Shown here piece after piece: positions 1 to 58,180 of a DNA stretch of 58,180 nt. Origin of the DNA: an uncultured Clostridia bacterium (GTDB lineage Bacteria > Bacillota > Clostridia > Oscillospirales > Acutalibacteraceae); assembly GCA_947305635.1 (NCBI GenBank), contig CAMZEG010000001.1:1-58180 (forward strand). The letters are read 5' to 3'. The number at the start of each line of letters is the position of its first letter. Positions within the stretch are counted from its first letter, which is position 1. The notes below the pieces were generated by a model, which searched no databases, had not been told where the DNA came from, and saw only the letters and a list, made by a program, of their open reading frames with translations. Both the position numbers and the translations under genes were made by a program.

Positions 1-2
1 TG

Positions 3-77
3 GCCTTTAAGACCAACTACGCGGAAGCTTACACGCAATGGTATTATAACGGTAAGATTATAGTCCAAATTGAATAA
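3..77 (+). CDS. 3' end of an unidentified CDS (5' part lies outside the window)
   Basis: Frame is open from the window edge and ends ...AFKTNYAEAYTQWYYNGKIIVQIE with TAA at 75-77. A hairpin/T-run terminator follows. Confidence 0.3.
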   Translation, partial: AFKTNYAEAYTQWYYNGKIIVQIE

Positions 78-92
78 ACCATCTATCTCTGC

Positions 93-125
93 AGCCGTCT
101 CTGAAAAGAGACGGCTTTTTCTTTT
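93..125. terminator. Rho-independent terminator (usable in both directions)
   Basis: Stem agccgtctct / agagacggct with a gaaa loop, followed by tttttctttt on the + strand. Confidence 0.6.
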
Positions 126-357
126 GCTATTTCGCTGTCATTCTGCACTATTTCAGAATGCGGAATTTAGTCATTCCTTTCAGCGTCATTTCTTCTGACT
201 GATTTCGGATATACAGTTTTTTCATTTTTCTGCCTCTCTTCTGGAATAATCGTGTATTCCAGAGAAGAAAACAAAGATTTCTTTCGTCAAAAAAGAGGAG
301 CACGATACTGCGAAAACCCTCAAAAAATCGTGCTCCCTTCAAAAACACGGCTTTTGA

Positions 358-402
358 GACAAAAAAAGTGGATAAACCCTTGTAAATCAAAGGTTTATCC
401 AC
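358..402 (-). terminator. Terminator downstream of tRNA-Ser
   Basis: Hairpin gtggataaaccc...aggtttatccac at 368-402, followed on the minus strand by a T7 run (361-367). A second hairpin, ggagcacgat...atcgtgctcc at 296-338, is also followed by a T-run on the minus strand. Confidence 0.6.
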
Positions 403-412
403 TTTCGTGTTA

Positions 413-504
413 TGGCGGAGAGCATGGGATTCGAACCCACGAACCGCTTTTGACGGTTACACGATTTCCAGTCGTGCTCCTTCGACCAGCTCGGACAACT
501 CTCC
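413..504 (-). tRNA. tRNA-Ser (anticodon GGA), type II with long variable arm, CCA encoded
   Basis: The reverse complement reads GGAGAGT..GCTCTCCGCCA. Acceptor stem is 7 bp. Anticodon stem-loop is CACGA-CUGGAAA-UCGUG. Variable arm is AACCG..CGGTT. T-loop is GGTTCGAATCC. Confidence 0.93.
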
Positions 505-523
505 GTGTTGCGGTTGCCTTGCT

Positions 524-552
524 ATTATACACAACCGCTTTCTAAAAATCAA
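524..552 (-). promoter_or_regulatory. Sigma-A-type promoter for tRNA-Ser
   Basis: Minus strand reads TTGATT, 17 nt, TATAAT with an upstream TGTG. It lies about 20 nt upstream of the tRNA 5' end. Confidence 0.5.
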
Positions 553-587
553 GTCTTTTTCCGAATTTTTTTCTCTTCCCGGCGCGG

Positions 588-616
588 TTGACAGGCGCAT
601 GCGCGGGGCGTATAAT
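588..616 (+). promoter_or_regulatory. Consensus sigma-A promoter for azlCD
   Basis: TTGACA (588-593), exact 17-nt spacer, TATAAT (611-616). Confidence 0.6.
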
Positions 617-674
617 AATTGCGTCCGCAAACGCACTGCGCGAGCGGAACAGGAACGGAAAAGGAGGCGGTCGC

Positions 675-1370
675 TTGCGGCGGGAACACAAAGCCACCAT
701 CCGGCGCGCGCTGGTTTCTACGCTGCCGGTGTTTGCCGGGTATATCGGGCTCGGCTTCGGCTTCGGCGTGATTTTGCGCACGCGGGGCTACCCCATCTGG
801 CTGGCGCCGCTGATGGCGTGTACCATGTACGCGGGCTCGATGCAGTATGTCGCGGTCGATCTGCTGTTCGGCGGCGTGTCGCTGCTGACGGCCGCGGTGA
901 CGACGCTGATGGTCAACGCGCGCCACCTGTTCTACGGGATCTCGATGATTGAAAAATACAAGGGCGCCGGCTGGCGCAAGCCCTATCTGATGTTCGCGCT
1001 GACCGACGAGACGTATTCCCTGCTTTGCAGCGACACGACGACGGACCCCTCGCGCTACAACTATTACTTCTTTGTCTCGCTCTTCGACCAGTGCTACTGG
1101 ATCATGGGCTGTACGCTCGGCGCGGCGGTCGGCGGCGTGCTGCCGTTCCCGACGAAGGGCATCGACTTTGTCCTCACTGCGCTGTTTGTCACGATCGTCG
1201 TCGACCAGTGGCGCGCCAATCGCGATCACCTGCCGGTGCTGATCGGCGCCGCCGCTGCAGCGCTGAGTCTGCTGCTCTTTGGATCGGACAACATGCTGAT
1301 CCCCGCGATGCTCCTAATCGCGGTCGTTCTGACCCTGATGCGCAAAAGGGAGGTGCCGACCGATGGTTAA
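675..1370 (+). CDS. azlC: AzlC-family branched-chain amino acid exporter subunit
   Basis: Multi-pass membrane protein with AzlC-like motifs (YAGSMQYVAVDLL, LMVNARHLFYG). TTG start at 675 lies 7 nt after AAGGAGG. The longer ORF from 588 would overlap the promoter. Confidence 0.85.
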   Translation: MRREHKATIRRALVSTLPVFAGYIGLGFGFGVILRTRGYPIWLAPLMACTMYAGSMQYVAVDLLFGGVSLLTAAVTTLMVNARHLFYGISMIEKYKGAGWRKPYLMFALTDETYSLLCSDTTTDPSRYNYYFFVSLFDQCYWIMGCTLGAAVGGVLPFPTKGIDFVLTALFVTIVVDQWRANRDHLPVLIGAAAAALSLLLFGSDNMLIPAMLLIAVVLTLMRKREVPTDG

Positions 1371-1695
1371 CACCCACACCTTTTTGCTGATCGCGGTGAT
1401 CGCCATCGTCACCTACCTGCTGCGCTCGCTGCCGTTTCTGGTCTTCTCCGGCCGAAAGACGCCCGCCTTTGTGACCTACCTCGGCAAGGTGCTCCCCTAC
1501 GCGATCATGGGCATGCTTGTCGTGTACTGTCTGAAGGACACCACGGTGCTCTCCTGGCCCTACGGAATCCCGGAGCTGCTCGCGTGTATCGTCGTGGTGC
1601 TGCTGCACCTTTGGCGCAAGAACACGCTTTTGAGCATCGCCGTCGGCACGGCGTGCTACATGGTGCTGATTCAGGTGGTATTCAAAACAGCATAA
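1363..1695 (+). CDS. azlD: AzlD-family branched-chain amino acid transport protein
   Basis: 110-aa hydrophobic protein that overlaps the azlC stop by 8 nt, which is the typical azlCD arrangement. Confidence 0.8.
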   Translation: MVNTHTFLLIAVIAIVTYLLRSLPFLVFSGRKTPAFVTYLGKVLPYAIMGMLVVYCLKDTTVLSWPYGIPELLACIVVVLLHLWRKNTLLSIAVGTACYMVLIQVVFKTA

Positions 1696-1700
1696 ATACA

Positions 1701-1723
1701 GCCGGCGCCCATCGGGCGCCGGC
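1701..1723. terminator. GC-rich hairpin between convergent azlD and the DUF362 gene
   Basis: gccggcgccc atc gggcgccggc, a perfect 10-bp stem. T-runs are weak. Confidence 0.5.
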
Positions 1724-1748
1724 CTTCGCATTATTAGAAATACAAATC

Positions 1749-2639
1749 TTATACATCCACCCGCACGAGGTCGTACGCCCGCGAACCGAAGCCGAGCTCT
1801 GCCGCCGCTTCGATCGTGTGGATGCCGTGGCGGGATTCGACGCGCTCGAGGAAGTGCGCCTGTCCGGGGTCGTCCTTCGCGGCGTAGACGAGATCGATGC
1901 ACGCCTGGTCGATCGCGACCGGATCGAGCGACGCGAGCACGCCGATATCCGCCATGCACGGGTCTTCCGCGATCGCGCAGCAGTCGCAGTCCACGGAAAG
2001 GTTCTTCATCACGTTGATGTAGGCCGCTTTGTCGCCAAAATAGCGCACGACGCTCGACGCGGCGTCCGCCATGCTTTCGAGGAAGCGGTCCTGCGGCGGG
2101 AGGTTTCTCCAGACGGTCCGCTGATCCTTGATCTGTCCGGCGGAGTGGATCCACGCCTTGCCCTCACTCGACGCGCAGCCGATGGAAAGCTGCTTGAGCG
2201 CGCCGCCGAAGCCGCCCATCGGGTGGCCTTTGAAATGGGAGAGCACCAACAGGGAATCGTAGTTCGCGAGGTTTTTCCCGACGAAGTTTTCTTGCAGCGC
2301 GTGCCCGTTTTCAACCGGCAGCGCAAGATCGGGACCGACCGCGTCGAGGAGATCCACGTCAAAGTACTGGGTCCAGCCGTGGTCGTCGAGCAGCTTTTTG
2401 TGCTTTTCGGTGCTGTTGCGCGCGCCGGGGTAGGCGGTGTTGCATTCCACCACCGTTCCGCCGATCCGGTCGATCAGCGGACGCCAGAAGTCGGGCTTGA
2501 GAAAGTTCTGGTTGCCCTCTTCGCCGGAATGGAGCTTGACGGCGATTCTGCCGGTCAGGGGCGCGCAGACGAGGTCATACAGCGCCGAGACCGAAGCGGG
2601 CGTGATCACGGGCGTGAAGTAAACAATCGGGTTTGCCAT
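1749..2639 (-). CDS. DUF362 domain-containing protein
   Basis: 296-aa ORF. The N-terminal half (VYFTP...KLHSGEEGN..., SHFKGHPMGGFGGALKQLSIGC) resembles the DUF362 family. RBS AAAGGA is upstream. Confidence 0.7.
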   Translation of the reverse strand: MANPIVYFTPVITPASVSALYDLVCAPLTGRIAVKLHSGEEGNQNFLKPDFWRPLIDRIGGTVVECNTAYPGARNSTEKHKKLLDDHGWTQYFDVDLLDAVGPDLALPVENGHALQENFVGKNLANYDSLLVLSHFKGHPMGGFGGALKQLSIGCASSEGKAWIHSAGQIKDQRTVWRNLPPQDRFLESMADAASSVVRYFGDKAAYINVMKNLSVDCDCCAIAEDPCMADIGVLASLDPVAIDQACIDLVYAAKDDPGQAHFLERVESRHGIHTIEAAAELGFGSRAYDLVRVDV

Positions 2640-2675
2640 CGGGATTCATCCTTTCTTCAGCTGCTTTGCAGCCGG

Positions 2676-3275
2676 TTATTCCGCCGATACGTCGGCGGGC
2701 GCAGCAGGTTCCGCGGGCTCTTTCGGCTTTTCGGTCGGGCGCAGCCGCGGGAACGCGCGGTAGACGGCGATCACGAGCACGGGCACCACCAGCAGCTGCA
2801 GAGTAACGGCGGGCACGGCGTTGATAAAGCCGTTGGTTAAAAACAGTTTGAACGTGAACGGGTCGCCGCCGAGACCCGCGAGCGCAGTCCGCGCCAGACC
2901 CCAGACGAGCCGCCCGAGCAGCATCGCCGCGATCAGCGACACATAGATATAGCCGGGCTTTTTCGGCAGCAGCCGGTACAGCAGTCCGGTCACGAGACCG
3001 TAGGTGCCGAGTTCAAACGCCATCCCGATCGCGTTCGGGAACATTGCGGGCATGTGGAACAAAAACGAGCGCATCAGCGGCGCGATGATTCCGACCGCGA
3101 GTCCGTACCACGGACCGCAGAAATAGCCGCACAGCAGCACAGGCAAATGCATCAGCGACACTTTGTTGGCGATCTGCTGGACCTGTCCGGTCAAAAACGG
3201 CAGCACCATACAAAAGGCGAGCATCAGCGCCGCGATCGTCAGCCGCAGCAGCCGGTTATCCTGTTTCGATTGCAT
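2676..3275 (-). CDS. ECF transporter S (substrate-capture) component, substrate unknown
   Basis: 199 aa with about 6 TM segments. Motif MHLPVLLCGYFCGPWYGLAVGIIAPLMRS...AFELGTYGLV is typical of ECF S components (ThiW-like). No EcfA or EcfT is present in the window. Confidence 0.7.
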   Translation of the reverse strand: MQSKQDNRLLRLTIAALMLAFCMVLPFLTGQVQQIANKVSLMHLPVLLCGYFCGPWYGLAVGIIAPLMRSFLFHMPAMFPNAIGMAFELGTYGLVTGLLYRLLPKKPGYIYVSLIAAMLLGRLVWGLARTALAGLGGDPFTFKLFLTNGFINAVPAVTLQLLVVPVLVIAVYRAFPRLRPTEKPKEPAEPAAPADVSAE

Positions 3276-3351
3276 AAGACATCATCCTCTCTCTATTGCC
3301 CGTTTCGGGCAGAACGCGCCGCCTTGGGCGGCAGTTGCTGTATCGTTTTTT

Positions 3352-3756
3352 TCAAAGCAGGGCTTTGAGTTGTTCGACCGCTTCTTTGACCAGCTCGCTC
3401 ATCGTCGCGTCGCGGACGCCGACCACCCGGTTGTTGCAGCGGTTCAGCGGCAGCAGAAGCTTTACCGCGGGGCTCTGGCCGACGGCGACGGCCATCTTGG
3501 GCGTGATCTCGCCGAGCAGAGAGTCGGCGGACAGAATCCCGATCGAGCCGATAATGACGTCCGCGTCGCGGCAGGCGACGAGCACGGGGTTCTCCCCTGT
3601 CGCGCCCTGCGCCGCGCCGGCTTTGAGCATTGCGGCGGTGGCGATGGCGTTCGTCCCGATCGCGAGCGGCTCCAGCGCGGGCAGCTCCTTGCGGATCGCT
3701 TCGACCAAAAGACTGCCGAGCCGTCCGCCCTGTCCGTCGATAATCACCAGTTTCAT
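3352..3756 (-). CDS. DUF3842 family protein
   Basis: MKLVIIDGQGGRLGS... 134 aa. ATG at 3754-3756 is preceded by AGGGGG. The longer ORF to 3963 lacks an RBS and would cross the promoter. Confidence 0.7.
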   Translation of the reverse strand: MKLVIIDGQGGRLGSLLVEAIRKELPALEPLAIGTNAIATAAMLKAGAAQGATGENPVLVACRDADVIIGSIGILSADSLLGEITPKMAVAVGQSPAVKLLLPLNRCNNRVVGVRDATMSELVKEAVEQLKALL

Positions 3757-3786
3757 GCCGTTTCGCCCCCTCTTTTTACTGATTCT

Positions 3787-3815
3787 ATTATCGTTGAAAC
3801 CGCCGCGTTTGTCAA
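3787..3815 (-). promoter_or_regulatory. Promoter for the DUF3842 / ECF-S / DUF362 operon
   Basis: Minus strand reads TTGACA, 17 nt, GATAAT. The -35 is embedded in an 8-bp-arm palindrome at 3813-3832. Confidence 0.45.
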
Positions 3816-3886
3816 GAGGCAAACGCCTCTTGTTTTTTTTCGCGGAATCTGCTACTATAAAGAAAAACGGATCGGAGGCATTCGAT

Positions 3887-5095
3887 ATGTTGTTGCAAAA
3901 GCTCATCGCCTGGCTGCTCGTCTTACGCCTCTTTTTTGCCGCTGGGTTTTTCCTGCCCGGCAACCGGCAGAACGCCGACGCGATTGCAAAGGACGAAACC
4001 GCGGCGGCCGGCTATGCGCTCACGCAGATTCTGCTGGAAAAGTGTTACGACCCGCTGCGCCACAACATGCACAAGCACACAGACGACAAGGGCCTGACCT
4101 ATGCCTGGGGCGCCGCTTCGTTTTTGGAAGCCATGGCGGACGCCTACCGCCTCTTCCCGGCCGATCTGCGGCTGCGGTATGACTACGCCGACGCGCTGAA
4201 GCGCTGCATGCCGCACTATCTGGCAAAGGACCAGACGATTGAAACGCCGTCCGGCCCGGTCTCCGATATCACCTATTACAACGCGTCGGCGGGCAACCGC
4301 GGCGATTATTACTACGACGACAACGCCTGGATCTGCATCCAGCTGCTGTTCGGCTACCGGAATCTCGGCGACGCGTCGCTGCTGGAGGCGGCAAAGCAGA
4401 ACCTCGCCTTTTTGTGGACCGGTTGGGACGACGTGCTGGGCGGCGGGATCTACTGGTCCGCTTCGTACGAAAGCAAAAACGCCTGCGCCAACGCGCCGAC
4501 CGCGATCGCGCATCTGCTGTATTATCAGATCACGGGCGAAGAAGCCTATCTGGAACGCGGAAAAGCGATTTACGATTGGATGAACGCGGCGCTGCGCGAA
4601 AACGATCTCTTTTCGGACGCGATCGCCGTTTCGGACGGCGGGATCAACCATTGGAAGGCCGCCTACAACCAGGCCACGATGATCTACGCGGGCAGCCTGC
4701 TGTATGAGATCACGGGCGACGCGCAGTACTACGACCTCACGAAGAAGACCGTCGACGCCTCCTTGCCGCTGATGTTTATCGAGACGGAAACCGAGGACGG
4801 CGGCACCGATATCACGATGCGCGAAAACCCGATCTATTCCGCGTGGTGCGTGGGCTGGCTGGTGCGCAGCTATGTGAAATTCTTTGAAGTCGACCCGCAG
4901 AAGGACACGGCGGCGATGGACCGCACCAACGCCGTGCTGCAAAAGGAGCTGGCGACGAAGGACGAAGACGGGCTGTACGACCCGTTCTTCTGCTCCGGCG
5001 GCGTCAACCCCGAAGCCTATACCAGTCTGCTCGCGCAGTCCGGCGTCGCGTGCACGCTGCTGAACGCCGCCTATTACAACGCGGTATTACAGTAA
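3887..5095 (+). CDS. Glycoside hydrolase family 76-like (alpha-1,6-mannanase-like), secreted
   Basis: Signal-peptide-like N-terminus. GH76-type motifs are YYYDDNAWI, GGIYW and NACANAP. ATG at 3887 lies 8 nt after GGAGG. Confidence 0.75.
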   Translation: MLLQKLIAWLLVLRLFFAAGFFLPGNRQNADAIAKDETAAAGYALTQILLEKCYDPLRHNMHKHTDDKGLTYAWGAASFLEAMADAYRLFPADLRLRYDYADALKRCMPHYLAKDQTIETPSGPVSDITYYNASAGNRGDYYYDDNAWICIQLLFGYRNLGDASLLEAAKQNLAFLWTGWDDVLGGGIYWSASYESKNACANAPTAIAHLLYYQITGEEAYLERGKAIYDWMNAALRENDLFSDAIAVSDGGINHWKAAYNQATMIYAGSLLYEITGDAQYYDLTKKTVDASLPLMFIETETEDGGTDITMRENPIYSAWCVGWLVRSYVKFFEVDPQKDTAAMDRTNAVLQKELATKDEDGLYDPFFCSGGVNPEAYTSLLAQSGVACTLLNAAYYNAVLQ

Positions 5096-5130
5096 ACAGA
5101 CAGACCACTTTCTGAGAGGAGGCCTTGCGG

Positions 5131-7760
5131 ATGAAGTACATCCAAAAGCTGAAAACGCTGATCAGCATTCTGCTGATTCTCATCACAGGCGGCGGATTCT
5201 TTCCGGGCGTACGGGATTTGCTGAAAGCGGGTGACGTAACCATGATTCAAAACGACCACACGAAATCCTTCTCGACGGTCTTCACCGAGCTGGTTGCCTA
5301 TCCGGGCACCGACGAAGAGCGGCAAAGCTGGCAGCAGGGCATGGTGACCGGCAACGGGGAAAACGGCGCGGTCTGCGCCGGGTCGCCCTATAACGACACG
5401 CTGATCTATCAGAACATCCGCTTTCTGATGCCGACCAACGATCCGCGCTATACACCGGACGAAGTCACGGGCGAACTGGAAGAGGCGCGGCAGGCTGTCA
5501 TCAACGGCGACGACACGTGGGACATCCACGGCCGCGGCGCGACCTATTTCTACGCCTTCCATCCCGGCCCCGTGCTGCGCATGACCGCAAAGAAGCACCT
5601 TTACCGCAACTATATCCGCTGGACCGATTTTGAAACGGCGGAGGTCGGCGTCCGCTACACCGACGTCCGCGGCACCTGGAAGCGGCTCACCTTCTCGTCG
5701 CGGGAGGACAACGTCACGATCACGAAGATCACGAAGTCCAGCCTCGGCGCGAAGATCAACCTGACGCTGTCTCTGGACGACTGCTGGTCCTTGCGCAACT
5801 TCGGCGGCGGCGGAGAAAAGGACATGCGCTACAAGAAGCTGGTCGACGAATACGCCGACTATATCGCGCAGATCGCCCACTACCCCGCCTATGAAAACAG
5901 CGAGCTGAAAAACGGCGGCTACTGCGGTCTGACGCGCGTAATTACGGTGGGCGGCAAAAAGGAACGCGTCGTGCTGGATGAAACGAACGATTCCGAAAAC
6001 GTGGCGCAGGACAAAAACCCCGCGATCAAGATCACCGACGCGGACGCCGTCTATCTCATCACGCAAAGCGACCGCACGTTCGACATGGGCGACATGGCGG
6101 ACTTCGCGGCGGCGACGCGGTACGATCTGCTGGACCGGCTGAACGCTGCGACCGCGGCTGTCGCCGAAAAATACACCGTGAACGGCGCGTTCGATTACGA
6201 CGCGGCGCTTCGGCCGCACGCCGCGCAGCAGTCGGCGCTCTTCAACACGGTCAAATTCGACCTCGGCGACGACGGGAAAGAGGCCGTCCCCAACGAATAC
6301 CTGATCCGGATGCAGCAAAAGAGCGACACGCTGCTGCCCGCGATGGTGGAACGCGCCTACAACCAGGGCCGCTACGTCCAGATCTGCTGCGCAGGCGATT
6401 CGTTCCCGCGCCTGTACGGCATGTGGACGGCGAATGGAACCCGAGCTGGCGTGGCATCTATACGATGGACGCGAACGTCAATTTGCAGTCGTCCGGCATG
6501 AACACCGGCAACATCCGCGAAGCCGGAATCGGCTATATCAAATTCGTACTGCGGCAGATCCCCGACTGGGAGGAGAACGCCGCCAAAACCTACGGGATGA
6601 CCGACGCGATTCAGGTGCCCGTCAACACCGACGGCGACCGCGCGATGATGGTGGAATACAACCGCTGGTACCCGTTCGAATACTGGAACGCCGGAGCAAG
6701 CTGGATGCTGCTGCCGATCTTTGAATTCTGGCAGTGCTACGGCAACACGCAGGTTGAATATAACGGCGAAACGCTGGATCTGGAAAAAGATATCCTGCTG
6801 CCGCTTTTGACGAAGCAGGCGAACTTCTGGGAGCAGCTGTGCACGCCGGAATACTTCACCGACAAGGACGGCAAGGCGTGCTACGAAGCCGGCAAGACAA
6901 AACTGAACGACGGCGAAAAGTATCTGATCATCCCGTCGTATTCGCCCGAAAACGAGCCGCGCAACTACCACTCCCCGATCACGGCTAATGCCGCCATGGA
7001 TATCGCCGCCGCGAAGGACGGCCTGCGCATGACGGTCGAGATGGAAAAAACGATCCAAGCCGCCGGGTATGAAGCGCGTATCGCAAAATGGGAAGCGCTC
7101 GCGGCGCTGCTGCCGGACTATCAGTTCGACGAGACCGGCGCGCTGTGCGAATGGGCGATGCAGGAGTATGAGGAAAACAACAAGCACCGCCATATCAGCC
7201 ACCTGTACGCCGCGTGGCCCGCGTTTGAGACGCAGAACGACTCCGCCCTCGCCGCCGCCTGCAACCAGGCGATTGAAAACCGCAACCGCGAAAACGAGGG
7301 CGAAGACGACACCGCCTCGCACGGCTGGGTGCACAAGGCGCTGGTCGCGGCGCGGCTGAAAAACGCGGACTCCGCCTGCCATTCTTTGTACATGCTGATG
7401 GCCGATCACCTCTATTACACCTCGCTGATGACCGACCACTACACCCATAACAGCTGGGGCGTGTTCTGCACCGACACCTCGATCGGCACGATCGGTGTAA
7501 TCGACGAAATGCTGCTGTATTCCAACGCCGGCGTCATCGAGGCGCTGCCCGCTTTGCCCGCGGCATGGCAGAGCGGCAGCATCAAAGGACTGCGGGCCAG
7601 AACGAACGCGCAGGTCGATCTCACATGGGCCCCCGATTCCGTGACGGTCACGGTCACGAGCGACAAGGCGCAGACGGTCAAAGTCGGCGTCTTCGGCGGC
7701 GAAGCGGAAAGCGCCGCGTTCAGCGAAGGCGAAACAAAGACGTTCACATTCACGCGGTAA
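5131..7760 (+). pseudogene. Glycoside hydrolase family 95-like (alpha-L-fucosidase-like) split by a 1-nt frameshift near 6426
   Basis: ORFs 5125..6501 and 6423..7760 together form one GH95-like protein (N-terminal GNGENGA.., central ..LYGMW|DGEWNPSWRGIYTMDANVNLQ, C-terminal LPALPAAWQSGSIKGLRAR). The frames switch at tgg-gac, where one G appears to be missing. Confidence 0.75.
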
Positions 7761-7775
7761 AGTAGCAAAAAACAC

Positions 7776-7815
7776 AAGGCTGTGCATCGGCGTTACCCGG
7801 TGCACAGCCTTTTTC
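7776..7815. terminator. Bidirectional terminator between the GH95-like and DUF4838 genes
   Basis: aaggctgtgca...tgcacagcctt hairpin, flanked by A-run and T-run. Confidence 0.6.
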
Positions 7816-7824
7816 AAAGACGAA

Positions 7825-9717
7825 TCAGGTGTTCTGCAGATAATAGATATAGCCGTAGATTGCAAACAGCGGCGGGAACTTTTCGACCAGATTGTTTGCC
7901 TTGATAAAGCCCTGCGGGATCTCTTCGTTCTCGGCGCCGACATGCCACAGATCGGGCGGCGCGTAGCGGATCAGATCCCGGTCAATCGCGGTGAGGTCCT
8001 CATAGGTGAACTCCTGCAATATGGTCACGCCCGCATCCAGCAGATCGCGGTACAGTTCCTCCTGCCTGTTTGCGCGGCAGGGATTCAGGTGGGAGAACTC
8101 CCCTTTTGCCGCGTTCGCCTTCCACCAGCGCCAGGAGAGCTCCGAGCGCTCGATATTGGCAAGCTGTGCTTCGTTGGCTTTCCTTTTGGCGAGCGCCCAG
8201 AGAAGATCGATCCGCGCGACGGTCGCCGAAACGATCGGGCGCATCGTCGCCCACGAGCTGTAAAGGAACGTCATGTGTCCGTCGAACGTGCCGGCATGGT
8301 CGGTAAACAGATCAATGATCTTGCGCATATACTTGCCGCCCGGGCCGTAATAGGCGTTCAGGAAGCCGTCGATCTCGGGATCGAGGTCGCGATAGGGGTC
8401 CTGCATGCACTTGGCGATCATGTAGGCGCGCAGTTCGCCGAATTCCGTGTCGCAGCTGTCAATGAAGTAGTTGCCCTCCGCGAAAACGCCCTTGACGTTG
8501 TTTTCATAGAAGATCTGCATATTCCGCTGAATGGCGCCGAAGTTCGGCATCACGGTGCAGGGGTGCAGATAGTGGGTCGTGTAATCCCAGATATAAAGGC
8601 GGTCGCAAATGGCGGACCACGCTTTCAGATCGTTGTAAAAGGTGCTGTTGCAGTCTGCGTCGAGCGGGTGCGCCATACAGCAGAAGATCGAGCACAGGCG
8701 CACGATCACGTTGTCGCGCGGGACGATGCCCGTGGGCGGCGTCTGGGAATAGAGATAGGCGAACGTATCGACGGCGACGTTTTCATAGCCGTTTTCCTTG
8801 ACGACGTCCGCGATCTGATTGACAAAGTTCAGTATCGTCGCCGACTGCACGCCGCCGTGCGCGGCTTCAAAGGCTTTGCAGGTTTCGCATTGACAGTATT
8901 CGCTGTTGTCGTTCTGCGTCAAGGAGACGATCTGCAACGGCGCCGACGGATCGTGCTTTTCGCGCAGAATCTGCAGCACGTTCTGCGTCGCGATCTCCAA
9001 AACGTCCGGATTCGTCAGGCAGGGCTGCTCCGTCGTCCGCGCGCCGTTATGCAGCGCGAGGTATTCCGGATGGGACTCGGCGTATTTTTCGCTTTCGCAA
9101 AGACCGCCCATTGTGTGGCAGAAGCCGCCGATATAGTCGACGCTGCCGCCCATTTCGGCGGGGATCGACCGGTAGGACCCGGCGGTCAGACCGTTCGCCA
9201 TCGAGTATTCGAGATTGCGCGGACTTCTCCAGTCGGTCTCGGTGTACTCGAAGAACGGTTCATAGACGATATCCGTATTGGCGGGGAAGCTGACGGACGC
9301 CGCCCGGGGCAGCACCGTGATGATTCCGGTGTAGACCTTGCGGTGGCAGAACTCCTCCAGAAAGCGGTAGGCCGCGATCTGCAGTCCGCGCTGGGCGGTA
9401 CCGTTGATATGCAGATTGCCGTCGATCGCCTGGATCCGGTAGCCGTTATCCGCGATAGCCGAGACGTCGGTTTCGGCAGCCGTGCCGACGGCGATGTACT
9501 TGCTTTGCGCCGCAGTGACGGTGCGGACCTCAGCGCCGAAGACCTCGCTGAGCGTGCTGCGCAGTTTTTCGGCAGCGAAGGATTCATAGCTTGTCGGCGC
9601 TTCGGGCGTCAGGATGACCCACGACGCGTCAACTGAAATGTTGTTTTTGGCAAACGCCAGCGGCGCCGCCGAGAGGAGCAGGCAGAATACCAGGATCACG
9701 CAGATGCTTTTTTTCAT
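7825..9717 (-). CDS. DUF4838 domain-containing secreted protein (glycosidase-like)
   Basis: 630 aa with signal peptide MKKSICVILVFCLLLSAAPLAFA and a perfect AAGGAGG RBS. Overall similarity to the DUF4838 family is recalled from memory. Confidence 0.7.
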   Translation of the reverse strand: MKKSICVILVFCLLLSAAPLAFAKNNISVDASWVILTPEAPTSYESFAAEKLRSTLSEVFGAEVRTVTAAQSKYIAVGTAAETDVSAIADNGYRIQAIDGNLHINGTAQRGLQIAAYRFLEEFCHRKVYTGIITVLPRAASVSFPANTDIVYEPFFEYTETDWRSPRNLEYSMANGLTAGSYRSIPAEMGGSVDYIGGFCHTMGGLCESEKYAESHPEYLALHNGARTTEQPCLTNPDVLEIATQNVLQILREKHDPSAPLQIVSLTQNDNSEYCQCETCKAFEAAHGGVQSATILNFVNQIADVVKENGYENVAVDTFAYLYSQTPPTGIVPRDNVIVRLCSIFCCMAHPLDADCNSTFYNDLKAWSAICDRLYIWDYTTHYLHPCTVMPNFGAIQRNMQIFYENNVKGVFAEGNYFIDSCDTEFGELRAYMIAKCMQDPYRDLDPEIDGFLNAYYGPGGKYMRKIIDLFTDHAGTFDGHMTFLYSSWATMRPIVSATVARIDLLWALAKRKANEAQLANIERSELSWRWWKANAAKGEFSHLNPCRANRQEELYRDLLDAGVTILQEFTYEDLTAIDRDLIRYAPPDLWHVGAENEEIPQGFIKANNLVEKFPPLFAIYGYIYYLQNT

Positions 9718-9898
9718 GGTCGGTTCCTCCTTTTTTTTGCGCGGAAACGCAATAATATTGCTCTTCTAAAGTACCATATTTCGCGGCAAATTGCAAGAGG
9801 GATACCGAGAGATTCGGCAAAGAAAAGCACGCATTCAAAAAACGCCCCTGACGGACGGCTGCAGCCGCACCGTGGGAGCGTTTTTCTTAGTCAGGCAG

Positions 9899-11179
9899 TT
9901 ATCCTTCAAAAGCTTCGCGGTTGATCCAGAGGCCGAGGGCGGGGTTGGGGATGAAATAGATCTCCTCCCCGTCGACCTCGTTGTAGCCGTACTGCAGCTT
10001 TGCGGGATCATACTTCTTCGCCGTTTCGTCGTAGTCCGCCGCGTTGAAGCCGACGGAAGCGATCTCTTCTTTCGTGATCTCTTTCACGGCATAGGTGATC
10101 GAAAACCGGCCGTCCGACGAGCCGTGGATCAGGTGCGCCGCCGCGCCCATGTTCTCGCGCAGGTCACTGTTCTCCGGCTGTTTGAACATCTCGAGCGTAT
10201 GCAGGCGGCCTTTGTAGCCGTATTTGCGGATCAGCTGATCCACCCGGTCGTCCTCGCCGAAGCGCTCCACGCCGGGGGCAAGAATGATCAGCTCTCCGCC
10301 GTCCGCCATCGCCATGCGCGTGCGGTAGACGGCCTTGTTGCCGAGCCAGGTGCTCTTGAATTCAGAGGGATCGAGATAGACCACGCACTTTTTGAGCCCG
10401 TGCTCGACAAAGTCGATGTTCTTCTCCTGCGCCAGCTTCACGGCGTTTGTCAGGCAGTCCCGCCCCTCGCCGATAAACAGGCCGTGGGTGCGGATCACGC
10501 CGCCGGGCGCCGTCGTGACGGTCAGGACGAACAGGATCGGGCGCGCTTGCAAAAAGTGCTCCATGCCGTAATCGAACATCTTGCGGACCGGGGTGTGGTC
10601 CTTGCCCATCATGCGCTCCATCCCGTAGACCGCGCCTACCATGTGCGAGCGGTTGATCATCTCGCTGCCGCCCACGCCGACAAAGAAGTTCTTCGCGTGG
10701 TTCGCCATGCCGATCACCTCGTGCGGGACGACCTGCCCCGGGGAGATGATGAGATCGTAGCTTTCGTCCATGACCAGACGGTTGACCTCCACGGCGACCG
10801 CTTCGGTCCAGAGGCCTTCGGTGATCTCGGAGATATAGTCTGCCGGGACCTCGCCGAGCTTGACCACGTCAATGCGCCAGTTATGGACCAGCATCCGCTC
10901 GAACGGAACGTCGCCGAACATGGCGTCCCACTGGGCTTTTGTCACCGGCACATGGGTGCCCAACGCCGGCAGAATGTCGACTTCGACACCCGCGTTCGTC
11001 AGCGCGTGGTAATACACGTTCGTGATATAGCCCGCGTTGGAATGGAAGCGGGTGAAGTCCGGCGGAAGGATCAGGACCTTTTTCAGCGAGCGGCCCTCCA
11101 GAGACGCCAGCAGGGCCGTTTTGATCTCCTCCGGCGTCAGACCGGTTTCCGCTTCGGCAATTCGATAGATATCTTTCAT
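9899..11179 (-). CDS. LarA-like (DUF2088) nickel-pincer-dependent 2-hydroxyacid racemase/epimerase homolog
   Basis: 426 aa. Motifs PPDFTRFHS, ALGTHVP and VVPHEVIGMANHAKN align by eye with the LarA Asp72/Arg75, His108 and His174/Lys184 regions. The start overlaps the HAD stop (ATGA). Confidence 0.75.
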   Translation of the reverse strand: MKDIYRIAEAETGLTPEEIKTALLASLEGRSLKKVLILPPDFTRFHSNAGYITNVYYHALTNAGVEVDILPALGTHVPVTKAQWDAMFGDVPFERMLVHNWRIDVVKLGEVPADYISEITEGLWTEAVAVEVNRLVMDESYDLIISPGQVVPHEVIGMANHAKNFFVGVGGSEMINRSHMVGAVYGMERMMGKDHTPVRKMFDYGMEHFLQARPILFVLTVTTAPGGVIRTHGLFIGEGRDCLTNAVKLAQEKNIDFVEHGLKKCVVYLDPSEFKSTWLGNKAVYRTRMAMADGGELIILAPGVERFGEDDRVDQLIRKYGYKGRLHTLEMFKQPENSDLRENMGAAAHLIHGSSDGRFSITYAVKEITKEEIASVGFNAADYDETAKKYDPAKLQYGYNEVDGEEIYFIPNPALGLWINREAFEG

Positions 11180-12015
11180 GGCTCATTCTCCCAAAGAAAA
11201 TGGTGTATCGCGTGGGCGACGCCGCTGTCGCCGCAGTCGTCCGTGATATAGTCCGCGGCCTGTTTGACCGAGTTCTCCGCGTTCCCCATGGCGACGCCGA
11301 TTCCCGCTGCCTGCAGCATGGAAAGATCGTTGCGGTCGTCGCCGAACGCCATCGTCTGCGCGACCGGGATATCGAGATACGCCGCCAGCTTTTGCAGCGC
11401 GACGCCCTTGGTGGCGTCCCGGCTGTTGATCTCGATATTGTTGACGATCGAGGTCGTCACGACGAGATCGGGAAACAGTTCCGGCAGTGACTGCAGCGCT
11501 TCGGCGCGCTTTTCCATATCGCGGAAGAAGATCTGGATCTTCTGGACGCCCGTCGCCCGCGCCTGCAGACAGGCCTTGAGTTCCGGCACGGGCGTGCGCA
11601 GATTGCGGATCATATCCAGACTGTGGATGTTGGCGGCATATTGGTCCGCCTTGTCGTAAAACGCCTGCGTCATCCAGCCCCAGCCGTCCTGATAGCAGTC
11701 GTAGATCACGTCCAGCTCATCCAGCCGCTCCATGACTTCCACCGCGCGCTGCCAGGGAATCTCCGAGCCGCAGACGGTTTTCTGTCGCGCGATGTCGTAG
11801 ACGGCGGCGCCGTTGATCGAGATCACGTAGCGGACATAGGGCAGATCCCGGATCAGCTGCGGCATGCCGCGGTAGAACCGGCCGGTTGCGGGGACGATCT
11901 CAACCCCCGCTTCGGCCGCTTTTGCAAGCGCCGCCGCGTTCTCCGCGGAAAGACGCTTGTCGGCGTCGAGGAGCGTGCCGTCCAGATCCAGCGCGATCAG
12001 CCTGATGTTATGCAT
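11176..12015 (-). CDS. Cof-type HAD-IIB family hydrolase (sugar phosphatase-like)
   Basis: MHNIRLIALDLDGTLL... includes the DxDGT motif, and later FGDDRNDLSM. ATG at 12013-12015 overlaps the gnd stop by 8 nt. Confidence 0.85.
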   Translation of the reverse strand: MHNIRLIALDLDGTLLDADKRLSAENAAALAKAAEAGVEIVPATGRFYRGMPQLIRDLPYVRYVISINGAAVYDIARQKTVCGSEIPWQRAVEVMERLDELDVIYDCYQDGWGWMTQAFYDKADQYAANIHSLDMIRNLRTPVPELKACLQARATGVQKIQIFFRDMEKRAEALQSLPELFPDLVVTTSIVNNIEINSRDATKGVALQKLAAYLDIPVAQTMAFGDDRNDLSMLQAAGIGVAMGNAENSVKQAADYITDDCGDSGVAHAIHHFLWENEP

Positions 12016-13459
12016 TGTAGGTGGTTGCCGCGGTGTTGCCGCCGTGGCCGGTCCAGTTGGTGTGGAAGAACTCGCCTCTGGGCGCGTCGACTCTTTCATA
12101 GGTATGGGCGCCGAAGTAGTCGCGCTGGGCCTGCAGCAGATTCGCCGGCAGACGCGCGGTGGTGTAGCCGTCAAAATAGCTGAGCGCGCTTGTCATGGCC
12201 GGCGCCGGAACGCCGTACTGCACCGCCGCCGCGGCGACTTTACGCCACGCCGGGACCAGCTTTTCGATCGTGGCCTTGAAATAAGGAGCGAGGATCAGGT
12301 TCTTGAGATCGGGGTCGGCCTCATAGGCTTCCTTGATCTTGCCGAGGAAGACCGAACGGATGATGCAGCCGCCGCGCCACATCAGCGCGATGCCGCCGTA
12401 GTTGAGGTTCCAGCCGTAGTGGTCGGCCGCGGTGCGCATCAGGGTATAGCCCTGCGCGTAGGAGATGATCTTGGAGGCGAACAGCGCCTGCCGGATCGCT
12501 TCGACCATCTCCGCCTTGTCACCTGCGAACGCGGGGATCTTTCTGTCAAAGACCTTTGCGGCCTCAACGCGTTCCTCTTTCATGGCGGACAGGCATCTCG
12601 CGAAGACCGCTTCGCCGATCAGGGTCAAAGGCACTCCCTCGTCGAGCGCCGCGATCCCGGTCCATTTGCCGGTGCCCTTCTGGCCCGCGGTGTCGAGGAT
12701 TTTCTCCGCCAGCGGCGCGCCGTCGGTGTCCTTATAGGCGAGAATGTCGCGGGTGATCTCGACCAGATAGCTGTCGAGTTCGGTCTCGTTCCACTGCTTG
12801 AATGTCTCGTGCATTTCGTCATAGCTCATGCCGAGCAGATCGCGCATCAGCTGGTACGCTTCGCAGATCAACTGCATATCGCCGTATTCGATGCCGTTGT
12901 GGACCATCTTGACAAAGTGGCCCGCGCCGTTTTCGCCGACCCAGTCGCAGCAGGGTTCACCGTTTTCCACTTTCGCGCAGATACCCTGGAAAATGGGTTT
13001 GACATAGGGCCACGCCGCCGGAGAGCCGCCGGGCATCATGCTCGGGCCCTTGAGCGCTCCCTCTTCGCCGCCGGAAACGCCGGTACCGATATAGAGTTTG
13101 CCCTTGGATTCGACATACGCGGTTCTGCGCATGGTGTCGGGAAAGTGGGAGTTGCCGCCGTCGATAATAATGTCGCCGTCCTCCAGAAGCGGCAGCAGCC
13201 GGTCGATCATCGCGTCCACGGAGGGGCCGGCCTTGATCATCATGAAGACCTTGCGCGGCTTTTCGAGATTCGCGATCAGCGCTTCGAGGCTGTGGCAGCC
13301 GATGATATTCTTGCCTTTTGCGCGGCCGTTGATAAAGTCGTCCACCTTGGACGTGGTGCGGTTGAAGACCGCGACGGTGAAGCCCTTGGACTCCATGTTC
13401 ATCACGAGGTTTTCGCCCATGACGGCGAGTCCGATCAAACCGATATCAGCTTTTTTCAT
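12008..13459 (-). CDS. gnd: 6-phosphogluconate dehydrogenase, decarboxylating
   Basis: 483 aa starting MKKADIGLIGLAVMGENLVMNM..., with GVSGGEEGA and an overall unmistakable Gnd sequence. AGGAGG RBS present. Confidence 0.95.
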   Translation of the reverse strand: MKKADIGLIGLAVMGENLVMNMESKGFTVAVFNRTTSKVDDFINGRAKGKNIIGCHSLEALIANLEKPRKVFMMIKAGPSVDAMIDRLLPLLEDGDIIIDGGNSHFPDTMRRTAYVESKGKLYIGTGVSGGEEGALKGPSMMPGGSPAAWPYVKPIFQGICAKVENGEPCCDWVGENGAGHFVKMVHNGIEYGDMQLICEAYQLMRDLLGMSYDEMHETFKQWNETELDSYLVEITRDILAYKDTDGAPLAEKILDTAGQKGTGKWTGIAALDEGVPLTLIGEAVFARCLSAMKEERVEAAKVFDRKIPAFAGDKAEMVEAIRQALFASKIISYAQGYTLMRTAADHYGWNLNYGGIALMWRGGCIIRSVFLGKIKEAYEADPDLKNLILAPYFKATIEKLVPAWRKVAAAAVQYGVPAPAMTSALSYFDGYTTARLPANLLQAQRDYFGAHTYERVDAPRGEFFHTNWTGHGGNTAATTYNA

Positions 13460-13476
13460 GTCAAATCATCCTCCTT

Positions 13477-14535
13477 TTATCGTTGCACACGGGCGTTGCC
13501 CTTGTATACATCCCAGACCTGCTTTTCGTCCGCGGGTTCCGCGTAGTCGTTGAGACTGCTGGCCGCCAGCACGCCGGTGGCCCAGCCGAACTGCAGCCAT
13601 TTGTCGGGCGTCCATTCCTTGAGCACGCCGTAGAGCAGACCGCCGGAGAAGCCGTCGCCGCCGCCGATGCGGTCCATGACCTGGATCGGTCTTGGCTCTT
13701 CGACATACCAGCTGCCGTCCGCCCAAAGGATCGCGCCCCAGAGGTGCTCGTTGGCGGAGACCACCTGCCGCAGCGTCGTCGCATAGGCGCGCGCCTGCGG
13801 GTACTTTGCTCTGACCTGGTCGATCATGCTTTGGAAGCGCTCGATTTTGGACGCGAGCTCTTTGCCGCCGGCTTCGGGACCATGGAAGCCCAGACAGAGC
13901 TGGAAGTCCTCCTCGTTGCCGATCAGGATGTCGGCGACACTAGCGATCTCATGGAAGGCGCTGCGCAGTTCCTCTTCGCGGCCCTTCCAGAACGTCGCGC
14001 GGTAGTTGAGGTCGAAGCTGACGAGCGTGCCGTACTGCTTGGCCTTTTTCGCGATCTCAAGGCAGCACTTGGTCGTCGCCTCGCTCATCGCGGCAATCAG
14101 ACCGGAGAGGTGGAAGATGCAGACGCCCTCTTCCCCGAAGATGCGGTCGAGGTCGAAATCGTCGGCGGAAAGCGTCCGGCCGATCTCGCCGGCGCGGTCG
14201 TTCCAGACGCGCGGCGCCCGCAGCCCGAAGCCGGAATCCGCGATATTGAACTGGTGCCGGTAGCCCCAGGGGCCGCCCTGCGGCACCTCTTTTCCCTCAA
14301 AGCGGATATTGCGCGCGCGCAGCTGCCGCCGGATGAAGTCCGCCATCGGCGAACCCTCAACGAATTTTGTCATGGCAAGGCATTCGTTGCCGAGACTGGA
14401 CGCCACGTTCAGAACGTTGGTCTCGGCCGAGGTCGCCTGCAGGTAGAACAGGTTGCTGTTCTGTACTGCCATGCGGTCCTGCGGGGTGATTCTGAGGCCC
14501 ATGCTGGTGACTGTGGCGATTGCGTATTTTTTCAT
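13477..14535 (-). CDS. PfkB-family sugar / sugar-acid kinase (KdgK-like)
   Basis: The C-terminal DRIGGGDGFSGGLLYG motif is typical of the ribokinase/PfkB family. ATG at 14533-14535 follows AAGGAG. Confidence 0.85.
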   Translation of the reverse strand: MKKYAIATVTSMGLRITPQDRMAVQNSNLFYLQATSAETNVLNVASSLGNECLAMTKFVEGSPMADFIRRQLRARNIRFEGKEVPQGGPWGYRHQFNIADSGFGLRAPRVWNDRAGEIGRTLSADDFDLDRIFGEEGVCIFHLSGLIAAMSEATTKCCLEIAKKAKQYGTLVSFDLNYRATFWKGREEELRSAFHEIASVADILIGNEEDFQLCLGFHGPEAGGKELASKIERFQSMIDQVRAKYPQARAYATTLRQVVSANEHLWGAILWADGSWYVEEPRPIQVMDRIGGGDGFSGGLLYGVLKEWTPDKWLQFGWATGVLAASSLNDYAEPADEKQVWDVYKGNARVQR

Positions 14536-14700
14536 AACTGACACTCCTTTACACACTGCTTTCGGCCGGTGATTTTTGATATAAAGTATTAATTTATATT
14601 ATCATATTGCGCGCCAAAAATCAAGAATTTCGCGTCAGATTGTTCCATCCGGTCGCCTCCCTTCTTCTTTCGGTGGTGCAACTGATTACTGCATTGCCGA

Positions 14701-15093
14701 TTATGTCTGCTGATCGTTCAGGGTTGCCTCCACTTTGTTCAGCGTGGTAAAGAACCGGTGCGTGGCGACCATCGGCCCGCACAGCAGCATGCCGAAGATG
14801 TTCCAGCCGAACATGTGCCACCAAGAAGTGTATGGCCCTTCGACGCCGAGCGCGATCGCCTTTGCCTTCAGCTCTTCCGCAATGCGCGCCATCCAGACGA
14901 GGGTATAGATGAACAGGGTCGGGATGCCGAGCAGATAGGCCTGCCAGTACGGCCGCACCTTGTGTCCCAGCACGTCTTCCAGTTCCGCCTGCAGACCGCC
15001 GAACGGCATATACAACAGAAAGAACAGACCCGCCGTGAAGAAATCGATAAACCCGAGCAGAAAACCGCAGCGGTTGGTATGTTTGAAACGCAT
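14701..15093 (-). CDS. Small membrane protein (DUF4234-like)
   Basis: 130 aa with 3-4 hydrophobic segments. ATG at 15091-15093 lies 6 nt after GAGGTG. Confidence 0.5.
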   Translation of the reverse strand: MRFKHTNRCGFLLGFIDFFTAGLFFLLYMPFGGLQAELEDVLGHKVRPYWQAYLLGIPTLFIYTLVWMARIAEELKAKAIALGVEGPYTSWWHMFGWNIFGMLLCGPMVATHRFFTTLNKVEATLNDQQT

Positions 15094-15236
15094 AACACTC
15101 ACCTCATCAAAGACAGTTGTCATAAACTACGGTTTCATTATACTCCGAACCCTGCGAAAACGCAAGGAAGAACCAAGGTTTCGTTTCAGGGCGTTTCTCA
15201 TCCCGCGAAACCCGCCGCGCAGAATCAAGAATTTCC

Positions 15237-15265
15237 TTGACATTCCCGCGATATCAAGATAAAAT
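15237..15265 (+). promoter_or_regulatory. Sigma-A-type promoter
   Basis: TTGACA, 17 nt, TAAAAT, about 60 nt upstream of the 15330 start. Confidence 0.45.
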
Positions 15266-15329
15266 GATTCTAGCACTTGTCAAAGCCAAAATTCACGGTT
15301 CCAAAGAAACGGCCAAAGGAGAAATGAAA

Positions 15330-15849
15330 ATGAACACACGGGAAATCAAGCTGAAAATCCACGACGAATCGTAGCTCTTCTCTCCGTTGGACCCGGATCA
15401 GACGATGATCTCGGACGACGTCATCGACTATCTGTCTCGTGTCTTTCTCAACAAGCACAGACGGCTGCGCGAGTCTTTTTGTGATTCATATCATCAGTGA
15501 CGAACCGATGAATGAGGCGCATGTGAAAAACGCGATCCAAACGGAGTTCGACCGGCATAAGGACGATATCCGCCACGCGCTCAGACGGCTGATGCTCAAG
15601 CTGATCGTTCTGGCCGTACTCGGCGTCGCGATCCTCTGTCTCTGGCTGTACCTTTCGGCCACACGGGAAACCGTCGGCGTCGAAGTCCTGTCCATCATGG
15701 GCTGGGTCTGCGTCTGGGAAGCGACCAGTATCGCCGTTTTGCAGCGTCCCGAGCTTCGCCGCATGTGGCTGAACATTGAGCGGCTGACCCGGGCGGAGAT
15801 TCTCTTCCGGACGACAGAAGAGCAAAGTCAGGACACGCCGGCTGTCTGA
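15330..15849 (+). pseudogene. Disrupted two-TM membrane protein gene (in-frame TAG plus a +1 frame change)
   Basis: An AAGGAG RBS precedes MKMNTREIKLKIHDES-TAG(15372)-LFSPLDPDQTMISDDVIDYLSRVFLNKHRRLRES. The reading frame then continues in ORF 15439..15849 after a shift near the T5 run at 15476-15480. Confidence 0.5.
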
Positions 15850-15874
15850 GGGCAGAGGCAAAAGAAAAACAATA

Positions 15875-15903
15875 AACCCGCCTTTGACGGCGGGTTCGTT
15901 TTA
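15875..15903. terminator. Bidirectional terminator
   Basis: aacccgcc tttgac ggcgggtt hairpin followed by a ttttatt tract. It lies between convergent genes. Confidence 0.55.
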
Positions 15904-15922
15904 TTGCTTTGGAAAAGCTGCT

Positions 15923-17893
15923 TTACTGCGGCGCGCGCATGCCTGCGGGCGGCGGCGGGAACCCGGCGGGCGGGCCTTCGGGCGGGACGTCCGGCGCGTC
16001 CGCGGGCGTGGTATAGCGCTTCGCCTGGGTGGAGAAGAGCGTATAGTATTCGCCGTGCTTTTCCATCAGTTCGCGGTGGTTGCCGATTTCTTCCACCTTG
16101 CCGTTTTTCAATACCACGATCTTGCTGGCCGTGGTGGCGCTCGAAAGCCGGTGAGAGACGAAGATCGAGGATTTGTCGCTGCGCAGCGTCTCAAACTGGT
16201 TGAAGATCTCCTGCTCGGCAAGGGGATCGAGCGACGCGGTGGGCTCGTCGAGGATCAGGATATCGGAATCGCTGTAGAATGCGCGGGCAATGGCGATCTT
16301 CTGCCACTGACCGACGGAAAGCTCCGTCCCCTCCTCTTCGAAATAGCGCATCAGCGGCGTGTCGTACCGCTCCGGCAGCGCTTCGATAAACGCTTTGGCG
16401 TTGCTGTGACCGGCGGCTGTTTCCACCTCGGTCTGGTTCAGATCCTTCATCACTTCGCCGAACGCGATGTTCTCCTTCACCGTCACGGCGTATTTGCCGT
16501 AATCCTGAAAGACGATGCCGAAAATGCCGTAAAGCTGCTGCACGTCGTATTCTTTGATATCGTGTCCGTCCAGGAGAATCACGCCGTCCGTCGGGTCGTA
16601 GAGGCGCATCAGGAGTTTGATAAGCGTCGTCTTCCCCGCGCCGTTCAGGCCGACCAGCACGATCGAATCCGAGGGTTCGATGGTGAAGCTGATGTTTTCG
16701 AGCACGTTCTTTTTCGTGCCGGGATAGCGGAACGAGACGCCCCGGAACTCCACGGTGTGCTTGCCCCGCACGATCTGCCGGGGCGGGTCGATGCTGGGGA
16801 CGATCTTTTTCTCTTCCTTCATAAAGGCGATCATGTTGTTGATGAACAGCGTACCCTCATAAATGGAGGCGGTCGTGGTGATCAGGGTGGAGATGCCGTT
16901 GGCGATGGACGTGAGCGCGCCGGTATACAGCGCGTAGTTACCGACCTCGTACGCGCCGTTGAAGACGCCCTGCGCGATCTTCACGAACAGCACGCAGTTC
17001 ACCACTGTGGACAGCAGCGTCGCCGCGATCGACCAGCCGCACTCCTGCACCATCAGGCGCCGCAGGCCTTTGAAATAGTCCGCGAACACGGTGTTGTACT
17101 TCCCGATGAAGGTGTCGGCAAGGCCCAGCATGCGGATCTCCTTCACGAGGTCCTTGTTGACCATCACGTCCGAATAGTAATTGAGCTGCCGTCTGCTCTT
17201 GGAGCGCAGGAACAGGTAGTTGAAGTTCTTCTTGCGGAAATGGAAGTTGACCACGGTCGACGGGATCGCCACGGCGATGATCAGCAGCGCAGGCACCGCG
17301 CCGATGGCCGCGATCACGATGATGTACGAGATGATGCTGATCACGGTGGAGATGATCGAGAACGCGGCGCTGAGCACCTCGATCGGGCGGCGGGCGGCCT
17401 CGCGGTTGGCGTTTTCCAGCTTGGAATAGTAATCGGGACTGTCGTAACTGGCGAGATCCACCTCTTTCGCCTTTGTCATCAGCTTCACCTTGATGTGGTT
17501 CGCCACGATCTCGCCGGAGATCCGGTTCACGGTGGCGTAGACGCGCGCCACCACGGCGGAAAGCAGCAGGTAGGCGAAGTTCAGAATCAGCAGCGTCGCG
17601 ATGATTTTGAAGTCGGTCAGCTCGCCGCTGTAGGCACGGGCAAGATCGTTCAAAATCTCTTTGCCAATCAGCGAGCCGACGACGGGCATGACGCCGTTGA
17701 ACAGCGTCATGAACGACATGACGAACAGAATCGATTTGTTCGCCTCCCAGACGAGTTTCAGAATATAGAACATCCGGCCGGCGGTTTCCCCGACGACGTT
17801 TTTGATATAGGCGGGCACTTCCCGGACAGTTTTGGGCTTTGCGGTGCGGTACTGATCGTTGATCGTTCCGCTGGGCGGCGGAGGCATCATCAT
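15923..17893 (-). CDS. ABC transporter, fused permease/ATP-binding protein (MsbA/MDR exporter type)
   Basis: Six-TM domain plus an NBD with Walker A GLNGAGKTT, signature LSVGQWQ and Walker B ILILDEP. The start MMMPPPP at 17893 follows GGGGAG. The C-terminal tail is Pro-rich. Confidence 0.9.
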   Translation of the reverse strand: MMMPPPPSGTINDQYRTAKPKTVREVPAYIKNVVGETAGRMFYILKLVWEANKSILFVMSFMTLFNGVMPVVGSLIGKEILNDLARAYSGELTDFKIIATLLILNFAYLLLSAVVARVYATVNRISGEIVANHIKVKLMTKAKEVDLASYDSPDYYSKLENANREAARRPIEVLSAAFSIISTVISIISYIIVIAAIGAVPALLIIAVAIPSTVVNFHFRKKNFNYLFLRSKSRRQLNYYSDVMVNKDLVKEIRMLGLADTFIGKYNTVFADYFKGLRRLMVQECGWSIAATLLSTVVNCVLFVKIAQGVFNGAYEVGNYALYTGALTSIANGISTLITTTASIYEGTLFINNMIAFMKEEKKIVPSIDPPRQIVRGKHTVEFRGVSFRYPGTKKNVLENISFTIEPSDSIVLVGLNGAGKTTLIKLLMRLYDPTDGVILLDGHDIKEYDVQQLYGIFGIVFQDYGKYAVTVKENIAFGEVMKDLNQTEVETAAGHSNAKAFIEALPERYDTPLMRYFEEEGTELSVGQWQKIAIARAFYSDSDILILDEPTASLDPLAEQEIFNQFETLRSDKSSIFVSHRLSSATTASKIVVLKNGKVEEIGNHRELMEKHGEYYTLFSTQAKRYTTPADAPDVPPEGPPAGFPPPPAGMRAPQ

Positions 17894-18017
17894 AGCCAAT
17901 CTCCCCTTTTTTTGTGGATTCTGTAACATCATTATTGTAACACGGGAAATGCCGGAATGCAAGACGAAGAAGGCGTTTCCCGGATGAAATACTTCCTTTG
18001 ATTCTTCTGTTTTCGGG

Positions 18018-18046
18018 TTGATTTTCAACCGGAATCAGGCTATAAT
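18018..18046 (+). promoter_or_regulatory. Near-consensus promoter for the nucleoside hydrolase-rbsK operon
   Basis: TTGATT, 17 nt, TATAAT. Confidence 0.5.
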
Positions 18047-18091
18047 TAGGCCATAAGAAAAAGAATCATAACCCGCACGGAGTTGAGAACT

Positions 18092-19054
18092 ATGAACACG
18101 AACCCTACGGTCTTTGCGGCCGTCAAAGAGACCAGAGAAACGCCGCGCAATATCATCTTCGGCACGGACTGGTGGACGGACTGCGACGACGTCGCCGCGC
18201 TCGATATCCTGCTCAAAGCACACAGGTTTGGCCTGATCGCGCTGAAAGCGATCGGCGTCAACAGCGTGATGCAGTATTCCGCGCCGTCGGTCAAAGCGAT
18301 GTGCGAACAGCACGGCTTGGGCGATATCCCGATCGGTCTTGATTCCAGCGCAAAGCGGAAGGGCGACTTTTGCCTGTACCAGAAAAAGCTCTCCGCCTTC
18401 TGTCAGTCCAATTTCAAAAACGCCGACTGCCCAGAGGCCTACAAGCTGTACCGCAGTACGCTCGCCTCGCTGCAGGAAAAAGCGGTCATCGTTGACGTCG
18501 GATTTCCGCAGATCATCATGGAGCTTTTGCAGTCGGAGCCGGATGGATCCAGCGAGCTGGACGGGATGCAGCTGGTGAAAGACAAGGTCTCCGAGATCGT
18601 TCTCATGGGCGGACGATGGGACAAGAATCCCGGCAGAGAATATAACTTTTTCGCATATAAACTGAACCGCGAAGCGGCGGCGTTTATCTGCGAACACTGC
18701 CCGGTGCCCGTGACGTTTCTCGGCTACGAAGTCGGAAAGGACGTCGTCACCGGCGGCAGGGAGGTGCCCGGGCTGACCGGCGTCGCGTACACGGCGCACC
18801 TCAGCCGGCGCGGCCGTCCCTCGTGGGACCCGATGACGGCGCTTTACGCCGTGATCGGCGACGCAGAAACGGCGGGCTACCGAAAAGTCCGCGGCAAGGC
18901 GACCGTCAGCCCCCGCACCGGCGCGAACCGCTTTGAAGTCTGCGACGGCGGGACGCATGCCTACCTTGTCAAAGAAAAAGAAGACAGCTTTTACAAACAC
19001 CGGATCGATGAAATCCTGATGACGGACGAACCGTCGGAGGCGCAAGATGCATAA
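18092..19054 (+). CDS. Nucleoside hydrolase-like protein
   Basis: The N-terminal GTDWWTDCDDVAAL matches the Asp-rich motif of inosine-uridine-preferring nucleoside hydrolases. The gene overlaps rbsK by 8 nt. Confidence 0.75.
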   Translation: MNTNPTVFAAVKETRETPRNIIFGTDWWTDCDDVAALDILLKAHRFGLIALKAIGVNSVMQYSAPSVKAMCEQHGLGDIPIGLDSSAKRKGDFCLYQKKLSAFCQSNFKNADCPEAYKLYRSTLASLQEKAVIVDVGFPQIIMELLQSEPDGSSELDGMQLVKDKVSEIVLMGGRWDKNPGREYNFFAYKLNREAAAFICEHCPVPVTFLGYEVGKDVVTGGREVPGLTGVAYTAHLSRRGRPSWDPMTALYAVIGDAETAGYRKVRGKATVSPRTGANRFEVCDGGTHAYLVKEKEDSFYKHRIDEILMTDEPSEAQDA

Positions 19055-19946
19055 GTTTTTAAGCTTCGGCTCGCTGAACATTGATTACACCTACCGCGTC
19101 GCGCACTTCGTCGGCGCCGGGGAGACCCTTGCGGCAAGCGAGGTGCAGACCTTCTGCGGCGGCAAGGGACTGAACCAGTCGGTCGCGCTGGCAAAAGCGG
19201 GCGGAGCAGTGTACCACGCCGGGAGCATCGGCCCCGACGGCGCATTCCTGCTGGAAGAGCTGCAAAAGGCCAACGTGAACACGGCGCTTGTAACGGTTCT
19301 GGCGCAGGAAAAAACCGGCCACGCGATCATTCAGAACACGGCGGACGGCGAGAACTGCATTCTGCTTTACGGCGGTGCGAACAAGCGCATCACAAGAGAA
19401 CAGATCGACGCTGCGCTGGAAGGCTTTTCGCGCGGCGACGTCCTTGTGCTGCAGAACGAAATCAATGAGATTCCCTATCTGATCGAACGCGCAAAGGAAA
19501 AAGGCATGATCGTCGCGTTCACGCCCGCCCCGATGCACGCGGACGTTCGCACCTATCCTCTTGAAAAAGCGGACTACATCCTGCTGAACGAGACCGAGGC
19601 AAAGGCGCTCGCCGCGATCGAACGTGACGACAACCTGACCGCGGACGAACTGGCCGACCGGCTGCGCGAGGCTTACCCGGCCGTTCGCTTTGTACTGACG
19701 CTGGGCAGCGCCGGCGCACTGTATGTCCATCAACAGGAGCGCATCTTCCAAAACGCGTTCCCGGTCAAAGCCGTCGACACCACTGCGGCCGGCGATACGT
19801 TCGCGGGTTACTTCCTGCAGAGCATTGCTGCGGGGAAACCGACGAAGGAGGCGCTTGAAACCGCCGCAAAAGCGGCGGCGATCTGCGTGACAAGGAGGGG
19901 CGCTTCGCCGTCTATTCCGGGCCGCGAAGAAGTGGAACGACTATAA
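19047..19946 (+). CDS. rbsK: Ribokinase
   Basis: SLNIDY.., GGKGLNQSVA, and C-terminal DTTAAGDTFAGYF are ribokinase/PfkB signatures. Confidence 0.9.
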   Translation: MHKFLSFGSLNIDYTYRVAHFVGAGETLAASEVQTFCGGKGLNQSVALAKAGGAVYHAGSIGPDGAFLLEELQKANVNTALVTVLAQEKTGHAIIQNTADGENCILLYGGANKRITREQIDAALEGFSRGDVLVLQNEINEIPYLIERAKEKGMIVAFTPAPMHADVRTYPLEKADYILLNETEAKALAAIERDDNLTADELADRLREAYPAVRFVLTLGSAGALYVHQQERIFQNAFPVKAVDTTAAGDTFAGYFLQSIAAGKPTKEALETAAKAAAICVTRRGASPSIPGREEVERL

Positions 19947-20047
19947 AAGGATTGCGAAACCAATCCAAATGTGATATAGTGAACCCGGACCGGAAAGCAA
20001 ACGCCGGAACGGAATCCAAGGCGGACGAAAGAAAGCGAGTGAAGCCG

Positions 20048-20560
20048 ATGCATATCTGGACAATTGAAAACTGGAGAGATGTTCTGAATTATGAAAGCAC
20101 AAGCTATCGAACCGGCGTTCGATTGGTCTTTGACAAAGATGTCGATCCTGAATTGCGATTGGTATGCAAACATTTTGCTGTTTGGATGAGAAAAGAATAC
20201 AACTTTCCGATAAGAGTTCCTGTTTATTTTAGAAACACAAAGCGTTTAAGATGCATAGACGGAAGCACTGCTTATGGAACTTATTTTGAACCGACCAGTT
20301 TTACCGATGAGCCATATATTCAGATTGCCGTTGGGGATTATGGGGAATTATGCCAAAAGATCGGAAGCAGAAAAGCGTTGTTATCTATATTGCGTACGAT
20401 AGCTCACGAGTTGACCCATTACTTCCAATGGATAAATGGTTTGCAATTGACAGAGATTGGGAAAGAACGGCAGGCTACTGTTTATTCAAACTACATTGTT
20501 TCGGAATACCTCGATTGGATTCAAGACGTCAACTGTGGACTTGCCAAACTTTTGATTTAA
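20048..20560 (+). CDS. Hypothetical protein with an HExxH zinc-metallopeptidase-like motif, in a low-GC islet
   Basis: 170-aa ORF containing IAHELTHYFQW. Local GC is clearly lower (about 40% by eye) than the flanks. Confidence 0.55.
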   Translation: MHIWTIENWRDVLNYESTSYRTGVRLVFDKDVDPELRLVCKHFAVWMRKEYNFPIRVPVYFRNTKRLRCIDGSTAYGTYFEPTSFTDEPYIQIAVGDYGELCQKIGSRKALLSILRTIAHELTHYFQWINGLQLTEIGKERQATVYSNYIVSEYLDWIQDVNCGLAKLLI

Positions 20561-20576
20561 GAAAGACGGTTAGCCT

Positions 20577-21089
20577 ATGAGACTCTTTATCGCGATCCCG
20601 TTGGAAGATGAAGCAACACGAGCCGTCACGGACGTGCAGCGCACGTTCCGGCGGCAGAACGTGCGCGGGAATTACACGCCGGAGGAAAACCTGCACATCA
20701 CGCTGGCGTTTATCGGCGAGTATAACGACCCCGACGCCGTGCTGGCGGCGATGGAGCGGGTGCGGTTTGCGCCGTTCAGCGTCACGCTGGATCACGTCGG
20801 CTGCTTCGACGACCTCTGGTGGGCGGATCTTGCCGAGAGCAAGCCGCTCGACGCCCTCGCGCGCAGCCTGCGCCACGCATTGGCAGAAGCAAACATCCCC
20901 TTCGATAAAAAGCGGTTCCGGCCGCACATAACGTTTCTGCGCCACGCGGACCGGCTCGGCCCGTGGGTCAGCGTGCCGAAGCAGCTGAAGCCGACGAAGA
21001 TGGCCGTAAGCGGCCTGTCGCTGATGCTGTCGACGCAGGGAAAGAACGGCATGATCTATACCGAGCTCGGCTACGTCGCGGCGGAGTAA
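20577..21089 (+). CDS. thpR: RNA 2',3'-cyclic phosphodiesterase (2H phosphoesterase, LigT/ThpR)
   Basis: 170 aa with the two HxT motifs HITLAF and HITFLR at the typical spacing. Confidence 0.85.
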   Translation: MRLFIAIPLEDEATRAVTDVQRTFRRQNVRGNYTPEENLHITLAFIGEYNDPDAVLAAMERVRFAPFSVTLDHVGCFDDLWWADLAESKPLDALARSLRHALAEANIPFDKKRFRPHITFLRHADRLGPWVSVPKQLKPTKMAVSGLSLMLSTQGKNGMIYTELGYVAAE

Positions 21090-21111
21090 CACGATAACGA
21101 AAGGCAGGACA

Positions 21112-21294
21112 ATGTGCATGGAACAGAAGGACTGGGAGACCCTCTCGCCGGAGGAAAAGAAGAAAGCGCTGTACCTGAAGCAGAAGCGGCTGCTTGATAC
21201 GTTTCTGGAACACGGCACGATTACACAGGAGCAGTATGACAAGAGTCTGCACGATATGACGGAAAAGATGGAGATGCAAGATGTGGAAGCATAA
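21112..21294 (+). CDS. Small hypothetical protein (about 58-60 aa)
   Basis: MEQKDWETLSPEEKKKALYLKQKRLLDTFLEHGTITQEQYDKSL.. is a charged helical peptide. The more likely start is ATG 21118, which has better spacing from AAAGGCAGGA. Confidence 0.5.
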   Translation: MCMEQKDWETLSPEEKKKALYLKQKRLLDTFLEHGTITQEQYDKSLHDMTEKMEMQDVEA

Positions 21295-21481
21295 CGCACA
21301 GTGGATCCGGCACACGCACCTGTTTTCCGCGGACGAGTATGAATGCTCCGCCTGCGGCGCCACGGTGGAAAAGCCGAAGCCGACCTGCCCGAACTGCGGC
21401 GCGTCGATGGGCTCAGAAAAATATGACCCGTCCTGGGTCGACGAGGCCGCGATGCTGGATATCATCCTCGGCGGAAAATAA
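21281..21481 (+). CDS. Zinc-ribbon small protein
   Basis: 66 aa containing CSAC..(11)..CPNC. It overlaps the previous ORF by 14 nt. Confidence 0.5.
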   Translation: MWKHNAQWIRHTHLFSADEYECSACGATVEKPKPTCPNCGASMGSEKYDPSWVDEAAMLDIILGGK

Positions 21482-21500
21482 GGATTGTGGGTGAAGCAGT

Positions 21501-22442
21501 ATGAGAACGATTCAAATTAAAAAGATCAGCATTGTCGATCTGGACACCGACGCGATCGTCAACGCGGCGAACAGCGGCCTGCAGGCCGGCGGCGGCGTTT
21601 GCGGCGCGATTTTCCGGGCGGCCGGATACGACAGGCTGCAGGACGCCTGCAACAAAATCGGGCATTGCGATACCGGATTTGCCGTGATCACGCCCGGCTT
21701 CGATTTGAAGGCAACGTATATCATTCACGCGGTCGGGCCGCGATGGAGCGGCGGGAACCGCGGGGAGCCGGAACAGCTCTACGGCGCCTATTACAAATCA
21801 CTGGAACTCGCGGCCGCGCATCGCTGCAGATCCATCGGGTTTCCGCTGATTTCTTCGGGCATCTTCGGCTATCCGGTCGACGCCGCCTGGAAACAGGCAA
21901 TGAAAGCCTGCGCCGATTTTCTGGATAAGCATCAAGATGTTTTCCTCGACATCATCTTTGCCGTGCTGAACGATGAGATTATCGTCGTCGGCAAAGAGGA
22001 ACTCCGCGGGTACAAAGCCTCCCGGTATAAGATTGCGGAACGCGGCGACTGGAAGACGGAACCGATGCCGACGCAGCATGCCACGTTTGTTTTGGAGCGG
22101 GCGTTTTCTCCGCAGCAGATGGAGGCGCTGCGAAGGGGAAACATCCCGCAGGAGATGGAAGACAAGTGGTTCTGGTACATGGAAGGCGACACGCTCTATG
22201 CCCACCGGAGCTGGACAGGACTTTGTATATACAAGGTGGAGTTCAAGCCCGACAACAGGCATCTTGTCACCGTCAACCGCGATCCGGAGCAGTATAAATG
22301 CACGGATACCGAAGATGACGCAACGTCGCTGAACAAGCTGCTGGACTGGTGGACAAAAGCGTCTTACGACTATTACAACGAGTGGCTTGACGAAACCTAT
22401 GAAGCGCTGAAAAAAGCAGGAAAAATCGAAGAGAAACAATGA
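21501..22442 (+). CDS. Macro domain protein (ADP-ribose / O-acetyl-ADP-ribose hydrolase-like) fused to an unknown ~140-aa C-terminal domain
   Basis: Macro-domain motifs DAIVNAAN, GGGVCGAI and ISSGIFGYP lie in residues 1-170. The C-terminal part (..EDKWFWYMEGDTLYAHRSWTG..) is unassigned. Confidence 0.85.
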   Translation: MRTIQIKKISIVDLDTDAIVNAANSGLQAGGGVCGAIFRAAGYDRLQDACNKIGHCDTGFAVITPGFDLKATYIIHAVGPRWSGGNRGEPEQLYGAYYKSLELAAAHRCRSIGFPLISSGIFGYPVDAAWKQAMKACADFLDKHQDVFLDIIFAVLNDEIIVVGKEELRGYKASRYKIAERGDWKTEPMPTQHATFVLERAFSPQQMEALRRGNIPQEMEDKWFWYMEGDTLYAHRSWTGLCIYKVEFKPDNRHLVTVNRDPEQYKCTDTEDDATSLNKLLDWWTKASYDYYNEWLDETYEALKKAGKIEEKQ

Positions 22443-23410
22443 TGGGAGAGATGAAAACGATGTCCGCTGTCAAAACAATCCTCAAAGCCGGCGTCGGCGC
22501 TGCGGCCGCCGTCATGGGCGCGGGCGCGCTGGTGTATGAATGCGCGCTGAACACAAAACTGAACGGCTTTTTCGTCAATCTGCTGGATGACCGCGAAGAC
22601 GTGACGCAGGAGGCGCAGTCCGGGGACGGCGCCGATTCGAACGAGCCCGGCTGGTTCGACCGGCACAAGGGCGACGATCAGGTGATCACCACCGAAACAA
22701 CCGGCCGTATCCACGCGTATATCATCCCCGCGGAGAAGGCGTCGCACAAATGGGCGATCCTCTGCCACGGCTACAATTCCACCCCGGCGTCTGTCGGCGT
22801 GTTCGCGGAGCATTACCGCCCGCTGGGCTACAACTGCATCTGCCCGTCTCTGCGCGGCTGGGGCAACGACGAAACAAGATACTGCACGATGGGCTACCAC
22901 GACAAGGATATCCTGCTCGCGTGGATCGACTACGTTGTGAAGGAGGATCCGGACGCCGAGATCCTGCTGCACGGGTATTCCATGGGCGCCGTGACCGTCA
23001 TGCTTGCCACCGGAGAAACGCTGCCGCCGCAGGTGAAGGCGGCCGTCTGCGACTGCGGCTTCACAAGCTGCTGGGAGCAGTACGCGAACGTGATCAAGCT
23101 TTACGCGAAGCTCCCGGCGTTTCCGCTGCTGTACGCCGTGAACGCGACGTCCATGCTGCGCGGCAACTTCGACATCCGCAAGAACGTGCCGATCGACGCT
23201 GTCAGGCGAAGCGTGACCCCCACGGTATTTTTGCACGGCACGGCCGATAACTTTGTCCCGTTTTCCATGATGGACCGGCTGTATGACGCCTGCAGCGCGC
23301 CGAAGGCAAAGCAGGCCATTGAGGGCGCGGATCACGCGCAGTCGGTCTATGTCGATCCGGCGCTGTACTGGAAAACGGTGGACAGCTTTTTGAAGGATAA
23401 GATCGCATAA
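22439..23410 (+). CDS. Alpha/beta hydrolase with an N-terminal membrane anchor
   Basis: Nucleophile elbow GYSMG, plus HGTADNFVP and a late His. The start is ambiguous (ATG at 22439, 22451 or 22460). Confidence 0.8.
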   Translation: MMGEMKTMSAVKTILKAGVGAAAAVMGAGALVYECALNTKLNGFFVNLLDDREDVTQEAQSGDGADSNEPGWFDRHKGDDQVITTETTGRIHAYIIPAEKASHKWAILCHGYNSTPASVGVFAEHYRPLGYNCICPSLRGWGNDETRYCTMGYHDKDILLAWIDYVVKEDPDAEILLHGYSMGAVTVMLATGETLPPQVKAAVCDCGFTSCWEQYANVIKLYAKLPAFPLLYAVNATSMLRGNFDIRKNVPIDAVRRSVTPTVFLHGTADNFVPFSMMDRLYDACSAPKAKQAIEGADHAQSVYVDPALYWKTVDSFLKDKIA

Positions 23411-23424
23411 CAAAGAACGAAAAA

Positions 23425-23457
23425 ACAACCGCGGCCCGAAAAGGTCGTGGTTGTTTC
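23425..23457. terminator. Bidirectional terminator
   Basis: aacaaccgcggcc cgaaaa ggtcgtggttgtt hairpin with flanking A-tract and T-tract. It lies between convergent genes. Confidence 0.55.
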
Positions 23458-23467
23458 TTTCTTTCCG

Positions 23468-23983
23468 TCAGCTCAGGTTCTTCTCCAGCAGTACCAGATC
23501 GACCCCGGGGATCCCGTTGAACACGGTCGGGACGACAGCGATCTCCGCATAGCCCAGTTTCCGATACATCGCCCTTGCGGTGGTGTTTTTTGCGTTCGTG
23601 TCCAGCCGGAGTTCACATAGGCCGTGTTCCAGCGCCCAGCGCTCATAGAACGCCACAAACGCTTTGCCGTAGCCTTTGCCGGCTGCCCGCGGCGAGATAA
23701 TCAGCGTGTGGAGCACGCAGACATCGTCCGTCTCGTGCTTCCACGGCGCGCCGAAATAGCCGTCCACCTGCATCCGGTTGATGATGCCCGTGCCGATGAT
23801 TTTTCCGTCCTCCAGCACATACATATCGCCGCGGCGGACGGCGTCCTCTGCCGTTTTGCGCGTCGGATAGACTCCTCTGATCCAGCCGACGGTCGCCTTT
23901 CCGGTCTCCTCCGCCGTGTGGATCTCGTCATAGATCTTTTCGATTGCGTCAATGTCTGACGGCCTTGCTTTTCTGATCGTCAT
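23468..23983 (-). CDS. GNAT family N-acetyltransferase
   Basis: 171 aa with the acetyl-CoA-binding-type motif RAAGKGYGKAF. The start overlaps the GH31 stop (ATGA). Confidence 0.85.
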   Translation of the reverse strand: MTIRKARPSDIDAIEKIYDEIHTAEETGKATVGWIRGVYPTRKTAEDAVRRGDMYVLEDGKIIGTGIINRMQVDGYFGAPWKHETDDVCVLHTLIISPRAAGKGYGKAFVAFYERWALEHGLCELRLDTNAKNTTARAMYRKLGYAEIAVVPTVFNGIPGVDLVLLEKNLS

Positions 23984-25953
23984 AAGCTTTCTTCCTCATC
24001 CTTCGATTCGAGGCAGGAAAGCACCGCTGCACCCTCCTTCACGAATGCGACGAATTCGTCGATTTGCGCGCGGATCGTGTGCCAGCCGGCGTCATATGTG
24101 TTCCTGTCCTTTGTCAGTACCCACTTGCCATGCGGAAGGTACACCCGCTTTTCGATTTGTCCCTTTTCGACAATCGGCGCGAACAGGATATCGTCGCCGA
24201 ACATGTATTGCGCGCCGAGGGTGTAGCAGGTTTCGTCCTCCGGGTACGCGAAGAACATCGGGCGCATGACCGGCCAGCCCTTTTCCGCCGCGGTTTTCAT
24301 CTGCGCTTCGATGTACGGCCGCAGACGTTCGCGCAGCAACACAAGATCTTTCAGAATCCGGAAGTTCCGTTCGCCGAAGCTCCAGATCTCGTTCGGGTCG
24401 CCGGTCGGCTCTTTGACGTCGCGCTGCTTTTCGCCGTGGCGGTTGCGGTTGCCGTGGAGACGCATCACCGGAGAAAATACGCCGAACTGGAACCAGCGCA
24501 CGATCAGTTCGCGGAAGTCCTCGCTTTCGGTATCTCCGCCCCAAAAGCCGCCGATATCCGTGTTCCACCAGGGAATCCCGCACATCGCCATGTTCAGCCC
24601 GGCTTTCACCTGCTGCGACAGGCTTTCAAATGTGGAGGGAATATCGCCGCTCCACACCAGCGCGCCGAACTTCTGCGCGCCGAGGTAAGCGGCGCGGATC
24701 AGGGTGACCGGCACTTCTTTGCCCATCTGCGCAAAGCCGTCAAACGCCATCTGCGCGTAGTAATAGGGATACAGCAGTCCGACTTCGTCGCCGCGACCGA
24801 TGTGAAACAGCAGGTTGTCGAAATGCTCCGGGTGGATCTCCGGCTCCGCTTCGTCGAACCAAAGGCCGTCGACGCCGTGGTCGAGATAGTTTTCTTTCAG
24901 TTTCGAGAACACAAATGCTCTCGTTTCCGGATTCGTCACGTCGATCTCCGATTGCGGTCCGTAGAAGCTGAACACGTCGTTCATACCTTTGGTCGTGCGG
25001 ATCAGCAGGTTGCGCTCGCGCATCGGCCAATCGTTTTCGGAATTGCCGTTGATCGTCGGCCAGACGGAGACGATCAGCTTCGTCCCCATGTCGTGCAGTT
25101 CTTTTGTCATGGCGTCCACGTCCGGCCAGTACTGCGGATCGAACCTGTAATCTCCCTGCTCTGTCCAGTGGAAGTAGTCGCAGATGATGGCGGCGAGCGG
25201 GATCTTTTCTTCCTTGTACCGCCGCGCGACGGCGAGCAGATCCTCCTGCGTTTCATAGCGCAGGCGGGACTGCCAGAAGCCGGTTGCCCAATGCGGCATG
25301 ACCGGCGCGTGCCCGGTCAGATCCGCCAACGCTTCACAAACCTCCTGCGGATTGCCGGCAATCACGACGAAGTCGATCTTACGCGTGGCGCCGACGCTCC
25401 AGCGCGTGCGGTTTTCGGCAAGTTCAACGCTGCCGACTGCCGGATTGTTCCACAAAAAGCCGTAGCCGAGTGAGGAATATACAAAGGGGATCGCCGTTTT
25501 CGCGTTCACGTGACGCAGGTCAAACGCGCAGCCCTTCAGGTCGAACCTGCCGCAGGCGTCGTGACCGAGGCCGTAGAAGTGTTCGCCCTCATTCGCGCGG
25601 AACGTGAGCATGGCCGACCACGAACCGTCCTTGCGCCGATACCGCCGGTAGCCGTCATGGAACGCAAGGTCGGGCTGTTCCTCCAAAATGACCGCGCCGT
25701 CTTTATACACGGTGATCTTGCCGTTCTGCTCAAGCTGCAGTTTGACCCTGCCGACCGTCAAAAACACGCAGTAATCGCGCGCTTCGAACGAGCAGTCCGC
25801 CTGCTGCGGCAGCAGGGTATAGTTTTCGTCAAAGACCCTGCAGTCCGGGAACGCCTCAAAGCGGATCGCGTTTTTATGACACGGCGTTACTCTGACCAGT
25901 TCGTTCGCTCTTGAAAAAAGAACCTGTTGTCCCGTGAACTGTACGTTTTTCAT
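23980..25953 (-). CDS. Glycoside hydrolase family 31 (alpha-xylosidase/alpha-glucosidase-like)
   Basis: 657 aa with GH31-type motifs GLWFDEAEPE and VWSGDIPSTFESL. Confidence 0.9.
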   Translation of the reverse strand: MKNVQFTGQQVLFSRANELVRVTPCHKNAIRFEAFPDCRVFDENYTLLPQQADCSFEARDYCVFLTVGRVKLQLEQNGKITVYKDGAVILEEQPDLAFHDGYRRYRRKDGSWSAMLTFRANEGEHFYGLGHDACGRFDLKGCAFDLRHVNAKTAIPFVYSSLGYGFLWNNPAVGSVELAENRTRWSVGATRKIDFVVIAGNPQEVCEALADLTGHAPVMPHWATGFWQSRLRYETQEDLLAVARRYKEEKIPLAAIICDYFHWTEQGDYRFDPQYWPDVDAMTKELHDMGTKLIVSVWPTINGNSENDWPMRERNLLIRTTKGMNDVFSFYGPQSEIDVTNPETRAFVFSKLKENYLDHGVDGLWFDEAEPEIHPEHFDNLLFHIGRGDEVGLLYPYYYAQMAFDGFAQMGKEVPVTLIRAAYLGAQKFGALVWSGDIPSTFESLSQQVKAGLNMAMCGIPWWNTDIGGFWGGDTESEDFRELIVRWFQFGVFSPVMRLHGNRNRHGEKQRDVKEPTGDPNEIWSFGERNFRILKDLVLLRERLRPYIEAQMKTAAEKGWPVMRPMFFAYPEDETCYTLGAQYMFGDDILFAPIVEKGQIEKRVYLPHGKWVLTKDRNTYDAGWHTIRAQIDEFVAFVKEGAAVLSCLESKDEEESL

Positions 25954-25983
25954 GTTGTCCTCCGTTCCTCTGATCCTGTCGTT

Positions 25984-26280
25984 CTAATCCCGCGCCACAA
26001 AGGAGCGCTCCCCTTCTATGACCGGGATCGTCTTTGCAGAAAGGTTTTCGATGATCACATACGTACCGCGTTCAATGGCGAGGATCACCTGATCGATCTG
26101 TTCCTCAGTGCCTTGGATCTCCATCGACACGGCGCCGTCGTAATCGTTGCGCACCCAGCCGGTCGCGCCGACGGCGTTCGCGGCATGGATCGCGCGCCAG
26201 CGGAAGCCGACGCCCTGCACGGAGCCGGTGAAGCGCAGCGCGCGGCGAATCACACCGTGATTCTGTTGTGTCTCTTGCAT
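25984..26280 (-). CDS. acyP: Acylphosphatase
   Basis: The GSVQGVGFRW motif is present. Length is 98 aa from ATG 26278-26280, which follows GGGGAGGTG. Confidence 0.8.
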   Translation of the reverse strand: MQETQQNHGVIRRALRFTGSVQGVGFRWRAIHAANAVGATGWVRNDYDGAVSMEIQGTEEQIDQVILAIERGTYVIIENLSAKTIPVIEGERSFVARD

Positions 26281-26300
26281 GGCGCTCACCTCCCCTTTTG

Positions 26301-27455
26301 TTACGCGGCGTTCATCATGGTGAGCAGTGTCATCAGCACCATCGCCGCGTCGAAGCAATAGAGCGGATAGGCGCGGTCGGGCGAGATGCGCTGCTGATAG
26401 TAGTAGAGATAGGAGTTGACGCGTTCGACGTCGCCCATCTTGGCGCCTGCCAGCGCAAACGCGCCCCAGTAGTAGACCTCCACGCCGCTGCGAATATACT
26501 CCAGTGTCTCCCAGCTCCAGCTATTGCAAAGGTTCTCATAGACCAGCTTCGCTTCGGGGCTTTCGGGCGAGATGACGTCCCAGAGCACCGGGTACATCTG
26601 CGCGGCCACGTCCGGATAGAAGTTGTCCCACGAGAAAAACGGGTCGAAATCCAGATAGCCGTACACCGGCAGCGGCAGCATCTGATAGGTGAACCGCCCG
26701 CCGCGGTACCAGTCTTTCAGAAAGCGCGTGCGGTAGACGTTCGCGGCCTTTGTCGCCCGCTTCTGCAGCGTGCTGTCGCCGATGGCGTTGCCGATCTTTT
26801 CCGCCGCGCAAAAACCCGTGTAGACTTCGCAGTTATCCATCAGGAATATCCGCGGGTCGGTAGGCTTGGCAAAGGTGTAGCCGTGTACGCGCGTCGCGAA
26901 CAGGACACCGAGCAGCGTCCTGATCTGGGCGGCGTGTTCCCGTAACAGCGCAACGTCATCGTACCGTTCGGCGTAGTCCCACAAAAGGCGCAGGAAGAAC
27001 GCGGCGTAGGAGTCGGTGGAGTCGTATTTTCCGGTGGACTCCTCCGAGACGATCTCGCCGTTTTGCATCGCGATCTTGTAATCGTAGATCGAGCCGGGGA
27101 TGATGTCGTCCTTGACGGTGTTCATGTGGGCGAAGTACCAGTCGATGAAGCGCTTGATCTTCTCGCCTGCTTCGGGGGAGCCGTCATAGGCCGTCAGCGC
27201 GATGGCGGCATAGGTCGAAAAATACGGGTTGACGGTCACTTCGCCGTTCGCGTGGTAATAGAACGCGATGGCGCCGTTGGGCAGCTGCTGGCTCCACAGC
27301 CAGTCTGCCTCCGCGGCGGCCATGACCGCGTAGTCCGGCGTCGGAATCTCGACGGGGTCCGGGGCGTCGACCGCCGGGCGCGGCGTTGTGGAAAGGCCGA
27401 TGATGCCGGCCAGGGAAAGAAAGACTGCCGTGATCTTTTGAAGAATCTGCTGCAT
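26301..27455 (-). CDS. Secreted hypothetical protein (possibly alpha/alpha-toroid, glycosidase-like)
   Basis: 384 aa with a signal peptide and a GGGAGG RBS. It is rich in W/Y. No motif is recognised with confidence. Confidence 0.55.
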   Translation of the reverse strand: MQQILQKITAVFLSLAGIIGLSTTPRPAVDAPDPVEIPTPDYAVMAAAEADWLWSQQLPNGAIAFYYHANGEVTVNPYFSTYAAIALTAYDGSPEAGEKIKRFIDWYFAHMNTVKDDIIPGSIYDYKIAMQNGEIVSEESTGKYDSTDSYAAFFLRLLWDYAERYDDVALLREHAAQIRTLLGVLFATRVHGYTFAKPTDPRIFLMDNCEVYTGFCAAEKIGNAIGDSTLQKRATKAANVYRTRFLKDWYRGGRFTYQMLPLPVYGYLDFDPFFSWDNFYPDVAAQMYPVLWDVISPESPEAKLVYENLCNSWSWETLEYIRSGVEVYYWGAFALAGAKMGDVERVNSYLYYYQQRISPDRAYPLYCFDAAMVLMTLLTMMNAA

Positions 27456-27617
27456 GACGGTGCCTCCCTTGTGTTCATTACTGTTATCATACCAATTTCG
27501 GACGCGTTTGTAAACCTCTTTGTATTATATTTAAACATTATACTTTTTCTTGTGTTTTTCTCTGTTTTGGTGTATAGTTATCGTAGTATACTTTATCGTA
27601 AAAAAGAGGTAGCAGTT

Positions 27618-28181
27618 TTGAACGATATCATTCTCACGGCATTGACCCCCGACGACCGGGAGCAGTTCATCCTTGACAATCAGGAAGCGTTCAACTACGG
27701 CGCGCTGGAAGAGTTCGGCCGCCGCGACGATCACTTTGAAGAAGACGGCGAGATCATTTCGCGAAAGACGATTGCACACGCCATCGACGTTGGAGAGGCA
27801 TACCGGATCATGCAAAACGGTCAGCCCGTCGGCGGCGTGGTCATCCGCGTGGACGGCACACACGGCGACCTCGATCTGCTGTTCGTTTCTCCAAAGGCGC
27901 ACAGCAAGGGCATCGGCTACGCGGCCTGGTGCGCGGTGGAACGGCTGCACCCGGAGGTAACGGTCTGGGAGACCGTCACGCCGTATTTTGAACAGCGGAA
28001 TATCCACTTCTACGTCAACCGCTGCGGCTTCCATATCGTGGAGTTTTTCAACAGCCACCATCCCGATCCGAACGATCCGGATATGGGACGAGAGACGGAC
28101 GAGCAGTTCCCGGACGGCATGTTCCGGTTTGAAAAGCGGATGCCCGCATCGAATCCCGACGCGGCGGAGGAAGAAGCATGA
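27618..28181 (+). CDS. GNAT family N-acetyltransferase
   Basis: The motif SPKAHSKGIGYAAW is present. TTG start at 27618 follows AGAGG. The upstream part of ORF 27063.. is antisense to the 26301 gene. Confidence 0.7.
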   Translation: MNDIILTALTPDDREQFILDNQEAFNYGALEEFGRRDDHFEEDGEIISRKTIAHAIDVGEAYRIMQNGQPVGGVVIRVDGTHGDLDLLFVSPKAHSKGIGYAAWCAVERLHPEVTVWETVTPYFEQRNIHFYVNRCGFHIVEFFNSHHPDPNDPDMGRETDEQFPDGMFRFEKRMPASNPDAAEEEA

Positions 28182-28879
28182 AGATCACAATGATCCACGG
28201 CCAAAACCACAAGGGCTCGACCTGGCACGCGGCGGACGAGCTGCTGAAGAACATCGGGGTAGAGCATGAAGTCACCGAGTTCTTTTTGCCGCGCGACCTC
28301 AAGCACTTCTGTCTGGGATGCTACGCCTGCGTGAAGGCCCGCGAACAATGTCCCTTCTGGGAAGACAAGGAAAAGGTCGACCGCGCCCTTCGGGAAGCGG
28401 ATCTGCTGATTTTGACGACGCCGAACTACTGCATGCTGCCCTCCGCGCCCATGAAGGCGTTCATCGACCTGTTCTTTACGAACTGGATGAGCCACAAGCC
28501 CTGTGAAGAGATGTTTACGAAGCGCGCCGTTGTCATTGCGACCACCGCCGGCGCAGGCGCGAAAAAAGCGACAAAACCGATCGCGAACATGCTGCTCTAC
28601 TGGGGCGTCCCGAAGGTCTATCAATACGGTCTTGCGGTCAACGCGACCAACTGGGCGACCATGCCGGAAAAGAAGAAGGCGATCCTTCTCAAAGATATGA
28701 AAGCGCTCGGCAGGAAGCTTTCGACCGAGACGAAGCCAAACATCGGTATCAAAACACGGTTCCTGTTCCGGATGATGGCGGGCATGCAGAAGAAGAACTG
28801 GGGCGCAGGTCCGGAAGAAAAAGCCTACTGGCAGGAAAAGGGCTGGCTGGACGGAAAGAAGCCTTGGAAAAAAGCCTGA
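28178..28879 (+). CDS. Flavodoxin-like / NAD(P)H-dependent FMN reductase family protein
   Basis: MKITMIHGQNHKGST.. and LILTTPNYCMLPSAPMKAFID. The start overlaps the upstream stop (ATGA). Confidence 0.75.
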   Translation: MKITMIHGQNHKGSTWHAADELLKNIGVEHEVTEFFLPRDLKHFCLGCYACVKAREQCPFWEDKEKVDRALREADLLILTTPNYCMLPSAPMKAFIDLFFTNWMSHKPCEEMFTKRAVVIATTAGAGAKKATKPIANMLLYWGVPKVYQYGLAVNATNWATMPEKKKAILLKDMKALGRKLSTETKPNIGIKTRFLFRMMAGMQKKNWGAGPEEKAYWQEKGWLDGKKPWKKA

Positions 28880-28965
28880 TTCCATCGGCAAACCGGAACG
28901 ATCCCCGAAAGAATAGCCCTGCAGCCCGAGGCTGCGCGATTTTCAGATAAAGCGAGGTTGCATCT

Positions 28966-30870
28966 ATGGTCTACTTATTCAGAAAGATTCTTGCGGCGCT
29001 TCTCTCATTCGTGTTATCCGTAACCGGCTTTGTTGCAAGGCCCCAAAAGCCGATGGCGGAGTTCTATGTGAGCGTTTACGGGAGCGACAGCAACACCGGA
29101 GCAAAAGACAGCCCGTTCGCTTCGCTCCAAAAGGCGCGCGACGAAGTCAGAAAAATCAACGGCAGCATGACCGGCGACATCGTCGTACATATCGCGGCGG
29201 GGATCTATACCCTGCAGGATACGCTCGCGTTCAACGAAAACGACGGCGCGACGAACGGCTACAAAATCCGGTACGTCGCGGACGGAAACGCCGTGCTCAG
29301 CGGCGGCGAAGTCCTTCCGGGGTTCACGCTCTTCGACAGCGAAAAGAACATCTACTGCGCGGCAGTGCCCGCGGGCGCCAATTTCCGCCAGCTCTATGTG
29401 GGCGACAAAAAGATGACCCGCGCCCGCACCGCAATCGACGGCTCGACCCGCATCGCCGGGGCGTCGAGGTTCCGCGCGGACGGCACCATGATTCCGGAAT
29501 GGTACAACAACTGGAGCGAAGAGACGCTGGAACAGGCGGACTACGGCGAAGTCTATCTGAACGCCGAGGAGTTCCCGGGATTTGAGAATCTCCAGAAGGT
29601 GGAACTCCATATCCTGACCGCCTGGGTCAAGAACGTGCTGCGCGTGAAAACGGCAAGAGAAAAAGACGGCATCGTGACCGTCCGGGTGCAGGACGAAGAG
29701 AGCAAACTGGTCTTCAACCGGATGCACCCGAACCTCGACGGCTATTTCCGCAACGACGATCAGCAGTTCGTCTACTATATCGAGAACGCCTATGAACTGA
29801 TCGACGAAGACAACGAGTGGTATTACGATGAGATCGCGGGGAAGGTCTATCTGAAAGTCCCCGCGGGTGAAGATATCTCCAAGGCGGAGGTCGTAATCCC
29901 GCGGCTGGAAACCCTTGTGCGGATCGAACCGGCGAACGGCAAACAGATTGCGAACCTCTCCTTTGAAGGGCTCACCTTCGCCTACAGCAACTGGACACTG
30001 CCGAGCGAGCAGGGTCTTGTCGACGTGCAGGCCGGCATGTTCGCGAACTACTGCATCTTCGCGACGAACGACGTCGGCGTGCGCCGCCCGCCCGCCGCGG
30101 TCTTTGCCGCAGGCACGGAGAACTTCACGATGCAGAACTGCGTGATCGAAAACGCCGGCGCGACGGGCCTTGACCTACTGCGCGGCACAAAGCATTCGTT
30201 GATCCGCGACTGTGTGATCCGCAACATCGCGGGCAACGGCATCACCGTGGGCAACTTCTGTGTGGACGAAAACACCGACATGCACGAGGTATACAACCCC
30301 GAAACGGACGAAAACGTCTGCGAGGGCGACTGGATCGTGAACAACCTTGTGACCGATATCGGCACGGACTATCAGGGCGCGGTCGCCATCGGCGCAGGCT
30401 ATCCGAGAGAGATCCTGATCGCGAACAACGAAGTCTGCAACGCGCCCTACACGGGCATCTCGGTCGGCTTCGGCTGGTCGGACAAAGAGAACTGCATGCG
30501 CGGCAACCGCATTCTCAACAACGAGATTCATGACACCAGTCAGGTGCTCTGCGACGCGGGCGCGATCTACACGCTGTCCGTGCAGCCCGACTCCGAAATC
30601 AGCGGCAACTATATCCATGACATCCACCTGCCCGAATGGGCGGACTACGCGACCAGCGGGATCTATATGGACGAACAGACCGCGGGCTACACCGTGAAGG
30701 ACAACGTGATCTATCACGCGTGGGGCGTCGGCAGAAACCGCAACGGCGAAGACAACTACGAAGAAAAGACGATCTATATCGACAAAGACCGCAACATCAA
30801 CGCGGCATGTATCAAGAAAAACGCGGGCATCAGCAAGTACTTTGACGCCTACGCGAAGCTGTTCTATTGA
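28966..30870 (+). CDS. Right-handed parallel beta-helix repeat protein, secreted (glycosidase/lyase-like)
   Basis: 634 aa with an N-terminal anchor. It starts FYVSVYGSDSNTGAKDSPFASLQKA and has repeated NxxI/GI(T/S)VG beta-helix turns. Confidence 0.7.
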   Translation: MVYLFRKILAALLSFVLSVTGFVARPQKPMAEFYVSVYGSDSNTGAKDSPFASLQKARDEVRKINGSMTGDIVVHIAAGIYTLQDTLAFNENDGATNGYKIRYVADGNAVLSGGEVLPGFTLFDSEKNIYCAAVPAGANFRQLYVGDKKMTRARTAIDGSTRIAGASRFRADGTMIPEWYNNWSEETLEQADYGEVYLNAEEFPGFENLQKVELHILTAWVKNVLRVKTAREKDGIVTVRVQDEESKLVFNRMHPNLDGYFRNDDQQFVYYIENAYELIDEDNEWYYDEIAGKVYLKVPAGEDISKAEVVIPRLETLVRIEPANGKQIANLSFEGLTFAYSNWTLPSEQGLVDVQAGMFANYCIFATNDVGVRRPPAAVFAAGTENFTMQNCVIENAGATGLDLLRGTKHSLIRDCVIRNIAGNGITVGNFCVDENTDMHEVYNPETDENVCEGDWIVNNLVTDIGTDYQGAVAIGAGYPREILIANNEVCNAPYTGISVGFGWSDKENCMRGNRILNNEIHDTSQVLCDAGAIYTLSVQPDSEISGNYIHDIHLPEWADYATSGIYMDEQTAGYTVKDNVIYHAWGVGRNRNGEDNYEEKTIYIDKDRNINAACIKKNAGISKYFDAYAKLFY

Positions 30871-30898
30871 GTACAAAACAAAACAGGGAGAAAAAAAC

Positions 30899-31960
30899 AT
30901 GAAAGACGCGACATACGAAGCCCTTCAGAAAAAGACCCTGGATTCCCTGACAAGAGTGGACAGAACCTTATGGATGATGGAATACTGCAGCTCCTACGGG
31001 CTGGACGCCCTTCTGGCGGCGGGTAAAACCTCGCTTTTGGGCGCGGTCTCGTTTTTGCAAAAAGAGATCCGGTTCCCGCATCTTTTCCCCGACCCGACGC
31101 ACGGCGGCTTTGCCTGCTCCACCTTCAACGCGAAAACGCCGGACGGCGACCCGATCCTCGCCCGCAATTTCGACTTCAAAGACGCGCCCTGCACCGTGGT
31201 CTGGACGCATCCCGAAAACGGCTACCGCAGCATGGCGGTCGCGGACAACACATTCTTCGCCTACGGGATCAAGCATATCCTGCTTGAAAAGCGGAAGACG
31301 CCGAAGCGCGTGATGGCGGCGCCCTACGCCTCCATGGACGGCGTCAACGAAAAGGGACTCGCCTGCGCCGTGCTGGAGATCAAAGCGAAGCCGACGAAGC
31401 AGCAGACAGGCAAAACGCCGATCATGACCATGGTCGCCATCCGCGCCATCCTTGACAAATGCGCCACGGTCAACGAAGCGGTCGCGCTTTTGCGCCGATA
31501 CGATATGCGCGATCTGCTCGGCGTGAACTATCACTATCATATCGCCGACGCCTCCGGCAAAAGCGTGCTCATTGAATATGTCAACAACGAGATGTACGTC
31601 ATTGAGCAGACGTCTGACGGCGCGGCGCAGGCTCTGACGAACTTCTTTTTGACCCCCGGCGGCGACAATAAGCGCGAGATGGGGCGCGACCGCTACAACA
31701 ATATCTCCTGCGCGCTTGCAAATACGGGCGGTATCATGACCGAAGCCGAAGCGATGCAGGTGCTTTCCGAAAACAAGGTGAGCTATCATCACGAATGGAT
31801 GCCGCACATGGTCTATACGCTGTGGAGCAACGTGTTCAATCTCGCGGACCGCAGCATGATCCTTTGCGCCGGGATGGACTACACAAAGACCTACCGCTTT
31901 TGTCTCGACGCCCCCTGCAAAGCGGAACTGCTGCCCGCGGCCGAAGACACAGCAAAATAA
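30899..31960 (+). CDS. Linear amide C-N hydrolase (choloylglycine hydrolase / penicillin V acylase family Ntn hydrolase) with a ~72-aa pro-region
   Basis: Cys73-STF...(16 residues)...RNFDF reproduces the Cys2...Arg18..Asp21 spacing of bile salt hydrolases. A GGGAG RBS precedes ATG 30899. Confidence 0.7.
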   Translation: MKDATYEALQKKTLDSLTRVDRTLWMMEYCSSYGLDALLAAGKTSLLGAVSFLQKEIRFPHLFPDPTHGGFACSTFNAKTPDGDPILARNFDFKDAPCTVVWTHPENGYRSMAVADNTFFAYGIKHILLEKRKTPKRVMAAPYASMDGVNEKGLACAVLEIKAKPTKQQTGKTPIMTMVAIRAILDKCATVNEAVALLRRYDMRDLLGVNYHYHIADASGKSVLIEYVNNEMYVIEQTSDGAAQALTNFFLTPGGDNKREMGRDRYNNISCALANTGGIMTEAEAMQVLSENKVSYHHEWMPHMVYTLWSNVFNLADRSMILCAGMDYTKTYRFCLDAPCKAELLPAAEDTAK

Positions 31961-31991
31961 AGGACAAATCCCGGCAACGAGGTGAAGCTGC

Positions 31992-34349
31992 ATGAATAAA
32001 GTCATCTCTTTTTTAATGGCGGCGCTTGCGTTCGTTTCCGCGTGGTTCGGCGGCAAGCAGCCCGGCTTCCAAAATGAATACACCGTGCCCGAAACGCCCG
32101 CGCCCTACACGCAGCTCGACACGGCGCCGAAAACCGACTGGACGGCGAAGGTGATCTGGGATGGCTCCGACGGGAACGAAGAGAACGTGTGGATGTGCTT
32201 TCGCAAGACGGTCGAGCTTACTGAAGCGCCCGAAGCGCTGACGGCGTACCTCTTTGCCGATTCCAGATACTGGCTGTATATCAACGGGGAGCCTGTGGTC
32301 TTCGAAGGCGGCGTCAAGCGCGGCCCGACGGCGGACGACAGCTACTATGATACTGTTGAGATCGGCGCCTACCTGAAGCCCGGCAAAAACGTCATTGCCG
32401 CGCTGGTCTGGTATTGGGGCAAGGACGTGAGCTTTTCCAGCACGGACAGCGGCAAGGCGGGCTTCCTTTTTGAAGCGGGCGCCATTCTTTCCGACAAGAA
32501 CTGGAAGGTGTGCCGCAACACGGCGTACCGAAACGACAGCAAAGCGGTGAACCCCAACTACCGCCTGCCCGAATCCGGCATCTACTACGACGCGCGGCAG
32601 GAACCCGGCGACTGGATCGCCCCGGATTTCGACGACAGCGCCTGGGAAACCGCAACAGAAAACGGAACGGGCGGCTGCGCCCCTTGGGGACAGCTTTATC
32701 CGCGCGGCATTCCCCTGCTCAAAGATTACGGGCTGAAAAACTACGAGAATTCGGACAAATACACCGGCCGCAAAACGAAGATCAAACGCATCCTCACGCT
32801 GGATCTTCCGTATAACGCGCAGTGCACGCCGTATCTCAAAATCGAGGCGAAGGCGGGTAAAAAGATCCGGATCGTCACAGAGAACACCTGGATCGGCGCG
32901 GTCAGCGATCTCTATATCACGAAAGACGGCGAACAGGAATTCGAGGCGCTCGGCTGGTTCAACGGGCAGCACATCACCTATGTGATCCCGGCGGGGGTCA
33001 AGATCCTTGCGCTCAAATACCGGGAGACCGGCTATGACACGGCGTTTTCCGGCTCGTTCGAAAGCGAAAACGACCGGCTGAACACGCTTTGGCAAAAGTC
33101 GCTGCGCACCCTGTACGTCACGATGCGCGACAACTTCATGGACTGCCCGGACAGAGAGCGGGCGCAGTGGTGGGGCGACGTGACGAACGAAATGGCGATG
33201 TCGATGTACGCGCTCGACGCGAACGCGTATCTGCTGTATCAGAAAGGCGTCGCTTCCATGCTCGGGCACATCGACCCCGAGACGAACATATTGCAGACCG
33301 TCGTGCCGATCGGCGGACGGTTCTTTGAGCTTCCCGTGCAGCAGCTGGCGGGCATCTGCGGCTTCTGGACGTACTACCTTTACACGGGCGACCGCGACTT
33401 TCTGGCGCAGGTCTACGACGCGTCGGTCAACTATGTGAACCTCTGGACAATCGGAGGCGATCATCTGGTCGAGCACCGCACCGGCTCGTGGGACTGGATG
33501 GACTGGGGCAGGAAAGCGGATAAAACCGCGATTGAAAACGCGTGGTACTACTATGCGCTTTCCTCGATCCAAAACATGGCGGCAGTCCTCGGCAAAAGCA
33601 GCGATGACATCGCAGCAAGAATGGCCGAGATCAAGACCGGCTACGCTTCGCTCTGGACGGACAAGGGCTACTGCAGCGCCGACGTCCGCCACCCCGACGA
33701 CCGGGCAAACGCGCTGGCCGTCCTTTCGGGCTTGGCGGAGGAAGCGCAGTACGACGTCATCACGTCTGTGCTGACAAAGACAAAGAACGCGAGCCCCTAT
33801 ATGGAGTTCTATGTGCTGGAAGCGCTCTGTCAGATGGAGCGGTACGACGCGGCAAAGACCAGAATGCTGCAGCGGTACAAAAAGATGATCGAAGCGGACG
33901 ACACCACCCTTTGGGAAAAGTGGTCGAAGCTCACCGGCACGCGCAATCATGCGTGGTCGGGCGGGCCGCTGGTCATCATGAGCAAGTACTTCGCAGGCGT
34001 CCGGCCGACAGAGGCGGGCGATGAGACGTTTCTCATCAAGCCGCAGCTGACCGAGCCAGACACCGTCAACTGTGTCGTCCCGTCCGTCAAGGGCTATATT
34101 CGCGTCACCGCGCGCAAAACCAACGATTCGTTTACACTCGACGCGGTCGTGCCGAGCAGCACCACGGCGCTCATCTATGTGCCGTACACCGACGGACAGA
34201 CCGTGAAGCTGGACGGTCAGGTGATCTACCAAAACAACCAGTTTGCGGAAACTGACGGCATCGCGTTTGCGGAAGCCGCCGACGGCTTTCTCGTGTTCAC
34301 GGTCAAGGCCGCCGCGGAAACACAGCTGCATTTTGAAGCGACCAACTGA
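31992..34349 (+). CDS. GH78-like alpha-L-rhamnosidase family protein, secreted
   Basis: 785 aa with a signal peptide. The central MRDNFMDCPDRERAQWWGD and the six-hairpin region resemble rhamnosidases. Confidence 0.7.
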   Translation: MNKVISFLMAALAFVSAWFGGKQPGFQNEYTVPETPAPYTQLDTAPKTDWTAKVIWDGSDGNEENVWMCFRKTVELTEAPEALTAYLFADSRYWLYINGEPVVFEGGVKRGPTADDSYYDTVEIGAYLKPGKNVIAALVWYWGKDVSFSSTDSGKAGFLFEAGAILSDKNWKVCRNTAYRNDSKAVNPNYRLPESGIYYDARQEPGDWIAPDFDDSAWETATENGTGGCAPWGQLYPRGIPLLKDYGLKNYENSDKYTGRKTKIKRILTLDLPYNAQCTPYLKIEAKAGKKIRIVTENTWIGAVSDLYITKDGEQEFEALGWFNGQHITYVIPAGVKILALKYRETGYDTAFSGSFESENDRLNTLWQKSLRTLYVTMRDNFMDCPDRERAQWWGDVTNEMAMSMYALDANAYLLYQKGVASMLGHIDPETNILQTVVPIGGRFFELPVQQLAGICGFWTYYLYTGDRDFLAQVYDASVNYVNLWTIGGDHLVEHRTGSWDWMDWGRKADKTAIENAWYYYALSSIQNMAAVLGKSSDDIAARMAEIKTGYASLWTDKGYCSADVRHPDDRANALAVLSGLAEEAQYDVITSVLTKTKNASPYMEFYVLEALCQMERYDAAKTRMLQRYKKMIEADDTTLWEKWSKLTGTRNHAWSGGPLVIMSKYFAGVRPTEAGDETFLIKPQLTEPDTVNCVVPSVKGYIRVTARKTNDSFTLDAVVPSSTTALIYVPYTDGQTVKLDGQVIYQNNQFAETDGIAFAEAADGFLVFTVKAAAETQLHFEATN

Positions 34350-34373
34350 TTACACATAAACGGAGGAAATGTT

Positions 34374-34994
34374 ATGAATACTGCGACAGATAAGCTCCTG
34401 TATCAGGGGCACGGCAGCCTGCGAATCACGACCGCCGAAGGAAAGGTGATCTATATTGACCCCTATGCCGGCGGCGGCTATGAACCGGCCGCGGATCTGA
34501 TTTTGATCACGCACGGGCACTTTGACCACACGGACACCGACAAGATCAAGCGCCGCAATCCCGGCTGCCGCGTCATCACGTGGAAGGAAGCGCTCGCGGG
34601 CGGCAGACACAACGTCTTCGACCTCGGCTTTGTGACAGTCGAAGCCGTGGAGGCGGGCTGCAACCGCAACCATAACGTGAAAGAATGCGTGGGCTATGTT
34701 CTCACGCTGCCGGGCGGCGTCTCGGTTTACGCCGCGGGCGACACGAGCGAAACGAAGCAGATGGCAACGCTCGCGGAAAAGGGTATCGACTACGCCCTCT
34801 TCTGCTGCGACGGCGTGTACAACATGGATCTTGCCGAGGCGGCGCGCTGCGCCATGCTCGTCGGCGCGAAGCGCAATATCCCCTATCACATGGCGCCGGG
34901 CAAGCTCTTTGACCGCGCCCGCGCCGAACAGTTCGACGCCCCCGGCCGCCTGATCGTTGCCGACGGAGAAGAGATCGAACTAAGAAAGCAGTAA
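34374..34994 (+). CDS. MBL-fold metallo-hydrolase
   Basis: Contains the ITHGHFDH motif. GGAGG RBS present. Confidence 0.85.
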   Translation: MNTATDKLLYQGHGSLRITTAEGKVIYIDPYAGGGYEPAADLILITHGHFDHTDTDKIKRRNPGCRVITWKEALAGGRHNVFDLGFVTVEAVEAGCNRNHNVKECVGYVLTLPGGVSVYAAGDTSETKQMATLAEKGIDYALFCCDGVYNMDLAEAARCAMLVGAKRNIPYHMAPGKLFDRARAEQFDAPGRLIVADGEEIELRKQ

Positions 34995-35011
34995 AGAACG
35001 AGGAAACGGAC

Positions 35012-35800
35012 ATGAGCACCAGAGAAGAAATCCTGCGCGGCTTTTACGGCCAGTATGACGAAGACGACCGCACGACGCGGTCGCGGCACGGTCAGCTGGA
35101 ATACCGCACGACAATGGCCTACATCCACCGTTACGCGACCGGACAGTCGAAGGTTCTTGAGGTCGGCGCCGGAACCGGGCGGTACTCCATTGCCCTCGCC
35201 AAAGAAGGCATGGATGTGACGGCGATTGAACTGGTCGAAAGCAACCTCGCCGTTCTCCGGGAAAACGGCAAAGGGCTGGAGAACCTGCAGTCGTTCCGGG
35301 GGGACGCAACGGATCTCAGCCGGTTTGCGGACAACACGTTTGACGTCACGCTGTGCTTCGGCCCGATGTATCATCTGTATGAAGAGAACGAAGTGCACCG
35401 CGCCATCGACGAAGCGATCCGGGTCACGAAACCCGGCGGCGTCCTGCTGTTCGCTTTCATCTCCGTGTTTGCCATCATGTACGCCAACTATTTCTACGGC
35501 GGCTGGGCAGACGGACAGGCGTTGAACTTCACGAAAGACTATCGGGTCAGGCATTTCAAAGAGCAGCTCTTCACCGGCTACGACGTCACGGAGTTTGAAG
35601 CGCTGTTTCAAAAGAAGCCGGTCGCATGGATCACCACAACGGGCGTGGACGGCCTGTTGGAGCCCATTGAACAGCGCCCGGACTTCTCCTTGTCGGACGC
35701 GGATTTTGAAGCGCTGGCCGATTGGTATCTGGCTTTTTCCGAAAAGCGGGAGCTGCTGGGCAACACCAACCATCTTTTGTACATTTGCCGGAAGGAATAA
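35012..35800 (+). CDS. Class I SAM-dependent methyltransferase
   Basis: VLEVGAGTGRYS motif I and a later acidic-loop motif. Confidence 0.85.
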   Translation: MSTREEILRGFYGQYDEDDRTTRSRHGQLEYRTTMAYIHRYATGQSKVLEVGAGTGRYSIALAKEGMDVTAIELVESNLAVLRENGKGLENLQSFRGDATDLSRFADNTFDVTLCFGPMYHLYEENEVHRAIDEAIRVTKPGGVLLFAFISVFAIMYANYFYGGWADGQALNFTKDYRVRHFKEQLFTGYDVTEFEALFQKKPVAWITTTGVDGLLEPIEQRPDFSLSDADFEALADWYLAFSEKRELLGNTNHLLYICRKE

Positions 35801-35890
35801 GCGAATCCCGGTTTGTCGGGATGATTCAGAATAGAAACGCACAAATCAGGATTTGAGAAAAAAACAATATGGAACAGGAGTGTGCCAACG

Positions 35891-37030
35891 ATGGAAAAGC
35901 AAAACAATGACATCGCCGTTCTGGCTGCAAACAGAGAGAAAACAATCGTCAGGGTCAGCATTACCGGCATTGTCACGAACCTGCTGCTTGTCGCGTTCAA
36001 AGCGTTTGTGGGTCTGGTGTCAAACTCGATCGCCGTGATCCTTGACGCGGTCAACAATCTGTCCGACGCGCTGTCCTCTGTGGTCACGATCATCGGCGCG
36101 AAGCTCGGCGCAAAACAGCCGGACAAAAAGCATCCGCTCGGTTACGGCAGAATCGAGTACATCAGTTCGATGATCGTCGCCGCGCTCGTGCTTTACGCCG
36201 GCATCACTTCCCTTGTGGAATCGGTGAAGAAAATCATCCACCCGGAAGCGGCCGATTACACGACGATCTCCCTCATCATCATTTCCGTCGCAATCGTCGT
36301 CAAGCTGATCCTCGGCCTGTATGTGAAAAAGCAAGGCGCGAAAGTCAACTCCGGCGCGCTGACCGCGTCCGGCTCCGACGCGCTGTTTGACGCCATTCTT
36401 TCATTTTCGGTGCTTGCATCGGCAGTCGTTTTCCTGATCTGGGGCATCTCGCTTGAGGCATACGTCGGTGTCGTGATCGCCTGCTTCATCATCAAAGCCG
36501 GAATTGAGATGATGATCGAAACGTTGAACGACATCATCGGCAAGCGCGAGGACGCCGAGACGGTGCGTGAGCTGAAAGAGATCATCTGCGCAGACGAAAA
36601 CGTACTCGGCGCCTATGACATTACGATTTTCAACTACGGGCCGAACAAAAATTACGGCTCGGTACACCTGGAACTGCCGGACACGCTGAATGTGGACGAT
36701 GTGGACCGGATCACCCGCAAGATTCAAACCGACGTTTACCGTAAGACCGGCATTATTCTGACCGGCATCGGCGTGTATTCCTATAACACCTCCGATGACG
36801 CCGCCGCCCACATGCGCAACGAGATCCAGAAAACCGTTATGTCGCACGACTGGGCGCTGCAGATGCACGGGTTTTACGCCGATATCGAAAAGAAAACCAT
36901 TCGCTTCGATGTGGTCGTCAGCTTTGACGTCGACCGGAAGGAAGCGATCGAATCTCTTTACGGCGAGATCTCTCGGTTGTATCCGGATTATGATTTACTC
37001 ATCATCCCGGACGTGGATGTCGCCGATTGA
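35891..37030 (+). CDS. Cation diffusion facilitator (CDF) family transporter
   Basis: Six TM segments, DALSSVV.. and HPLGYGRIEY motifs, and a C-terminal cytoplasmic domain. Confidence 0.9.
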   Translation: MEKQNNDIAVLAANREKTIVRVSITGIVTNLLLVAFKAFVGLVSNSIAVILDAVNNLSDALSSVVTIIGAKLGAKQPDKKHPLGYGRIEYISSMIVAALVLYAGITSLVESVKKIIHPEAADYTTISLIIISVAIVVKLILGLYVKKQGAKVNSGALTASGSDALFDAILSFSVLASAVVFLIWGISLEAYVGVVIACFIIKAGIEMMIETLNDIIGKREDAETVRELKEIICADENVLGAYDITIFNYGPNKNYGSVHLELPDTLNVDDVDRITRKIQTDVYRKTGIILTGIGVYSYNTSDDAAAHMRNEIQKTVMSHDWALQMHGFYADIEKKTIRFDVVVSFDVDRKEAIESLYGEISRLYPDYDLLIIPDVDVAD

Positions 37031-37105
37031 AAAAAGCGACTTTGCTTACGTCCGATGATAAGAACGGCAACCCTTCAGCGGCATTCTCAAAGGAGGATAT
37101 TGAGC

Positions 37106-37393
37106 ATGAAAAAGCAAATGCGCAGACTGCTTTGCGCGGTTTTAATCCTTTCCTTGTTTACAGCCTGTTTCACGTTCCCCTCTCAGGCTGCGGACGCCTA
37201 TCAGGCCGAAACGACGCGGGAATCGGCTTTGGTCTTTTTGGAAGACCTTTGGGGAAAGATCGTCGACACCTTCGACCGTCTCATCTTCTTTTTCGCTTCT
37301 CTGAAGCGGGAAGACGGGAGCGCGGCAGTCAAAGCCGGCGCCATGTCTTTTGTTGCAAAAGGCTTTGAAAGCAAAGACAAAGACGTATTTTAA
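37106..37393 (+). CDS. Small secreted hypothetical protein
   Basis: 95 aa. AAGGAGG RBS, signal peptide MKKQMRRLLCAVLILSLFTACFTFPSQA. Confidence 0.45.
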   Translation: MKKQMRRLLCAVLILSLFTACFTFPSQAADAYQAETTRESALVFLEDLWGKIVDTFDRLIFFFASLKREDGSAAVKAGAMSFVAKGFESKDKDVF

Positions 37394-37411
37394 ATTACAG
37401 GCGGCTTTTCC

Positions 37412-39073
37412 ATGAAGATCTTTGGCGGGAACCGTCCTTTCCACCGTGTGACGCTCCGTTATACCTCGACCGAACCGCTGAAGCTGACCGTAACGGGCAA
37501 AGAGGGCGACAACAACGTCACGAACGCCTTCTTCCTTGAGGCGGCGCAGGACGGCGTTTTTTCCGGGATCATCGAATCCTATCTTTACGGCGGCACCGCA
37601 AAAAAGCTTGTTTCTTTCGACGTAGAGACCTGCAACGGTAAGACTGCCGATTTCGCTGTGAAAGAGATTAAAACCGAAAGGCTGAAACAACTGGAGGATT
37701 ACACGGTCTATCTGGAAAACGACCGTTTCAAGCTCGGCATTCAAATGCTCTGGGGCGGAACGATCAGCTATCTGGAGGACAAGCGCGGTCAGGTCGAAGG
37801 GCTGACGAATCTTGTGAACCGCCACGACACAGGCAGACTGATTCAGCAATCCTATTACGGCACGGGATATATCGAGGGCATATACGATCCCGGCACTGCC
37901 TTCGGCACCGCGTGGAAGTATAACCCCGTACAGGGCGGCGACCAGTTCGGCAACGGCGGCAGGCTGATCGATTATTCTCTCTCGAAAAATACATTATACA
38001 TAAAATCGCAGCCCTGCGACTGGGCACAGAACGCTTCCAGAATGCCGTTTTATACGGAGAACACCTACACACTGGCGCATGATCATATCCGCGTCGACAA
38101 CCGCGCAGTCGATTTTTCGGGGTATGAACACACCTATGAATCGCAGGAGCTGCCTGCCGTTTATCTGGTCAGCTATCTGGATTCCTTCGTCTGCTATAAC
38201 GGCGAAAAGCCGTGGACCGGCGATGAATTGACCGTGTATCCCGATCTGGACTTTTGGGGGCCGCGCGGCACACAGATCGCTTATTTCAAAGAACACAACA
38301 CCGAAACGTGGTGCGCCTGGTACAGCAGCGACGACGATTTCGGCTTCGGGCTTTATGTGCCGAACGTCGATTCGCTCGGCGGCGGAAGATTTCAGGAAAC
38401 CGTACGCTCCAAAAGCGACGTGGACGAATCTACCAGCCAGGTCTCTCCGGGGAACATCCTGCGGATGACCGCCTATACCCCGATTGAATTCAGCTATCTG
38501 CTGGCGACCGGCTCCGTGGAAGAGATTCGCGGCGTCTTCACCGAAAACAAAGCGTTTGCCGAAAACGCCGATCTGCGCAAAGACAGTATCGACTACCGTC
38601 TGCCGTCCGCGCTGCAGGAAGTGACGACGATCGATTTTGCCGACAGCCTGCACCGGGCGATGTACACGCCGGTCAACTGCGCGGTGTCGCACGATGAAAC
38701 GCAAAAGGCGCTGAAGCTCAGCACAAACAGCGGCGGGAACGTTATGGTCACCTTCAACTATCTGGTAACCGGCTTCCATCTGCAGGCAGAGGACTATCCG
38801 ACGCTGCGAATCGAATACATGATTCCGAAAGAAAACAGCGCCGAAACCTACAACAGCGAGATCTATGCCTGCGCGGGAGAAACGGTGAACCCGACGGCGG
38901 AAGCCATGATCTGGATCGAGGGTCTTGTCGCTGACGGGCAGTACCATACGCTGGAAGTCAACCTTTCCCAATCTCCCTATTGGCGCGGCGAGATCCACCG
39001 GATACGGTTTGATTATTTCAACGCTCCCGCCGCGGGCGACGTGATGTATCTCAAGAACGTTTCTTTGGGATGA
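37412..39073 (+). CDS. Hypothetical protein, 553 aa (possible carbohydrate-active enzyme with a C-terminal beta-sandwich)
   Basis: Long ORF with ordinary protein-like composition. Contains NRHDTGRLIQQSYYG...WKYNPVQGGD. No signal peptide and a weak RBS. Confidence 0.55.
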   Translation: MKIFGGNRPFHRVTLRYTSTEPLKLTVTGKEGDNNVTNAFFLEAAQDGVFSGIIESYLYGGTAKKLVSFDVETCNGKTADFAVKEIKTERLKQLEDYTVYLENDRFKLGIQMLWGGTISYLEDKRGQVEGLTNLVNRHDTGRLIQQSYYGTGYIEGIYDPGTAFGTAWKYNPVQGGDQFGNGGRLIDYSLSKNTLYIKSQPCDWAQNASRMPFYTENTYTLAHDHIRVDNRAVDFSGYEHTYESQELPAVYLVSYLDSFVCYNGEKPWTGDELTVYPDLDFWGPRGTQIAYFKEHNTETWCAWYSSDDDFGFGLYVPNVDSLGGGRFQETVRSKSDVDESTSQVSPGNILRMTAYTPIEFSYLLATGSVEEIRGVFTENKAFAENADLRKDSIDYRLPSALQEVTTIDFADSLHRAMYTPVNCAVSHDETQKALKLSTNSGGNVMVTFNYLVTGFHLQAEDYPTLRIEYMIPKENSAETYNSEIYACAGETVNPTAEAMIWIEGLVADGQYHTLEVNLSQSPYWRGEIHRIRFDYFNAPAAGDVMYLKNVSLG

Positions 39074-39096
39074 CCGGGACATGATCTATAAAGCGC

Positions 39097-39735
39097 ATGC
39101 AAAACGAAGTACAGGGAGATGACGGATTGACCGAACCGGAACTCTACAAAGAGCTTGGCAACCTGACAAAGGACAGGGACAGATGGAAAGAAAACGCGCT
39201 GTATGTTGCGTCTCTGCTGAGCCATGACTCCGTCAAGATACAGGCGAAGGCGCTCTGGCTGCTCGGCGAGATGGGCCTTGCCGATCCCCCTTCCGTGCGG
39301 GATGCGGTTCCCTCCATTGCCTCCTTCTGCGACAGTCCGGCGCCGCTTTTGCGCGAGCGCGCGGTCAACGCCCTCGGCAGGATCGGCCGGGGCGACTACA
39401 CTTTGATCGAACCGTATTGGGCGGAGCTGTTCCGCTTTGCCGCGGACAAGGAAGCAGCGGTCCGGCTGAGTTTCATCTGGGCGTCGGAGAATATCGCCGC
39501 GACCACGCCCGACATTTATGAGAATCATATGCCCGTTTTTGCGGCGCTGCTGCATGACGCGGATGACAAAGTCAGAATGGAAGCGCCGGAGCTTTTCCGC
39601 GTGCTCGGCAAACGCAGACCGGCGCTCGTCAGACCGTTCACGGCGCAGCTGCAGGAGATTGCACAAACCGACAAGAACCGTGTCGTCAGACTCCACTGTC
39701 TTGGTGCGATCCGGGCGGCAGAACAAAACGGATAG
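39097..39735 (+). CDS. HEAT-repeat domain protein
   Basis: Repeated helical ..D..VR..A..ALG.. units. Confidence 0.6.
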   Translation: MQNEVQGDDGLTEPELYKELGNLTKDRDRWKENALYVASLLSHDSVKIQAKALWLLGEMGLADPPSVRDAVPSIASFCDSPAPLLRERAVNALGRIGRGDYTLIEPYWAELFRFAADKEAAVRLSFIWASENIAATTPDIYENHMPVFAALLHDADDKVRMEAPELFRVLGKRRPALVRPFTAQLQEIAQTDKNRVVRLHCLGAIRAAEQNG

Positions 39736-39764
39736 AACCCGGCAAGCGGAAACGGAGGACAACA

Positions 39765-40310
39765 ATGAAGTATTATCAGAAAATCATCCTGAAAAGCGGC
39801 AAAGAAGCCCTCATCCGCAGCGGGGAAGCGGCGGACGGCCCCGCTGTTTACGAAAACTTCAATCAAACGCATGCGGAAACGGATTACCTGCTGTCCTATC
39901 CCGACGAAAACAACTTTGATCCGGCGCAGGAAGCGCAGTTTCTGGAAGAGAAGATGAAGAGTCCCAACGAGGCCCAGCTCCTTGCCCTGGTCGACGGAAC
40001 CGTCGCGGGAACCGCCGGGATCGAAGCGGTCGGCAGAAAGGACAAGGTGAAGCACCGCGCCGCATTCGGCATCAGCGTTTCAAAGGCGTACTGGGGTCTC
40101 GGCATCGGCAGAGCGCTCGCGAACGCCTGCATCCGGTGCGCAAAGGAAGCCGGCTACAGCCAGCTGGAACTGACCGCCGTCGCCGACAACGAAAGGGCTT
40201 TGGCGCTGTACAGCAGTCTGGGCTTTGAGGAGTTCGGGCGCAACCCCAAGGGCTTTTGCTCGCGCATCAGCGGGTTTCAGGAGCTGGTCTATATGCGGCT
40301 TGAGTTGTGA
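39765..40310 (+). CDS. GNAT family N-acetyltransferase
   Basis: Contains the motif YWGLGIGRAL. GGAGG RBS present. Confidence 0.85.
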   Translation: MKYYQKIILKSGKEALIRSGEAADGPAVYENFNQTHAETDYLLSYPDENNFDPAQEAQFLEEKMKSPNEAQLLALVDGTVAGTAGIEAVGRKDKVKHRAAFGISVSKAYWGLGIGRALANACIRCAKEAGYSQLELTAVADNERALALYSSLGFEEFGRNPKGFCSRISGFQELVYMRLEL

Positions 40311-40356
40311 TAAAGCAGGACAAACGATGGAAGAAAGCATTTTCGGAGGCTGCTAT

Positions 40357-40836
40357 ATGGTAATAAGAGAATACTGCAATGATGATTTACCTGCTATGAT
40401 CGATGTCTGGAACGAGGTCGTCACAGACGGAATCGCTTTTCCGCAGGAGGAACTGCTCGACATAGAAACCGGCGCGGCTTTCTTTGCCTCGCAAAGCTAT
40501 TGCGGCGTGGCGGAGGATGACGGCGCCCTTGCGGGACTCTATATTCTGCACCCCAACAATGTCGGCAGGTGCGGTCATATTTGCAACGCCAGTTATGCCG
40601 TGCGTTCCGCCTGCCGGGGAAAGCACATCGGTGAACAGCTGGTTCTGGACTGCCTGAGGCAGGCAAAACGCCTCGGGTTTGCCATTCTGCAGTTTAACGC
40701 GGTTGTCGAAAGCAACATACACGCACGGCATTTATATGAACGTCTGGGCTTTGTGCAGCTGGGCACCATACCGAAGGGGTTCCGGATGAAGGACGGACAT
40801 TATGAAAACATCTGTCCGTACTACATTGAACTTTGA
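40357..40836 (+). CDS. GNAT family N-acetyltransferase
   Basis: Contains the motif CRGKHIGEQL. ATG 40357 lies 8 nt after GGAGG; an alternative start is at 40327. Confidence 0.8.
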   Translation: MVIREYCNDDLPAMIDVWNEVVTDGIAFPQEELLDIETGAAFFASQSYCGVAEDDGALAGLYILHPNNVGRCGHICNASYAVRSACRGKHIGEQLVLDCLRQAKRLGFAILQFNAVVESNIHARHLYERLGFVQLGTIPKGFRMKDGHYENICPYYIEL

Positions 40837-40934
40837 TGAACGCCGCAGATTGCGAGCCGGAAGTGAACGGTTGAATCGACTTTTTGGGGTAAGGTAAACA
40901 CCCATATAAAAAACGCAACCGAGGAGGAAACACG

Positions 40935-42317
40935 ATGGAAACAATGTATCAGGTACTGAAAATGATTCTCATAGCTGTGTTCTGCATCGAGTCGCTCTTT
41001 GCGCCGAAGATCGCGGGCGGAGATTATCCGCCGAGCGAACCGGTCGCGTCGGGAGACGAGACGAAATATGTGCAGATTACCGCGCCCGACGAGGGGTTTG
41101 ACGTCTTCCAGCCCGTCGGGTTTGAAGGCTACGCCGGTTATCGCTACGGACAGACGATGATCCTCAACACCGACGGCAGCCTTGACGTCTGGAGCGCCTC
41201 AAACGGCCCCGGAGATTACATTGACGTTGTGAACTACAAGCGCTACTCCGCCGACTTCAAGAAGAGCACAAAAGAAGTGACCGCTGTGACGCCGACGGCC
41301 GAAACCTATGACTACGATCCCGTGCCGTGCGCCTGCGACCCGGGCGTCATCAAGTTCGGCGGCTGGTACTATATCGCCTACTCGACGAATATGACCTGCG
41401 TCGCGCGCAGCAAAAACCCGGAAGGTCCGTTCTTTGAAAAATGGACGGGCGACGGCTGGGGCGTGAATCCCGCGCCGATCATTACCTATGACGGAACGCC
41501 GGGCTATTTCGGCGCGGCCGAGCCCTGCTTCGTCGTAATGGGCGACACGCTTTATATCTTCTACACCTGGTGGGACGAGCACGGTCCTGCGACGCGTGTT
41601 GCAACAGCGGATGCCACGGACGAAAACTGGCCGGCGACGATCGTGCATCACGGCGAATGCATTCCGCCGAAGGACGGCGGCGATTCCGCCGACGTGAAAT
41701 ATGTGGATGAATACGGCCGCTTTGTCGCTGTGTTCACCGAAAGACGGTTCACCGATAACAGCTACGTCGCCGTCTGGGAATCTTTCGACGGGCTGACCTT
41801 CCGCCGCAGCGGGTTCATCAAAGACAACACCTGCAAAAAGCTCCACAACTGCGGCATTTCGGGCCGCGCCGACGGCCATATCGGCAAGGGCGACCCGGTC
41901 TATCTTTCCTACGCCTACGCCGGCGCGGACACGACCGGCAGCTGGGCCAACTGGGGCACCAGAATGCACAAAGTCACGCTCTCGCTTGCAGACGCGCCCA
42001 TGGTGGACCTGTCGACGCTCACCCACTCGGACGTCGTCGTGACCCCGAGAAAAGTCAGCGTGGTGCCGGAGGTGACAGCCGTCAAGGCGGAGCAGCTGTC
42101 CTACACGATCAACAAGAGCAAAGTTATCATGATCATGGCGTTCGACACAGACGGCTTCTGCTTCCCGCTGTTGACCGACCTCAGGTTTGACGGCTACGAC
42201 AAGTCCGTCATCCGGATGGTCGGCACGTGCATCGTTCCCGTTGCGCCCGGCGACACACGCGTTTATGTGCACTGGCACGGGCTTTCGGACAGCTTCGTCG
42301 TGCATGTGACTGAATAA
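40935..42317 (+). CDS. Five-bladed beta-propeller glycosidase-like protein (GH43-like) with a C-terminal Ig-like domain, copy 1
   Basis: N-terminal anchor, then CDPGVIKFGGWYYIAYS, RSKNPEGPF and GAAEPCF motifs. GAGGAGG RBS present. Confidence 0.65.
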   Translation: METMYQVLKMILIAVFCIESLFAPKIAGGDYPPSEPVASGDETKYVQITAPDEGFDVFQPVGFEGYAGYRYGQTMILNTDGSLDVWSASNGPGDYIDVVNYKRYSADFKKSTKEVTAVTPTAETYDYDPVPCACDPGVIKFGGWYYIAYSTNMTCVARSKNPEGPFFEKWTGDGWGVNPAPIITYDGTPGYFGAAEPCFVVMGDTLYIFYTWWDEHGPATRVATADATDENWPATIVHHGECIPPKDGGDSADVKYVDEYGRFVAVFTERRFTDNSYVAVWESFDGLTFRRSGFIKDNTCKKLHNCGISGRADGHIGKGDPVYLSYAYAGADTTGSWANWGTRMHKVTLSLADAPMVDLSTLTHSDVVVTPRKVSVVPEVTAVKAEQLSYTINKSKVIMIMAFDTDGFCFPLLTDLRFDGYDKSVIRMVGTCIVPVAPGDTRVYVHWHGLSDSFVVHVTE

Positions 42318-42368
42318 GTGTCAGTACGATAAAAGCCCAAATAAAAACACAACCGAGGAGGAAAAGCA

Positions 42369-43760
42369 ATGGAAACGATGTATCAGATCCTGAAAACCAT
42401 TCTTGCTGTGGTGTTTTGTATCGAATCGCTCTTTGGGGCGAAGATTGCGGGCGGAGACTTTTCGCCGAGCGATCCGGCCGGGCAGGGAGATGAGGAAAAG
42501 CACGTTCAAATCACCGCTGACGACGAAGGCTTCGACACATGGCAGCCCGTCAAAGACCGCGGCGGCTACCGCTACGGCCCGTCGATGATCCTCAATGCCG
42601 ACGGGAGCCTTGACATCTGGAGCGCCTCGAACGGGCCGGGCGATCTGATCGATCTTGTGAGCTACAAGCGTTACTCCTCCGACTTCAAAAAGAGCACAAA
42701 AGAGGTCATTGCCCTCAAGCCGACGGCTGAAAGCCACGACGCAATGTGGACGTGTGACCCGGGCGTCATAAAAATCGGGGACTACTACTACATCGGTTAC
42801 ACGACGACGCTCGATGCAAGAGGAACGGACAACGACGTCTGTATCGGGCGAAGCAAAAACCCGAACGGGCCCTTTACCGAAAAATGGACGGGAAGCTGCT
42901 GGGGCATTGAGCCGAAGCCGCTTGTCGAGTTCACAGGAAACCCGAACTGCTTCGGCGCGGGCGAACCTTCCTTTGTCCTGCTCGGTGAAACGCTCTATGT
43001 TTACTACTCTTGGTGCGACGAAAAAGGCGCCGCGACATGGGTCGCGACAGCCGACGCAACAGATGAAAACTGGCCGGCAACGCTTCAGTACCACGGCGAA
43101 TGCATCCCGCCGAAAGACGGAGGAGACTCTGCCGACGTCAAGTACCTTGATGCATACGGACGCTTCGTCGCCGTTTTCACCGAAAAACGTTTTTCCGATG
43201 AAAGCTATGTCGCCGTCTGGGAATCGTTTGACGGGCTTACCTTCCGTCCGAGCGGTTTCGTGAAAGCGAACACCTGCAAAAAGCTGCACAACTGCGGCAT
43301 TTCCGGGCGCGCGGACGGTCACATCGCCGCGGGCGACCCGGTCTATCTTTCCTATGCTTACGCCGGCGCGGACACCGCCGGAAGCTGGGGGAACTGGGCG
43401 ACAAGGCTGCATAAGGTCACCCTCTCGCTTTCAGACGCGCCGAAGCTCGACACGTCGACCGAAACCAACAATGACATTGTTGTCACCCACAGAGACGTGC
43501 GCCTTGTCCCCGAGATTGTCACGGTCAAGGCGGAAAAACAGTCCTACACGATCAGCAAGAGCGAGCATATCTGGGTCATGGCCTTTGATACGGATTATTT
43601 CGTCTTCCCGATCCTGACCGATATGCGCTTTGACGGTTATGATACGTCGGTGATCAGAATTGTCGGCACACGCATCATCCCGGTGGCACCCGGGGATACC
43701 CGTGTCTATGTCCATTGGCACGGTCTTTCGGGCGATTTTGTCGTGCATGTCACCGAATAA
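42369..43760 (+). CDS. GH43-like beta-propeller protein, tandem paralog (copy 2)
   Basis: About 70% identical by eye to copy 1 along the whole length. The RBS region is also duplicated. Confidence 0.65.
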   Translation: METMYQILKTILAVVFCIESLFGAKIAGGDFSPSDPAGQGDEEKHVQITADDEGFDTWQPVKDRGGYRYGPSMILNADGSLDIWSASNGPGDLIDLVSYKRYSSDFKKSTKEVIALKPTAESHDAMWTCDPGVIKIGDYYYIGYTTTLDARGTDNDVCIGRSKNPNGPFTEKWTGSCWGIEPKPLVEFTGNPNCFGAGEPSFVLLGETLYVYYSWCDEKGAATWVATADATDENWPATLQYHGECIPPKDGGDSADVKYLDAYGRFVAVFTEKRFSDESYVAVWESFDGLTFRPSGFVKANTCKKLHNCGISGRADGHIAAGDPVYLSYAYAGADTAGSWGNWATRLHKVTLSLSDAPKLDTSTETNNDIVVTHRDVRLVPEIVTVKAEKQSYTISKSEHIWVMAFDTDYFVFPILTDMRFDGYDTSVIRIVGTRIIPVAPGDTRVYVHWHGLSGDFVVHVTE

Positions 43761-43789
43761 GAAGAACAACCTGAAGGAGGCACACCCTT

Positions 43790-44356
43790 ATGTTGACACC
43801 GGAACGAGCGAAAGAACTGAACGAGACGATGGTAACGGAAGAGTCCCTTTTGCTGCACGTCAAGAACGTATGCTACGCGATGGGCGCGATGGCGGAGCAC
43901 TTCGGCGAAGACCCGGAACACTGGCAGGCGATCGGGATGCTCCACGACTACGACTATGAGAAGTACCCCGAGGAGCACCTGCAGCACACGGCTGAGCCGC
44001 TGCGCGACGCGGGCGTTGCCGAGGAGGATATCCGCGCGATTCTCAGCCACGGCTACGGCGGCTGCACGGACGTGGAGCCCGTCACCAACCTGGAAAAGAG
44101 CCTGTTCACCGTGGACGAACTGACCGGGATCATTCAGGCGTGCGCGCGGATGCGGCCCAACGGGATCACCGACCTTGAGGTCAAGAGCTTTATGAAGAAG
44201 TTCAAGGACAAGCGCTTCGCCGCGAAGTGCGACCGCGCGCTGATATTGCAGGGCTGCGAAATGCTCGGGATGGAGCTGCGCGACGTGGCGGAGATCTGCA
44301 TCAAGGGCATGAAAGAACACGCCGAAGAACTGAACCTGCAGGGAACCGGAACGTAA
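43790..44356 (+). CDS. HD domain phosphohydrolase
   Basis: An HD dyad is present (GMLHDYDY), with later His residues. AAGGAGG RBS present. Confidence 0.8.
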   Translation: MLTPERAKELNETMVTEESLLLHVKNVCYAMGAMAEHFGEDPEHWQAIGMLHDYDYEKYPEEHLQHTAEPLRDAGVAEEDIRAILSHGYGGCTDVEPVTNLEKSLFTVDELTGIIQACARMRPNGITDLEVKSFMKKFKDKRFAAKCDRALILQGCEMLGMELRDVAEICIKGMKEHAEELNLQGTGT

Positions 44357-44377
44357 TACCAACTGAATAGACAACGA

Positions 44378-44404
44378 CAGCCCGCCGGGGATCCCGGCGG
44401 GCTG
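44378..44404. terminator. Bidirectional terminator
   Basis: cagcccgccggg gatc ccggcgggctg, followed by a T-rich tract. It lies between convergent genes. Confidence 0.65.
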
Positions 44405-44415
44405 ATTTCTTTATT

Positions 44416-46851
44416 TTACTTCCTGCGCTTGTACAGCATCACACCGATCAGTGCGGCGAGCATGATCACAAAGCAGATGCCGAACAGGATCAGATTGCTG
44501 CGCAAGGTCTCATTCGACGACTGATTCGGCATACCGGAAAACGAGGGCCGTGCACCGCTTTCCTTTGTCGTGTCATCCGACGCCGGTTCGCTTGTCCGCG
44601 GCGCTTCCGGTGCGGCCTCGGTCGCGTCTTCCGTCGTCGGTTCAGCGGTGCTCGCTTCGGTCGTTGTCTCCGGGGCTGCGTCCGGCGGCGTCATGCCGCC
44701 CATGTCGGGCATATTGCCGGGGTCAAAGTCGCCCATGTCCGGCATATTGCCCGGGTCAAAGCTGCCCATGTCGGGCATGTTGCCCGGGTCGAAGCTGCCC
44801 ATATCCGGCATGTTGCCCGGATCGAAGCCTTCCGGCGGATCGCCGGGGCTGAAGCCGCCCGGAAACCCGGACGAACCGCCCGGCTGAGCCGGCTGCGTGG
44901 TTTCCGGCGCGGCCGTTGTCACTTCGGTCGTGGGTTCGGTCGTCGGCTCGATCGTCGGCTCCGTCGTTTCTTCGGTCGCTGCCTCAGTCGACGGTTCGGT
45001 CGTTGCCTCGTCGGTCGTTTCGGTTGAATTCCGGCTGTTCGACCGACCGGAGCGCCGGTTCGGGCTGCCGTTCGAAAAGCCGCCCATGTTGAACTTGCCC
45101 ATGGCGGAAATATCGATGTGCGACGCGTCGATGAGCGCGGAATCGTCTTCCCGCTGACCGGCGTCGGTGGACGGGATCGTCCCGTTCAGCTGGCCGTCGA
45201 TGCTCTGCGCGCGCAGATTGACCACTTCATACAGGATCTCGACCGCGTTCAGATACTCGTCATAGGTGTACATCGCGTTCGGGTCGGTCTCCACAAGCGT
45301 ATCGATCTGCGAACGGATCCGGTTGTAGGTCTCTTCGAACCGGCCGCTGTTCACGTATTCATCCACAAGCTGCTGCAGATAGGCGTGGTAGCGCGCGAGG
45401 TATTCGTCATCCTCGAGCAGCGCGTTGAAGAACTGCGTGCCGGAGAACGGGGTGTCGATCGCGTCGTTGACCACGGACGTGCCATCGCCTCCGCTGCCCA
45501 TGGACATACCGCCGAGCGAAAGGTTGTAGTCCCACGGGAACAGGTTGAGCTGACCGTCGTATTCATATAGATAATAGTTGTGCGCCATGGAGCCGGAAAG
45601 GCTGTCCATATTGACCGAGAACACATGCACGGCCATATATTTCAGCACGTTGTCCACGTCGAGATAGGTCTCGAGGTCGGTGCCCTCGCTGATATTCTTC
45701 AGCGCGGTGACCACACGGCGCCGGTCGGCATTGCTCATGCCGGTGATCGCGCCGTCCCAGATGGTGGAATAGCTGTCGAGTTCGTCGTCGGTATAGTTCA
45801 GGTTCGCACCGCCGCCGCGGGAGAAGCCGCCGCGGGAGGAGCCGGACCTGGATTCACTCGTTTTCGTGCTGTCGTCAGACGCCGCGGCCTCGGTGGGCGC
45901 GGTGGTTTCCGTTGCGGGTTTCGTGGTTGCGTCGCCGCTGCCCGGGATATTGTTCGGATCGAAGCTGCCCATGTCCGGCATATTATTCGGATCGAAACTG
46001 CCGCCAGACGACGGTCTGCCGCTTTGCGACGCGCCTGTTTCGGCGTCGGCTGCGGCGGTCGTTCCTGCGCTGTCGTCCGCCTGTGCGGTGGTTTCACCGG
46101 CGTCGGATCTGCTGCCTTTTGACGGCGGGGTCTTGCCCGCGAACTGGGAGAAATCGACGTTGCCCATATCCGGCATGGAGGACCTGGACGAGCTGCTGCT
46201 GTTGCCGCCGCCCATTTCCATGCTGTCCGGCTTATACAGTTCGCCGTCCTGGGTGCCGAAATTGCGCAGCTGGAAGCTTTCTTCCACCGCTTCGAGCGCA
46301 AGATACACGCCCCAGTATTCGCCGTTGACGGTGACCTTCGCGTAGTTATACAGCGAAGCGTCCGCGCCGATGAACTGATACATATCGTAGATCAGCGCTT
46401 CCTTCATGTTGGTGGCGTCCGCGTAGTTGTTGTTGAGAATCAGCTTGTCGAGCCCGTAGCAGGTCTGGCCGTCCACAAAGTGGTCGAATTCCAGCTTGAG
46501 ACTGTAGCGGTTGTTGTCCGCGTCCATGGCAATCGCCGAAAGACTGGTGTTTCCCTTGGGACGGATGGCGACGTTCTTCACGCTTTTTCCGTTGATGACG
46601 ACGTCGCAAACATAGTACTCCTCCGTCATCGCGCCGGAAAGCATCTTGTTCCATTCGTCTTCCTCCATTTCAATGTCGACGCTGATGATCTCATCCGTGT
46701 TGAACAGCCTGGATTCGTATTCCATTTTGACGCCCGTGCCGCCGAGCAGAACCGAAAGCTCATCGGCGAACGCCATTGCAAGAAAACACAGGACGACTGC
46801 GACGGCCATGACCACAACGATCCCTTTTGTAAAATGCTTATTTGTAACCAT
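44416..46851 (-). CDS. CotH kinase family protein, extracytoplasmic, with a C-terminal TM anchor and low-complexity linkers
   Basis: Signal/anchor at the N-terminus. The CotH-like core includes RPKGNTS, YSLKLEFD, NYADATNMKEALIYD and GELYKPD. The C-terminus is LILFGICFVIMLAALIGVMLYKRRK. GGAGG RBS present. Confidence 0.85.
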   Translation of the reverse strand: MVTNKHFTKGIVVVMAVAVVLCFLAMAFADELSVLLGGTGVKMEYESRLFNTDEIISVDIEMEEDEWNKMLSGAMTEEYYVCDVVINGKSVKNVAIRPKGNTSLSAIAMDADNNRYSLKLEFDHFVDGQTCYGLDKLILNNNYADATNMKEALIYDMYQFIGADASLYNYAKVTVNGEYWGVYLALEAVEESFQLRNFGTQDGELYKPDSMEMGGGNSSSSSRSSMPDMGNVDFSQFAGKTPPSKGSRSDAGETTAQADDSAGTTAAADAETGASQSGRPSSGGSFDPNNMPDMGSFDPNNIPGSGDATTKPATETTAPTEAAASDDSTKTSESRSGSSRGGFSRGGGANLNYTDDELDSYSTIWDGAITGMSNADRRRVVTALKNISEGTDLETYLDVDNVLKYMAVHVFSVNMDSLSGSMAHNYYLYEYDGQLNLFPWDYNLSLGGMSMGSGGDGTSVVNDAIDTPFSGTQFFNALLEDDEYLARYHAYLQQLVDEYVNSGRFEETYNRIRSQIDTLVETDPNAMYTYDEYLNAVEILYEVVNLRAQSIDGQLNGTIPSTDAGQREDDSALIDASHIDISAMGKFNMGGFSNGSPNRRSGRSNSRNSTETTDEATTEPSTEAATEETTEPTIEPTTEPTTEVTTAAPETTQPAQPGGSSGFPGGFSPGDPPEGFDPGNMPDMGSFDPGNMPDMGSFDPGNMPDMGDFDPGNMPDMGGMTPPDAAPETTTEASTAEPTTEDATEAAPEAPRTSEPASDDTTKESGARPSFSGMPNQSSNETLRSNLILFGICFVIMLAALIGVMLYKRRK
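44698..44829 (-). repeat. Four tandem 33-nt coding repeats (FDPGNMPDMGS units) inside the CotH gene
   Basis: Four consecutive near-identical 33-nt units. A related pair, FDPNNMPDMGSFDPNNIPG, is encoded at about 45938-46002. Confidence 0.8.
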
Positions 46852-46864
46852 GACCTCCCCTCCC

Positions 46865-47536
46865 TCAGGACAGATAATCGCCGTTGTAGGTGACGAGCGT
46901 TGCGCCCGAGACGCCGGCCACGTCGTTGACGCGGTTGACAAAGTTCGTTTCGTCGTCTTTGACGCGGATCTCCGCGGTCACTTCGATGCCGTTACCACTG
47001 ACCGTCTTGGACTTGACGACAAACTTGTCGACGGACTTTTCAATGAGGTTCATGGCGCTCTCTTCCGCCTTTTCGTCGGCGCAGTTCACAATCAGGATAT
47101 ACGGGGTTCTGCGGCCCTTGCGGTTGGCGAAGAGCAGCAGGATGACGCCGATGATGGCGGAACCGATCACGGCAAGCGGGATCATGCCGGCGCCGATGAC
47201 GATTCCGACGGCAAGCGCCCAGAACAGGAAGACGATCTCCATCGGTTCCTTGATGGCGGCGCGGAAACGGACGATGGACAACGCACCGACCATGCCGAGG
47301 GAAAGCACGACGTTGGACGTGACCGCCATGATGACGAGCGTCGTGACAAGCGAGAGCCCGACCAGAGACATGGCAAAGCCGGTCGAATACATGACGCCGC
47401 TGAAGGATTTCTTATAGATCAGGAAGATGAACAGCCCGATCACAAGGGCGAATGCCAGACCGACGAGCGTGTCGACGGCGGAGAATTCTTTTACGCTTTC
47501 GAGAAAGCTGGATTTGAAAATGTCGCTGAATGTCAT
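46865..47536 (-). CDS. DUF4956 domain-containing membrane protein
   Basis: 223 aa with 4-5 TM segments. Motif LSLGMVGALSIVRFRAAIKEP. GGAGG RBS present. Confidence 0.8.
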   Translation of the reverse strand: MTFSDIFKSSFLESVKEFSAVDTLVGLAFALVIGLFIFLIYKKSFSGVMYSTGFAMSLVGLSLVTTLVIMAVTSNVVLSLGMVGALSIVRFRAAIKEPMEIVFLFWALAVGIVIGAGMIPLAVIGSAIIGVILLLFANRKGRRTPYILIVNCADEKAEESAMNLIEKSVDKFVVKSKTVSGNGIEVTAEIRVKDDETNFVNRVNDVAGVSGATLVTYNGDYLS

Positions 47537-47572
47537 TTGAGTATACCTCCATTATATAATCTAATTGATTGT

Positions 47573-48265
47573 TTAACCGTATCTGCGGCAGGCGCCGTAT
47601 TTGGAAAACGCCTGCTGCCGTATGCCGTCGGTCTGGATGATGTCCCGGATCACGTCCGGCAGAAAGGCGTCGTATTTGACCTCCAAAATCATGTCGTGCG
47701 GCGTGTCCGTCGCCGTGATGTCGGAGATCTCTTTGGTGAGAAAGTCCCGGCTGTACAAGCTGGTGCGGATCTGCATGTCAAACGTCACGCGGATGTTTCC
47801 GGCTTTGTAGAGATAGGGCTCGCGCAGGTAGGAAACCACCACGCGGGGCCGAAGCCGCTGAAAGCGCATCTTCGCGTACAGTTCGTGCACCAGCTTTTCC
47901 GGGTGTCCCGGCATCCAGCTGAGATCGCCGCCCAGCAGCCGCCGGCATTCCTCCTCGGTCAGCGGCGCTTCGTACTTGAGACAAAGAGAATCGATCTTCA
48001 TCTTCTTTTCGAGCCGGATAAAGGACAGGTCGTCGTTGTAATACCGGATGCGGAACTTCTCCCGCTTCTGAACGCCGTCGATCTTTTCCCGAAGCGCCTT
48101 GTCGTCGCTGTTGTCGAAGTAGATGCTGCGAATCAGGTACCTGCCGTCGGGGAGCGTGTGCGGGTCGACGGTCATGACCGCCTGCAGCCGCCGGCGCATC
48201 ATGAGGTAGTCGGTGTACGGAATCGCGAACTTGAGCTCATGGCGGTAATGCTTTTCCTGAACCAT
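47573..48265 (-). CDS. VTC-domain (CYTH/triphosphate-tunnel-like) polyphosphate polymerase domain protein
   Basis: YRHELKF..., IRSIYFDN and KREKFRIRYY are typical of bacterial VTC domain proteins. AAAGGAGG RBS present. Confidence 0.85.
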   Translation of the reverse strand: MVQEKHYRHELKFAIPYTDYLMMRRRLQAVMTVDPHTLPDGRYLIRSIYFDNSDDKALREKIDGVQKREKFRIRYYNDDLSFIRLEKKMKIDSLCLKYEAPLTEEECRRLLGGDLSWMPGHPEKLVHELYAKMRFQRLRPRVVVSYLREPYLYKAGNIRVTFDMQIRTSLYSRDFLTKEISDITATDTPHDMILEVKYDAFLPDVIRDIIQTDGIRQQAFSKYGACRRYG

Positions 48266-48296
48266 AGCTGCGTCCTCCTTTCGTTTTGCTGAGGCT

Positions 48297-48328
48297 ATTC
48301 TATTCTTGTCACTTGAAATGAACTTGAA
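48297..48328 (-). promoter_or_regulatory. Predicted response-regulator box A plus -10 element for the VTC-DUF4956-CotH operon
   Basis: Minus strand reads TTCAAGT-TCAT-TTCAAGT (11-bp phased direct repeat), then 8 nt, then TAGAAT. Confidence 0.6.
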
Positions 48329-48339
48329 GCGATTTTAGA

Positions 48340-48380
48340 AAAATAAAAAAAGAATCGGGAGACCGTAAACAGTCTCCCAC
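48340..48380 (-). terminator. Terminator after the histidine kinase gene
   Basis: gggagac..gtctccc hairpin, followed on the minus strand by a T-run. Confidence 0.6.
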
Positions 48381-48385
48381 ATTCC

Positions 48386-49645
48386 TTACATTGTTACTCT
48401 TATTGTCATGGTTTTGCCGCTTGGGCAGCTCGCCGTGATCGTGCCGCCGTGGGTTTCAGCAACAGCTTTCGCGATTGCGAGGCCGACGCCCGTACCACCC
48501 GTCTGGGTCGCGCGGGAAGCGTCCGGCCGGTAGAACCGGTCGAACAGCCGGTCAACGTCAGGCGGCTCCTCGAGCTGGCAGGTGTTGAACACCTCGATAC
48601 GCACCTTGCCGCGCTTGCGGTGCAGCGAAAAGCGGATCTCGGCGTTCTCGTCCGAGTATTTGATCGCGTTATCCAGAAGCACGGAAAGCATCTGCTGTAC
48701 CGCGGCCTTTTCGCCGAGCATGGTCACGTCGTCCTGGATATCGACGGTCAGGTTCTTGCCGCTGCCCTTCGCCTGCGGCTGATAGACTTCGAGAATCTCC
48801 CACGCCGCGTTGCTGACGGAGAAAAGCTCCTTGTTCGGCAGCGGAAGCTCTTCGTCCAGCCGCGAGAGCGTCACAAGCTCGCTGACGAGCTTCGTCATGC
48901 GGCCGGTCTGGTTGCGGATGTTGTCCGTCCATTCGTCTTCGCCGTGCTCCAGCTCGATCACGTCCACGCTCGTGGAAATCGACGTCAGCGGCGTCTTGAG
49001 TTCGTGGCTCGCGTCGGTGATAAACTGCTTTTGCCGCTCGATGTTATGTGCGATCGGCTTGATCGCCTTGCCGCTCAAAAGCACGACCAGCACGAAGACC
49101 AGCAGCAGACTGACGCCGGAAACGGCGATCGTCAAGATCCGCAGCGACCGCATATATTGCAGATCGCGGCTCACGTTCAAAAAGAGGACGACCGTTTCGC
49201 CGTCTTTCTCCTCCACAACGTAGCGGTACTCCTTCAGATAGCCGCGGTCGCTCTTGCGCGAGAGCGCCTGCTGCGCGTACTGCACGGCGTCGGTTTCGTC
49301 TACGGACGCGATGAAGTCCGTGGAGGTCGAGGTGACTGTCCCTTCCGCGTCGAACCGCACGAAGAAGAAGCGCGTCATATAGTTCGCTTCCACGTCGGGG
49401 AAATCCGTGATCGGCGCCGGGGGTCTGCCGTCCCGTTCGCCTGGGCCGCCGTTGGTTTCATCACGCGGCGGGGGCGCCCGGTCGGCGCGCGACTCAAAGG
49501 CCATCACACTGGACAGCGTCTGGTCTGCGTTGTCTGTCACAACGTAATAGTCGACGACATTCACGAGCACCGCAATCAGCGCAACAACCGCAAAGAAGGC
49601 CGCCATCGCCGCGGCGATCAGACGCCAGCGCATCTTTTTCAGCAT
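48386..49645 (-). CDS. Sensor histidine kinase (two TM segments, extracytoplasmic loop, HisKA and HATPase domains)
   Basis: H-box FITDASHELKTPL, N-box LLDNAIKY, and G-boxes GGTGVGLAIAK. Confidence 0.9.
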   Translation of the reverse strand: MLKKMRWRLIAAAMAAFFAVVALIAVLVNVVDYYVVTDNADQTLSSVMAFESRADRAPPPRDETNGGPGERDGRPPAPITDFPDVEANYMTRFFFVRFDAEGTVTSTSTDFIASVDETDAVQYAQQALSRKSDRGYLKEYRYVVEEKDGETVVLFLNVSRDLQYMRSLRILTIAVSGVSLLLVFVLVVLLSGKAIKPIAHNIERQKQFITDASHELKTPLTSISTSVDVIELEHGEDEWTDNIRNQTGRMTKLVSELVTLSRLDEELPLPNKELFSVSNAAWEILEVYQPQAKGSGKNLTVDIQDDVTMLGEKAAVQQMLSVLLDNAIKYSDENAEIRFSLHRKRGKVRIEVFNTCQLEEPPDVDRLFDRFYRPDASRATQTGGTGVGLAIAKAVAETHGGTITASCPSGKTMTIRVTM

Positions 49646-50316
49646 CCGACCACCTCCAGCGCGTACCCCGCGCCGCGGATCGTCTTGATCTCCACGTCGG
49701 CGTTGAGATTGCGCATCTTCCGGCGGACAAAGCCGATGTGCGTCCAGACGACGTTGATGTCGGATTCCGTTTCGTAGCCCCAGATCTTATCCATCAGGTG
49801 CTCCGTTGAAAAGACATAGCCCGGATGCTGCATGAACAGCTCCATCAGCTGGTATTCCTTGTTGGTCAGGCTGACGCTCTCGTCGCCGACCCGCATCTCG
49901 TAGCGGTTGCCGTCGAGTTCCAGATTGCCGACCTTTTTCAGCGATTCCGCATAGCTTTCGCTGCGTCGGGCAAGCGCCTTGATCCGCGCGATCAGCTCCT
50001 GCGTCGCGAACGGTTTCGGCAGATAGTCGTCGGCGCCGGCGTTCAGCCCCGCGACACGGTCTTCGACCTCCGCCTTCGCGGTCAAAAGCAGCACAGGCGT
50101 CGGAATCCGGTTTTGCCGGATCAGGGAAAGCACCTTCAGCCCGCTCATGCCGGGCATCATGATGTCGAGTACGATCACTTCATAGGAACCTGCCTGAATG
50201 TAGTCCCAGGCGTCGATCCCGTTATGTACGATGTCGACGGAATACTTTGCTTTTTCAAGCAGGAGCTTGATCGCCTTTGCCGTCGAGACTTCGTCTTCTG
50301 CGATTAATATACGCAT
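49639..50316 (-). CDS. OmpR/PhoB-family response regulator
   Basis: MRILIAEDE.., receiver Asp in VLDIMMPG, and a winged-helix C-terminus ending ..IRGAGYALE. AAGGAGG RBS present. It overlaps the HK start by 7 nt. Confidence 0.92.
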   Translation of the reverse strand: MRILIAEDEVSTAKAIKLLLEKAKYSVDIVHNGIDAWDYIQAGSYEVIVLDIMMPGMSGLKVLSLIRQNRIPTPVLLLTAKAEVEDRVAGLNAGADDYLPKPFATQELIARIKALARRSESYAESLKKVGNLELDGNRYEMRVGDESVSLTNKEYQLMELFMQHPGYVFSTEHLMDKIWGYETESDINVVWTHIGFVRRKMRNLNADVEIKTIRGAGYALEVVGC

Positions 50317-50338
50317 GGTATCCCCTCCTTTTGATTGT

Positions 50339-50370
50339 ATTATAAAAGTGAAACCTGAATTGAACCTGAA
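50339..50370 (-). promoter_or_regulatory. Predicted response-regulator box B plus -10 element (autoregulation of RR-HK)
   Basis: Minus strand reads TTCAGGT-TCAA-TTCAGGT, then 8 nt, then TATAAT. Confidence 0.6.
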
Positions 50371-50461
50371 AAAGGTAAAACAATTTTCAAAGGGAAACGG
50401 CACCGGAAGCCGAAGCCGCCGATGCCGTTCGAAAAAAGGAGAGGAGAGAGGTAAATCTGAG

Positions 50462-52021
50462 TTATCCGATGCCGAACAGGTTGCGGAAGAACGCGATGAT
50501 GCGCTGGAAGAAGCTCCGGATACCGTTCAGAAAGTTCGAGCCGAAGCCGCCGCCCTGACCGGGCTGCTGCCCGCCGGGACCTCCGGGGCCGCCCTGATTG
50601 CCGGAAGATGTGGTAGCGGTGGAGGAACGGGCGTTGGATTCGCCGTTATAGACGCTGTAGAGCGTGCCGCTTTGCACGGCGGGCGACGTGAACACAACGT
50701 AGCTCGCGTTGCGCGGCGCGGCGGATTTTGCCGTATAGACCACGTTGTTGCTGTCGTCTCTGATTGAGATCTTGTTGCCTGCGGTCACGATATTCGAGCT
50801 GACGCCGCCGATCATCCCGCCGAACATACCGCCGCCGGAACCGCCGAACGTGACATAGGTGCCGATATAGCTTTGCTGCATCATGGCGTGGCCGACCGCG
50901 AGCACCGTCGCGCCGCTGAAGGTGCAGCCGTATTCGGTATCGATCGGGTCGCCGTCGCCCTGCGCGGGTGCGTAGACCTCGAGCGTGCCGCCGGAAAGCG
51001 TGGCGCTGCCGTTGGAATCGATGCCGTCGCCGTTCGTCACGTTGATATAGACGTAGCCGCCGTATTGGTTATAGGTAAACTGTTCGCTGCGTTCGGAAAT
51101 GTCTCCGTTCGCCGCGTTGATGCCGTCGTCCGTGGCGTTCACGGTGACGTTGCCGGAATAGACGTTGACGGTGGAAGCTTCGATGCCCTCCGCCGCTTTG
51201 GCGACATTGATCGTCGGACCTGCCGTGCCCTGTTCGCCGATATTGAGCACAAAGTCGCTCTTGATGCCGTCGTCGATCGCGTTGACGGTGATGTTGCCCG
51301 AAAGGATGTTGAGTGTCGCTTCCGCCTTGATCGCGTCGGTATCGGTCACATGGTTCGTCACGGTGATGGTCGCTTCCTTGATCGTCAGGACGGACGTTTC
51401 GTCAAAGGTCGGCACGGTGCCGTCGCCCTGGTCGGCACTGCCCTTGATGCCGGTCTTGCCGTAGGCGTTCACAACCAGCGTACCCGTGCCGCAGATCGTC
51501 ACGTTGGAGCCCGCCTTGGTCTTGATGACCGCGTTTTCGGCGGAGCCGCCGTGCGCATCGTCGTCGGTGTTGGCCGGGTACAGCTCGTCGTTGTTGTACT
51601 TGCTGTCGGTCAGGGTGTTGGTCGTACCTGCAGCCACGACGATTGTGACGCCGGTGCTCTTGTTGCAAAGCAGCGGAGCGGTGTTTTCCGTCACGGTCTC
51701 GCTCGAAGACGTCAGCGTCAGACCGTTCAGGACAAGTACCACGTCGGTCGTCCCCTTCTTGACCTTGATCGAGCCGTTGGTGCAACTGCCGGAGACAACG
51801 TAGGTGCCCGCGGCATTGATTGTCAGCGCGGTGCCGGTGATCTTGTAGCCGGTGTAGTCGCCCGCCGTCACGGCGATGCCGCTGTCGGAGAAGACGAAGC
51901 GCGTTGCGCCCGTCAGGTCATAGTCGTCCGCCGCGAAAGACAGCAGTGCGGTCGCCGAGAGCGCGAGCAGCAGCGTGAGCAGGACGGCTATCGCTTTTTG
52001 GAGTGTGCGTGTTTGTTTCAT
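50462..52021 (-). CDS. Cthe_2159-family carbohydrate-binding beta-helix protein, secreted
   Basis: Signal peptide, then ITGTALTINAAGTYVVSGS.., repeated ..ITVNA.DDGI.. turns, a Gly/Gln-rich linker and the C-terminal tail FFQRIIAFFRNLFGIG. AGGAGG RBS present. Confidence 0.75.
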   Translation of the reverse strand: MKQTRTLQKAIAVLLTLLLALSATALLSFAADDYDLTGATRFVFSDSGIAVTAGDYTGYKITGTALTINAAGTYVVSGSCTNGSIKVKKGTTDVVLVLNGLTLTSSSETVTENTAPLLCNKSTGVTIVVAAGTTNTLTDSKYNNDELYPANTDDDAHGGSAENAVIKTKAGSNVTICGTGTLVVNAYGKTGIKGSADQGDGTVPTFDETSVLTIKEATITVTNHVTDTDAIKAEATLNILSGNITVNAIDDGIKSDFVLNIGEQGTAGPTINVAKAAEGIEASTVNVYSGNVTVNATDDGINAANGDISERSEQFTYNQYGGYVYINVTNGDGIDSNGSATLSGGTLEVYAPAQGDGDPIDTEYGCTFSGATVLAVGHAMMQQSYIGTYVTFGGSGGGMFGGMIGGVSSNIVTAGNKISIRDDSNNVVYTAKSAAPRNASYVVFTSPAVQSGTLYSVYNGESNARSSTATTSSGNQGGPGGPGGQQPGQGGGFGSNFLNGIRSFFQRIIAFFRNLFGIG

Positions 52022-52072
52022 GGGTATTCCTCCTAAAAGATACAGGATCGGGTTTTCGTTCTTTCTGTCTCT

Positions 52073-52104
52073 ATTTTGCAATCGGAAGCTGAAATGAAGT
52101 TGAA
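52073..52104 (-). promoter_or_regulatory. Predicted response-regulator box C plus -10-like element for the Cthe_2159-family gene
   Basis: Minus strand reads TTCAACT-TCAT-TTCAGCT, then 8 nt, then CAAAAT. Confidence 0.5.
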
Positions 52105-52188
52105 AAAAGAAAAAATATTTTCAGTTTTTGTCATCCACTGATCTGTTGCGCCGCAATGCCTCGACCATGCGGCCCTTTTATAAATAAC

Positions 52189-52224
52189 ACAAACGTCCAT
52201 GAGACTACTCTCATGGACGTTTGT
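52189..52224. terminator. Perfect 16-bp-stem hairpin (insulating terminator or element-end structure)
   Basis: acaaacgtccatgaga ctac tctcatggacgtttgt. On the minus strand a T-rich GTTATTTAT follows. Confidence 0.4.
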
Positions 52225-52360
52225 CTGGTGCGATTGTTCTTAAGGGATTTTCAAAACTATACAATTTGGCTTTCGACAGCGAACATACACTTACCCTCAA
52301 ATCCAACCATGAAAAACTTAAATTTCCCAAAACAAATGGTACAACACGGAGGTTAGTGCT

Positions 52361-52711
52361 ATGAATATGAATAATACTCACTGCGATAGTTTTAACAACC
52401 CAAACTTGGTTTGTTCTGAACAAGAACACCCACCCCTCGGCAAGTACGGCAGGATGCGCCGAACATACCTCAAAGAAAACTTCCCCGCAAAATACAACTG
52501 GATGGTCTGGCAGGACGCCCTTTGGCCGCATCTGCATCAAATCGACGCCAAAGCCGACGAACTGTTCAGAACGATTGTTGGTCAGATGGCGAAAGCCCGT
52601 GGCGTCAACGAACAGCTCAAGGCGGACGATCAATGGCGCTGGATTCAGGAGATGGGAAACATCCGCAACGTGGCGGAAGAAATCGTGCTGCGGGATGTGG
52701 TGTGCGCATGA
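52361..52711 (+). CDS. tnpV: TnpV-family protein (accessory protein of Tn4451-type mobile elements), orphan
   Basis: 116 aa. LGKYGRMRRTYLKENFP...QMAKARGVNEQLKADDQWRWIQEMGNIRNVAEEIVL matches my recollection of TnpV. The local region is lower in GC. GGAGG RBS present. Confidence 0.65.
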   Translation: MNMNNTHCDSFNNPNLVCSEQEHPPLGKYGRMRRTYLKENFPAKYNWMVWQDALWPHLHQIDAKADELFRTIVGQMAKARGVNEQLKADDQWRWIQEMGNIRNVAEEIVLRDVVCA

Positions 52712-52775
52712 ATAACCAGCCATCTGCTGATTGCAAGTACTATTATCATAATTATTAAAAGCACTTCATCATACC

Positions 52776-52813
52776 AAAACGCAATCGTCTGGCAACCGGC
52801 GGTTGCGTTTTTT
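52776..52813 (+). terminator. Terminator after tnpV
   Basis: aaaacgcaa...ttgcgtttt stem followed by a T-run. Confidence 0.55.
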
Positions 52814-52844
52814 ACTGTGTACTTTCTTATGTATTTATGAAAGA

Positions 52845-52889
52845 TCGACAAACAAAAGGTGTCTCCCCCCGACCGAAGCCGGGGGGAGA
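52845..52889 (-). terminator. Terminator after the 1160-aa surface protein gene
   Basis: 10-bp stem tctccccccg/cggggggaga. On the minus strand CACCTTTTGTTTG follows. Confidence 0.6.
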
Positions 52890-52922
52890 AACAAGAGGAG
52901 ATTGAGATGAGGAACGATCGAG

Positions 52923-55900
52923 TTAGAAGAGGTTGCGGAAGAAGTTCAGAATCCGGTCAAAGAAGCCGCGGATGGTTCTGATGATGCGCTGGAAGAAGTT
53001 TTCGCTCTTCTTGCCGATCACACTGCCGGTTGCGATCTTTGCGCCGCAGCCCTTGCAGTAGGTGTCGCCGGTGTAGCCTTCTTCTTCCGTTGTGGCTTCC
53101 TTCGCGCCGCGGACTTCCGTGCCGCCCTGATGGTTGTTCGCGTTGATCGGCGTTGCGCTGCCGGTTGCGATCTTTTCGCCGCAGCCTTTGCAGTAGGTGT
53201 CGCCGCTGTAGCCCTGTGCATGGCAGTTCGCCGTCACAGCGCCGCGGACTTCCGTGCCGCCGGAGTGGGTCGTGCTCTTCGGCGTTGCGCTGCCGTCTGC
53301 AATTTTGGTGTTGCAGCCGAGGCACCACGTGTCGCCGGTGTAGCCGCCGTGGGCGCAGGTCGCGTCCACTTTGCCGCGCACTTCCGTGCCGCCCGTATGG
53401 TTCGTCGGATCCTTTTCGCCTTCCGCGGCTTTTTCAATCACAAGGCCGCAGTCTTCGCAGACTTTGCCTTCGCTCTTGGCGGGCGTAGTACAGCTGCCCT
53501 CAACTGCCGGAGAAACGGCCACGTTCGCATGTGCGCAGGCAAGCGTCTTCAGAATGTCGGATTCCTTCAGCAGTCTGCAGGCGACCGGAATGAGATCTGC
53601 CTTGCGGTTATTGATGCTGACCATGTTGCGCGCCGCGATGCCCTGATCGCTTTCGGCGCCGGTAAAGGTCTGCTGAACGGTTTCAGACGCCGGATAAAGC
53701 TCTGTCTGAACCGTATCGGGGAAGAAGGCGTCCACAATGTAATCGGAAGCATTGATCAGCGCCTTGGTCACGGGCACGCCGCCCGCAATGGCGTCTTCCT
53801 TCACTTCAAAGTAGGCAAGCAAGTCGCCGAAATCACCGTCGGCTGCCTTTGTGAAGAGCGCTTCGTTCATATCAACAAGACCGGTGTAATTCGAGAACAT
53901 GGAGTTCATCGGCAGAACCGCATCCGCGATCTTGCTCACCTTCAGGAGCGCACTGTCAGAAGCGGCGGGAGCAACCGGATAAAGGATCAGCCCGTCGGTC
54001 AGATCCAGGAAGCGATCCGCCAGAGCGCCGAGGGTGGCTTCCCAGTTCGCGCCCTTGCTGACGGCCAGCTTAAAGTTCGCGTCGCCGATCTGCAGATCGA
54101 AGTCTTCGTTCAGCGCTGCGATCACTTTGTTGATTGCCGCGTTGATCTTCGGCACCGCAAAGTCTGCGGCTTCATAGAGGATGTCAACGACCTTGTCCAT
54201 CACAGCATCCTGTGCGCTGATCGTGCCGGCGTCAACCGCCGCAGCGTCAATGGCTGTATATGTGTAATCCCAGCCGTCGATGTCAACCTTGGCAAGCAGC
54301 TTGGAGAGGATCATATCCACCGCGGTGGCGATGATGGCGTCCAGCGTGTCAAGGTCTTCCACACGCATATGGAAGTCATAGAAGATGCTGTCCTCGTCGT
54401 CTTCGGCAAGCAGGTCGCAGGCGATGCGGATGCCGCAGTCCAGCGCATTTTCAACGGAAGAGAAGTCCATATCATAGACCATGCCGGCGTTGAAGCCGTG
54501 GGCGGAAGCGAACACATTGCTGATGCCGGCAGTTTCGGCAAGGGCAACGAAGGTGTCGCGGTCGATGTACTGCTTCATCGTATCGAACAGGCCGGAGACC
54601 TTGTTGCAGATCTTCTGAAGGTTGCTGTAAAGGTTGGAGTTGTCGCCATCCACAAGGTCAAGATCAGCCATGCCGGCGTCGGAAGCGATCATGTCCACAA
54701 GACCGTAAAGGATGTGGTTGGCCTGGCCGACAACGCCCTTGTATGCGTCATAGTTTGCCGAAACGTCAAGCAGTGTGTCGTCATATTCCGCTTCGGTGTC
54801 GATATAGCCGACCAGCTTCTTGACCTGTTCCAGTTCTTCGATCACGCCGTCCAGACCGTTCATCACGATTGTCACAAACGCGGGGTCTTCCAGCATGCTG
54901 GGATTGCCGAGGGCGGTCTTGATGGTGTCAATGACCATCTGGTCAGCATCAATGCCAAAGGACTTCGCAAGATTGATCATGGAGGCGGCGGAGCCCCAGT
55001 CCACCACGGTTGCATCCGGATTCAGCAGATCAACGTCTGCAGTCGCAGCAATCGGCGCCGTAATGTTCACCTTTGCGGTGGCGCTTTCCACTTTTGCCTG
55101 AACAGCAAAGGAATCGGTATCCTGATACGCCTTGTAGGAGAAGGTCGCGTCTGCATCGGAAATACTGAACGCGACAGAGACGTTTCCTGCGCTGAAGTTT
55201 GCGCCTTTTCCGTTGATTCTTGTAACCAGTTCGTTCTTGACTGCGTTTTCAACATCGTCCAGCTTGATGTCAAGATCAAGCAGCTGCGTGTCGCCCATCG
55301 CCGCTTTGGCAATGAAGTGCTTACCCCACGCTTCGCCGACGCCGCCCACAAGCGCCTGATCTTCGGCGGACATTTCGGAATTCTTTTTCACTTCGACGCC
55401 GATCTCTTCGTCAGCATACTGATCCAGCATATCCTTTGCCTGATCGTTTGCATAGATGGTCGGCATATAGTCTTCGGCGTTCGGACTCGACGGATGATAA
55501 GTGGCATAAACCGGATTGTTTTCATGCCCGATCGTCAGCGCCGGAGGATCGATGTTCACACCTGCCGTGATAACCTGGACCATGCCCTGCAATGCTTTCA
55601 GGAAACCTTCCAGCAGATCGTCAAACTGGCCTTTATAATCGTTTTGCAGCAGTCTGACATAGTCCTTCACCAGCGTGTAGACATCGGTGGTTTTCAGGTT
55701 GAACGCATCGTAAGCGGTTTTGGATGCTTCCGTTTTGAGGAGATCCTTGAGCACCGGTGCGAGCGCAGCCTTGATGCCGTTGTTCAGCGTGTCGTCAAAG
55801 ATTTCGCCGTCAGGGATCTCATAGCCCATTTCGCGGGCGATCTCGCTGACAAATTTTTCCTGAATGTTGTTCCCGATCAGATAATCGTCATAGAAATCGC

Positions 55901-56402
55901 GGATGGGATCGCCTTCTGCAAAGTTTGCTTCGATGTATTCGCCCACTTTGCCGTAATCAAACACCTCGTCGTCCCAGCGGAAGACCTTGCCGAAGAGATC
56001 GGCGTTGGCAGCCATGAATTCGATCATGCCGTTGACAAAGCCGGTGTTGCCGGCGTCCGCCCGCTTCACGATGAGATCGGTCGAGCCGAGATTGGCGAAG
56101 TCGCCCTCCAGGTCTGCCAGATGATCCTTGTATTCCACAAGGCTGTCAACTCCGGTGATCTCCGGAATCTCGATGCCCGCCGCTTCGTTCAGACCGGCAT
56201 ACTGTTCAAATTCATCGAAATCGGGCGCGACGGCTGCGATCTTGCGGTCGAGCCAGTCGAGCACGACGCCAAGCACGTCGTCATCGGTGAGCGCGCTGTA
56301 ATCGCCGCCCACCACGGCTGCGCTGTCATATGCCGATGCCATGGGGACCAGACAGGTCAGAACCATGAGGATCGACAACAACACTGCGGATAGTTTTTTC
56401 AT
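52923..56402 (-). CDS. Large secreted protein (1160 aa): unknown helical region, four Cys-rich repeats, and a C-terminal FFQRII...FFRNLF tail
   Basis: An AGGAGG RBS lies 8 nt before ATG 56400-56402. Signal peptide MKKLSAVLLSILMVLTCLVPMASA. The gene has its own promoter and terminator. Confidence 0.8.
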   Translation of the reverse strand: MKKLSAVLLSILMVLTCLVPMASAYDSAAVVGGDYSALTDDDVLGVVLDWLDRKIAAVAPDFDEFEQYAGLNEAAGIEIPEITGVDSLVEYKDHLADLEGDFANLGSTDLIVKRADAGNTGFVNGMIEFMAANADLFGKVFRWDDEVFDYGKVGEYIEANFAEGDPIRDFYDDYLIGNNIQEKFVSEIAREMGYEIPDGEIFDDTLNNGIKAALAPVLKDLLKTEASKTAYDAFNLKTTDVYTLVKDYVRLLQNDYKGQFDDLLEGFLKALQGMVQVITAGVNIDPPALTIGHENNPVYATYHPSSPNAEDYMPTIYANDQAKDMLDQYADEEIGVEVKKNSEMSAEDQALVGGVGEAWGKHFIAKAAMGDTQLLDLDIKLDDVENAVKNELVTRINGKGANFSAGNVSVAFSISDADATFSYKAYQDTDSFAVQAKVESATAKVNITAPIAATADVDLLNPDATVVDWGSAASMINLAKSFGIDADQMVIDTIKTALGNPSMLEDPAFVTIVMNGLDGVIEELEQVKKLVGYIDTEAEYDDTLLDVSANYDAYKGVVGQANHILYGLVDMIASDAGMADLDLVDGDNSNLYSNLQKICNKVSGLFDTMKQYIDRDTFVALAETAGISNVFASAHGFNAGMVYDMDFSSVENALDCGIRIACDLLAEDDEDSIFYDFHMRVEDLDTLDAIIATAVDMILSKLLAKVDIDGWDYTYTAIDAAAVDAGTISAQDAVMDKVVDILYEAADFAVPKINAAINKVIAALNEDFDLQIGDANFKLAVSKGANWEATLGALADRFLDLTDGLILYPVAPAASDSALLKVSKIADAVLPMNSMFSNYTGLVDMNEALFTKAADGDFGDLLAYFEVKEDAIAGGVPVTKALINASDYIVDAFFPDTVQTELYPASETVQQTFTGAESDQGIAARNMVSINNRKADLIPVACRLLKESDILKTLACAHANVAVSPAVEGSCTTPAKSEGKVCEDCGLVIEKAAEGEKDPTNHTGGTEVRGKVDATCAHGGYTGDTWCLGCNTKIADGSATPKSTTHSGGTEVRGAVTANCHAQGYSGDTYCKGCGEKIATGSATPINANNHQGGTEVRGAKEATTEEEGYTGDTYCKGCGAKIATGSVIGKKSENFFQRIIRTIRGFFDRILNFFRNLF
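53005..53420 (-). repeat. Three tandem 135-nt (45-aa) coding repeats: H.GGTEVRG....C....GY(T/S)GDT(Y/W)C.GC..KIA.GSATP
   Basis: ctgccggttgcgatc recurs at 53023 and 53158, and a diverged copy lies near 53293. A fourth degenerate unit (CAHANVAV..SCTT..KVCEDCG) lies upstream. Confidence 0.8.
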
Positions 56403-56492
56403 GAGTGTTACCTCCTTCATAAATCTGCTGGTTTTCGGTACAGTGACCGTTCTGTGGCCGGGAAGCCCGGGACTCCCCATCAGCTCGATTCC

Positions 56493-56521
56493 ATTTTATT
56501 CCGTTTGAAAGCAGCTTGCAA
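56493..56521 (-). promoter_or_regulatory. Candidate promoter of the large surface protein gene
   Basis: Minus strand reads TTGCAA, 17 nt, TAAAAT, about 90 nt upstream of the start. Confidence 0.4.
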
Positions 56522-56614
56522 GCAACAAAAAAAGCGGATTTGTCAATCAACAAACCCGTTTTGTCACAGTTGAAAGAATCTTGCGCAGGGTGTGAAAAAA
56601 CCGTGAACACGCCG

Positions 56615-57757
56615 TTATGACGGAATGTCCAGCGACCGCCGCATGATCGCCTTGGCGTCCGCAACGTTTTTGTGATACTCACTGTAATTGATCTTGCGGA
56701 CATAATACCAAAGAGAAAGCGTGCTCATGACGCCGATATAATACCGCAGCGCGCCCTGCTGCGCTACGCCCAGCGGACCGTAATCCTTTTCGAGCTGTTC
56801 CCGGTACCGTATTTCCAGATGTGCAATGATATAGGAGGTGTATTCCACTATTTTTCCGGTGGAAAGCAGACGACGCACCGTCTTTTGGTTATAAGCGCTG
56901 TAAATCGTTTCACGCATGGCGGAAACCTCCGCTTCCGGCAGCGGATCGGGGCGGCGGCAGGCATAGAGCATCAGTTCGATCACCAGTTCAAAGCAGGTGT
57001 AATAAAACCGTTCGCGGAAATCCTCCATATTCTTGTAATACAGATAAAACTGCGTGCGGCTGATGCCGGCGGTTTCCAGAAGATTGGTCACGGTGATGGC
57101 GTCTTCGTCGCTGCGCGAACTCAGCTTGATATAGGCGCCGAACAGCGCGTAATGAAAATCACTGCTGCCGCCGAGGTTCGTTTCCATATAATGCGAAAGG
57201 TTGTCGGGGATCGAATGGGTAAAATCAAAATGGAACTGCTGGGAAGAAAGCGACGGCGAAATAGCGGCTTCGCCCTGCAGCGCCAGAAACAGGCGCACAA
57301 CGAAAAGATAAGGCGCATAGCGGATGTTGCGGACAACCGCAGGTTCGGCGAACCCCGCAGCTTTTGCAAGGCGCAGCAGTTTTTTTGAAAGCGCACGGCC
57401 GTACATGATCATCATCCGCAGCACCCCGGGCTGATGCAGCGCCGACGCGACGACGTCCTGCATGTCCATCACGCGGTTCCAGACAGACTCCACATAGGCC
57501 TCCAGATCCTGCGGCGTCTGAACCGTCATGCCCTCCGGTACGGACATCAGCTGCTTCATATAGCGTTTATAGCATGAGAGGATCAGATCCGGCATGCCCG
57601 TATAATGGCGGTAAAACGTGGTGCGGTTGATGCCGGCTTCTTTCACGACCTCGCTGGCACGAATCTTGTAATAGGGTTTTGTCTCGCAAAGCTGCACATA
57701 GGCTTTGAAGATTTTTTCTTCGGTTTCCTGCGGCGGGTTCTTTTCGGCCAACTTCAT
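56615..57757 (-). CDS. Transcriptional regulator with two tandem TetR/AcrR-like modules in one chain
   Basis: Two HTH-like segments, IRASEVVKEAGINRTTFYRHY (N-terminal) and ITVTNLLETAGISRTQFYLYY (mid-protein). Length is 380 aa from ATG 57755-57757. An extended -10 (TGATATAAT) lies upstream at about 57786-57794. Confidence 0.7.
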   Translation of the reverse strand: MKLAEKNPPQETEEKIFKAYVQLCETKPYYKIRASEVVKEAGINRTTFYRHYTGMPDLILSCYKRYMKQLMSVPEGMTVQTPQDLEAYVESVWNRVMDMQDVVASALHQPGVLRMMIMYGRALSKKLLRLAKAAGFAEPAVVRNIRYAPYLFVVRLFLALQGEAAISPSLSSQQFHFDFTHSIPDNLSHYMETNLGGSSDFHYALFGAYIKLSSRSDEDAITVTNLLETAGISRTQFYLYYKNMEDFRERFYYTCFELVIELMLYACRRPDPLPEAEVSAMRETIYSAYNQKTVRRLLSTGKIVEYTSYIIAHLEIRYREQLEKDYGPLGVAQQGALRYYIGVMSTLSLWYYVRKINYSEYHKNVADAKAIMRRSLDIPS

Positions 57758-58024
57758 CACCTTCCTGCGCGAATCTATTCGTTTTATTATATCACAAAAC
57801 ACCGGAGAGGGAAAGCGCGCAGATGCAACACTTTCTCGATTTTTGTCAATCCGGATCGTTTCCGCAGGCAGGTATAAGTTCGGCTGCGCGAATATGCAAG
57901 CAGATTGCCTGTTTACGCATTGGAACGGCGAGGCAGTGCATCCTGCCTGTCCCCGTAAATACCTGCAGCAGCTCCTTTAGCAAGAAAACCTGCTATTCTA
58001 AGCACAGCACAGTTTCGATACGTT

Positions 58025-58180
58025 TCACCCCTGCGTCTGCCGGAACTGCGTCGGCGTCAGGCCGTCCAGGACAAGCACGACGTCGGTCGTCCCCTTCTTG
58101 ACCTTGATCGAGCCGTTGGCGCAGGTGCCGGAGACAACGTAGGTGCCCGCGGCATTGATTGTCAGCGCGGTGCCGGTGAT
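58025..58180 (-). CDS. Partial CDS: truncated paralog of the Cthe_2159-family gene (5' part lies outside the window)
   Basis: Encodes ..ITGTALTINAAGTYVVSGTCANGSIKVKKGTTDVVLVLDGLTPTQFRQTQG-stop. Nucleotides 58048-58180 are about 90% identical by eye to 51710-51842. Confidence 0.6.
   Translation of the reverse strand: MTGTALTINAAGTYVVSGTCANGSIKVKKGTTDVVLVLDGLTPTQFRQTQG

Follow-up and report, generated by a model that had tools for sequence, protein, structure and literature searches.

The window, a 58,180-nt stretch from an uncultured Clostridia bacterium, carries on its minus strand, in this order, genes for a PfkB kinase, a 6-phosphogluconate dehydrogenase (Gnd), a HAD phosphatase of the Cof type and a LarA homolog, and this cassette is probably the lower half of an 'epimerase branch' of hexuronate catabolism that leads from mannonate into the pentose phosphate pathway. 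Most likely it lets this rumen Clostridia bacterium turn mannonate derived from plant uronates into pentose phosphate. Glucuronate from plant or host glycans would be isomerised by UxaC (contig C38), and an SDR-type fructuronate reductase (contig C12) would then reduce the product, yielding D-mannonate; the LarA homolog, with nickel-pincer nucleotide (NPN) as its cofactor, tethered at K163, and with H76 and H153 as acid/base, would invert C2 of D-mannonate to give D-gluconate; the KdgK-like PfkB kinase would phosphorylate gluconate at C6, and Gnd would convert the resulting 6-phosphogluconate to ribulose-5-phosphate, CO2, and NADPH. Mannonate dehydratase would be bypassed, and no other source of 6-phosphogluconate is visible in this genome, where Zwf was not detected.

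The conversion of mannonate through gluconate and 6-phosphogluconate to ribulose-5-phosphate had been proposed in the first-pass annotation, and it gains support from the conserved residues, the placement in LarAH group 18, the gene neighbours, the gene fusions and the lack of GntK and Zwf matches. From these observations we infer the substrates and the order of the steps. The pathway is considered well supported because of the neighbours and fusions in related loci, the UxaC and SDR of the genome itself, and the searches of that genome in which UxuA, Zwf, and GntK were not found.

Layout of the cassette

Together the four genes make up a single transcription unit (Table 1), with the tight junctions already noted in the first-pass annotation: the kinase gene and gnd are separated by 17 nt, with AAGGAGG beginning within or beside the TAA stop codon; gnd and the HAD gene overlap by 8 nt (ATGCATAA); the HAD gene and the gene of the LarA homolog overlap by 4 nt (ATGA). 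The cassette contains neither a transporter nor a regulator.

Table 1 Features of the cassette, in order of transcription. Positions are those of the window.
Feature	Position	Strand	Remarks
Cassette promoter	14596..14624	-	read by eye; motif conserved in closest related loci
PfkB-family sugar-acid kinase, KdgK-like	13477..14535	-	352 aa; ATG at 14535, stop at 13477
gnd, decarboxylating NADP-dependent 6-phosphogluconate dehydrogenase	12008..13459	-	483 aa
Cof-type HAD-IIB phosphatase	11176..12015	-	279 aa
LarA homolog, group 18	9899..11179	-	426 aa
Intrinsic terminator, palindromic, 3' of the last gene	9838..9885	-	27-nt palindrome I1

The promoter consists of a -35 element TTGATT (14624-14619), a spacer of 17 nt and a TG-extended -10 element TAATAT (14601-14596). 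The closest related loci have its motif too, again 5' of the kinase gene, and the DNA homology of the cassette with its relatives reaches to about position 14645, promoter region included. In a consensus promoter scan of the minus strand 5' of the kinase gene, no site reached the threshold of 9/12; the promoter read by eye scores 8/12. At the other end, a terminator-like site on the minus strand (9857-9843) is followed by a T run. No transposon-like repeats were found at the cassette borders, the sole repeat there being the terminator palindrome.

Family placement and conserved residues

The product of the last gene, first annotated as LarA-like, carries Lar_N and matches NF052594 ('nickel-dependent putative hexonate epimerase') over model positions 3-410 of 411, scoring 621.7 bits where the cut-off is 500 (621.4 bits in the genome-wide search). 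By this profile score it belongs to LarAH group 18 of Desguin 2020 (PMC7583248). An exact-protein look-up returned no record for it. Residues were mapped by alignment to 4NAR, 2YJG, 6D6Z, and 8EZF/5HUQ, among them structures of GntE2, LarA, and Mar2, and in a family alignment of 34 sequences. The residues of the NPN site, matched only by eye in the first-pass annotation, withstand proper alignment: D41/R44, H76, H153, K163, H179, and K282 correspond to D72/R75, H108, H174, K184, H200, and K298 of LarA, the catalytic His and Lys residues (H76, H153, K282) all being present. H76, H153, D41, and K282 are at least 90% conserved among the 34 family members; the NPN-binding set comprises R44 (LarA Arg75), K163 (tethering Lys184), and H179 (Ni-ligand His200), likewise conserved across the family, and the H-10-K-16-H spacing is found (H153 + 10 = K163; K163 + 16 = H179). 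A GntE-type signature has been described in which E, V, A, and H take the places of F175, F176, W358, and T359 of LarA (PMC11770544); as mapped via sequence alignment, it is found here as E154-V155, directly after H153, and as A348-H349, which align with AAH of GntE2 (4NAR, matched at E 1e-33), with at least 90% conservation of E154, A348, and H349 across the family alignment. The LarA homolog is predicted to be an NPN-dependent D-mannonate/D-gluconate 2-epimerase.

The kinase matches PF00294 (67.8 bits). In NCBIfam it matches best to the kinase half of NF041633, a KDPG-aldolase/kinase fusion (172 bits against a cut-off of 700), and it lies under every KdgK equivalog cut-off (89.4 against 440, 53.8 against 400, 27.8 against 400); as judged by the NCBIfam models it is a PfkB-fold relative and no KdgK. 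In the PDB it comes nearest to 4GM6 and 2AFB (T. maritima KDG kinase). By its fold, PfkB, it stands outside the canonical gluconokinases (GntK/IdnK P-loop, TIGR01313; FGGY, TIGR01314), and it may have a gluconokinase-like function without membership of either family; no PfkB-family gluconokinase was found in a literature search. It is predicted to be a D-gluconate 6-kinase, and it is the sole candidate gluconate kinase of the genome; neither a canonical GntK nor Zwf was found in the genome search: the 76%-complete genome gave no P-loop GntK, and its best FGGY match reached 179 against 648.

Gnd is assigned by TIGR00873 (759.1 bits, cut-off 426.7) and by PF03446 and PF00393 over its full length; gnd is single-copy in the genome. 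The HAD protein exceeds the cut-off of TIGR00099 (174.4 against 137 bits) and matches PF08282 (197 bits), and its DxDGT motif (D10, D12, T14), K203, D226, and D230 are invariant in an alignment of 21 orthologs. It reaches no substrate-specific equivalog (YidA-type, 132.6 against 273). The simple route leaves this phosphatase, and its fusion to the epimerase, without explanation; it would be an accessory enzyme, serving either as a relief valve when 6-phosphogluconate builds up or to proofread mannonate that has been mis-phosphorylated. A reverse, phosphatase-first shunt (6-phosphogluconate to gluconate to mannonate to KDG) was considered and rejected: UxuA was not found in the 76%-complete genome, and the neighbours in relatives make mannonate. 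An internal oxidative route derived from UDP-glucuronate, with the HAD protein acting on glucuronate-1-phosphate, is pure speculation.

Related loci, source genome, and cofactor genes

The gene order is kept in 80 loci of other genomes, so the arrangement is not due to chance. It reads kinase, Gnd, HAD (48/80), SDR (about 40/80), LarAH, followed in some loci by UxaC (23), UxaE (7), or UxuA with UxuB (3); the kinase gene lies directly 5' of gnd wherever the contig reaches that far, except in two rearranged loci (L063, L077). The SDR of the related cassettes is D-mannonate oxidoreductase NF006132 (435/430 bits), and the neighbours SDR, UxaC, and UxaE point to mannonate as the substrate. That the product is gluconate is suggested by fusions: in four cluster representatives a GntK/IdnK-type gluconokinase is fused to LarAH18 (TIGR01313, 124-180 bits, cut-off 113.75), and one of these, P0126, lies in an operon UxaC-SDR-[GntK::LarAH18]. 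Another distant member is found in the order MFS-Gnd-UxaC-SDR-LarAH, and in P0089 the HAD phosphatase and the epimerase are fused in frame. The genes of the cassette analysed here are intact, and their proteins are 86-96% identical to those of many relatives. Since only 3 of the 117 genomes of the genus have the cassette, it moves as a unit.

The source genome is a MAG (76% complete, 210 contigs). UxaC is matched at 600 bits and the mannonate oxidoreductase of SDR type at 429 bits, on the contigs named above; UxaC, fructuronate reductase, 2-epimerase, kinase, and Gnd are thus all present in one genome, not in one locus. UxuA, Zwf, and UxaE gave no match in this 76%-complete genome. A second PfkB protein, nearer to the KdgK type, is encoded on contig C130, and Eda is also present; these two are present for the KDG branch. 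A search of sequencing runs gave partial DNA matches only, from bovine and gut metagenomes, and listed no RNA run.

The first-pass annotation had reported no larBCE in the window; this stands, and the sole lar match in a whole-genome search is larC on another contig (C159, 207.5 bits), larB and larE not being found above cut-off in the 76%-complete, 210-contig MAG. The epimerase may be loaded with its cofactor. A 97%-complete carrier of the same genus (G081) has larB, larC, and larE together, and all three occur in 23 of 40 LarAH18 genomes against 3 of 30 sampled relatives. LarAH18 is also encoded in a genome of the same order that is 96% complete and has none of larB, larC, and larE. When the surroundings of larC in 11 loci of 'larC-only' genomes were clustered for an alternative LarB or LarE, no feature other than larC was common to them, and a cluster of short ORFs downstream recurs at 4 of the 11.

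Alternative readings and known systems

The same end points would be reached if the steps ran in reversed order, the PfkB enzyme being a D-mannonate 6-kinase, the LarA homolog a 6-phosphomannonate/6-phosphogluconate 2-epimerase and the HAD phosphatase acting on a phosphorylated hexonate. The GntK/IdnK-type gluconokinase domains fused to LarAH18 speak against this order, as do the reported inability of E. coli GntK to use mannonate (cited in PMC6978723), the specificity signature, which is that of GntEs active on free mannonate in vitro, and the futile cycle that would arise if the phosphatase hydrolysed an intermediate of its own pathway; in its favour are extracts of L. suebicus, which phosphorylate mannonate and then epimerise 6-phosphomannonate (PMC6978723), the character of the kinase, a diverged KdgK-like PfkB and no GntK homolog, and the position of the phosphatase, which adjoins and is sometimes fused to the epimerase, a hint that phosphorylated hexonates are handled there. 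On balance the reversed order is rather unlikely. If it held, the LarA homologs of group 18, together with the PfkB kinases that accompany them, would be the missing genes of the L. suebicus route; in a softer version, a promiscuous PfkB kinase would make dead-end 6-phosphomannonate, and the HAD phosphatase would proofread and return mannonate to the epimerase. Only a small chance is given to these two versions jointly, and either, if true, would assign genes to orphan activities and provide the first case of an NPN enzyme that acts on a phosphorylated sugar acid or is coupled to one.

A different hexonate or 2-hydroxy sugar acid (e.g., L-gulonate/L-idonate or an altronate-type pair) might be the substrate and still be funnelled to 6-phosphogluconate or to a different substrate of Gnd. 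Merely 'a hexonate' is stated for group 18, and the native substrate of GntE1 may be a mannonate isomer (Desguin 2020, PMC7583248); IdnK-type kinases belong to the L-idonate pathway, and TIGR01313 spans GntK and IdnK. This reading is improbable, however, given that the neighbours D-mannonate oxidoreductase, UxaC, UxaE, and UxuA/UxuB (three loci) make or use D-mannonate and that Gnd is a canonical 6-phosphogluconate enzyme. Highly improbable is an ordinary KDG kinase in a mixed-bag cassette, which would leave the LarA homolog and Gnd here lacking a kinase to work with, or an epimerase that is non-functional here for want of its cofactor. The top family matches of the kinase are indeed of KDG-kinase types, Eda is encoded, and larB and larE were not found in the 76%-complete MAG, but the kinase stays under all KdgK cut-offs, a second PfkB nearer to the KdgK type exists, adjacency and coupling of kinase gene and gnd are conserved in the informative loci (bar the two rearranged ones), no other source of 6-phosphogluconate was found in the genome, and the genes are intact and close to those of many relatives.

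The preferred reading, epimerisation of free mannonate followed by phosphorylation of gluconate, represents no new kind of system: a proposal of the pathway exists for Thermotoga (GntE/GntK/Gnd), as does a hypothesis for group 18. It is a sound annotation and not a discovery, because publications already cover both the route and the enzyme family. Among rumen and gut Clostridia the cassette is very common, and it can now be annotated with confidence; thousands of close homologs bear only the labels 'DUF2088' or 'lactate racemase'. The cassette is predicted to provide a dehydratase-independent, nickel-dependent, NADPH-yielding route from uronic acids to pentose phosphate, and the group-18 epimerase, the putative PfkB-type hexonate kinase and the associated HAD phosphatase are offered as biochemical targets.

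In Thermotoga maritima, the hexuronate 'epimerase branch' proposed by Rodionova 2012 comprises uxaE-uxaD-gntE-gntK with gnd. GntE activity is known from LarAH groups 19 and 20; that of GntE2 (TM0442, group 20, PDB 4NAR) was shown by Desguin 2020 (PMC7583248). Shared with the cassette are the logic from fructuronate via D-mannonate, D-gluconate, and 6-phosphogluconate to ribulose-5-phosphate, a homologous epimerase whose catalytic, NPN, and specificity residues agree, and gnd within the operon neighbourhood. In contrast, the epimerase here, with about 30% identity, is of group 18 and not of group 20, a PfkB/KdgK-like kinase stands where Thermotoga has GntK, a HAD phosphatase is inserted, uxaC and the SDR gene lie on other contigs, and regulator and transporter are lacking from the cassette. 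For LarAH group 18 itself, the hexonate hypothesis and the association with Gnd and COG0524 were published with context statistics (SDR 36%, Gnd 32%, COG0524 kinase 16%, UxaC 12%; PMC7583248); the cassette fits these statistics and its LarA homolog passes the curated cut-off, whereas the lineage studied here has added the HAD phosphatase and lost SDR and UxaC from the cassette.

The galacturonate pathway of Lactobacillus suebicus, with a mannonate kinase as well as a 6-phosphomannonate 2-epimerase measured in extracts and no genes assigned (Valk 2020, PMC6978723), likewise leads from mannonate to 6-phosphogluconate by a kinase and a 2-epimerase and then through Gnd, a combination that makes the conversion of uronate to pentose phosphate redox-neutral; it differs in its order of steps, which is the reverse of that preferred here, and in its suspected kinase, a GntK homolog and not a PfkB protein. 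LarA of Lactiplantibacillus plantarum (5HUQ) shares the Lar_N fold family and the D/R, His, His, Lys, His constellation for NPN and proton-coupled hydride transfer. The kinship is remote (found only with the family profile, E 9e-8), the pocket residues are E,V/A,H here and F,F/W,T in LarA, and the predicted reaction is epimerisation of a sugar acid, unlike the racemisation of lactate by LarA.

Gene layout and family assignments

The minus-strand sequence of window positions 9700-15300 was read together with the ORF list, and the four co-oriented genes reported in the first-pass annotation were seen at the same coordinates. Their junctions were likewise as described: a 17-nt gap between kinase and gnd, where AAGGAGG directly adjoins the TAA stop; an 8-nt overlap of gnd and the HAD gene (ATGCATAA); and a 4-nt overlap (ATGA) of the HAD and LarA-like genes. 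A possible GTG start for the kinase lies seven codons upstream of the ATG at which alignments of relatives begin. The promoter is kept in the closest relatives; no regulator gene is present within the four-gene cassette. Four closely related loci (L010, L011, L014, L015) carry an inverted repeat, TGATAT-N3-ATATCA, immediately after the conserved -10 box, where it may serve as an operator at the start of transcription; its counterpart in the window has a degenerate left arm (TAATAC).

Cassette features and flanking GH95 gene, in window coordinates
Feature	Position	Strand	Length	Remark
PfkB kinase	14535..13477	-	352 aa	
gnd	13459..12008	-	483 aa	
HAD hydrolase	12015..11176	-	279 aa	
LarA-like gene	11179..9899	-	426 aa	
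Promoter	14624-14596	-		TTGATT-17-TAATAT with TG extension, upstream of kinase
Inverted-repeat counterpart	14576-14592	-		
Palindromic terminator	9838-9885	-		3' of last cassette stop codon
GH95 gene, first part	5125-6501	+		GH65N-like N-terminal domain and start of GH95 catalytic domain
GH95 gene, second part	6423-7760	+		remaining catalytic domain and C-terminal domain

Protein families were assigned with Pfam and NCBIfam profiles. Gnd scored 759 bits on TIGR00873 (cut-off 427); the HAD protein is of Cof-type HAD-IIB (TIGR00099, 174 bits; cut-off 137) and reached no substrate-specific equivalog among the NCBIfam profiles. The operon kinase is a PfkB protein; it matches the kinase half of a KDPG-aldolase/kinase fusion best, at 172 bits, and stays under every NCBIfam KdgK cut-off.

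The LarA homolog scored 621.7 bits (cut-off 500) on NF052594, 'nickel-dependent putative hexonate epimerase', which places it in LarAH group 18 (LarAH18) of Desguin et al. 2020 (PMC7583248). There, D-mannonate to D-gluconate epimerisation was demonstrated for groups 19 and 20 (GntE1, GntE2) and epimerisation of 'a hexonate' by group 18 was a hypothesis; group 18 neighbours were SDR (36%), Gnd (32%), COG0524 kinase (16%), UxaC (12%), and KduI (12%). The nearest solved structure is the T. maritima GntE2 apoprotein (4NAR; E 1e-33), and the 34-member family profile also matches T. thermosaccharolyticum LarA (2YJG), Mar2 (6D6Z), and L. plantarum LarA (8EZF/5HUQ). Residues were mapped by alignment to solved homologs and within the 34-member family (LarA equivalents in brackets): D41 and R44 (D72, R75), H76 (H108), H153 (H174), K163 (K184), H179 (H200), and K282 (K298), each at least 90% conserved across the family alignment. 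The nickel-pincer nucleotide (NPN) site, earlier recognised by eye, is thus upheld. At the positions E, V, A, and H by which Urdiain-Arraiza et al. 2024 (PMC11770544) recognise GntEs, the aligned window protein has E154, V155, A348, and H349.

Related cassettes, fusions, and flanks

Clostridia MAGs from rumen and gut contain very many members of the family, with at least 8000 candidates, the best 120 of which are 84-100% identical. Context was sampled by tblastn and ORF clustering at 80 loci from species-representative genomes. The core order kinase-gnd-...-LarAH is kept wherever the contig is long enough, two of the 80 loci being rearranged with the cassette genes retained. Between gnd and epimerase lie HAD (48 loci), a 280-aa SDR (about 40 loci), or, at some loci, both; against the NF006132 profile 'D-mannonate oxidoreductase' (cut-off 281) the SDR scored 435 and 430 bits. 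Downstream of the epimerase, the glucuronate isomerase UxaC is found at 23 loci (666 bits), the tagaturonate/fructuronate epimerase UxaE at 7 (539 bits), an AraC regulator at 4, and UxuA with a long-chain mannonate dehydrogenase at 3. All recurrent cassette neighbours produce or consume D-mannonate.

More distant members were gained by an exhaustive search of representatives. Four (P0123, P0126, P0139, P0146) carry an N-terminal GntK/IdnK-type P-loop gluconokinase domain (TIGR01313, 124-180 bits; cut-off 113.75) fused to an epimerase part that exceeds the NF052594 cut-off in three of them, which ties the epimerase to gluconate phosphorylation. One fusion (L105:7001-8767) stands in a UxaC-SDR-[GntK::LarAH18] operon, and another distant LarAH member in an MFS-Gnd-UxaC-SDR-LarAH context. 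In one lineage, a Cof-type HAD and the epimerase form a single in-frame protein, P0089 (710 aa; L007:8001-10133, L008, L009); the three contigs come from samples of one study. The UxaC-SDR-[GntK::LarAH18] operon adjoins a TonB-dependent receptor. P0130 (823 aa), a group-18-like LarA homolog with a C-terminal N-acylglucosamine 2-epimerase (AGE) family domain, unites two distinct 2-epimerase folds in a single chain.

Nucleotide homology of the window to all related loci compared (L006, L010-L039, L128, L129) is restricted to 9895-14645, the four genes and promoter; the flanks match none of them. Two same-genus carriers are likewise limited to this segment, at 85-87% identity, and LarAH18 occurs in only 3 of 117 species representatives of the genus. 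In the window the cassette is flanked by a DUF4838 protein, the GH95 gene, a DUF4234 protein, and an ABC ATPase, and in the 96%-identical relative (L006) by unrelated housekeeping genes. The GH95 coding sequence is divided between two reading frames (5125-7760), consistent with the earlier reading of a frameshift. With homology confined to the cassette and unrelated flanks, the cassette thus seems to behave as a self-contained module, horizontally exchanged or frequently relocated. Its borders show no terminal repeats or recognisable mobile-element ends; its GC content is 0.61 versus 0.59 for the genome.

Cofactor genes and predicted mannonate metabolism in the genome

The window's own genome is a 2.05-Mb MAG of 210 contigs and 76% completeness. 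It holds larC (207.5 bits) on a 4.2-kb contig (C159; L104:2528-3742); in this incomplete assembly the best LarB match is PurE-like (38.7 bits) and nothing reaches the LarE cut-off. Among 40 other LarAH18-bearing genomes, larB, larC, and larE occur together, usually adjacent, in 23, larC only in 7, larE only in 1, and none in 9; larB occurs in only 4 of 30 sampled relatives. The three genes share one contig in a 97%-complete same-genus carrier (G081), an 85%-complete one has larC only, as here, and a 96%-complete carrier of the same order (G028) lacks all three. The enrichment and the congener G081 favour NPN dependence, and genome incompleteness would be the simplest cause of the larC-only and none patterns. 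The larC-only pattern recurs (G000, the window's genome; G032/G074, G042, G043, G046, G048, G065, G068, G001), and the LarC neighbourhoods of these genomes have no conserved candidate replacement genes in common. Upstream of larC on C159, with one P-loop ORF between, lies a Vat-family streptogramin A O-acetyltransferase-like gene (L104:1307-1942; 255.6 bits, below the 300-bit cut-off).

Also present are UxaC (C38; NF002794, 600 bits), the mannonate oxidoreductase SDR (C12; 429 bits), Eda (C191), and a second PfkB (C130; L102:1009-1797, minus strand), a fragment cut by the contig end and 40% identical to the operon kinase. This fragment is nearer the Eda-fused KdgK type (231.6 bits over 256 model positions versus 172 over 337) and is therefore probably the true KDG kinase. 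UxuA, Zwf, and UxaE were not found in the 76%-complete assembly, nor was canonical GntK (best FGGY match 179 versus 648; P-loop GntK absent). Within the assembled part, mannonate is therefore without a dehydratase, and the operon kinase is the only candidate source of 6-phosphogluconate for Gnd.

Predicted route and known systems

The cassette probably encodes a route in which LarAH18, with NPN, would epimerise mannonate to gluconate, the PfkB kinase would phosphorylate this to 6-phosphogluconate, and Gnd would convert it to ribulose-5-P. The order could be reversed, the kinase phosphorylating mannonate and group 18 epimerising 6-phosphomannonate, as in L. suebicus extracts, where both activities were observed with genes unassigned (Valk et al. 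2020, PMC6978723); we consider this unlikely, since the GntK fusions to LarAH18 and the GntE-type pocket residues favour free acids as substrates. The HAD protein, optional across lineages, is possibly a relief valve for 6-phosphogluconate, next a proofreader of mis-phosphorylated mannonate, and in third place an unrelated passenger.

Earlier publications cover the pathway logic, the enzyme superfamily and the subgroup, as well as the link of this subgroup to Gnd and a kinase of the ribokinase family, and NCBI has already named the family of the LarA homolog; the finding is a correct, useful annotation that adds a member to a known kind of system. The route predicted for the cassette is that of the Thermotoga-type epimerase branch, from which the cassette differs by its non-homologous kinase.

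Follow-up and report, generated by a model that had tools for sequence, protein, structure and literature searches.

A group of six minus-strand genes in an uncultured Clostridia bacterium may constitute a small envelope regulon under a dedicated OmpR-type two-component system, in which a three-gene operon would encode a trans-membrane phosphate machine with a surface ectodomain; we put the probability of this reading at about 0.4. The genes lie in a window of 58,180 nucleotides, the whole stretch of DNA that was analyzed. An earlier reading, made from the sequence alone, had listed in order a Cthe_2159-family protein, an OmpR-type response regulator (RR), a sensor histidine kinase (HK), a VTC-domain protein, a DUF4956 protein and a CotH protein; all six were found in that order and the domain assignments hold in Pfam. 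The interpretation given in that sequence-only reading fared well for domains, topology and co-conservation, but the upstream adjacency of the Cthe_2159 gene proved not to be conserved, and the supposed lack of prior experiments is outdated. The features of the region are as follows.

50462..52021, minus strand: Cthe_2159-family beta-helix protein, secreted, 519 aa (PF14262, E=9e-32)
49639..50316, minus strand: OmpR-family RR, 225 aa (Response_reg and Trans_reg_C)
48386..49645, minus strand: sensor HK, 419 aa, 2 TM helices (HisKA and HATPase_c)
47573..48265, minus strand: Vtc4-like triphosphate-tunnel (VTC) protein, soluble, 230 aa (PF09359, E=2.7e-38; no TM helix)
46865..47536, minus strand: DUF4956 membrane protein, multi-pass, 223 aa (PF16316, E=2e-10)
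44416..46851, minus strand: CotH-family kinase-fold protein, predicted to be surface-tethered, 811 aa (PF08757, E=1.9e-59)
52087..52104, minus strand: operator-like repeat TTCAACT-TCAT-TTCAGCT, 65 nt 5' of the Cthe_2159 ATG, with the -10-like CAAAAT 8 nt downstream
50353..50370, minus strand: operator-like repeat TTCAGGT-TCAA-TTCAGGT, 36 nt 5' of the RR ATG, with TATAAT 8 nt downstream
48311..48328, minus strand: operator-like repeat TTCAAGT-TCAT-TTCAAGT, 45 nt 5' of the VTC ATG, with TAGAAT 8 nt downstream
48356..48379, minus strand: intrinsic-terminator-like hairpin and T-run, seen in the sequence of the gap between HK and the VTC promoter
44378..44404, no strand assigned: GC-rich hairpin with a 12-bp stem, seen in the sequence of the gap between the CotH stop and a convergent HD-domain gene

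The six genes fall into three transcription units rather than one, namely Cthe_2159, RR-HK and VTC-DUF4956-CotH. The terminator-like hairpin at 48356-48379 sets HK and VTC apart, and the hairpin behind CotH is, judging from its sequence, likely to be a bidirectional terminator. The RR and HK reading frames overlap by 7 nt. VTC and DUF4956 are separated by 36 nt, a gap that holds the DUF4956 ribosome-binding site, and DUF4956 and CotH by 13 nt. We placed the CotH start at the ATG at 46851, which is preceded by the ribosome-binding site GGGAGGGGAGG, and rejected a TTG at 46941; corrected starts were also set for RR (50316) and Cthe_2159 (52021).

Evidence for common control comes from the operator-like direct repeat TTCAnnT-N4-TTCAnnT, which takes the place of the -35, with a -10 hexamer following 8 nt downstream. 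The 58 kb contain exactly three matches to the pattern, one in front of each unit, against 0.09 expected by chance; none of 100 shuffles gave three or more, and a stricter pattern (up to 2 mismatches) has an expected number of 0.02 in the 58 kb. The Cthe_2159 box is the weaker site, with C replacing the best-conserved G (position 6) in both half-sites. Its end, 52104, is also the end coordinate given to the region in the earlier reading. Among related genomes, the box lies 5' of VTC in 61 of 78 species loci, most often 42-46 nt before the ATG and, in 45 of those 61, at 8 nt from the -10. Near-perfect boxes number 66 in 1.34 Mb of related loci, 49 of them preceding VTC and 8 preceding RR. Of 49 related loci, 14 have a comparable site about 35-40 nt upstream of RR, the rate in random 200-nt windows being 1.25%, and the position of the local box at 50353..50370, just upstream of RR, suggests that the regulator is autoregulated. 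The box, the two-component system and the VTC-DUF4956-CotH trio are co-conserved across many Clostridia. From this sequence pattern, the dedicated OmpR-type system appears to control VTC, DUF4956, CotH and Cthe_2159; the description of the module as two-component-controlled, proposed earlier, gains direct sequence support from the operator common to the three units.

The best NCBIfam matches of the RR are RppA and PhoB, all under their cut-offs, and its orthologs (58-85% identity) adjoin VTC in other species. The HK has an extracytoplasmic loop of about 140 aa between its two TM helices, in which no Pfam domain was matched. The box geometry resembles that of pho boxes and also that of the streptococcal CiaR box, TTTAAG-N5-TTTAAG, which lies about 10 nt upstream of the -10; CiaR controls htrA (PMC3091779). 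The likeness to the CiaRH regulon covers the hexamer-repeat geometry (5 nt apart), the invariant G at position 6, the placement relative to the -10, the box carried by the two-component operon itself and the HtrA-like protease genes, which in relatives are also preceded by the TTCAnnT-type box. In contrast to CiaR, the half-site here is TTCAGG or TTCAAG in most loci rather than TTTAAG, the recognition helix is VVWTHIGFVRRKM instead of VVEVYVSKVRKKL (5/13 residues match), and the main target is the VTC operon. The CiaR model is absent from the NCBIfam matches of the RR, and we found neither a CiaR-type recognition helix nor orthology to CiaR.

Judged by its sequence and structural model, the VTC protein is a putative polyphosphate (polyP) polymerase that looks competent. 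Its Pfam match scores 132 bits (cut-off 23) and spans residues 8-226 of 230. Residues K12, R72, R74, K88 and K97 align to Vtc4 K200, R264, R266, K281 and K294, and Y146, R148, R159 and E195 to Vtc4 Y359, R361, R373 and E426; S221-K222, outside the aligned part, probably corresponds to Vtc4 S457-K458. In 42 homologs (36-63% identity), each of K12, R72, R74, K88 and E195 is either invariant or conserved in at least 90%, and R264, R266 and E426 are among the positions of dead Vtc4 mutants (PMC9911596). A lack of basic tunnel residues, raised earlier as a finding that would count against polymerase function, was not seen: the mapped Vtc4 tunnel residues are intact. In a Foldseek search of the PDB with the AF2 model (pLDDT 75, pTM 0.71), the 13 top matches were all triphosphate-tunnel (TTM) domains of Vtc4, Vtc2 or Vtc3, the best being Vtc4 (3g3r, E=3e-10, TMq 0.68), while other TTMs reached only about E=1e-5, roughly 1e5-fold worse; CyaB-like cyclases, ThTPase and ygiF were among the weaker structural matches. 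As in the eukaryotic VTC complex, the tunnel fold and mapped polymerase residues (PMC9911596) are present and the catalytic domain, which is soluble, has a genetic tie to a membrane protein. Unlike that complex, which joins the Vtc4 TTM to a Vtc1/2/3 channel, the protein carries neither an SPX nor a Vtc1-type (DUF202) TM domain (Pfam finds the VTC domain only), its partner in the membrane is a distinct MgtC-like protein with no relation to the channel, and the activity predicted from sequence would be directed at the outside of the cell, not at a vacuole.

The DUF4956 protein (Pfam match of 41 bits, cut-off 30.6) is the most conserved product of the module, with a median identity of 79% against 69% for VTC and 58% for CotH, and has the invariant motif TSNVVLSLGMVGALSIVRFRxAIKEP. 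It has 4-5 TM segments followed by a putative C-terminal ACT-like domain, whose beta-alpha-beta-beta-alpha-beta order was read from an AF2 model with a pLDDT of only 59. In this predicted architecture, a multi-pass membrane domain and then a small cytoplasmic ACT-like domain, it would resemble Salmonella MgtC, and it weakly matches the MgtC/SapB model PRK09977 (E=1e-4), at 22 bits against a cut-off of 214 and so below the score for membership; it differs from MgtC in belonging to a separate Pfam family and in being paired with VTC. One source gives a DUF4956 homolog the name YhiD. A channel role is conjectural, since the protein is unrelated to Vtc1/DUF202, has no solved homolog (no PDB sequence match) and is poorly modeled.

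The CotH protein looks kinase-competent from its sequence, in that both catalytic Asp residues are present. Its Pfam match (202 bits, cut-off 23.8) falls in two stretches parted by a low-complexity insert of about 170 aa rich in Ser, Gly and Asp. Aligned to B. cereus CotH (5jd9), it conserves ..NMD..HNY.. and ..PWDY.., motifs found in all full-length CotH orthologs, and D416 and D441 (811-aa numbering) are equivalent to D228 and D251, the catalytic residues of B. subtilis CotH (PMC7821199). The predicted topology agrees with the earlier placement of the core outside the cytoplasm: a hydrophobic anchor at residues 11-29, a Pro/Thr/Glu-rich stalk with FDPGNMPDMG repeats and a C-terminal TM helix at 787-805 followed by YKRRK, with a signal peptide or anchor in 73/75 CotH orthologs. 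The B. subtilis CotH-CotB/CotG module shares the CotH kinase fold and the two Asp equivalents (PMC7821199), and low-complexity Ser/Arg-rich segments lie here inside CotH itself. In contrast to B. subtilis CotH, the protein is not linked to sporulation, is predicted to be exported and membrane-tethered, and is encoded with VTC and DUF4956; neither cotB nor cotG accompanies it, and the operon is not a spore-coat context.

The Cthe_2159 protein has a PF14262 match of 111 bits (cut-off 25.8). Its N-terminus looks like a signal peptide (..LSFA|AD); internally it carries a GGSGGGMFGGMIGG insert, and a linker rich in Gly, Gln and Pro and the hydrophobic tail FFQRIIAFFRNLFGIG complete it. Its place upstream of RR, part of the link to the beta-helix protein drawn previously, is not conserved beyond this species; the link itself reappears in another form, with a Cthe_2159 protein taking the CotH slot behind DUF4956 in 14 of the more distant loci, where CotH fills it in 39. 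The third-gene Cthe_2159 versions score 197-243 bits for PF14262. Both types carry Met-rich repeats, an anchor at the N-terminus and a TM helix at the C-terminus, and in their MSxHK-type members the N-terminal 36 aa are about 42% identical between the two. The local Cthe_2159 paralog appears to be co-regulated here, which makes its product a plausible co-worker or target of the operon.

The co-conservation proposed for the trio was confirmed: VTC, DUF4956 and CotH are contiguous in 73 of 75 species loci without Pel genes, and VTC and DUF4956 are adjacent in 61/62 loci of a more distant set. An orthologous RR-HK pair lies directly upstream of the trio, on the same strand or divergent, in 45/70 loci, and every gene outside the module is found in 13 or fewer of the 80 species loci. 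To our knowledge, no biochemical activity is known for bacterial members of the trio. The statement that no function had been shown experimentally is outdated, in that earlier work had assigned the trio to the accessory genes of Gram-positive Pel loci (Whitfield 2020; PMC2879425) and S. intermedius mutants show mild phenotypes (PMC12345266), the VTC-gene deletion having no clear phenotype and the DUF4956 and CotH gene deletions having one (PMC12345266). Those accessory genes (cotH, a polyP-polymerase gene, DUF4956 and DUF4832; SIR_1591-1594 in S. intermedius) bring together the same three families, with, as predicted here, a cytoplasmic VTC-like protein, an MgtC-like TM protein with an ACT domain and a secreted CotH with catalytic residues. 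In contrast to the Pel loci, the present locus and 73/75 related loci lack both the pel genes and the DUF4832 glycosidase. A dedicated RR-HK and a conserved operator go with the module instead, and CotH here has a C-terminal TM anchor where the Pel-locus protein has an FN3 domain. A published remark that the synteny is absent outside Pel loci does not hold for these genomes (73/75 loci without pel). The trio itself is not new; the present analysis adds its occurrence outside Pel, the common operator and the interchangeable third gene.

In the regulon we favor, phosphorylated RR would bind the boxes and activate all three promoters, the cytoplasmic Vtc4-like tunnel enzyme would polymerize phosphate from ATP, and the MgtC-like DUF4956 protein would be its membrane partner, carrying the chain, or phosphoryl groups from it, to the outer side. 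The ectodomain protein, which a conserved anchor at the N-terminus, in most cases together with a TM helix at the C-terminus, would hold at the membrane, would receive the product outside; here that protein would be the CotH kinase fold, phosphorylating surface proteins or glycans in a compartment without ATP. Export of polyP to the ectodomain and its use by CotH are pure inference. We know of no CotH-fold kinase that uses polyP. A fuller version, which we regard as doubtful, makes VTC and DUF4956 a bacterial polyP synthase-translocase that is switched on by a CiaRH-like envelope sensor and feeds an N-terminally docked ectodomain protein: CotH would use polyP as phosphoryl donor or attach it to surface proteins or glycans, and Cthe_2159 would bind and display the polyanion. 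That no clear phenotype followed VTC deletion in S. intermedius, while CotH and DUF4956 deletions had one, speaks against a strict requirement of CotH for VTC. The same deletion result would suit an unlikely but substantial alternative, in which VTC polyP stays inside as a stress or phosphate store, DUF4956 is an MgtC-like regulator (controlling phosphate or ATP homeostasis or the kinase, with ACT sensing a metabolite), and CotH and Cthe_2159 work independently, as adhesins or with extracellular ATP, sharing the operon only through a common envelope-stress response. The S. intermedius authors themselves suggested that polyP remains cytoplasmic (bioRxiv 10.1101/2024.04.20.589940), and the weak MgtC/SapB match, the name YhiD, the lack of a Vtc1-type channel or SPX domain and the boxed HtrA-like genes of relatives, a fitting generic envelope-stress output, all point the same way. 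What favors a physical complex over loose co-regulation is the near-absolute VTC-DUF4956-ectodomain synteny in some 130 informative loci, where the genes lie tens of nucleotides apart; moreover, the N-terminal cytoplasmic/TM segment of the third gene is kept through the swap of ectodomain fold, which suggests docking to the membrane partner.

Modification of an exopolymer is less probable again. CotH would then be a glycan kinase, Cthe_2159 a PL9-like binder or lyase, and VTC and DUF4956 the suppliers of a phosphoryl donor or crosslinking polyanion, a picture that would match the Pel-linked streptococcal version. The trio is contiguous with pelDEA_DA_FG and the DUF4832 glycosidase in streptococci, clostridia and bifidobacteria, deletion of the DUF4956 and CotH genes alters Pel level and aggregation, Cthe_2159 proteins bind cellulose and polygalacturonate, and a GT2 synthase accompanies the module in C. 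perfringens NELoc-2. Weighing against it, the scanned ORFs of the window include no pel, polysaccharide synthase, other GT or DUF4832 gene, none of these turns up repeatedly across the 80 species loci, and the sole biochemically characterized CotH is a protein Ser kinase (PMC7821199). Least probable of the explanations considered here is that the VTC-domain protein is another tunnel enzyme (tripolyphosphatase, NTPase or cyclase) forming, with the ACT-domain membrane protein, a signaling or regulatory device that steers the ectodomain from inside. The TTM superfamily is functionally diverse, as the weaker structural matches illustrate, and bacterial VTC proteins have Glu (E10) at the Vtc4 Thr position, which brings them closer to the classic ExExK motif; Pfam, however, assigns VTC rather than CYTH, the best structural matches are all VTC subunits by the margin given above, and every mappable polymerase-critical Vtc4 residue is invariant or nearly so.

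NELoc-2 of Clostridium perfringens resembles the present locus in pairing VTC genes with one encoding a membrane protein of about 225 aa, after which comes a CotH gene. That membrane protein, labeled 'tubulin/FtsZ-like', may be a DUF4956 member. Unlike the locus described here, NELoc-2 has the VTC/membrane-protein pair duplicated around a resolvase, and the genes linked to it are those of a GT2 'chitin synthase' and a sigma factor rather than of a two-component system.

Pfam searches bore out the gene order of the sequence-only reading, which had placed six minus-strand genes in a row. True reading frames in the window were recognised by their high GC3, and reading of the start regions corrected the start codon of CotH to the ATG at 46851, which has a strong ribosome-binding site ahead of it. 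The features of the region are as follows, with gene assignments by Pfam.

50462-52021, minus strand: Cthe_2159 beta-helix protein
49639-50316, minus strand: response regulator (RR), OmpR-type
48386-49645, minus strand: histidine kinase (HK)
48356-48379: terminator-like hairpin with a T-run, between HK and VTC
47573-48265, minus strand: VTC-domain protein
46865-47536, minus strand: DUF4956 protein
44416-46851, minus strand: CotH protein
44378-44404: GC-rich hairpin at the operon end, facing a convergent HD-domain gene

The RR stop codon is overlapped by HK, the gap from the VTC stop to the DUF4956 start is 36 nt, and that from the DUF4956 stop to the CotH ATG is 13 nt. Together with the two hairpins, these boundaries define three transcription units: Cthe_2159, RR-HK and VTC-DUF4956-CotH.

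We used the window VTC protein as a query against one genome per GTDB species, which yielded 80 loci, mainly from rumen and gut Lachnospiraceae with some from Spirochaetes, Atopobiaceae and Erysipelotrichaceae. Enough downstream DNA was available in 75 loci, and in 73 of these VTC, DUF4956 and CotH follow one another without interruption on a single strand; the trio is thus co-conserved. Of 70 loci, 42 have an orthologous RR-HK pair immediately upstream in the same orientation, and three have it in divergent orientation. Clustering of the ORFs from the 80 loci revealed no further gene recurring in more than 13 of them and no Pel genes. A Pel or other polysaccharide-synthase context was rejected, since no such genes turned up among the scanned window ORFs or in the related loci. 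DUF4956 is the most constrained part, having the highest median identity to the window (79%, compared with 76% for RR, 69% for VTC, 58% for CotH and 56% for HK). The module is common among Clostridia of the rumen and gut, and strong purifying selection acts on it.

The trio itself has been described before. Contiguous accessory genes of Gram-positive pel operons are cotH, a polyP-polymerase gene, DUF4956 and DUF4832 (Whitfield et al.), and C. perfringens NELoc-2 likewise carries VTC/membrane-protein pairs plus a CotH gene. Deletion of the DUF4956 and CotH genes in S. intermedius lowered aggregation in sputum medium by more than 50%, and deletion of VTC had no clear effect (PMC12345266). A published remark that the synteny is absent outside Pel loci fails for the genomes scanned here. 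Our literature search found no biochemical function or activity reported for the bacterial VTC/DUF4956 pair or for the module. The underlying module is known but biochemically uncharacterised; the form seen here is apparently controlled by a two-component system (TCS), independent of Pel and modular, with a CotH or a Cthe_2159 ectodomain.

Evidence for shared control comes from a direct repeat, TTCAnnT-N4-TTCAnnT, found upstream of all three units with a -10-like hexamer 8 nt downstream. The 58-kb window has exactly three matches to this box, each of them on the minus strand and ahead of one of the three units (expectation 0.09; at least three matches in 0 of 100 shuffles). Against a pattern built from the two strong sites, the site at Cthe_2159 has two mismatches, and the whole-window expectation is 0.02. 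In 61 of 78 species loci a box is found no more than 200 nt from the start of VTC, usually 42-46 nt before the ATG, and 45 of these 61 boxes keep the 8-nt spacing to the -10. Near-perfect boxes number 66 in 1.34 Mb, of which 49 precede VTC and eight precede RR; several of the remainder stand ahead of HtrA-like protease genes or a lipoprotein gene. The box occupies the site of a -35 element, a position that suggests activation by the phosphorylated RR.

Among relatives, HtrA-like genes (trypsin plus PDZ) with the box lie in L087 (6045-7845), L045 (110-1460) and L047 (6529-7879). In L087, from the closest other species, this gene sits where the window has Cthe_2159. Boxes at such genes suggest a regulon of the envelope-stress type. 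In geometry the window box matches the CiaR box (TTTAAG-N5-TTTAAG, some 10 nt ahead of the -10, with G6 critical and htrA as a main target; PMC3091779), but the recognition helix of the window RR differs from that of CiaR, and we therefore claim similarity of design and not orthology. Naming the TCS CiaRH or PhoBR was rejected on the same helix and on NCBIfam hits that all fall below their cut-offs. In L047 (15094-15111) and L048 (15075-15092) a perfect box sits downstream of CotH and about 200 nt ahead of a lipoprotein gene (405-411 aa), which may be another lineage-specific member of the regulon.

The Cthe_2159 protein had been noted as a neighbour of the module. This holds in the window and in the same-species contig L088, where the gene is retained; across the 80 species loci neither tblastn nor phmmer gave any match, which rules out a conserved adjacency in close relatives, L088 excepted. 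A link to the family appeared only in a more distant set, and there in the slot of the third gene, the one right after DUF4956. Scanning metagenome contigs with a VTC profile gave 80 such distant loci, with VTC 48-72% identical; VTC adjoins DUF4956 in 61 of 62, and the third gene is of CotH type in 39 and of Cthe_2159 type in 14. A Pfam check of third genes confirmed one CotH control as well as five of Cthe_2159 type (E=3e-58 to 3e-72).

The two types of third protein have unrelated ectodomains in a common frame. The N-terminus typically reads MS(T/A)HKxIDxICI, then a hydrophobic stretch, then FxNGxxLGI, and in MSxHK-type members the first 36 residues average 42% identity between types, reaching 64%. 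Both types have Met/Asp/Gly/Pro-rich repeats, of which the window CotH version is FDPGNMPDMG, and usually a C-terminal TM helix with a basic tail; in one Cthe_2159-type protein the C-terminal stalk matches the C-terminus of the window CotH. CotH and Cthe_2159 are thus interchangeable third components. The apparently co-regulated Cthe_2159 gene of the window is unlikely to be a chance neighbour, though its protein, unlike those of the third slot, carries an ordinary signal peptide.

Hydropathy analysis of the window proteins gave no TM segment for VTC, several for DUF4956, a loop of about 140 aa between two TM helices for HK, and a signal-peptide-like N-terminus for the Cthe_2159 protein. CotH has a hydrophobic anchor at its N-terminus and, at its C-terminus, a TM helix with YKRRK after it; applied to these two ends, the positive-inside rule predicts an extracellular core, in agreement with the sequence-only reading. 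The anchor is found in 73 of 75 CotH orthologs, and the C-terminal helix with a basic tail in 42 of 75. The window CotH aligns to B. cereus CotH (5jd9) and keeps the equivalents of D228 and D251, the catalytic residues of B. subtilis CotH (PMC7821199), as do all full-length orthologs. A low-complexity insert of about 170 aa (residues about 216-385; gene 44416-46851) interrupts the CotH domain and has Ser/Arg-rich stretches (SSSSSRSS, SESRSGSSRGGFSRGGG) reminiscent of the Ser-rich Bacillus CotH substrates. FDPGNMPDMG occurs six times, in this insert and in the stalk (residues about 591-780).

Yeast Vtc4 is matched at E=8e-9 by a profile built from 42 bacterial VTC proteins of 36-63% identity. 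Window residues K12, R72, R74, K88, K97, Y146, R148, R159 and E195 correspond to Vtc4 K200, R264, R266, K281, K294, Y359, R361, R373 and E426, and each of the nine is invariant or at least 90% conserved; Vtc4 is inactive as R264A/R266A/E426N (PMC9911596). The proposed Vtc4-like tunnel domain thus has the mapped basic residues. For the AF2 model (pLDDT 75), the 13 best PDB matches are VTC-complex tunnel domains (E=3e-10). A search of longer VTC proteins (365-505 aa) for Rosetta-stone fusions found no DUF4956 or other domain; they add merely disordered basic N-terminal extensions. In the homologs P0185, P0216, P0225 and P0255 these extensions are 140-280 aa long, Arg/Pro/Glu-rich, strongly basic and free of any recognisable domain.

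For DUF4956, no PDB entry came in below E=0.3 in a profile search and there is no solved relative; a match to MgtC/SapB was sub-threshold. Its AF2 model (30 homologs, at least 81% identity) reached a pLDDT of just 59, and in this low-confidence model the C-terminal domain has an ACT-like secondary-structure pattern. SIVRFRxAIKEP, an invariant basic loop, falls within residues 73-98, and the prediction puts all basic clusters on the cytoplasmic face.

The sequence data establish the parts of the module, where each is predicted to lie, their co-conservation and the operator common to the units; the observations of the sequence-only reading are confirmed, and its interpretation in part only. Under our leading model, to which we give a probability of roughly 0.4, the TCS would activate the three promoters, VTC would make polyP in the cytoplasm, and DUF4956 would couple VTC to the membrane and pass the product outward. 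The tethered ectodomain would take the product up outside, a CotH ectodomain using it for phosphotransfer and a beta-helix ectodomain binding the polyanion. This model is weak in that DUF4956 has no channel homology and that we know of no precedent for a polyP-using kinase. A further weak point is the S. intermedius VTC deletion, which lacks a clear phenotype (PMC12345266).

The principal competitor, rather improbable in our judgement, is that polyP stays in the cytoplasm and the surface proteins act independently of it; the preprint of the S. intermedius study proposed that polyP remains cytoplasmic (bioRxiv 10.1101/2024.04.20.589940). Modification of a glycan is less probable again; the S. 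intermedius DUF4956 and CotH deletions altered Pel levels (PMC12345266). We give slightly less credence still to a non-polymerase tunnel enzyme used for signalling; other tunnel enzymes follow the VTC-complex domains in the PDB matches, at about E=1e-5. Anti-phage defence was rejected, with no PADLOC hits.

Two general problems are how polyP gets to the bacterial surface and how kinases act outside a cell that exports no ATP. By pairing a Vtc4-like enzyme and a membrane protein with an exported kinase fold, the module could address both problems. Its occurrence outside Pel, its own sensor and defined operator, and its interchangeable ectodomains on one conserved anchor make it experimentally tractable; these results allow reporter fusions to the three boxes, RR and HK mutants for induction of the system, and domain-swap predictions. 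The same module type occurs in C. perfringens necrotic-enteritis loci and streptococcal Pel biofilm loci. The lineage-specific domains of anaerobic gut fungi reportedly include the two bacterial families Cthe_2159 and CotH.

The surroundings of the module have several further features. Immediately upstream of the Cthe_2159 operator the GC content falls from about 0.59 to about 0.53. The stretch 52100-58180, probably an island acquired next to the module, contains a long hairpin (52189-52224) and genes for TnpV (52361-52711, plus strand), an 1185-aa protein (52923-56480, minus strand) and a TetR-like protein. The 1185-aa protein begins with a signal peptide and carries Cys-rich repeats, three or four in number, towards its C-terminus (..GGTEVRG..C..GYTGDTYCKGCG.KIA.GS..), with no Pfam domain and no PADLOC hit. 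This secreted protein (..FFQRIIRTIRGFFDRILNFFRNLF; 52923-53000) and the Cthe_2159 protein (..FFQRIIAFFRNLFGIG; 50462-50520), both on the minus strand, end in the same unusual hydrophobic/amphipathic tail, seen in no other window ORF of at least 80 aa, which may be a sorting or anchoring signal. On the plus strand, tandem paralogous genes (40935-42317 and 42369-43760) encode proteins of 460 and 463 aa with hydrophobic N-termini, both starting METMYQ(V/I)LK; a Pfam scan of the 460-aa member gave no match. A gene for a small HEAT-repeat protein (39097-39735, plus strand) is found 4.7 kb from CotH, and a HEAT-repeat protein is also listed near the CotH gene of NELoc-2, probably by coincidence. Window positions 20000-35000 and 3000-10000 are rich in glycoside hydrolases (GH31, GH141-like, alpha-L-rhamnosidase, GH76, GH95-like, DUF4838), which fits a plant-glycan-degrading gut or rumen Clostridium.

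Follow-up and report, generated by a model that had tools for sequence, protein, structure and literature searches.

A rumen Clostridia genome carries 18-bp direct-repeat boxes at three neighbouring transcription units, which raises the question of which protein reads these boxes and with what effect. The units correspond to a VTC-DUF4956-CotH operon, a two-component system formed by a response regulator (RR) and a sensor histidine kinase (HK), and a Cthe_2159-family gene, all of them contained in the window, i.e. the whole 58,180-nucleotide stretch of DNA that was analysed. A first-pass annotation had proposed that the boxes define a regulon of the local OmpR-type regulator. Judging from sequence comparisons, we consider it probable that the three boxes are indeed operators of the locally encoded RR (49639-50316), which would activate its targets.

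Boxes and promoters in the window

The features of the three units are as follows:

44378..44404, strand not assigned: terminator hairpin ending the VTC-DUF4956-CotH operon (12 pairs, 11 of them G-C)
44416..46851, minus: CotH-family kinase-like surface protein (PF08757, E = 1.9e-59)
46865..47536, minus: DUF4956 polytopic membrane protein (PF16316; several TM-like segments)
47573..48265, minus: VTC-domain protein with a polyphosphate-polymerase-like catalytic domain, first gene of the operon, ATG at 48265 (PF09359, E = 2.7e-38)
48297..48302, minus: -10 of box 1, TAGAAT, 8 nt 3' of the box (spacer gacaagaa); predicted +1, A at 48290
48311..48328, minus: box 1, TTCAAGT-TCAT-TTCAAGT, predicted operator 5' of the VTC operon (PWM, 24.9 bits; orthologous box in 57/80 genomes)
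48356..48379, minus: terminator after the HK gene, directly 5' of box 1 (10-pair stem, then a T-run)
48386..49645, minus: sensor HK (Pfam HisKA and HATPase_c), overlapping the RR gene by 7 nt
49639..50316, minus: OmpR/PhoB-family RR, receiver plus winged helix (PF00072, Response_reg; PF00486, Trans_reg_C)
50339..50344, minus: -10 of box 2, TATAAT, 8 nt 3' of the box (spacer ttcacttt); predicted +1, A at 50332
50353..50370, minus: box 2, TTCAGGT-TCAA-TTCAGGT, predicted autoregulatory operator 5' of RR-HK (PWM, 22.9 bits)
50396..50429, minus: terminator-like hairpin between the Cthe_2159-family gene and box 2 (-25.9 kcal/mol, z = -3.75)
50462..52021, minus: secreted Cthe_2159-family beta-helix carbohydrate-binding protein, ATG at 52021, N-terminal signal peptide (PF14262, E = 4.9e-32)
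52073..52078, minus: -10 of box 3, CAAAAT, weak, 8 nt 3' of the box (spacer tccgattg); predicted +1, A at 52066
52087..52104, minus: box 3, TTCAACT-TCAT-TTCAGCT, predicted operator 5' of the Cthe_2159-family gene (PWM, 18.6 bits)
52189..52224, minus: terminator just 5' of box 3 (16-pair stem)

Each box is preceded by a terminator, indicating three separate transcription units. With the exception of the VTC protein, which has no TM segment and is cytoplasmic, every protein encoded by the target genes belongs to the membrane or the surface or is secreted. The CotH protein contains membrane anchors at its N- and C-terminus and a Thr/Pro/Glu-rich stalk, and it likely starts at ATG 46851 (the mechanical ORF begins at TTG 46941). 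The RR gene starts at an ATG at 50316 with AAGGAGG in front, and its product, with recognition helix NVVWTHIGFVRRKM, is the only OmpR-type RR encoded in the window; in the HK, an extracytoplasmic loop of ~125 aa lies between two TM helices, ahead of HisKA and HATPase_c.

The three sites are present on the minus strand exactly where they had been annotated, and their common pattern, TTCAnnT-TCAn-TTCAnnT (TTCANNTTCANTTCANNT), has exactly three matches in the 58-kb window, all on this strand, for 0.01 expected; none of 100 shuffles reached three matches. Likewise, a PWM whose training set came entirely from other genomes assigned 18.6-24.9 bits to the boxes, with box 3 scoring lowest, and 12.7 bits to the best non-box position in the window, which lacks a -10. 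The boxes had been supposed to replace a canonical -35, and no sigma-70 -35/-10 match was found at any of the three sites; nor do the three promoters have a conserved extended -10 able to support activator-independent initiation. They have no sequence in common apart from the box, the -10 and the +1, and the third -10 is non-canonical, missing the first T.

This geometry extends to 55 non-redundant promoters, in which a -10 with the sequence TAnnnT is found at a fixed distance of 8 nt (T27, A28 and T32, 1.5-1.9 bits), the 8-nt spacer is unconserved (~0.1 bit per position) and an A is conserved at +39 and enriched at the expected +1; this A is also present at each of the three window sites. Since VTC promoters served to refine the PWM, the box columns are ascertained, whereas those of the -10, the spacer and the +1 are not. 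Rumen metatranscriptome contigs over the B. hungatei ortholog have insufficient depth or run across the promoter.

Core and accessory targets

We compared 80 genomes containing a VTC-DUF4956-CotH operon, and the results indicate that the boxes have a function. The box annotated at the VTC promoter is conserved, above the 99th percentile of background, in 57 of these diverged genomes (VTC identity of 59-74%), and TAnnnT always follows it after 8 nt. Hits of at least 17 bits in 2.0 Mb amounted to 68, of which ca. 57 were at VTC promoters and ca. 6 at RR promoters; in an unbiased metagenome scan, 10 of the 18 exact-consensus boxes were 5' of VTC homologs. The closest relative (80%) keeps both the RR and the VTC boxes, each of them 8 nt from TATAAT or TAGAAT. 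Two other loci contain a boxed VTC operon with no adjacent two-component system, locus L090 has a VTC gene without a box and, in other clades, the VTC promoter contains an extra upstream pair, TTCA-N7-TCACA.

The Cthe_2159-family gene is distributed differently. None of the 80 reference loci contains a homolog up to 7 kb from the VTC operon, which indicates that the clade as a whole does not share this target; other lineages have a boxed ABC transporter instead. It is conceivable, if rather unlikely, that function is limited to boxes 1 and 2, with box 3 being fortuitous or decaying and the gene lying outside the regulon; the PWM score of box 3, the lowest of the three, and its CAAAAT -10 would agree with this, as would the fact that an identical box occurs only in one close ortholog, in L087, where 89% identity implies little divergence time. 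However, this ortholog is not next to the two-component system and its box is identical at 18 of 18 positions despite a diverged sequence just upstream. Box retention upon relocation also applies to a 75% ortholog found elsewhere in its genome (L085), the promoter of which, in a new context, shows four in-phase TTCAGnn half-sites, the last one 8 nt before TATACT, and the same 'gacA' at +1. Besides, L088 and L090 (~60%) have analogous boxes not only on the Cthe_2159 gene but also on one of its neighbours and on the RR gene; in these loci, as in three distant Cthe_2159-family genes, the boxes are of the 7-4-7 type, with 8 nt to the -10. Finally, a score of 18.6 bits is far over the window background. 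From these comparisons, the Cthe_2159 gene is very probably a lineage-specific accessory target. The predicted regulon is plastic, which corrects the earlier proposal of a single regulon of three units: VTC-DUF4956-CotH would be its core, and the RR-HK box and Cthe_2159, along with the ABC transporter of other lineages, would be accessory.

The putative regulator

In most loci RR-HK adjoins the VTC operon, in co-directional or divergent orientation. Moreover, changes in the recognition helix of the RR go along with changes in the half-site, which suggests that the boxes are bound by the linked RR: helix VVWTHIGFVRKK pairs with TTCAGGT-TCAT-TTCAGGT, VVWTYIGFLRKK with TTyAAGT-ACAT-TTCrGGA, VVWVHISNLRKK with TTTAGGC/TTTAGTG and NVEVYMSFARKK with TTCAATC. 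Synteny and co-variation together argue for binding by the local OmpR-type regulator, as first suggested. Autoregulation, which was also part of that proposal, agrees with the presence of a box in 15 of 43 RR promoters, compared with 0.6% of background windows (~55-fold enrichment), although only about one third of the lineages are involved and ca. two thirds of the RR promoters have no box. Similar TTCA-N7-TTCA boxes also occur beside unrelated OmpR-type RRs (33-40% identity) and serve further members of the OmpR family; this regulator cannot, therefore, be recognised from the motif alone, and cross-talk with another paralog, or use of the box by it, is possible.

The operators could, in consequence, be real and yet be recognised by another OmpR-family regulator, not linked to them, with the adjacent two-component system being a mere neighbour or a co-regulator. 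A phosphate-starvation RR of the PhoP/PhoB type would be a candidate because VTC is a polyphosphate-polymerase-like domain; also, the 7+4+7 architecture is common to Pho boxes, the TTCA-N7-TCACA pair of other clades resembles the TT(A/T/C)ACA repeats of Bacillus PhoP, and there are boxed VTC operons without an adjacent two-component system. We nevertheless find this improbable, since the half-site follows the helix of the adjacent RR in four classes, the same box is found at the RR's own promoter in the window, in its closest relative and in 15/43 loci, and RR-HK shows strong synteny with the VTC operon. Additionally, the TTCAGGT half-site of the window is unlike those of PhoB (CTGTCAT) or PhoP (TTHACA), and the local RR falls under the PhoB equivalog cut-off (190 versus 296 bits).

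Proposed mechanism and comparison with known systems

Assuming that the local RR is the binder, a signal sensed by the external loop of the HK would lead to phosphorylation of the RR, which would then occupy the two 7-bp half-sites, 11 bp (one helical turn) apart, as a head-to-tail dimer. Given that the box would be at roughly -38 to -21, in promoters with a -10 but no -35, the bound dimer would recruit RNA polymerase (class II activation), the predicted transcription start being the A that follows each -10 by 7 nt (48290, 50332 and 52066). The predicted outputs are positive autoregulation of RR-HK, induction of VTC-DUF4956-CotH, as the conserved core target, and induction of the secreted Cthe_2159 beta-helix protein in this lineage.

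It is quite unlikely that the local RR binds the boxes as a repressor, blocking polymerase from the -35 region until a signal releases it. Several OmpR-family RRs repress some promoters, and a protein bound at this position could occlude polymerase; but the three promoters have neither a -35 nor a conserved extended -10 for activator-independent initiation, the strict 8-nt phasing in 55 promoters is needed for activator-polymerase contact and not for simple occlusion, and the geometry is like that of the activators PhoB and CiaR. As to chance similarity or remnants of a duplicated promoter with no regulatory role, the pattern was derived post hoc from the three sites themselves, but this reading is effectively refuted by the comparative data, considering the 0.01 matches expected, the clean separation by a PWM from other genomes, the fixed geometry in 57/80 genomes and the restriction of promoter similarity to box, -10 and +1, which argues against duplication.

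OmpR/PhoB-family RRs bind tandem direct repeats spaced by roughly one helical turn and located at the -35 or close to it, and both the E. coli pho box and the core region of Bacillus subtilis PhoP consist of 7-bp direct repeats with a 4-bp gap and an 11-bp period. The boxes of the window resemble them in that the repeats stand in for the -35, close to the -10 and at a constant distance from it, and in that the predicted binder is a tandem dimer of a phosphorylated winged-helix RR; positive RR-HK autoregulation is common in such systems, and the four phased half-sites at the VTC promoter of other clades recall the Bacillus PhoP core. Apart from the half-site, they differ in the gap to the -10 (8 nt here, about 10 there) and in the kinase, a simple two-TM external-loop sensor unlike the PhoR layout; the targets seen include no genes for phosphate transport or phosphatases. 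The term pho-box-like, previously applied to these sites, is therefore appropriate for their architecture, of the PhoB/PhoP/CiaR class II type, but not for the RR, which is orthologous to none of these regulators. Its best full-length matches were Thermotoga maritima DrrD (PDB 1kgs, E = 6e-43) and NCBIfam RppA (234 bits, under the equivalog cut-off of 250), with the same OmpR/PhoB fold and domain order, although these matches yield no common operator or target information.

Streptococcal CiaR, from CiaRH, activates promoters without a -35 from TTTAAG-N5-TTTAAG, with an 11-bp period and 10 nt before the -10 (PMC3091779). A variant box of other clades, TTTAAGTACATTTCAGGA, reads as TTTAAG-N5-TTCAGG, with a gap of 9 nt from hexamer to -10, and the targets in both cases have envelope or surface functions. 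Orthology with CiaR is not indicated. The recognition helix is VVWTHIGFVRRKM here and VVEVYVSKVRKKL in CiaR, positions 3 and 5-6 of the window half-site are C and GG, respectively, and the targets are VTC-DUF4956-CotH instead of htrA and csRNAs.

Genes for VTC ('polyphosphate polymerase'), DUF4956 and CotH form a conserved accessory set by Gram-positive pel loci in Streptococci, Clostridia and Bifidobacteria (10.1101/768473), and a VTC/'tubulin-like'/CotH cassette is part of C. perfringens NELoc-2 (PMC2879425). Neither work describes a regulator or an operator; the mechanism proposed here, while ordinary, is previously undescribed for this system. In the window, no pel genes adjoin the set, which is instead linked to a two-component system of its own that has a defined box.

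Direct-repeat boxes and promoters in the window

The first-pass annotation described three minus-strand direct-repeat boxes, each 8 nt before a -10 hexamer, and re-reading of the sequence confirmed them exactly in position and spacing. The boxes lie upstream of the VTC operon (box 1), of the genes for an OmpR-type response regulator and its sensor kinase (RR-HK; box 2) and of a Cthe_2159-family gene (box 3). The features of this region are:

52224-52189, terminator upstream of box 3
52104-52087, minus strand, box 3 and -10: TTCAACT-TCAT-TTCAGCT, 8 nt, CAAAAT
52021-50462, minus strand, Cthe_2159-family gene (Pfam); signal peptide on the protein
50429-50396, terminator upstream of box 2 (-25.9 kcal/mol, z = -3.75)
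50370-50353, minus strand, box 2 and -10: TTCAGGT-TCAA-TTCAGGT, 8 nt, TATAAT
50316-49639, minus strand, OmpR-type RR gene (PF00072, E = 4e-31; PF00486, E = 1.6e-22)
49645-48386, minus strand, HisKA kinase gene (HisKA and HATPase_c), overlapping the RR gene by 7 nt
48379-48356, terminator upstream of box 1
48328-48311, minus strand, box 1 and -10: TTCAAGT-TCAT-TTCAAGT, 8 nt, TAGAAT
48265-47573, minus strand, VTC gene (Pfam); cytoplasmic product
47536-46865, minus strand, DUF4956 gene (Pfam); polytopic product
about 46851-44416, minus strand, CotH gene (Pfam); product anchored in the membrane at either end, with a Thr/Pro/Glu-rich stalk
44378-44404, terminator closing the CotH operon

Since a terminator lies ahead of every box, the boxes head three separate transcription units. 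The genes of the VTC-DUF4956-CotH cassette are contiguous and co-directional, with gaps of 36 and 13 nt and a terminator after CotH. The mechanically called CotH ORF (44416-46941, minus strand) has a TTG start codon (46941) and overlaps the DUF4956 gene; the true start is likely the ATG at 46851, which gives a signal anchor (MVTNKHF...). The RR, which is the window's sole regulator of OmpR type, consists of a receiver and a C-terminal winged-helix domain (Trans_reg_C), and is paired with a HisKA-type kinase that exposes an external loop of ~125 amino acids between two TM helices. The DNA runs indicate that the material of the window is bovine rumen; the RNA runs retrieved for it were host poly-A libraries only, matched by species label.

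The pattern TTCANNTTCANTTCANNT occurs exactly three times in the 58,180 bp (both strands), against 0.01 expected, and allowing two mismatches retrieved only three more matches elsewhere in the window, all of them weak. Likewise, a position weight matrix (PWM) derived from other genomes assigned 24.9, 22.9 and 18.6 bits to the boxes, with the next best position in the window at 12.7 bits and lacking a -10. The pattern matches at 179 and 15317-15355 are probable noise, as they score at most 12.7 bits and have no -10; the latter is a minus-strand pair 21 nt apart, TTCAGCTTGATTTCCCGT and TTCATTTTCATTTCTCCT, without a -10 at 8 nt. The layout of 7+4+7 nt, with an 11-nt period, is found in the window boxes and across related loci. 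The -10 of box 3 (CAAAAT) is weak.

The boxes had also been proposed to replace a canonical -35. This held, because a sigma-70 scan found no -35/-10 pair at any of the three boxes, and the promoters thus look activator-dependent. Reading the box itself as a -35 would leave a spacer of 20 nt from the distal half-site or of 9 nt from the proximal one, and the positions at a 17-nt spacing read A(A/G)GTTC, with about 1/6 match to TTGACA; both options were rejected. Outside the box, the -10 and a 'CA' where transcription is expected to start (its A, 7 nt after the -10, being at 48290, 50332 and 52066), the three promoters have nothing in common, which excludes a segmental or promoter duplication as the origin of the boxes. 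No RNA family matched positions 44000-53000 (Rfam, E <= 0.1), leaving no known leader or riboswitch as a competing explanation.

The VTC promoter box and its predicted regulator

An alignment of VTC led to 80 loci from reference genomes and MAGs, mostly of rumen or gut Lachnospiraceae, with some labelled Oscillospiraceae and including the cultured Butyrivibrio hungatei. The order VTC-DUF4956-CotH is kept in about 75 of these loci, and in most of them the cassette is adjoined by an RR-HK pair homologous to that of the window, either co-directional or divergent. The PWM was refined on the 220-nt stretches preceding VTC, converging on TTCAGGTTCATTTCAGGT, and its box columns are therefore ascertained; a VTC-promoter box above the 99th percentile of background was present in 57/80 loci. 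In the 2.0 Mb of locus sequence, only 68 matches on both strands reached at least 17 bits, about 57 of them before VTC and about 6 before the RR gene.

Next, 55 non-redundant promoters were aligned at their boxes, so that the spacer, -10 and +1 columns played no part in their selection. The pattern in these columns is that of a textbook footprint: information is about 0.1 bit at each position of the 8-nt spacer and 1.5-1.9 bits at the -10 columns T27, A28 and T32, the predicted +1 (7 nt past the -10) is enriched for A, and the gap from the box to a conserved TAnnnT is fixed at 8 nt. For the B. hungatei ortholog (L013), eight rumen metatranscriptome assemblies gave 2-10x coverage, with contigs that broke at strain variants or spanned intergenic regions, and yielded no 5' ends.

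Regulators of the OmpR/PhoB family bind, when phosphorylated, as head-to-tail dimers to two half-sites separated by one helical turn, and a dimer centred near -30 on a promoter without a -35 recruits RNA polymerase. The position of the box, at about -38 to -21 with its fixed 8-nt gap, fits this class II geometry, and a phosphorylated RR dimer bound there would recruit RNA polymerase. We aligned the C-terminal domains of 65 RRs from the loci and found four recognition-helix classes, each paired with a half-site class of its own in the adjacent promoters, a correlative relationship.

Recognition-helix classes, identity of their RRs to that of the window, and boxes of the adjacent promoters
VVWTHIGFVRKK (window type); 73-85%; TTCAGGT-TCAT-TTCAGGT
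VVWTYIGFLRKK; 55-67%; TTyAAGT-ACAT-TTCrGGA
VVWVHISNLRKK; 44-48%; TTTAGGC or TTTAGTG repeats
NVEVYMSFARKK; 42%; TTCAATC-N4-TTCAATC

It is mainly this co-variation, along with synteny, that speaks for the linked RR, rather than an unlinked paralog, as the predicted binder, and the correlation suggests that box specificity would be set by the recognition helix of the cognate RR. Close VTC relatives (77% identity) in two other loci, L082 and L083, have no adjacent two-component system (TCS), and carry upstream of VTC repeat boxes of different sequence: TTCACAATTTGTTCACA plus TTTAGTCTGGATTAAGTCTG in L082 (8900-9000), and TTCAGATATTTTTAAGAT, 8 nt, TAAGAT in L083 (4348-4365). This suggests that VTC is there under an unlinked or different RR.

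Autoregulation had been proposed from box 2. With a strict composite (PWM of at least 8 bits, exactly 8 nt, then [TCG]AnnnT), a box was found in 15/43 RR promoters versus 0.6% of random 150-nt windows, more commonly in divergent (9/15) than in co-directional layouts (6/28). The RR box of the window is the strongest seen, and L081, an 80% relative, keeps both the RR box and the VTC box. The enrichment over background thus upholds the proposal, but only a minority of RR promoters have the box, so that autoregulation is probably real but optional.

In clades other than that of the window (L021-L080), a second pair of phased half-sites, TTCA-N7-TCACA, lies upstream of the VTC box, at -23 to -8 counted from it; it occurs in 15/28 of their non-redundant promoters versus 2/21 in the window-like clade. 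Examples are L061 (6845-6869) and L073 (6916-6940). With this pair the promoter has four half-sites, spaced 11, 12 and 11 nt. As it resembles the TT(A/T/C)ACA repeats of Bacillus PhoP, the pair may accommodate a second dimer of the RR or provide a Pho-type input of its own. Another locus, L018 (10027-10400), contains an extra strong box, TTCAGGTTGATTTTAGGT (24.3 bits), followed by 8 nt and CATAAT, immediately past the CotH gene. There is no ORF behind it, and tandem repeats of about 100 nt (TTCCCGTTACTTGTACAGTTCTATAGCGGTAC...) lie downstream; this box may be a remnant or a promoter element of a non-coding RNA.

Accessory targets and the proposed surface programme

The annotation had the VTC operon and the Cthe_2159 gene co-activated by one signal. 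In the 80 loci, tblastn (E <= 1e-3) detected no homolog of Cthe_2159 up to 7 kb from VTC, which indicates that this gene is not a core target, and we traced it through its own homologs (L085-L090). The closest (L087, 89% identity) keeps the box in 18/18 positions together with CAAAAT, whereas the sequence just upstream has diverged and the RR does not follow. Two homologs of 75% identity (L085, L086) are in an unrelated neighbourhood, with four in-phase half-sites (TTCAGTC, TTCAGTG, TTCAGCA, TTAAGTT) that end 8 nt before TATACT. At 61% identity (L088, L089) the homolog lies beside TCS pairs, and at 59% (L090) the gene order is RR-HK-489aa-Cthe_2159-VTC-DUF4956-CotH. In these last three loci, TTCAATC-N4-TTCAATC, 8 nt, and GATAAT or TACAAT precede the genes for the RR, the 489-aa protein and the Cthe_2159 homolog alike. 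The boxed RR of these stretches (L090 4230-9710; L088/L089 1690-8001) is 42% identical to that of the window and has the NVEVYMSFARKK helix; the boxed gene of ~489 aa encodes a Pro-rich, lipoprotein-like product, and in L090 VTC-DUF4956-CotH directly follows the Cthe_2159 homolog without a box of its own.

We also searched metagenome contigs for the box, 8 nt and nAnnnT, which retrieved at least 120 stretches, many from unrelated environments. Among the matches listed, 10/18 exact-consensus boxes were upstream of VTC homologs; the scan supports the association of box and VTC, and is not a complete census of the regulon. Distant Cthe_2159-family genes with TTCAGCT boxes also appear among the matches listed (L099, L145, L154). 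Together with the boxes on the L085-L090 homologs, they indicate that Cthe_2159-family genes have probably been wired repeatedly to OmpR-type direct-repeat boxes, and that the box travels with the gene.

Immediately downstream of RR-HK pairs 57-61% identical to that of the window, three of the metagenome matches listed (L121, 3587-3618; L135, 7702-7733, minus strand; L175) carry a boxed ABC-transporter ATPase gene, as does L054 (5903-5920, minus strand). Here the box, 8 nt and -10 come right after the HK terminator, ahead of the ATPase gene (MIQVSHLTKYYGDF...). Across these loci, the same TCS family appears to have the ABC transporter as a recurring, alternative accessory target.

Many other matches among those listed, often non-gut, neighbour OmpR-type RRs with no more than 33-40% identity, so that the TTCA-N7-TTCA class is common to other regulators and not diagnostic alone. 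For instance, in a common gut organism with a GC of about 0.58 (L091, L096, L098, L102, L105 and about 15 more of the metagenome loci listed), a box identical to window box 3, TTCAACTTCATTTCAGCT, precedes ttaggtcg CAACTT; the OmpR-type RR that lies a few hundred nt away shares only about 35% identity with that of the window. Environmental contigs have TTCAGCT boxes before genes of a ~530-aa family (MHDIEQKPSQDD...) and cytochrome-b561-like genes. These sites argue that other OmpR regulons use the same motif class.

In all, the in silico evidence supports the regulon interpretation with one refinement; the predicted, conserved core target is VTC-DUF4956-CotH, and the RR-HK box, Cthe_2159 and, in other lineages, the ABC transporter are probable accessories. 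The products are secreted, membrane-embedded or anchored, apart from the cytoplasmic VTC, which points to an envelope or surface programme as the output. The C-terminal region of CotH has four FDPGNMPDMG repeats within its Thr/Pro/Glu-rich stalk, and then a TM anchor. A 'polyphosphate polymerase-DUF4956-CotH' accessory set adjoins Gram-positive pel loci (10.1101/768473), and VTC/CotH genes are part of the necrotic-enteritis locus NELoc-2 of C. perfringens (PMC2879425); the window cassette matches both. The searchable literature describes no regulator or regulation of this cassette.

A joint reading, which we consider rather unlikely, is that a dedicated TCS, widespread in gut and rumen Clostridia, induces a surface module (cytoplasmic polyphosphate-polymerase-like VTC enzyme, DUF4956 membrane partner and externally anchored CotH kinase) that would make and export polyphosphate or another phosphoryl donor for extracellular phosphorylation of proteins or glycans. 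Its modular regulon would gain lineage-specific surface partners (the Cthe_2159 beta-helix binder, the ABC transporter) by box acquisition and, in many clades, would receive a second, Pho-like input through the upstream TTCACA pair.

Clostridia, streptococci and bifidobacteria widely carry this uncharacterised cassette; the main interest of a defined putative operator with a dedicated sensor kinase is the experimental handle that they offer on it. A box-reporter in a cultured carrier, such as B. hungatei, could screen for the inducing signal, and a phosphomimetic RR could turn the cassette on and make its product identifiable. The data are also a clean natural example of co-evolution between recognition helix and half-site, and of regulon turnover around a conserved core.

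Relation to known systems

Window boxes are closest in geometry to the pho box and the streptococcal CiaR box. The pho box has a 7+4+7 layout, about 10 nt from the -10, with half-sites CTGTCAT for PhoB and TT(A/T/C)ACA for PhoP. The boxes had been called pho-box-like, which holds for the 7+4+7 geometry but not for the regulator or the half-sites: the RR is not a PhoB/PhoP equivalog (TIGR02154, 190.5 bits, cut-off 296.2; NF007546, 137, cut-off 471), and TTCAAGT, TTCAGGT, TTCAACT and TTCAGCT match neither PhoB nor PhoP half-sites. Only the extra upstream pair of other clades resembles TTCACA. The best NCBIfam match of the RR is RppA (234 bits, below the cut-off of 250) and its best PDB match is DrrD (1kgs); no named ortholog was found in NCBIfam and PDB.

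In streptococci, the CiaR box TTTAAG-N5-TTTAAG, also given as (N)TTAAG-N5-TTTAAG, lies 10 nt from the -10, and the CiaR recognition helix is VVEVYVSK(V/I)RKKL (PMC3091779). Despite the similar geometry, we rejected membership of CiaRH, since the window helix, VVWTHIGFVRRKM, differs from that of CiaR and the box is of TTCAGG type, with 9 nt from its hexamer to the -10. From these comparisons, the RR would work like the PhoB, PhoP and CiaR systems while belonging to none of them; the mechanism is a textbook one, and the box is a previously undescribed site of a well-known regulatory kind. In L081 (2749-6845) there is a further TCS of OmpR type, and behind it a gene for a trypsin/PDZ (HtrA-like) protease, which is preceded by TTTAAG/TTTAGG-type repeats, TTTAAGTTTCATTTAGGA and TTTAACTATATTTTAGCG (5045-5085), an arrangement reminiscent of streptococcal CiaRH-htrA.
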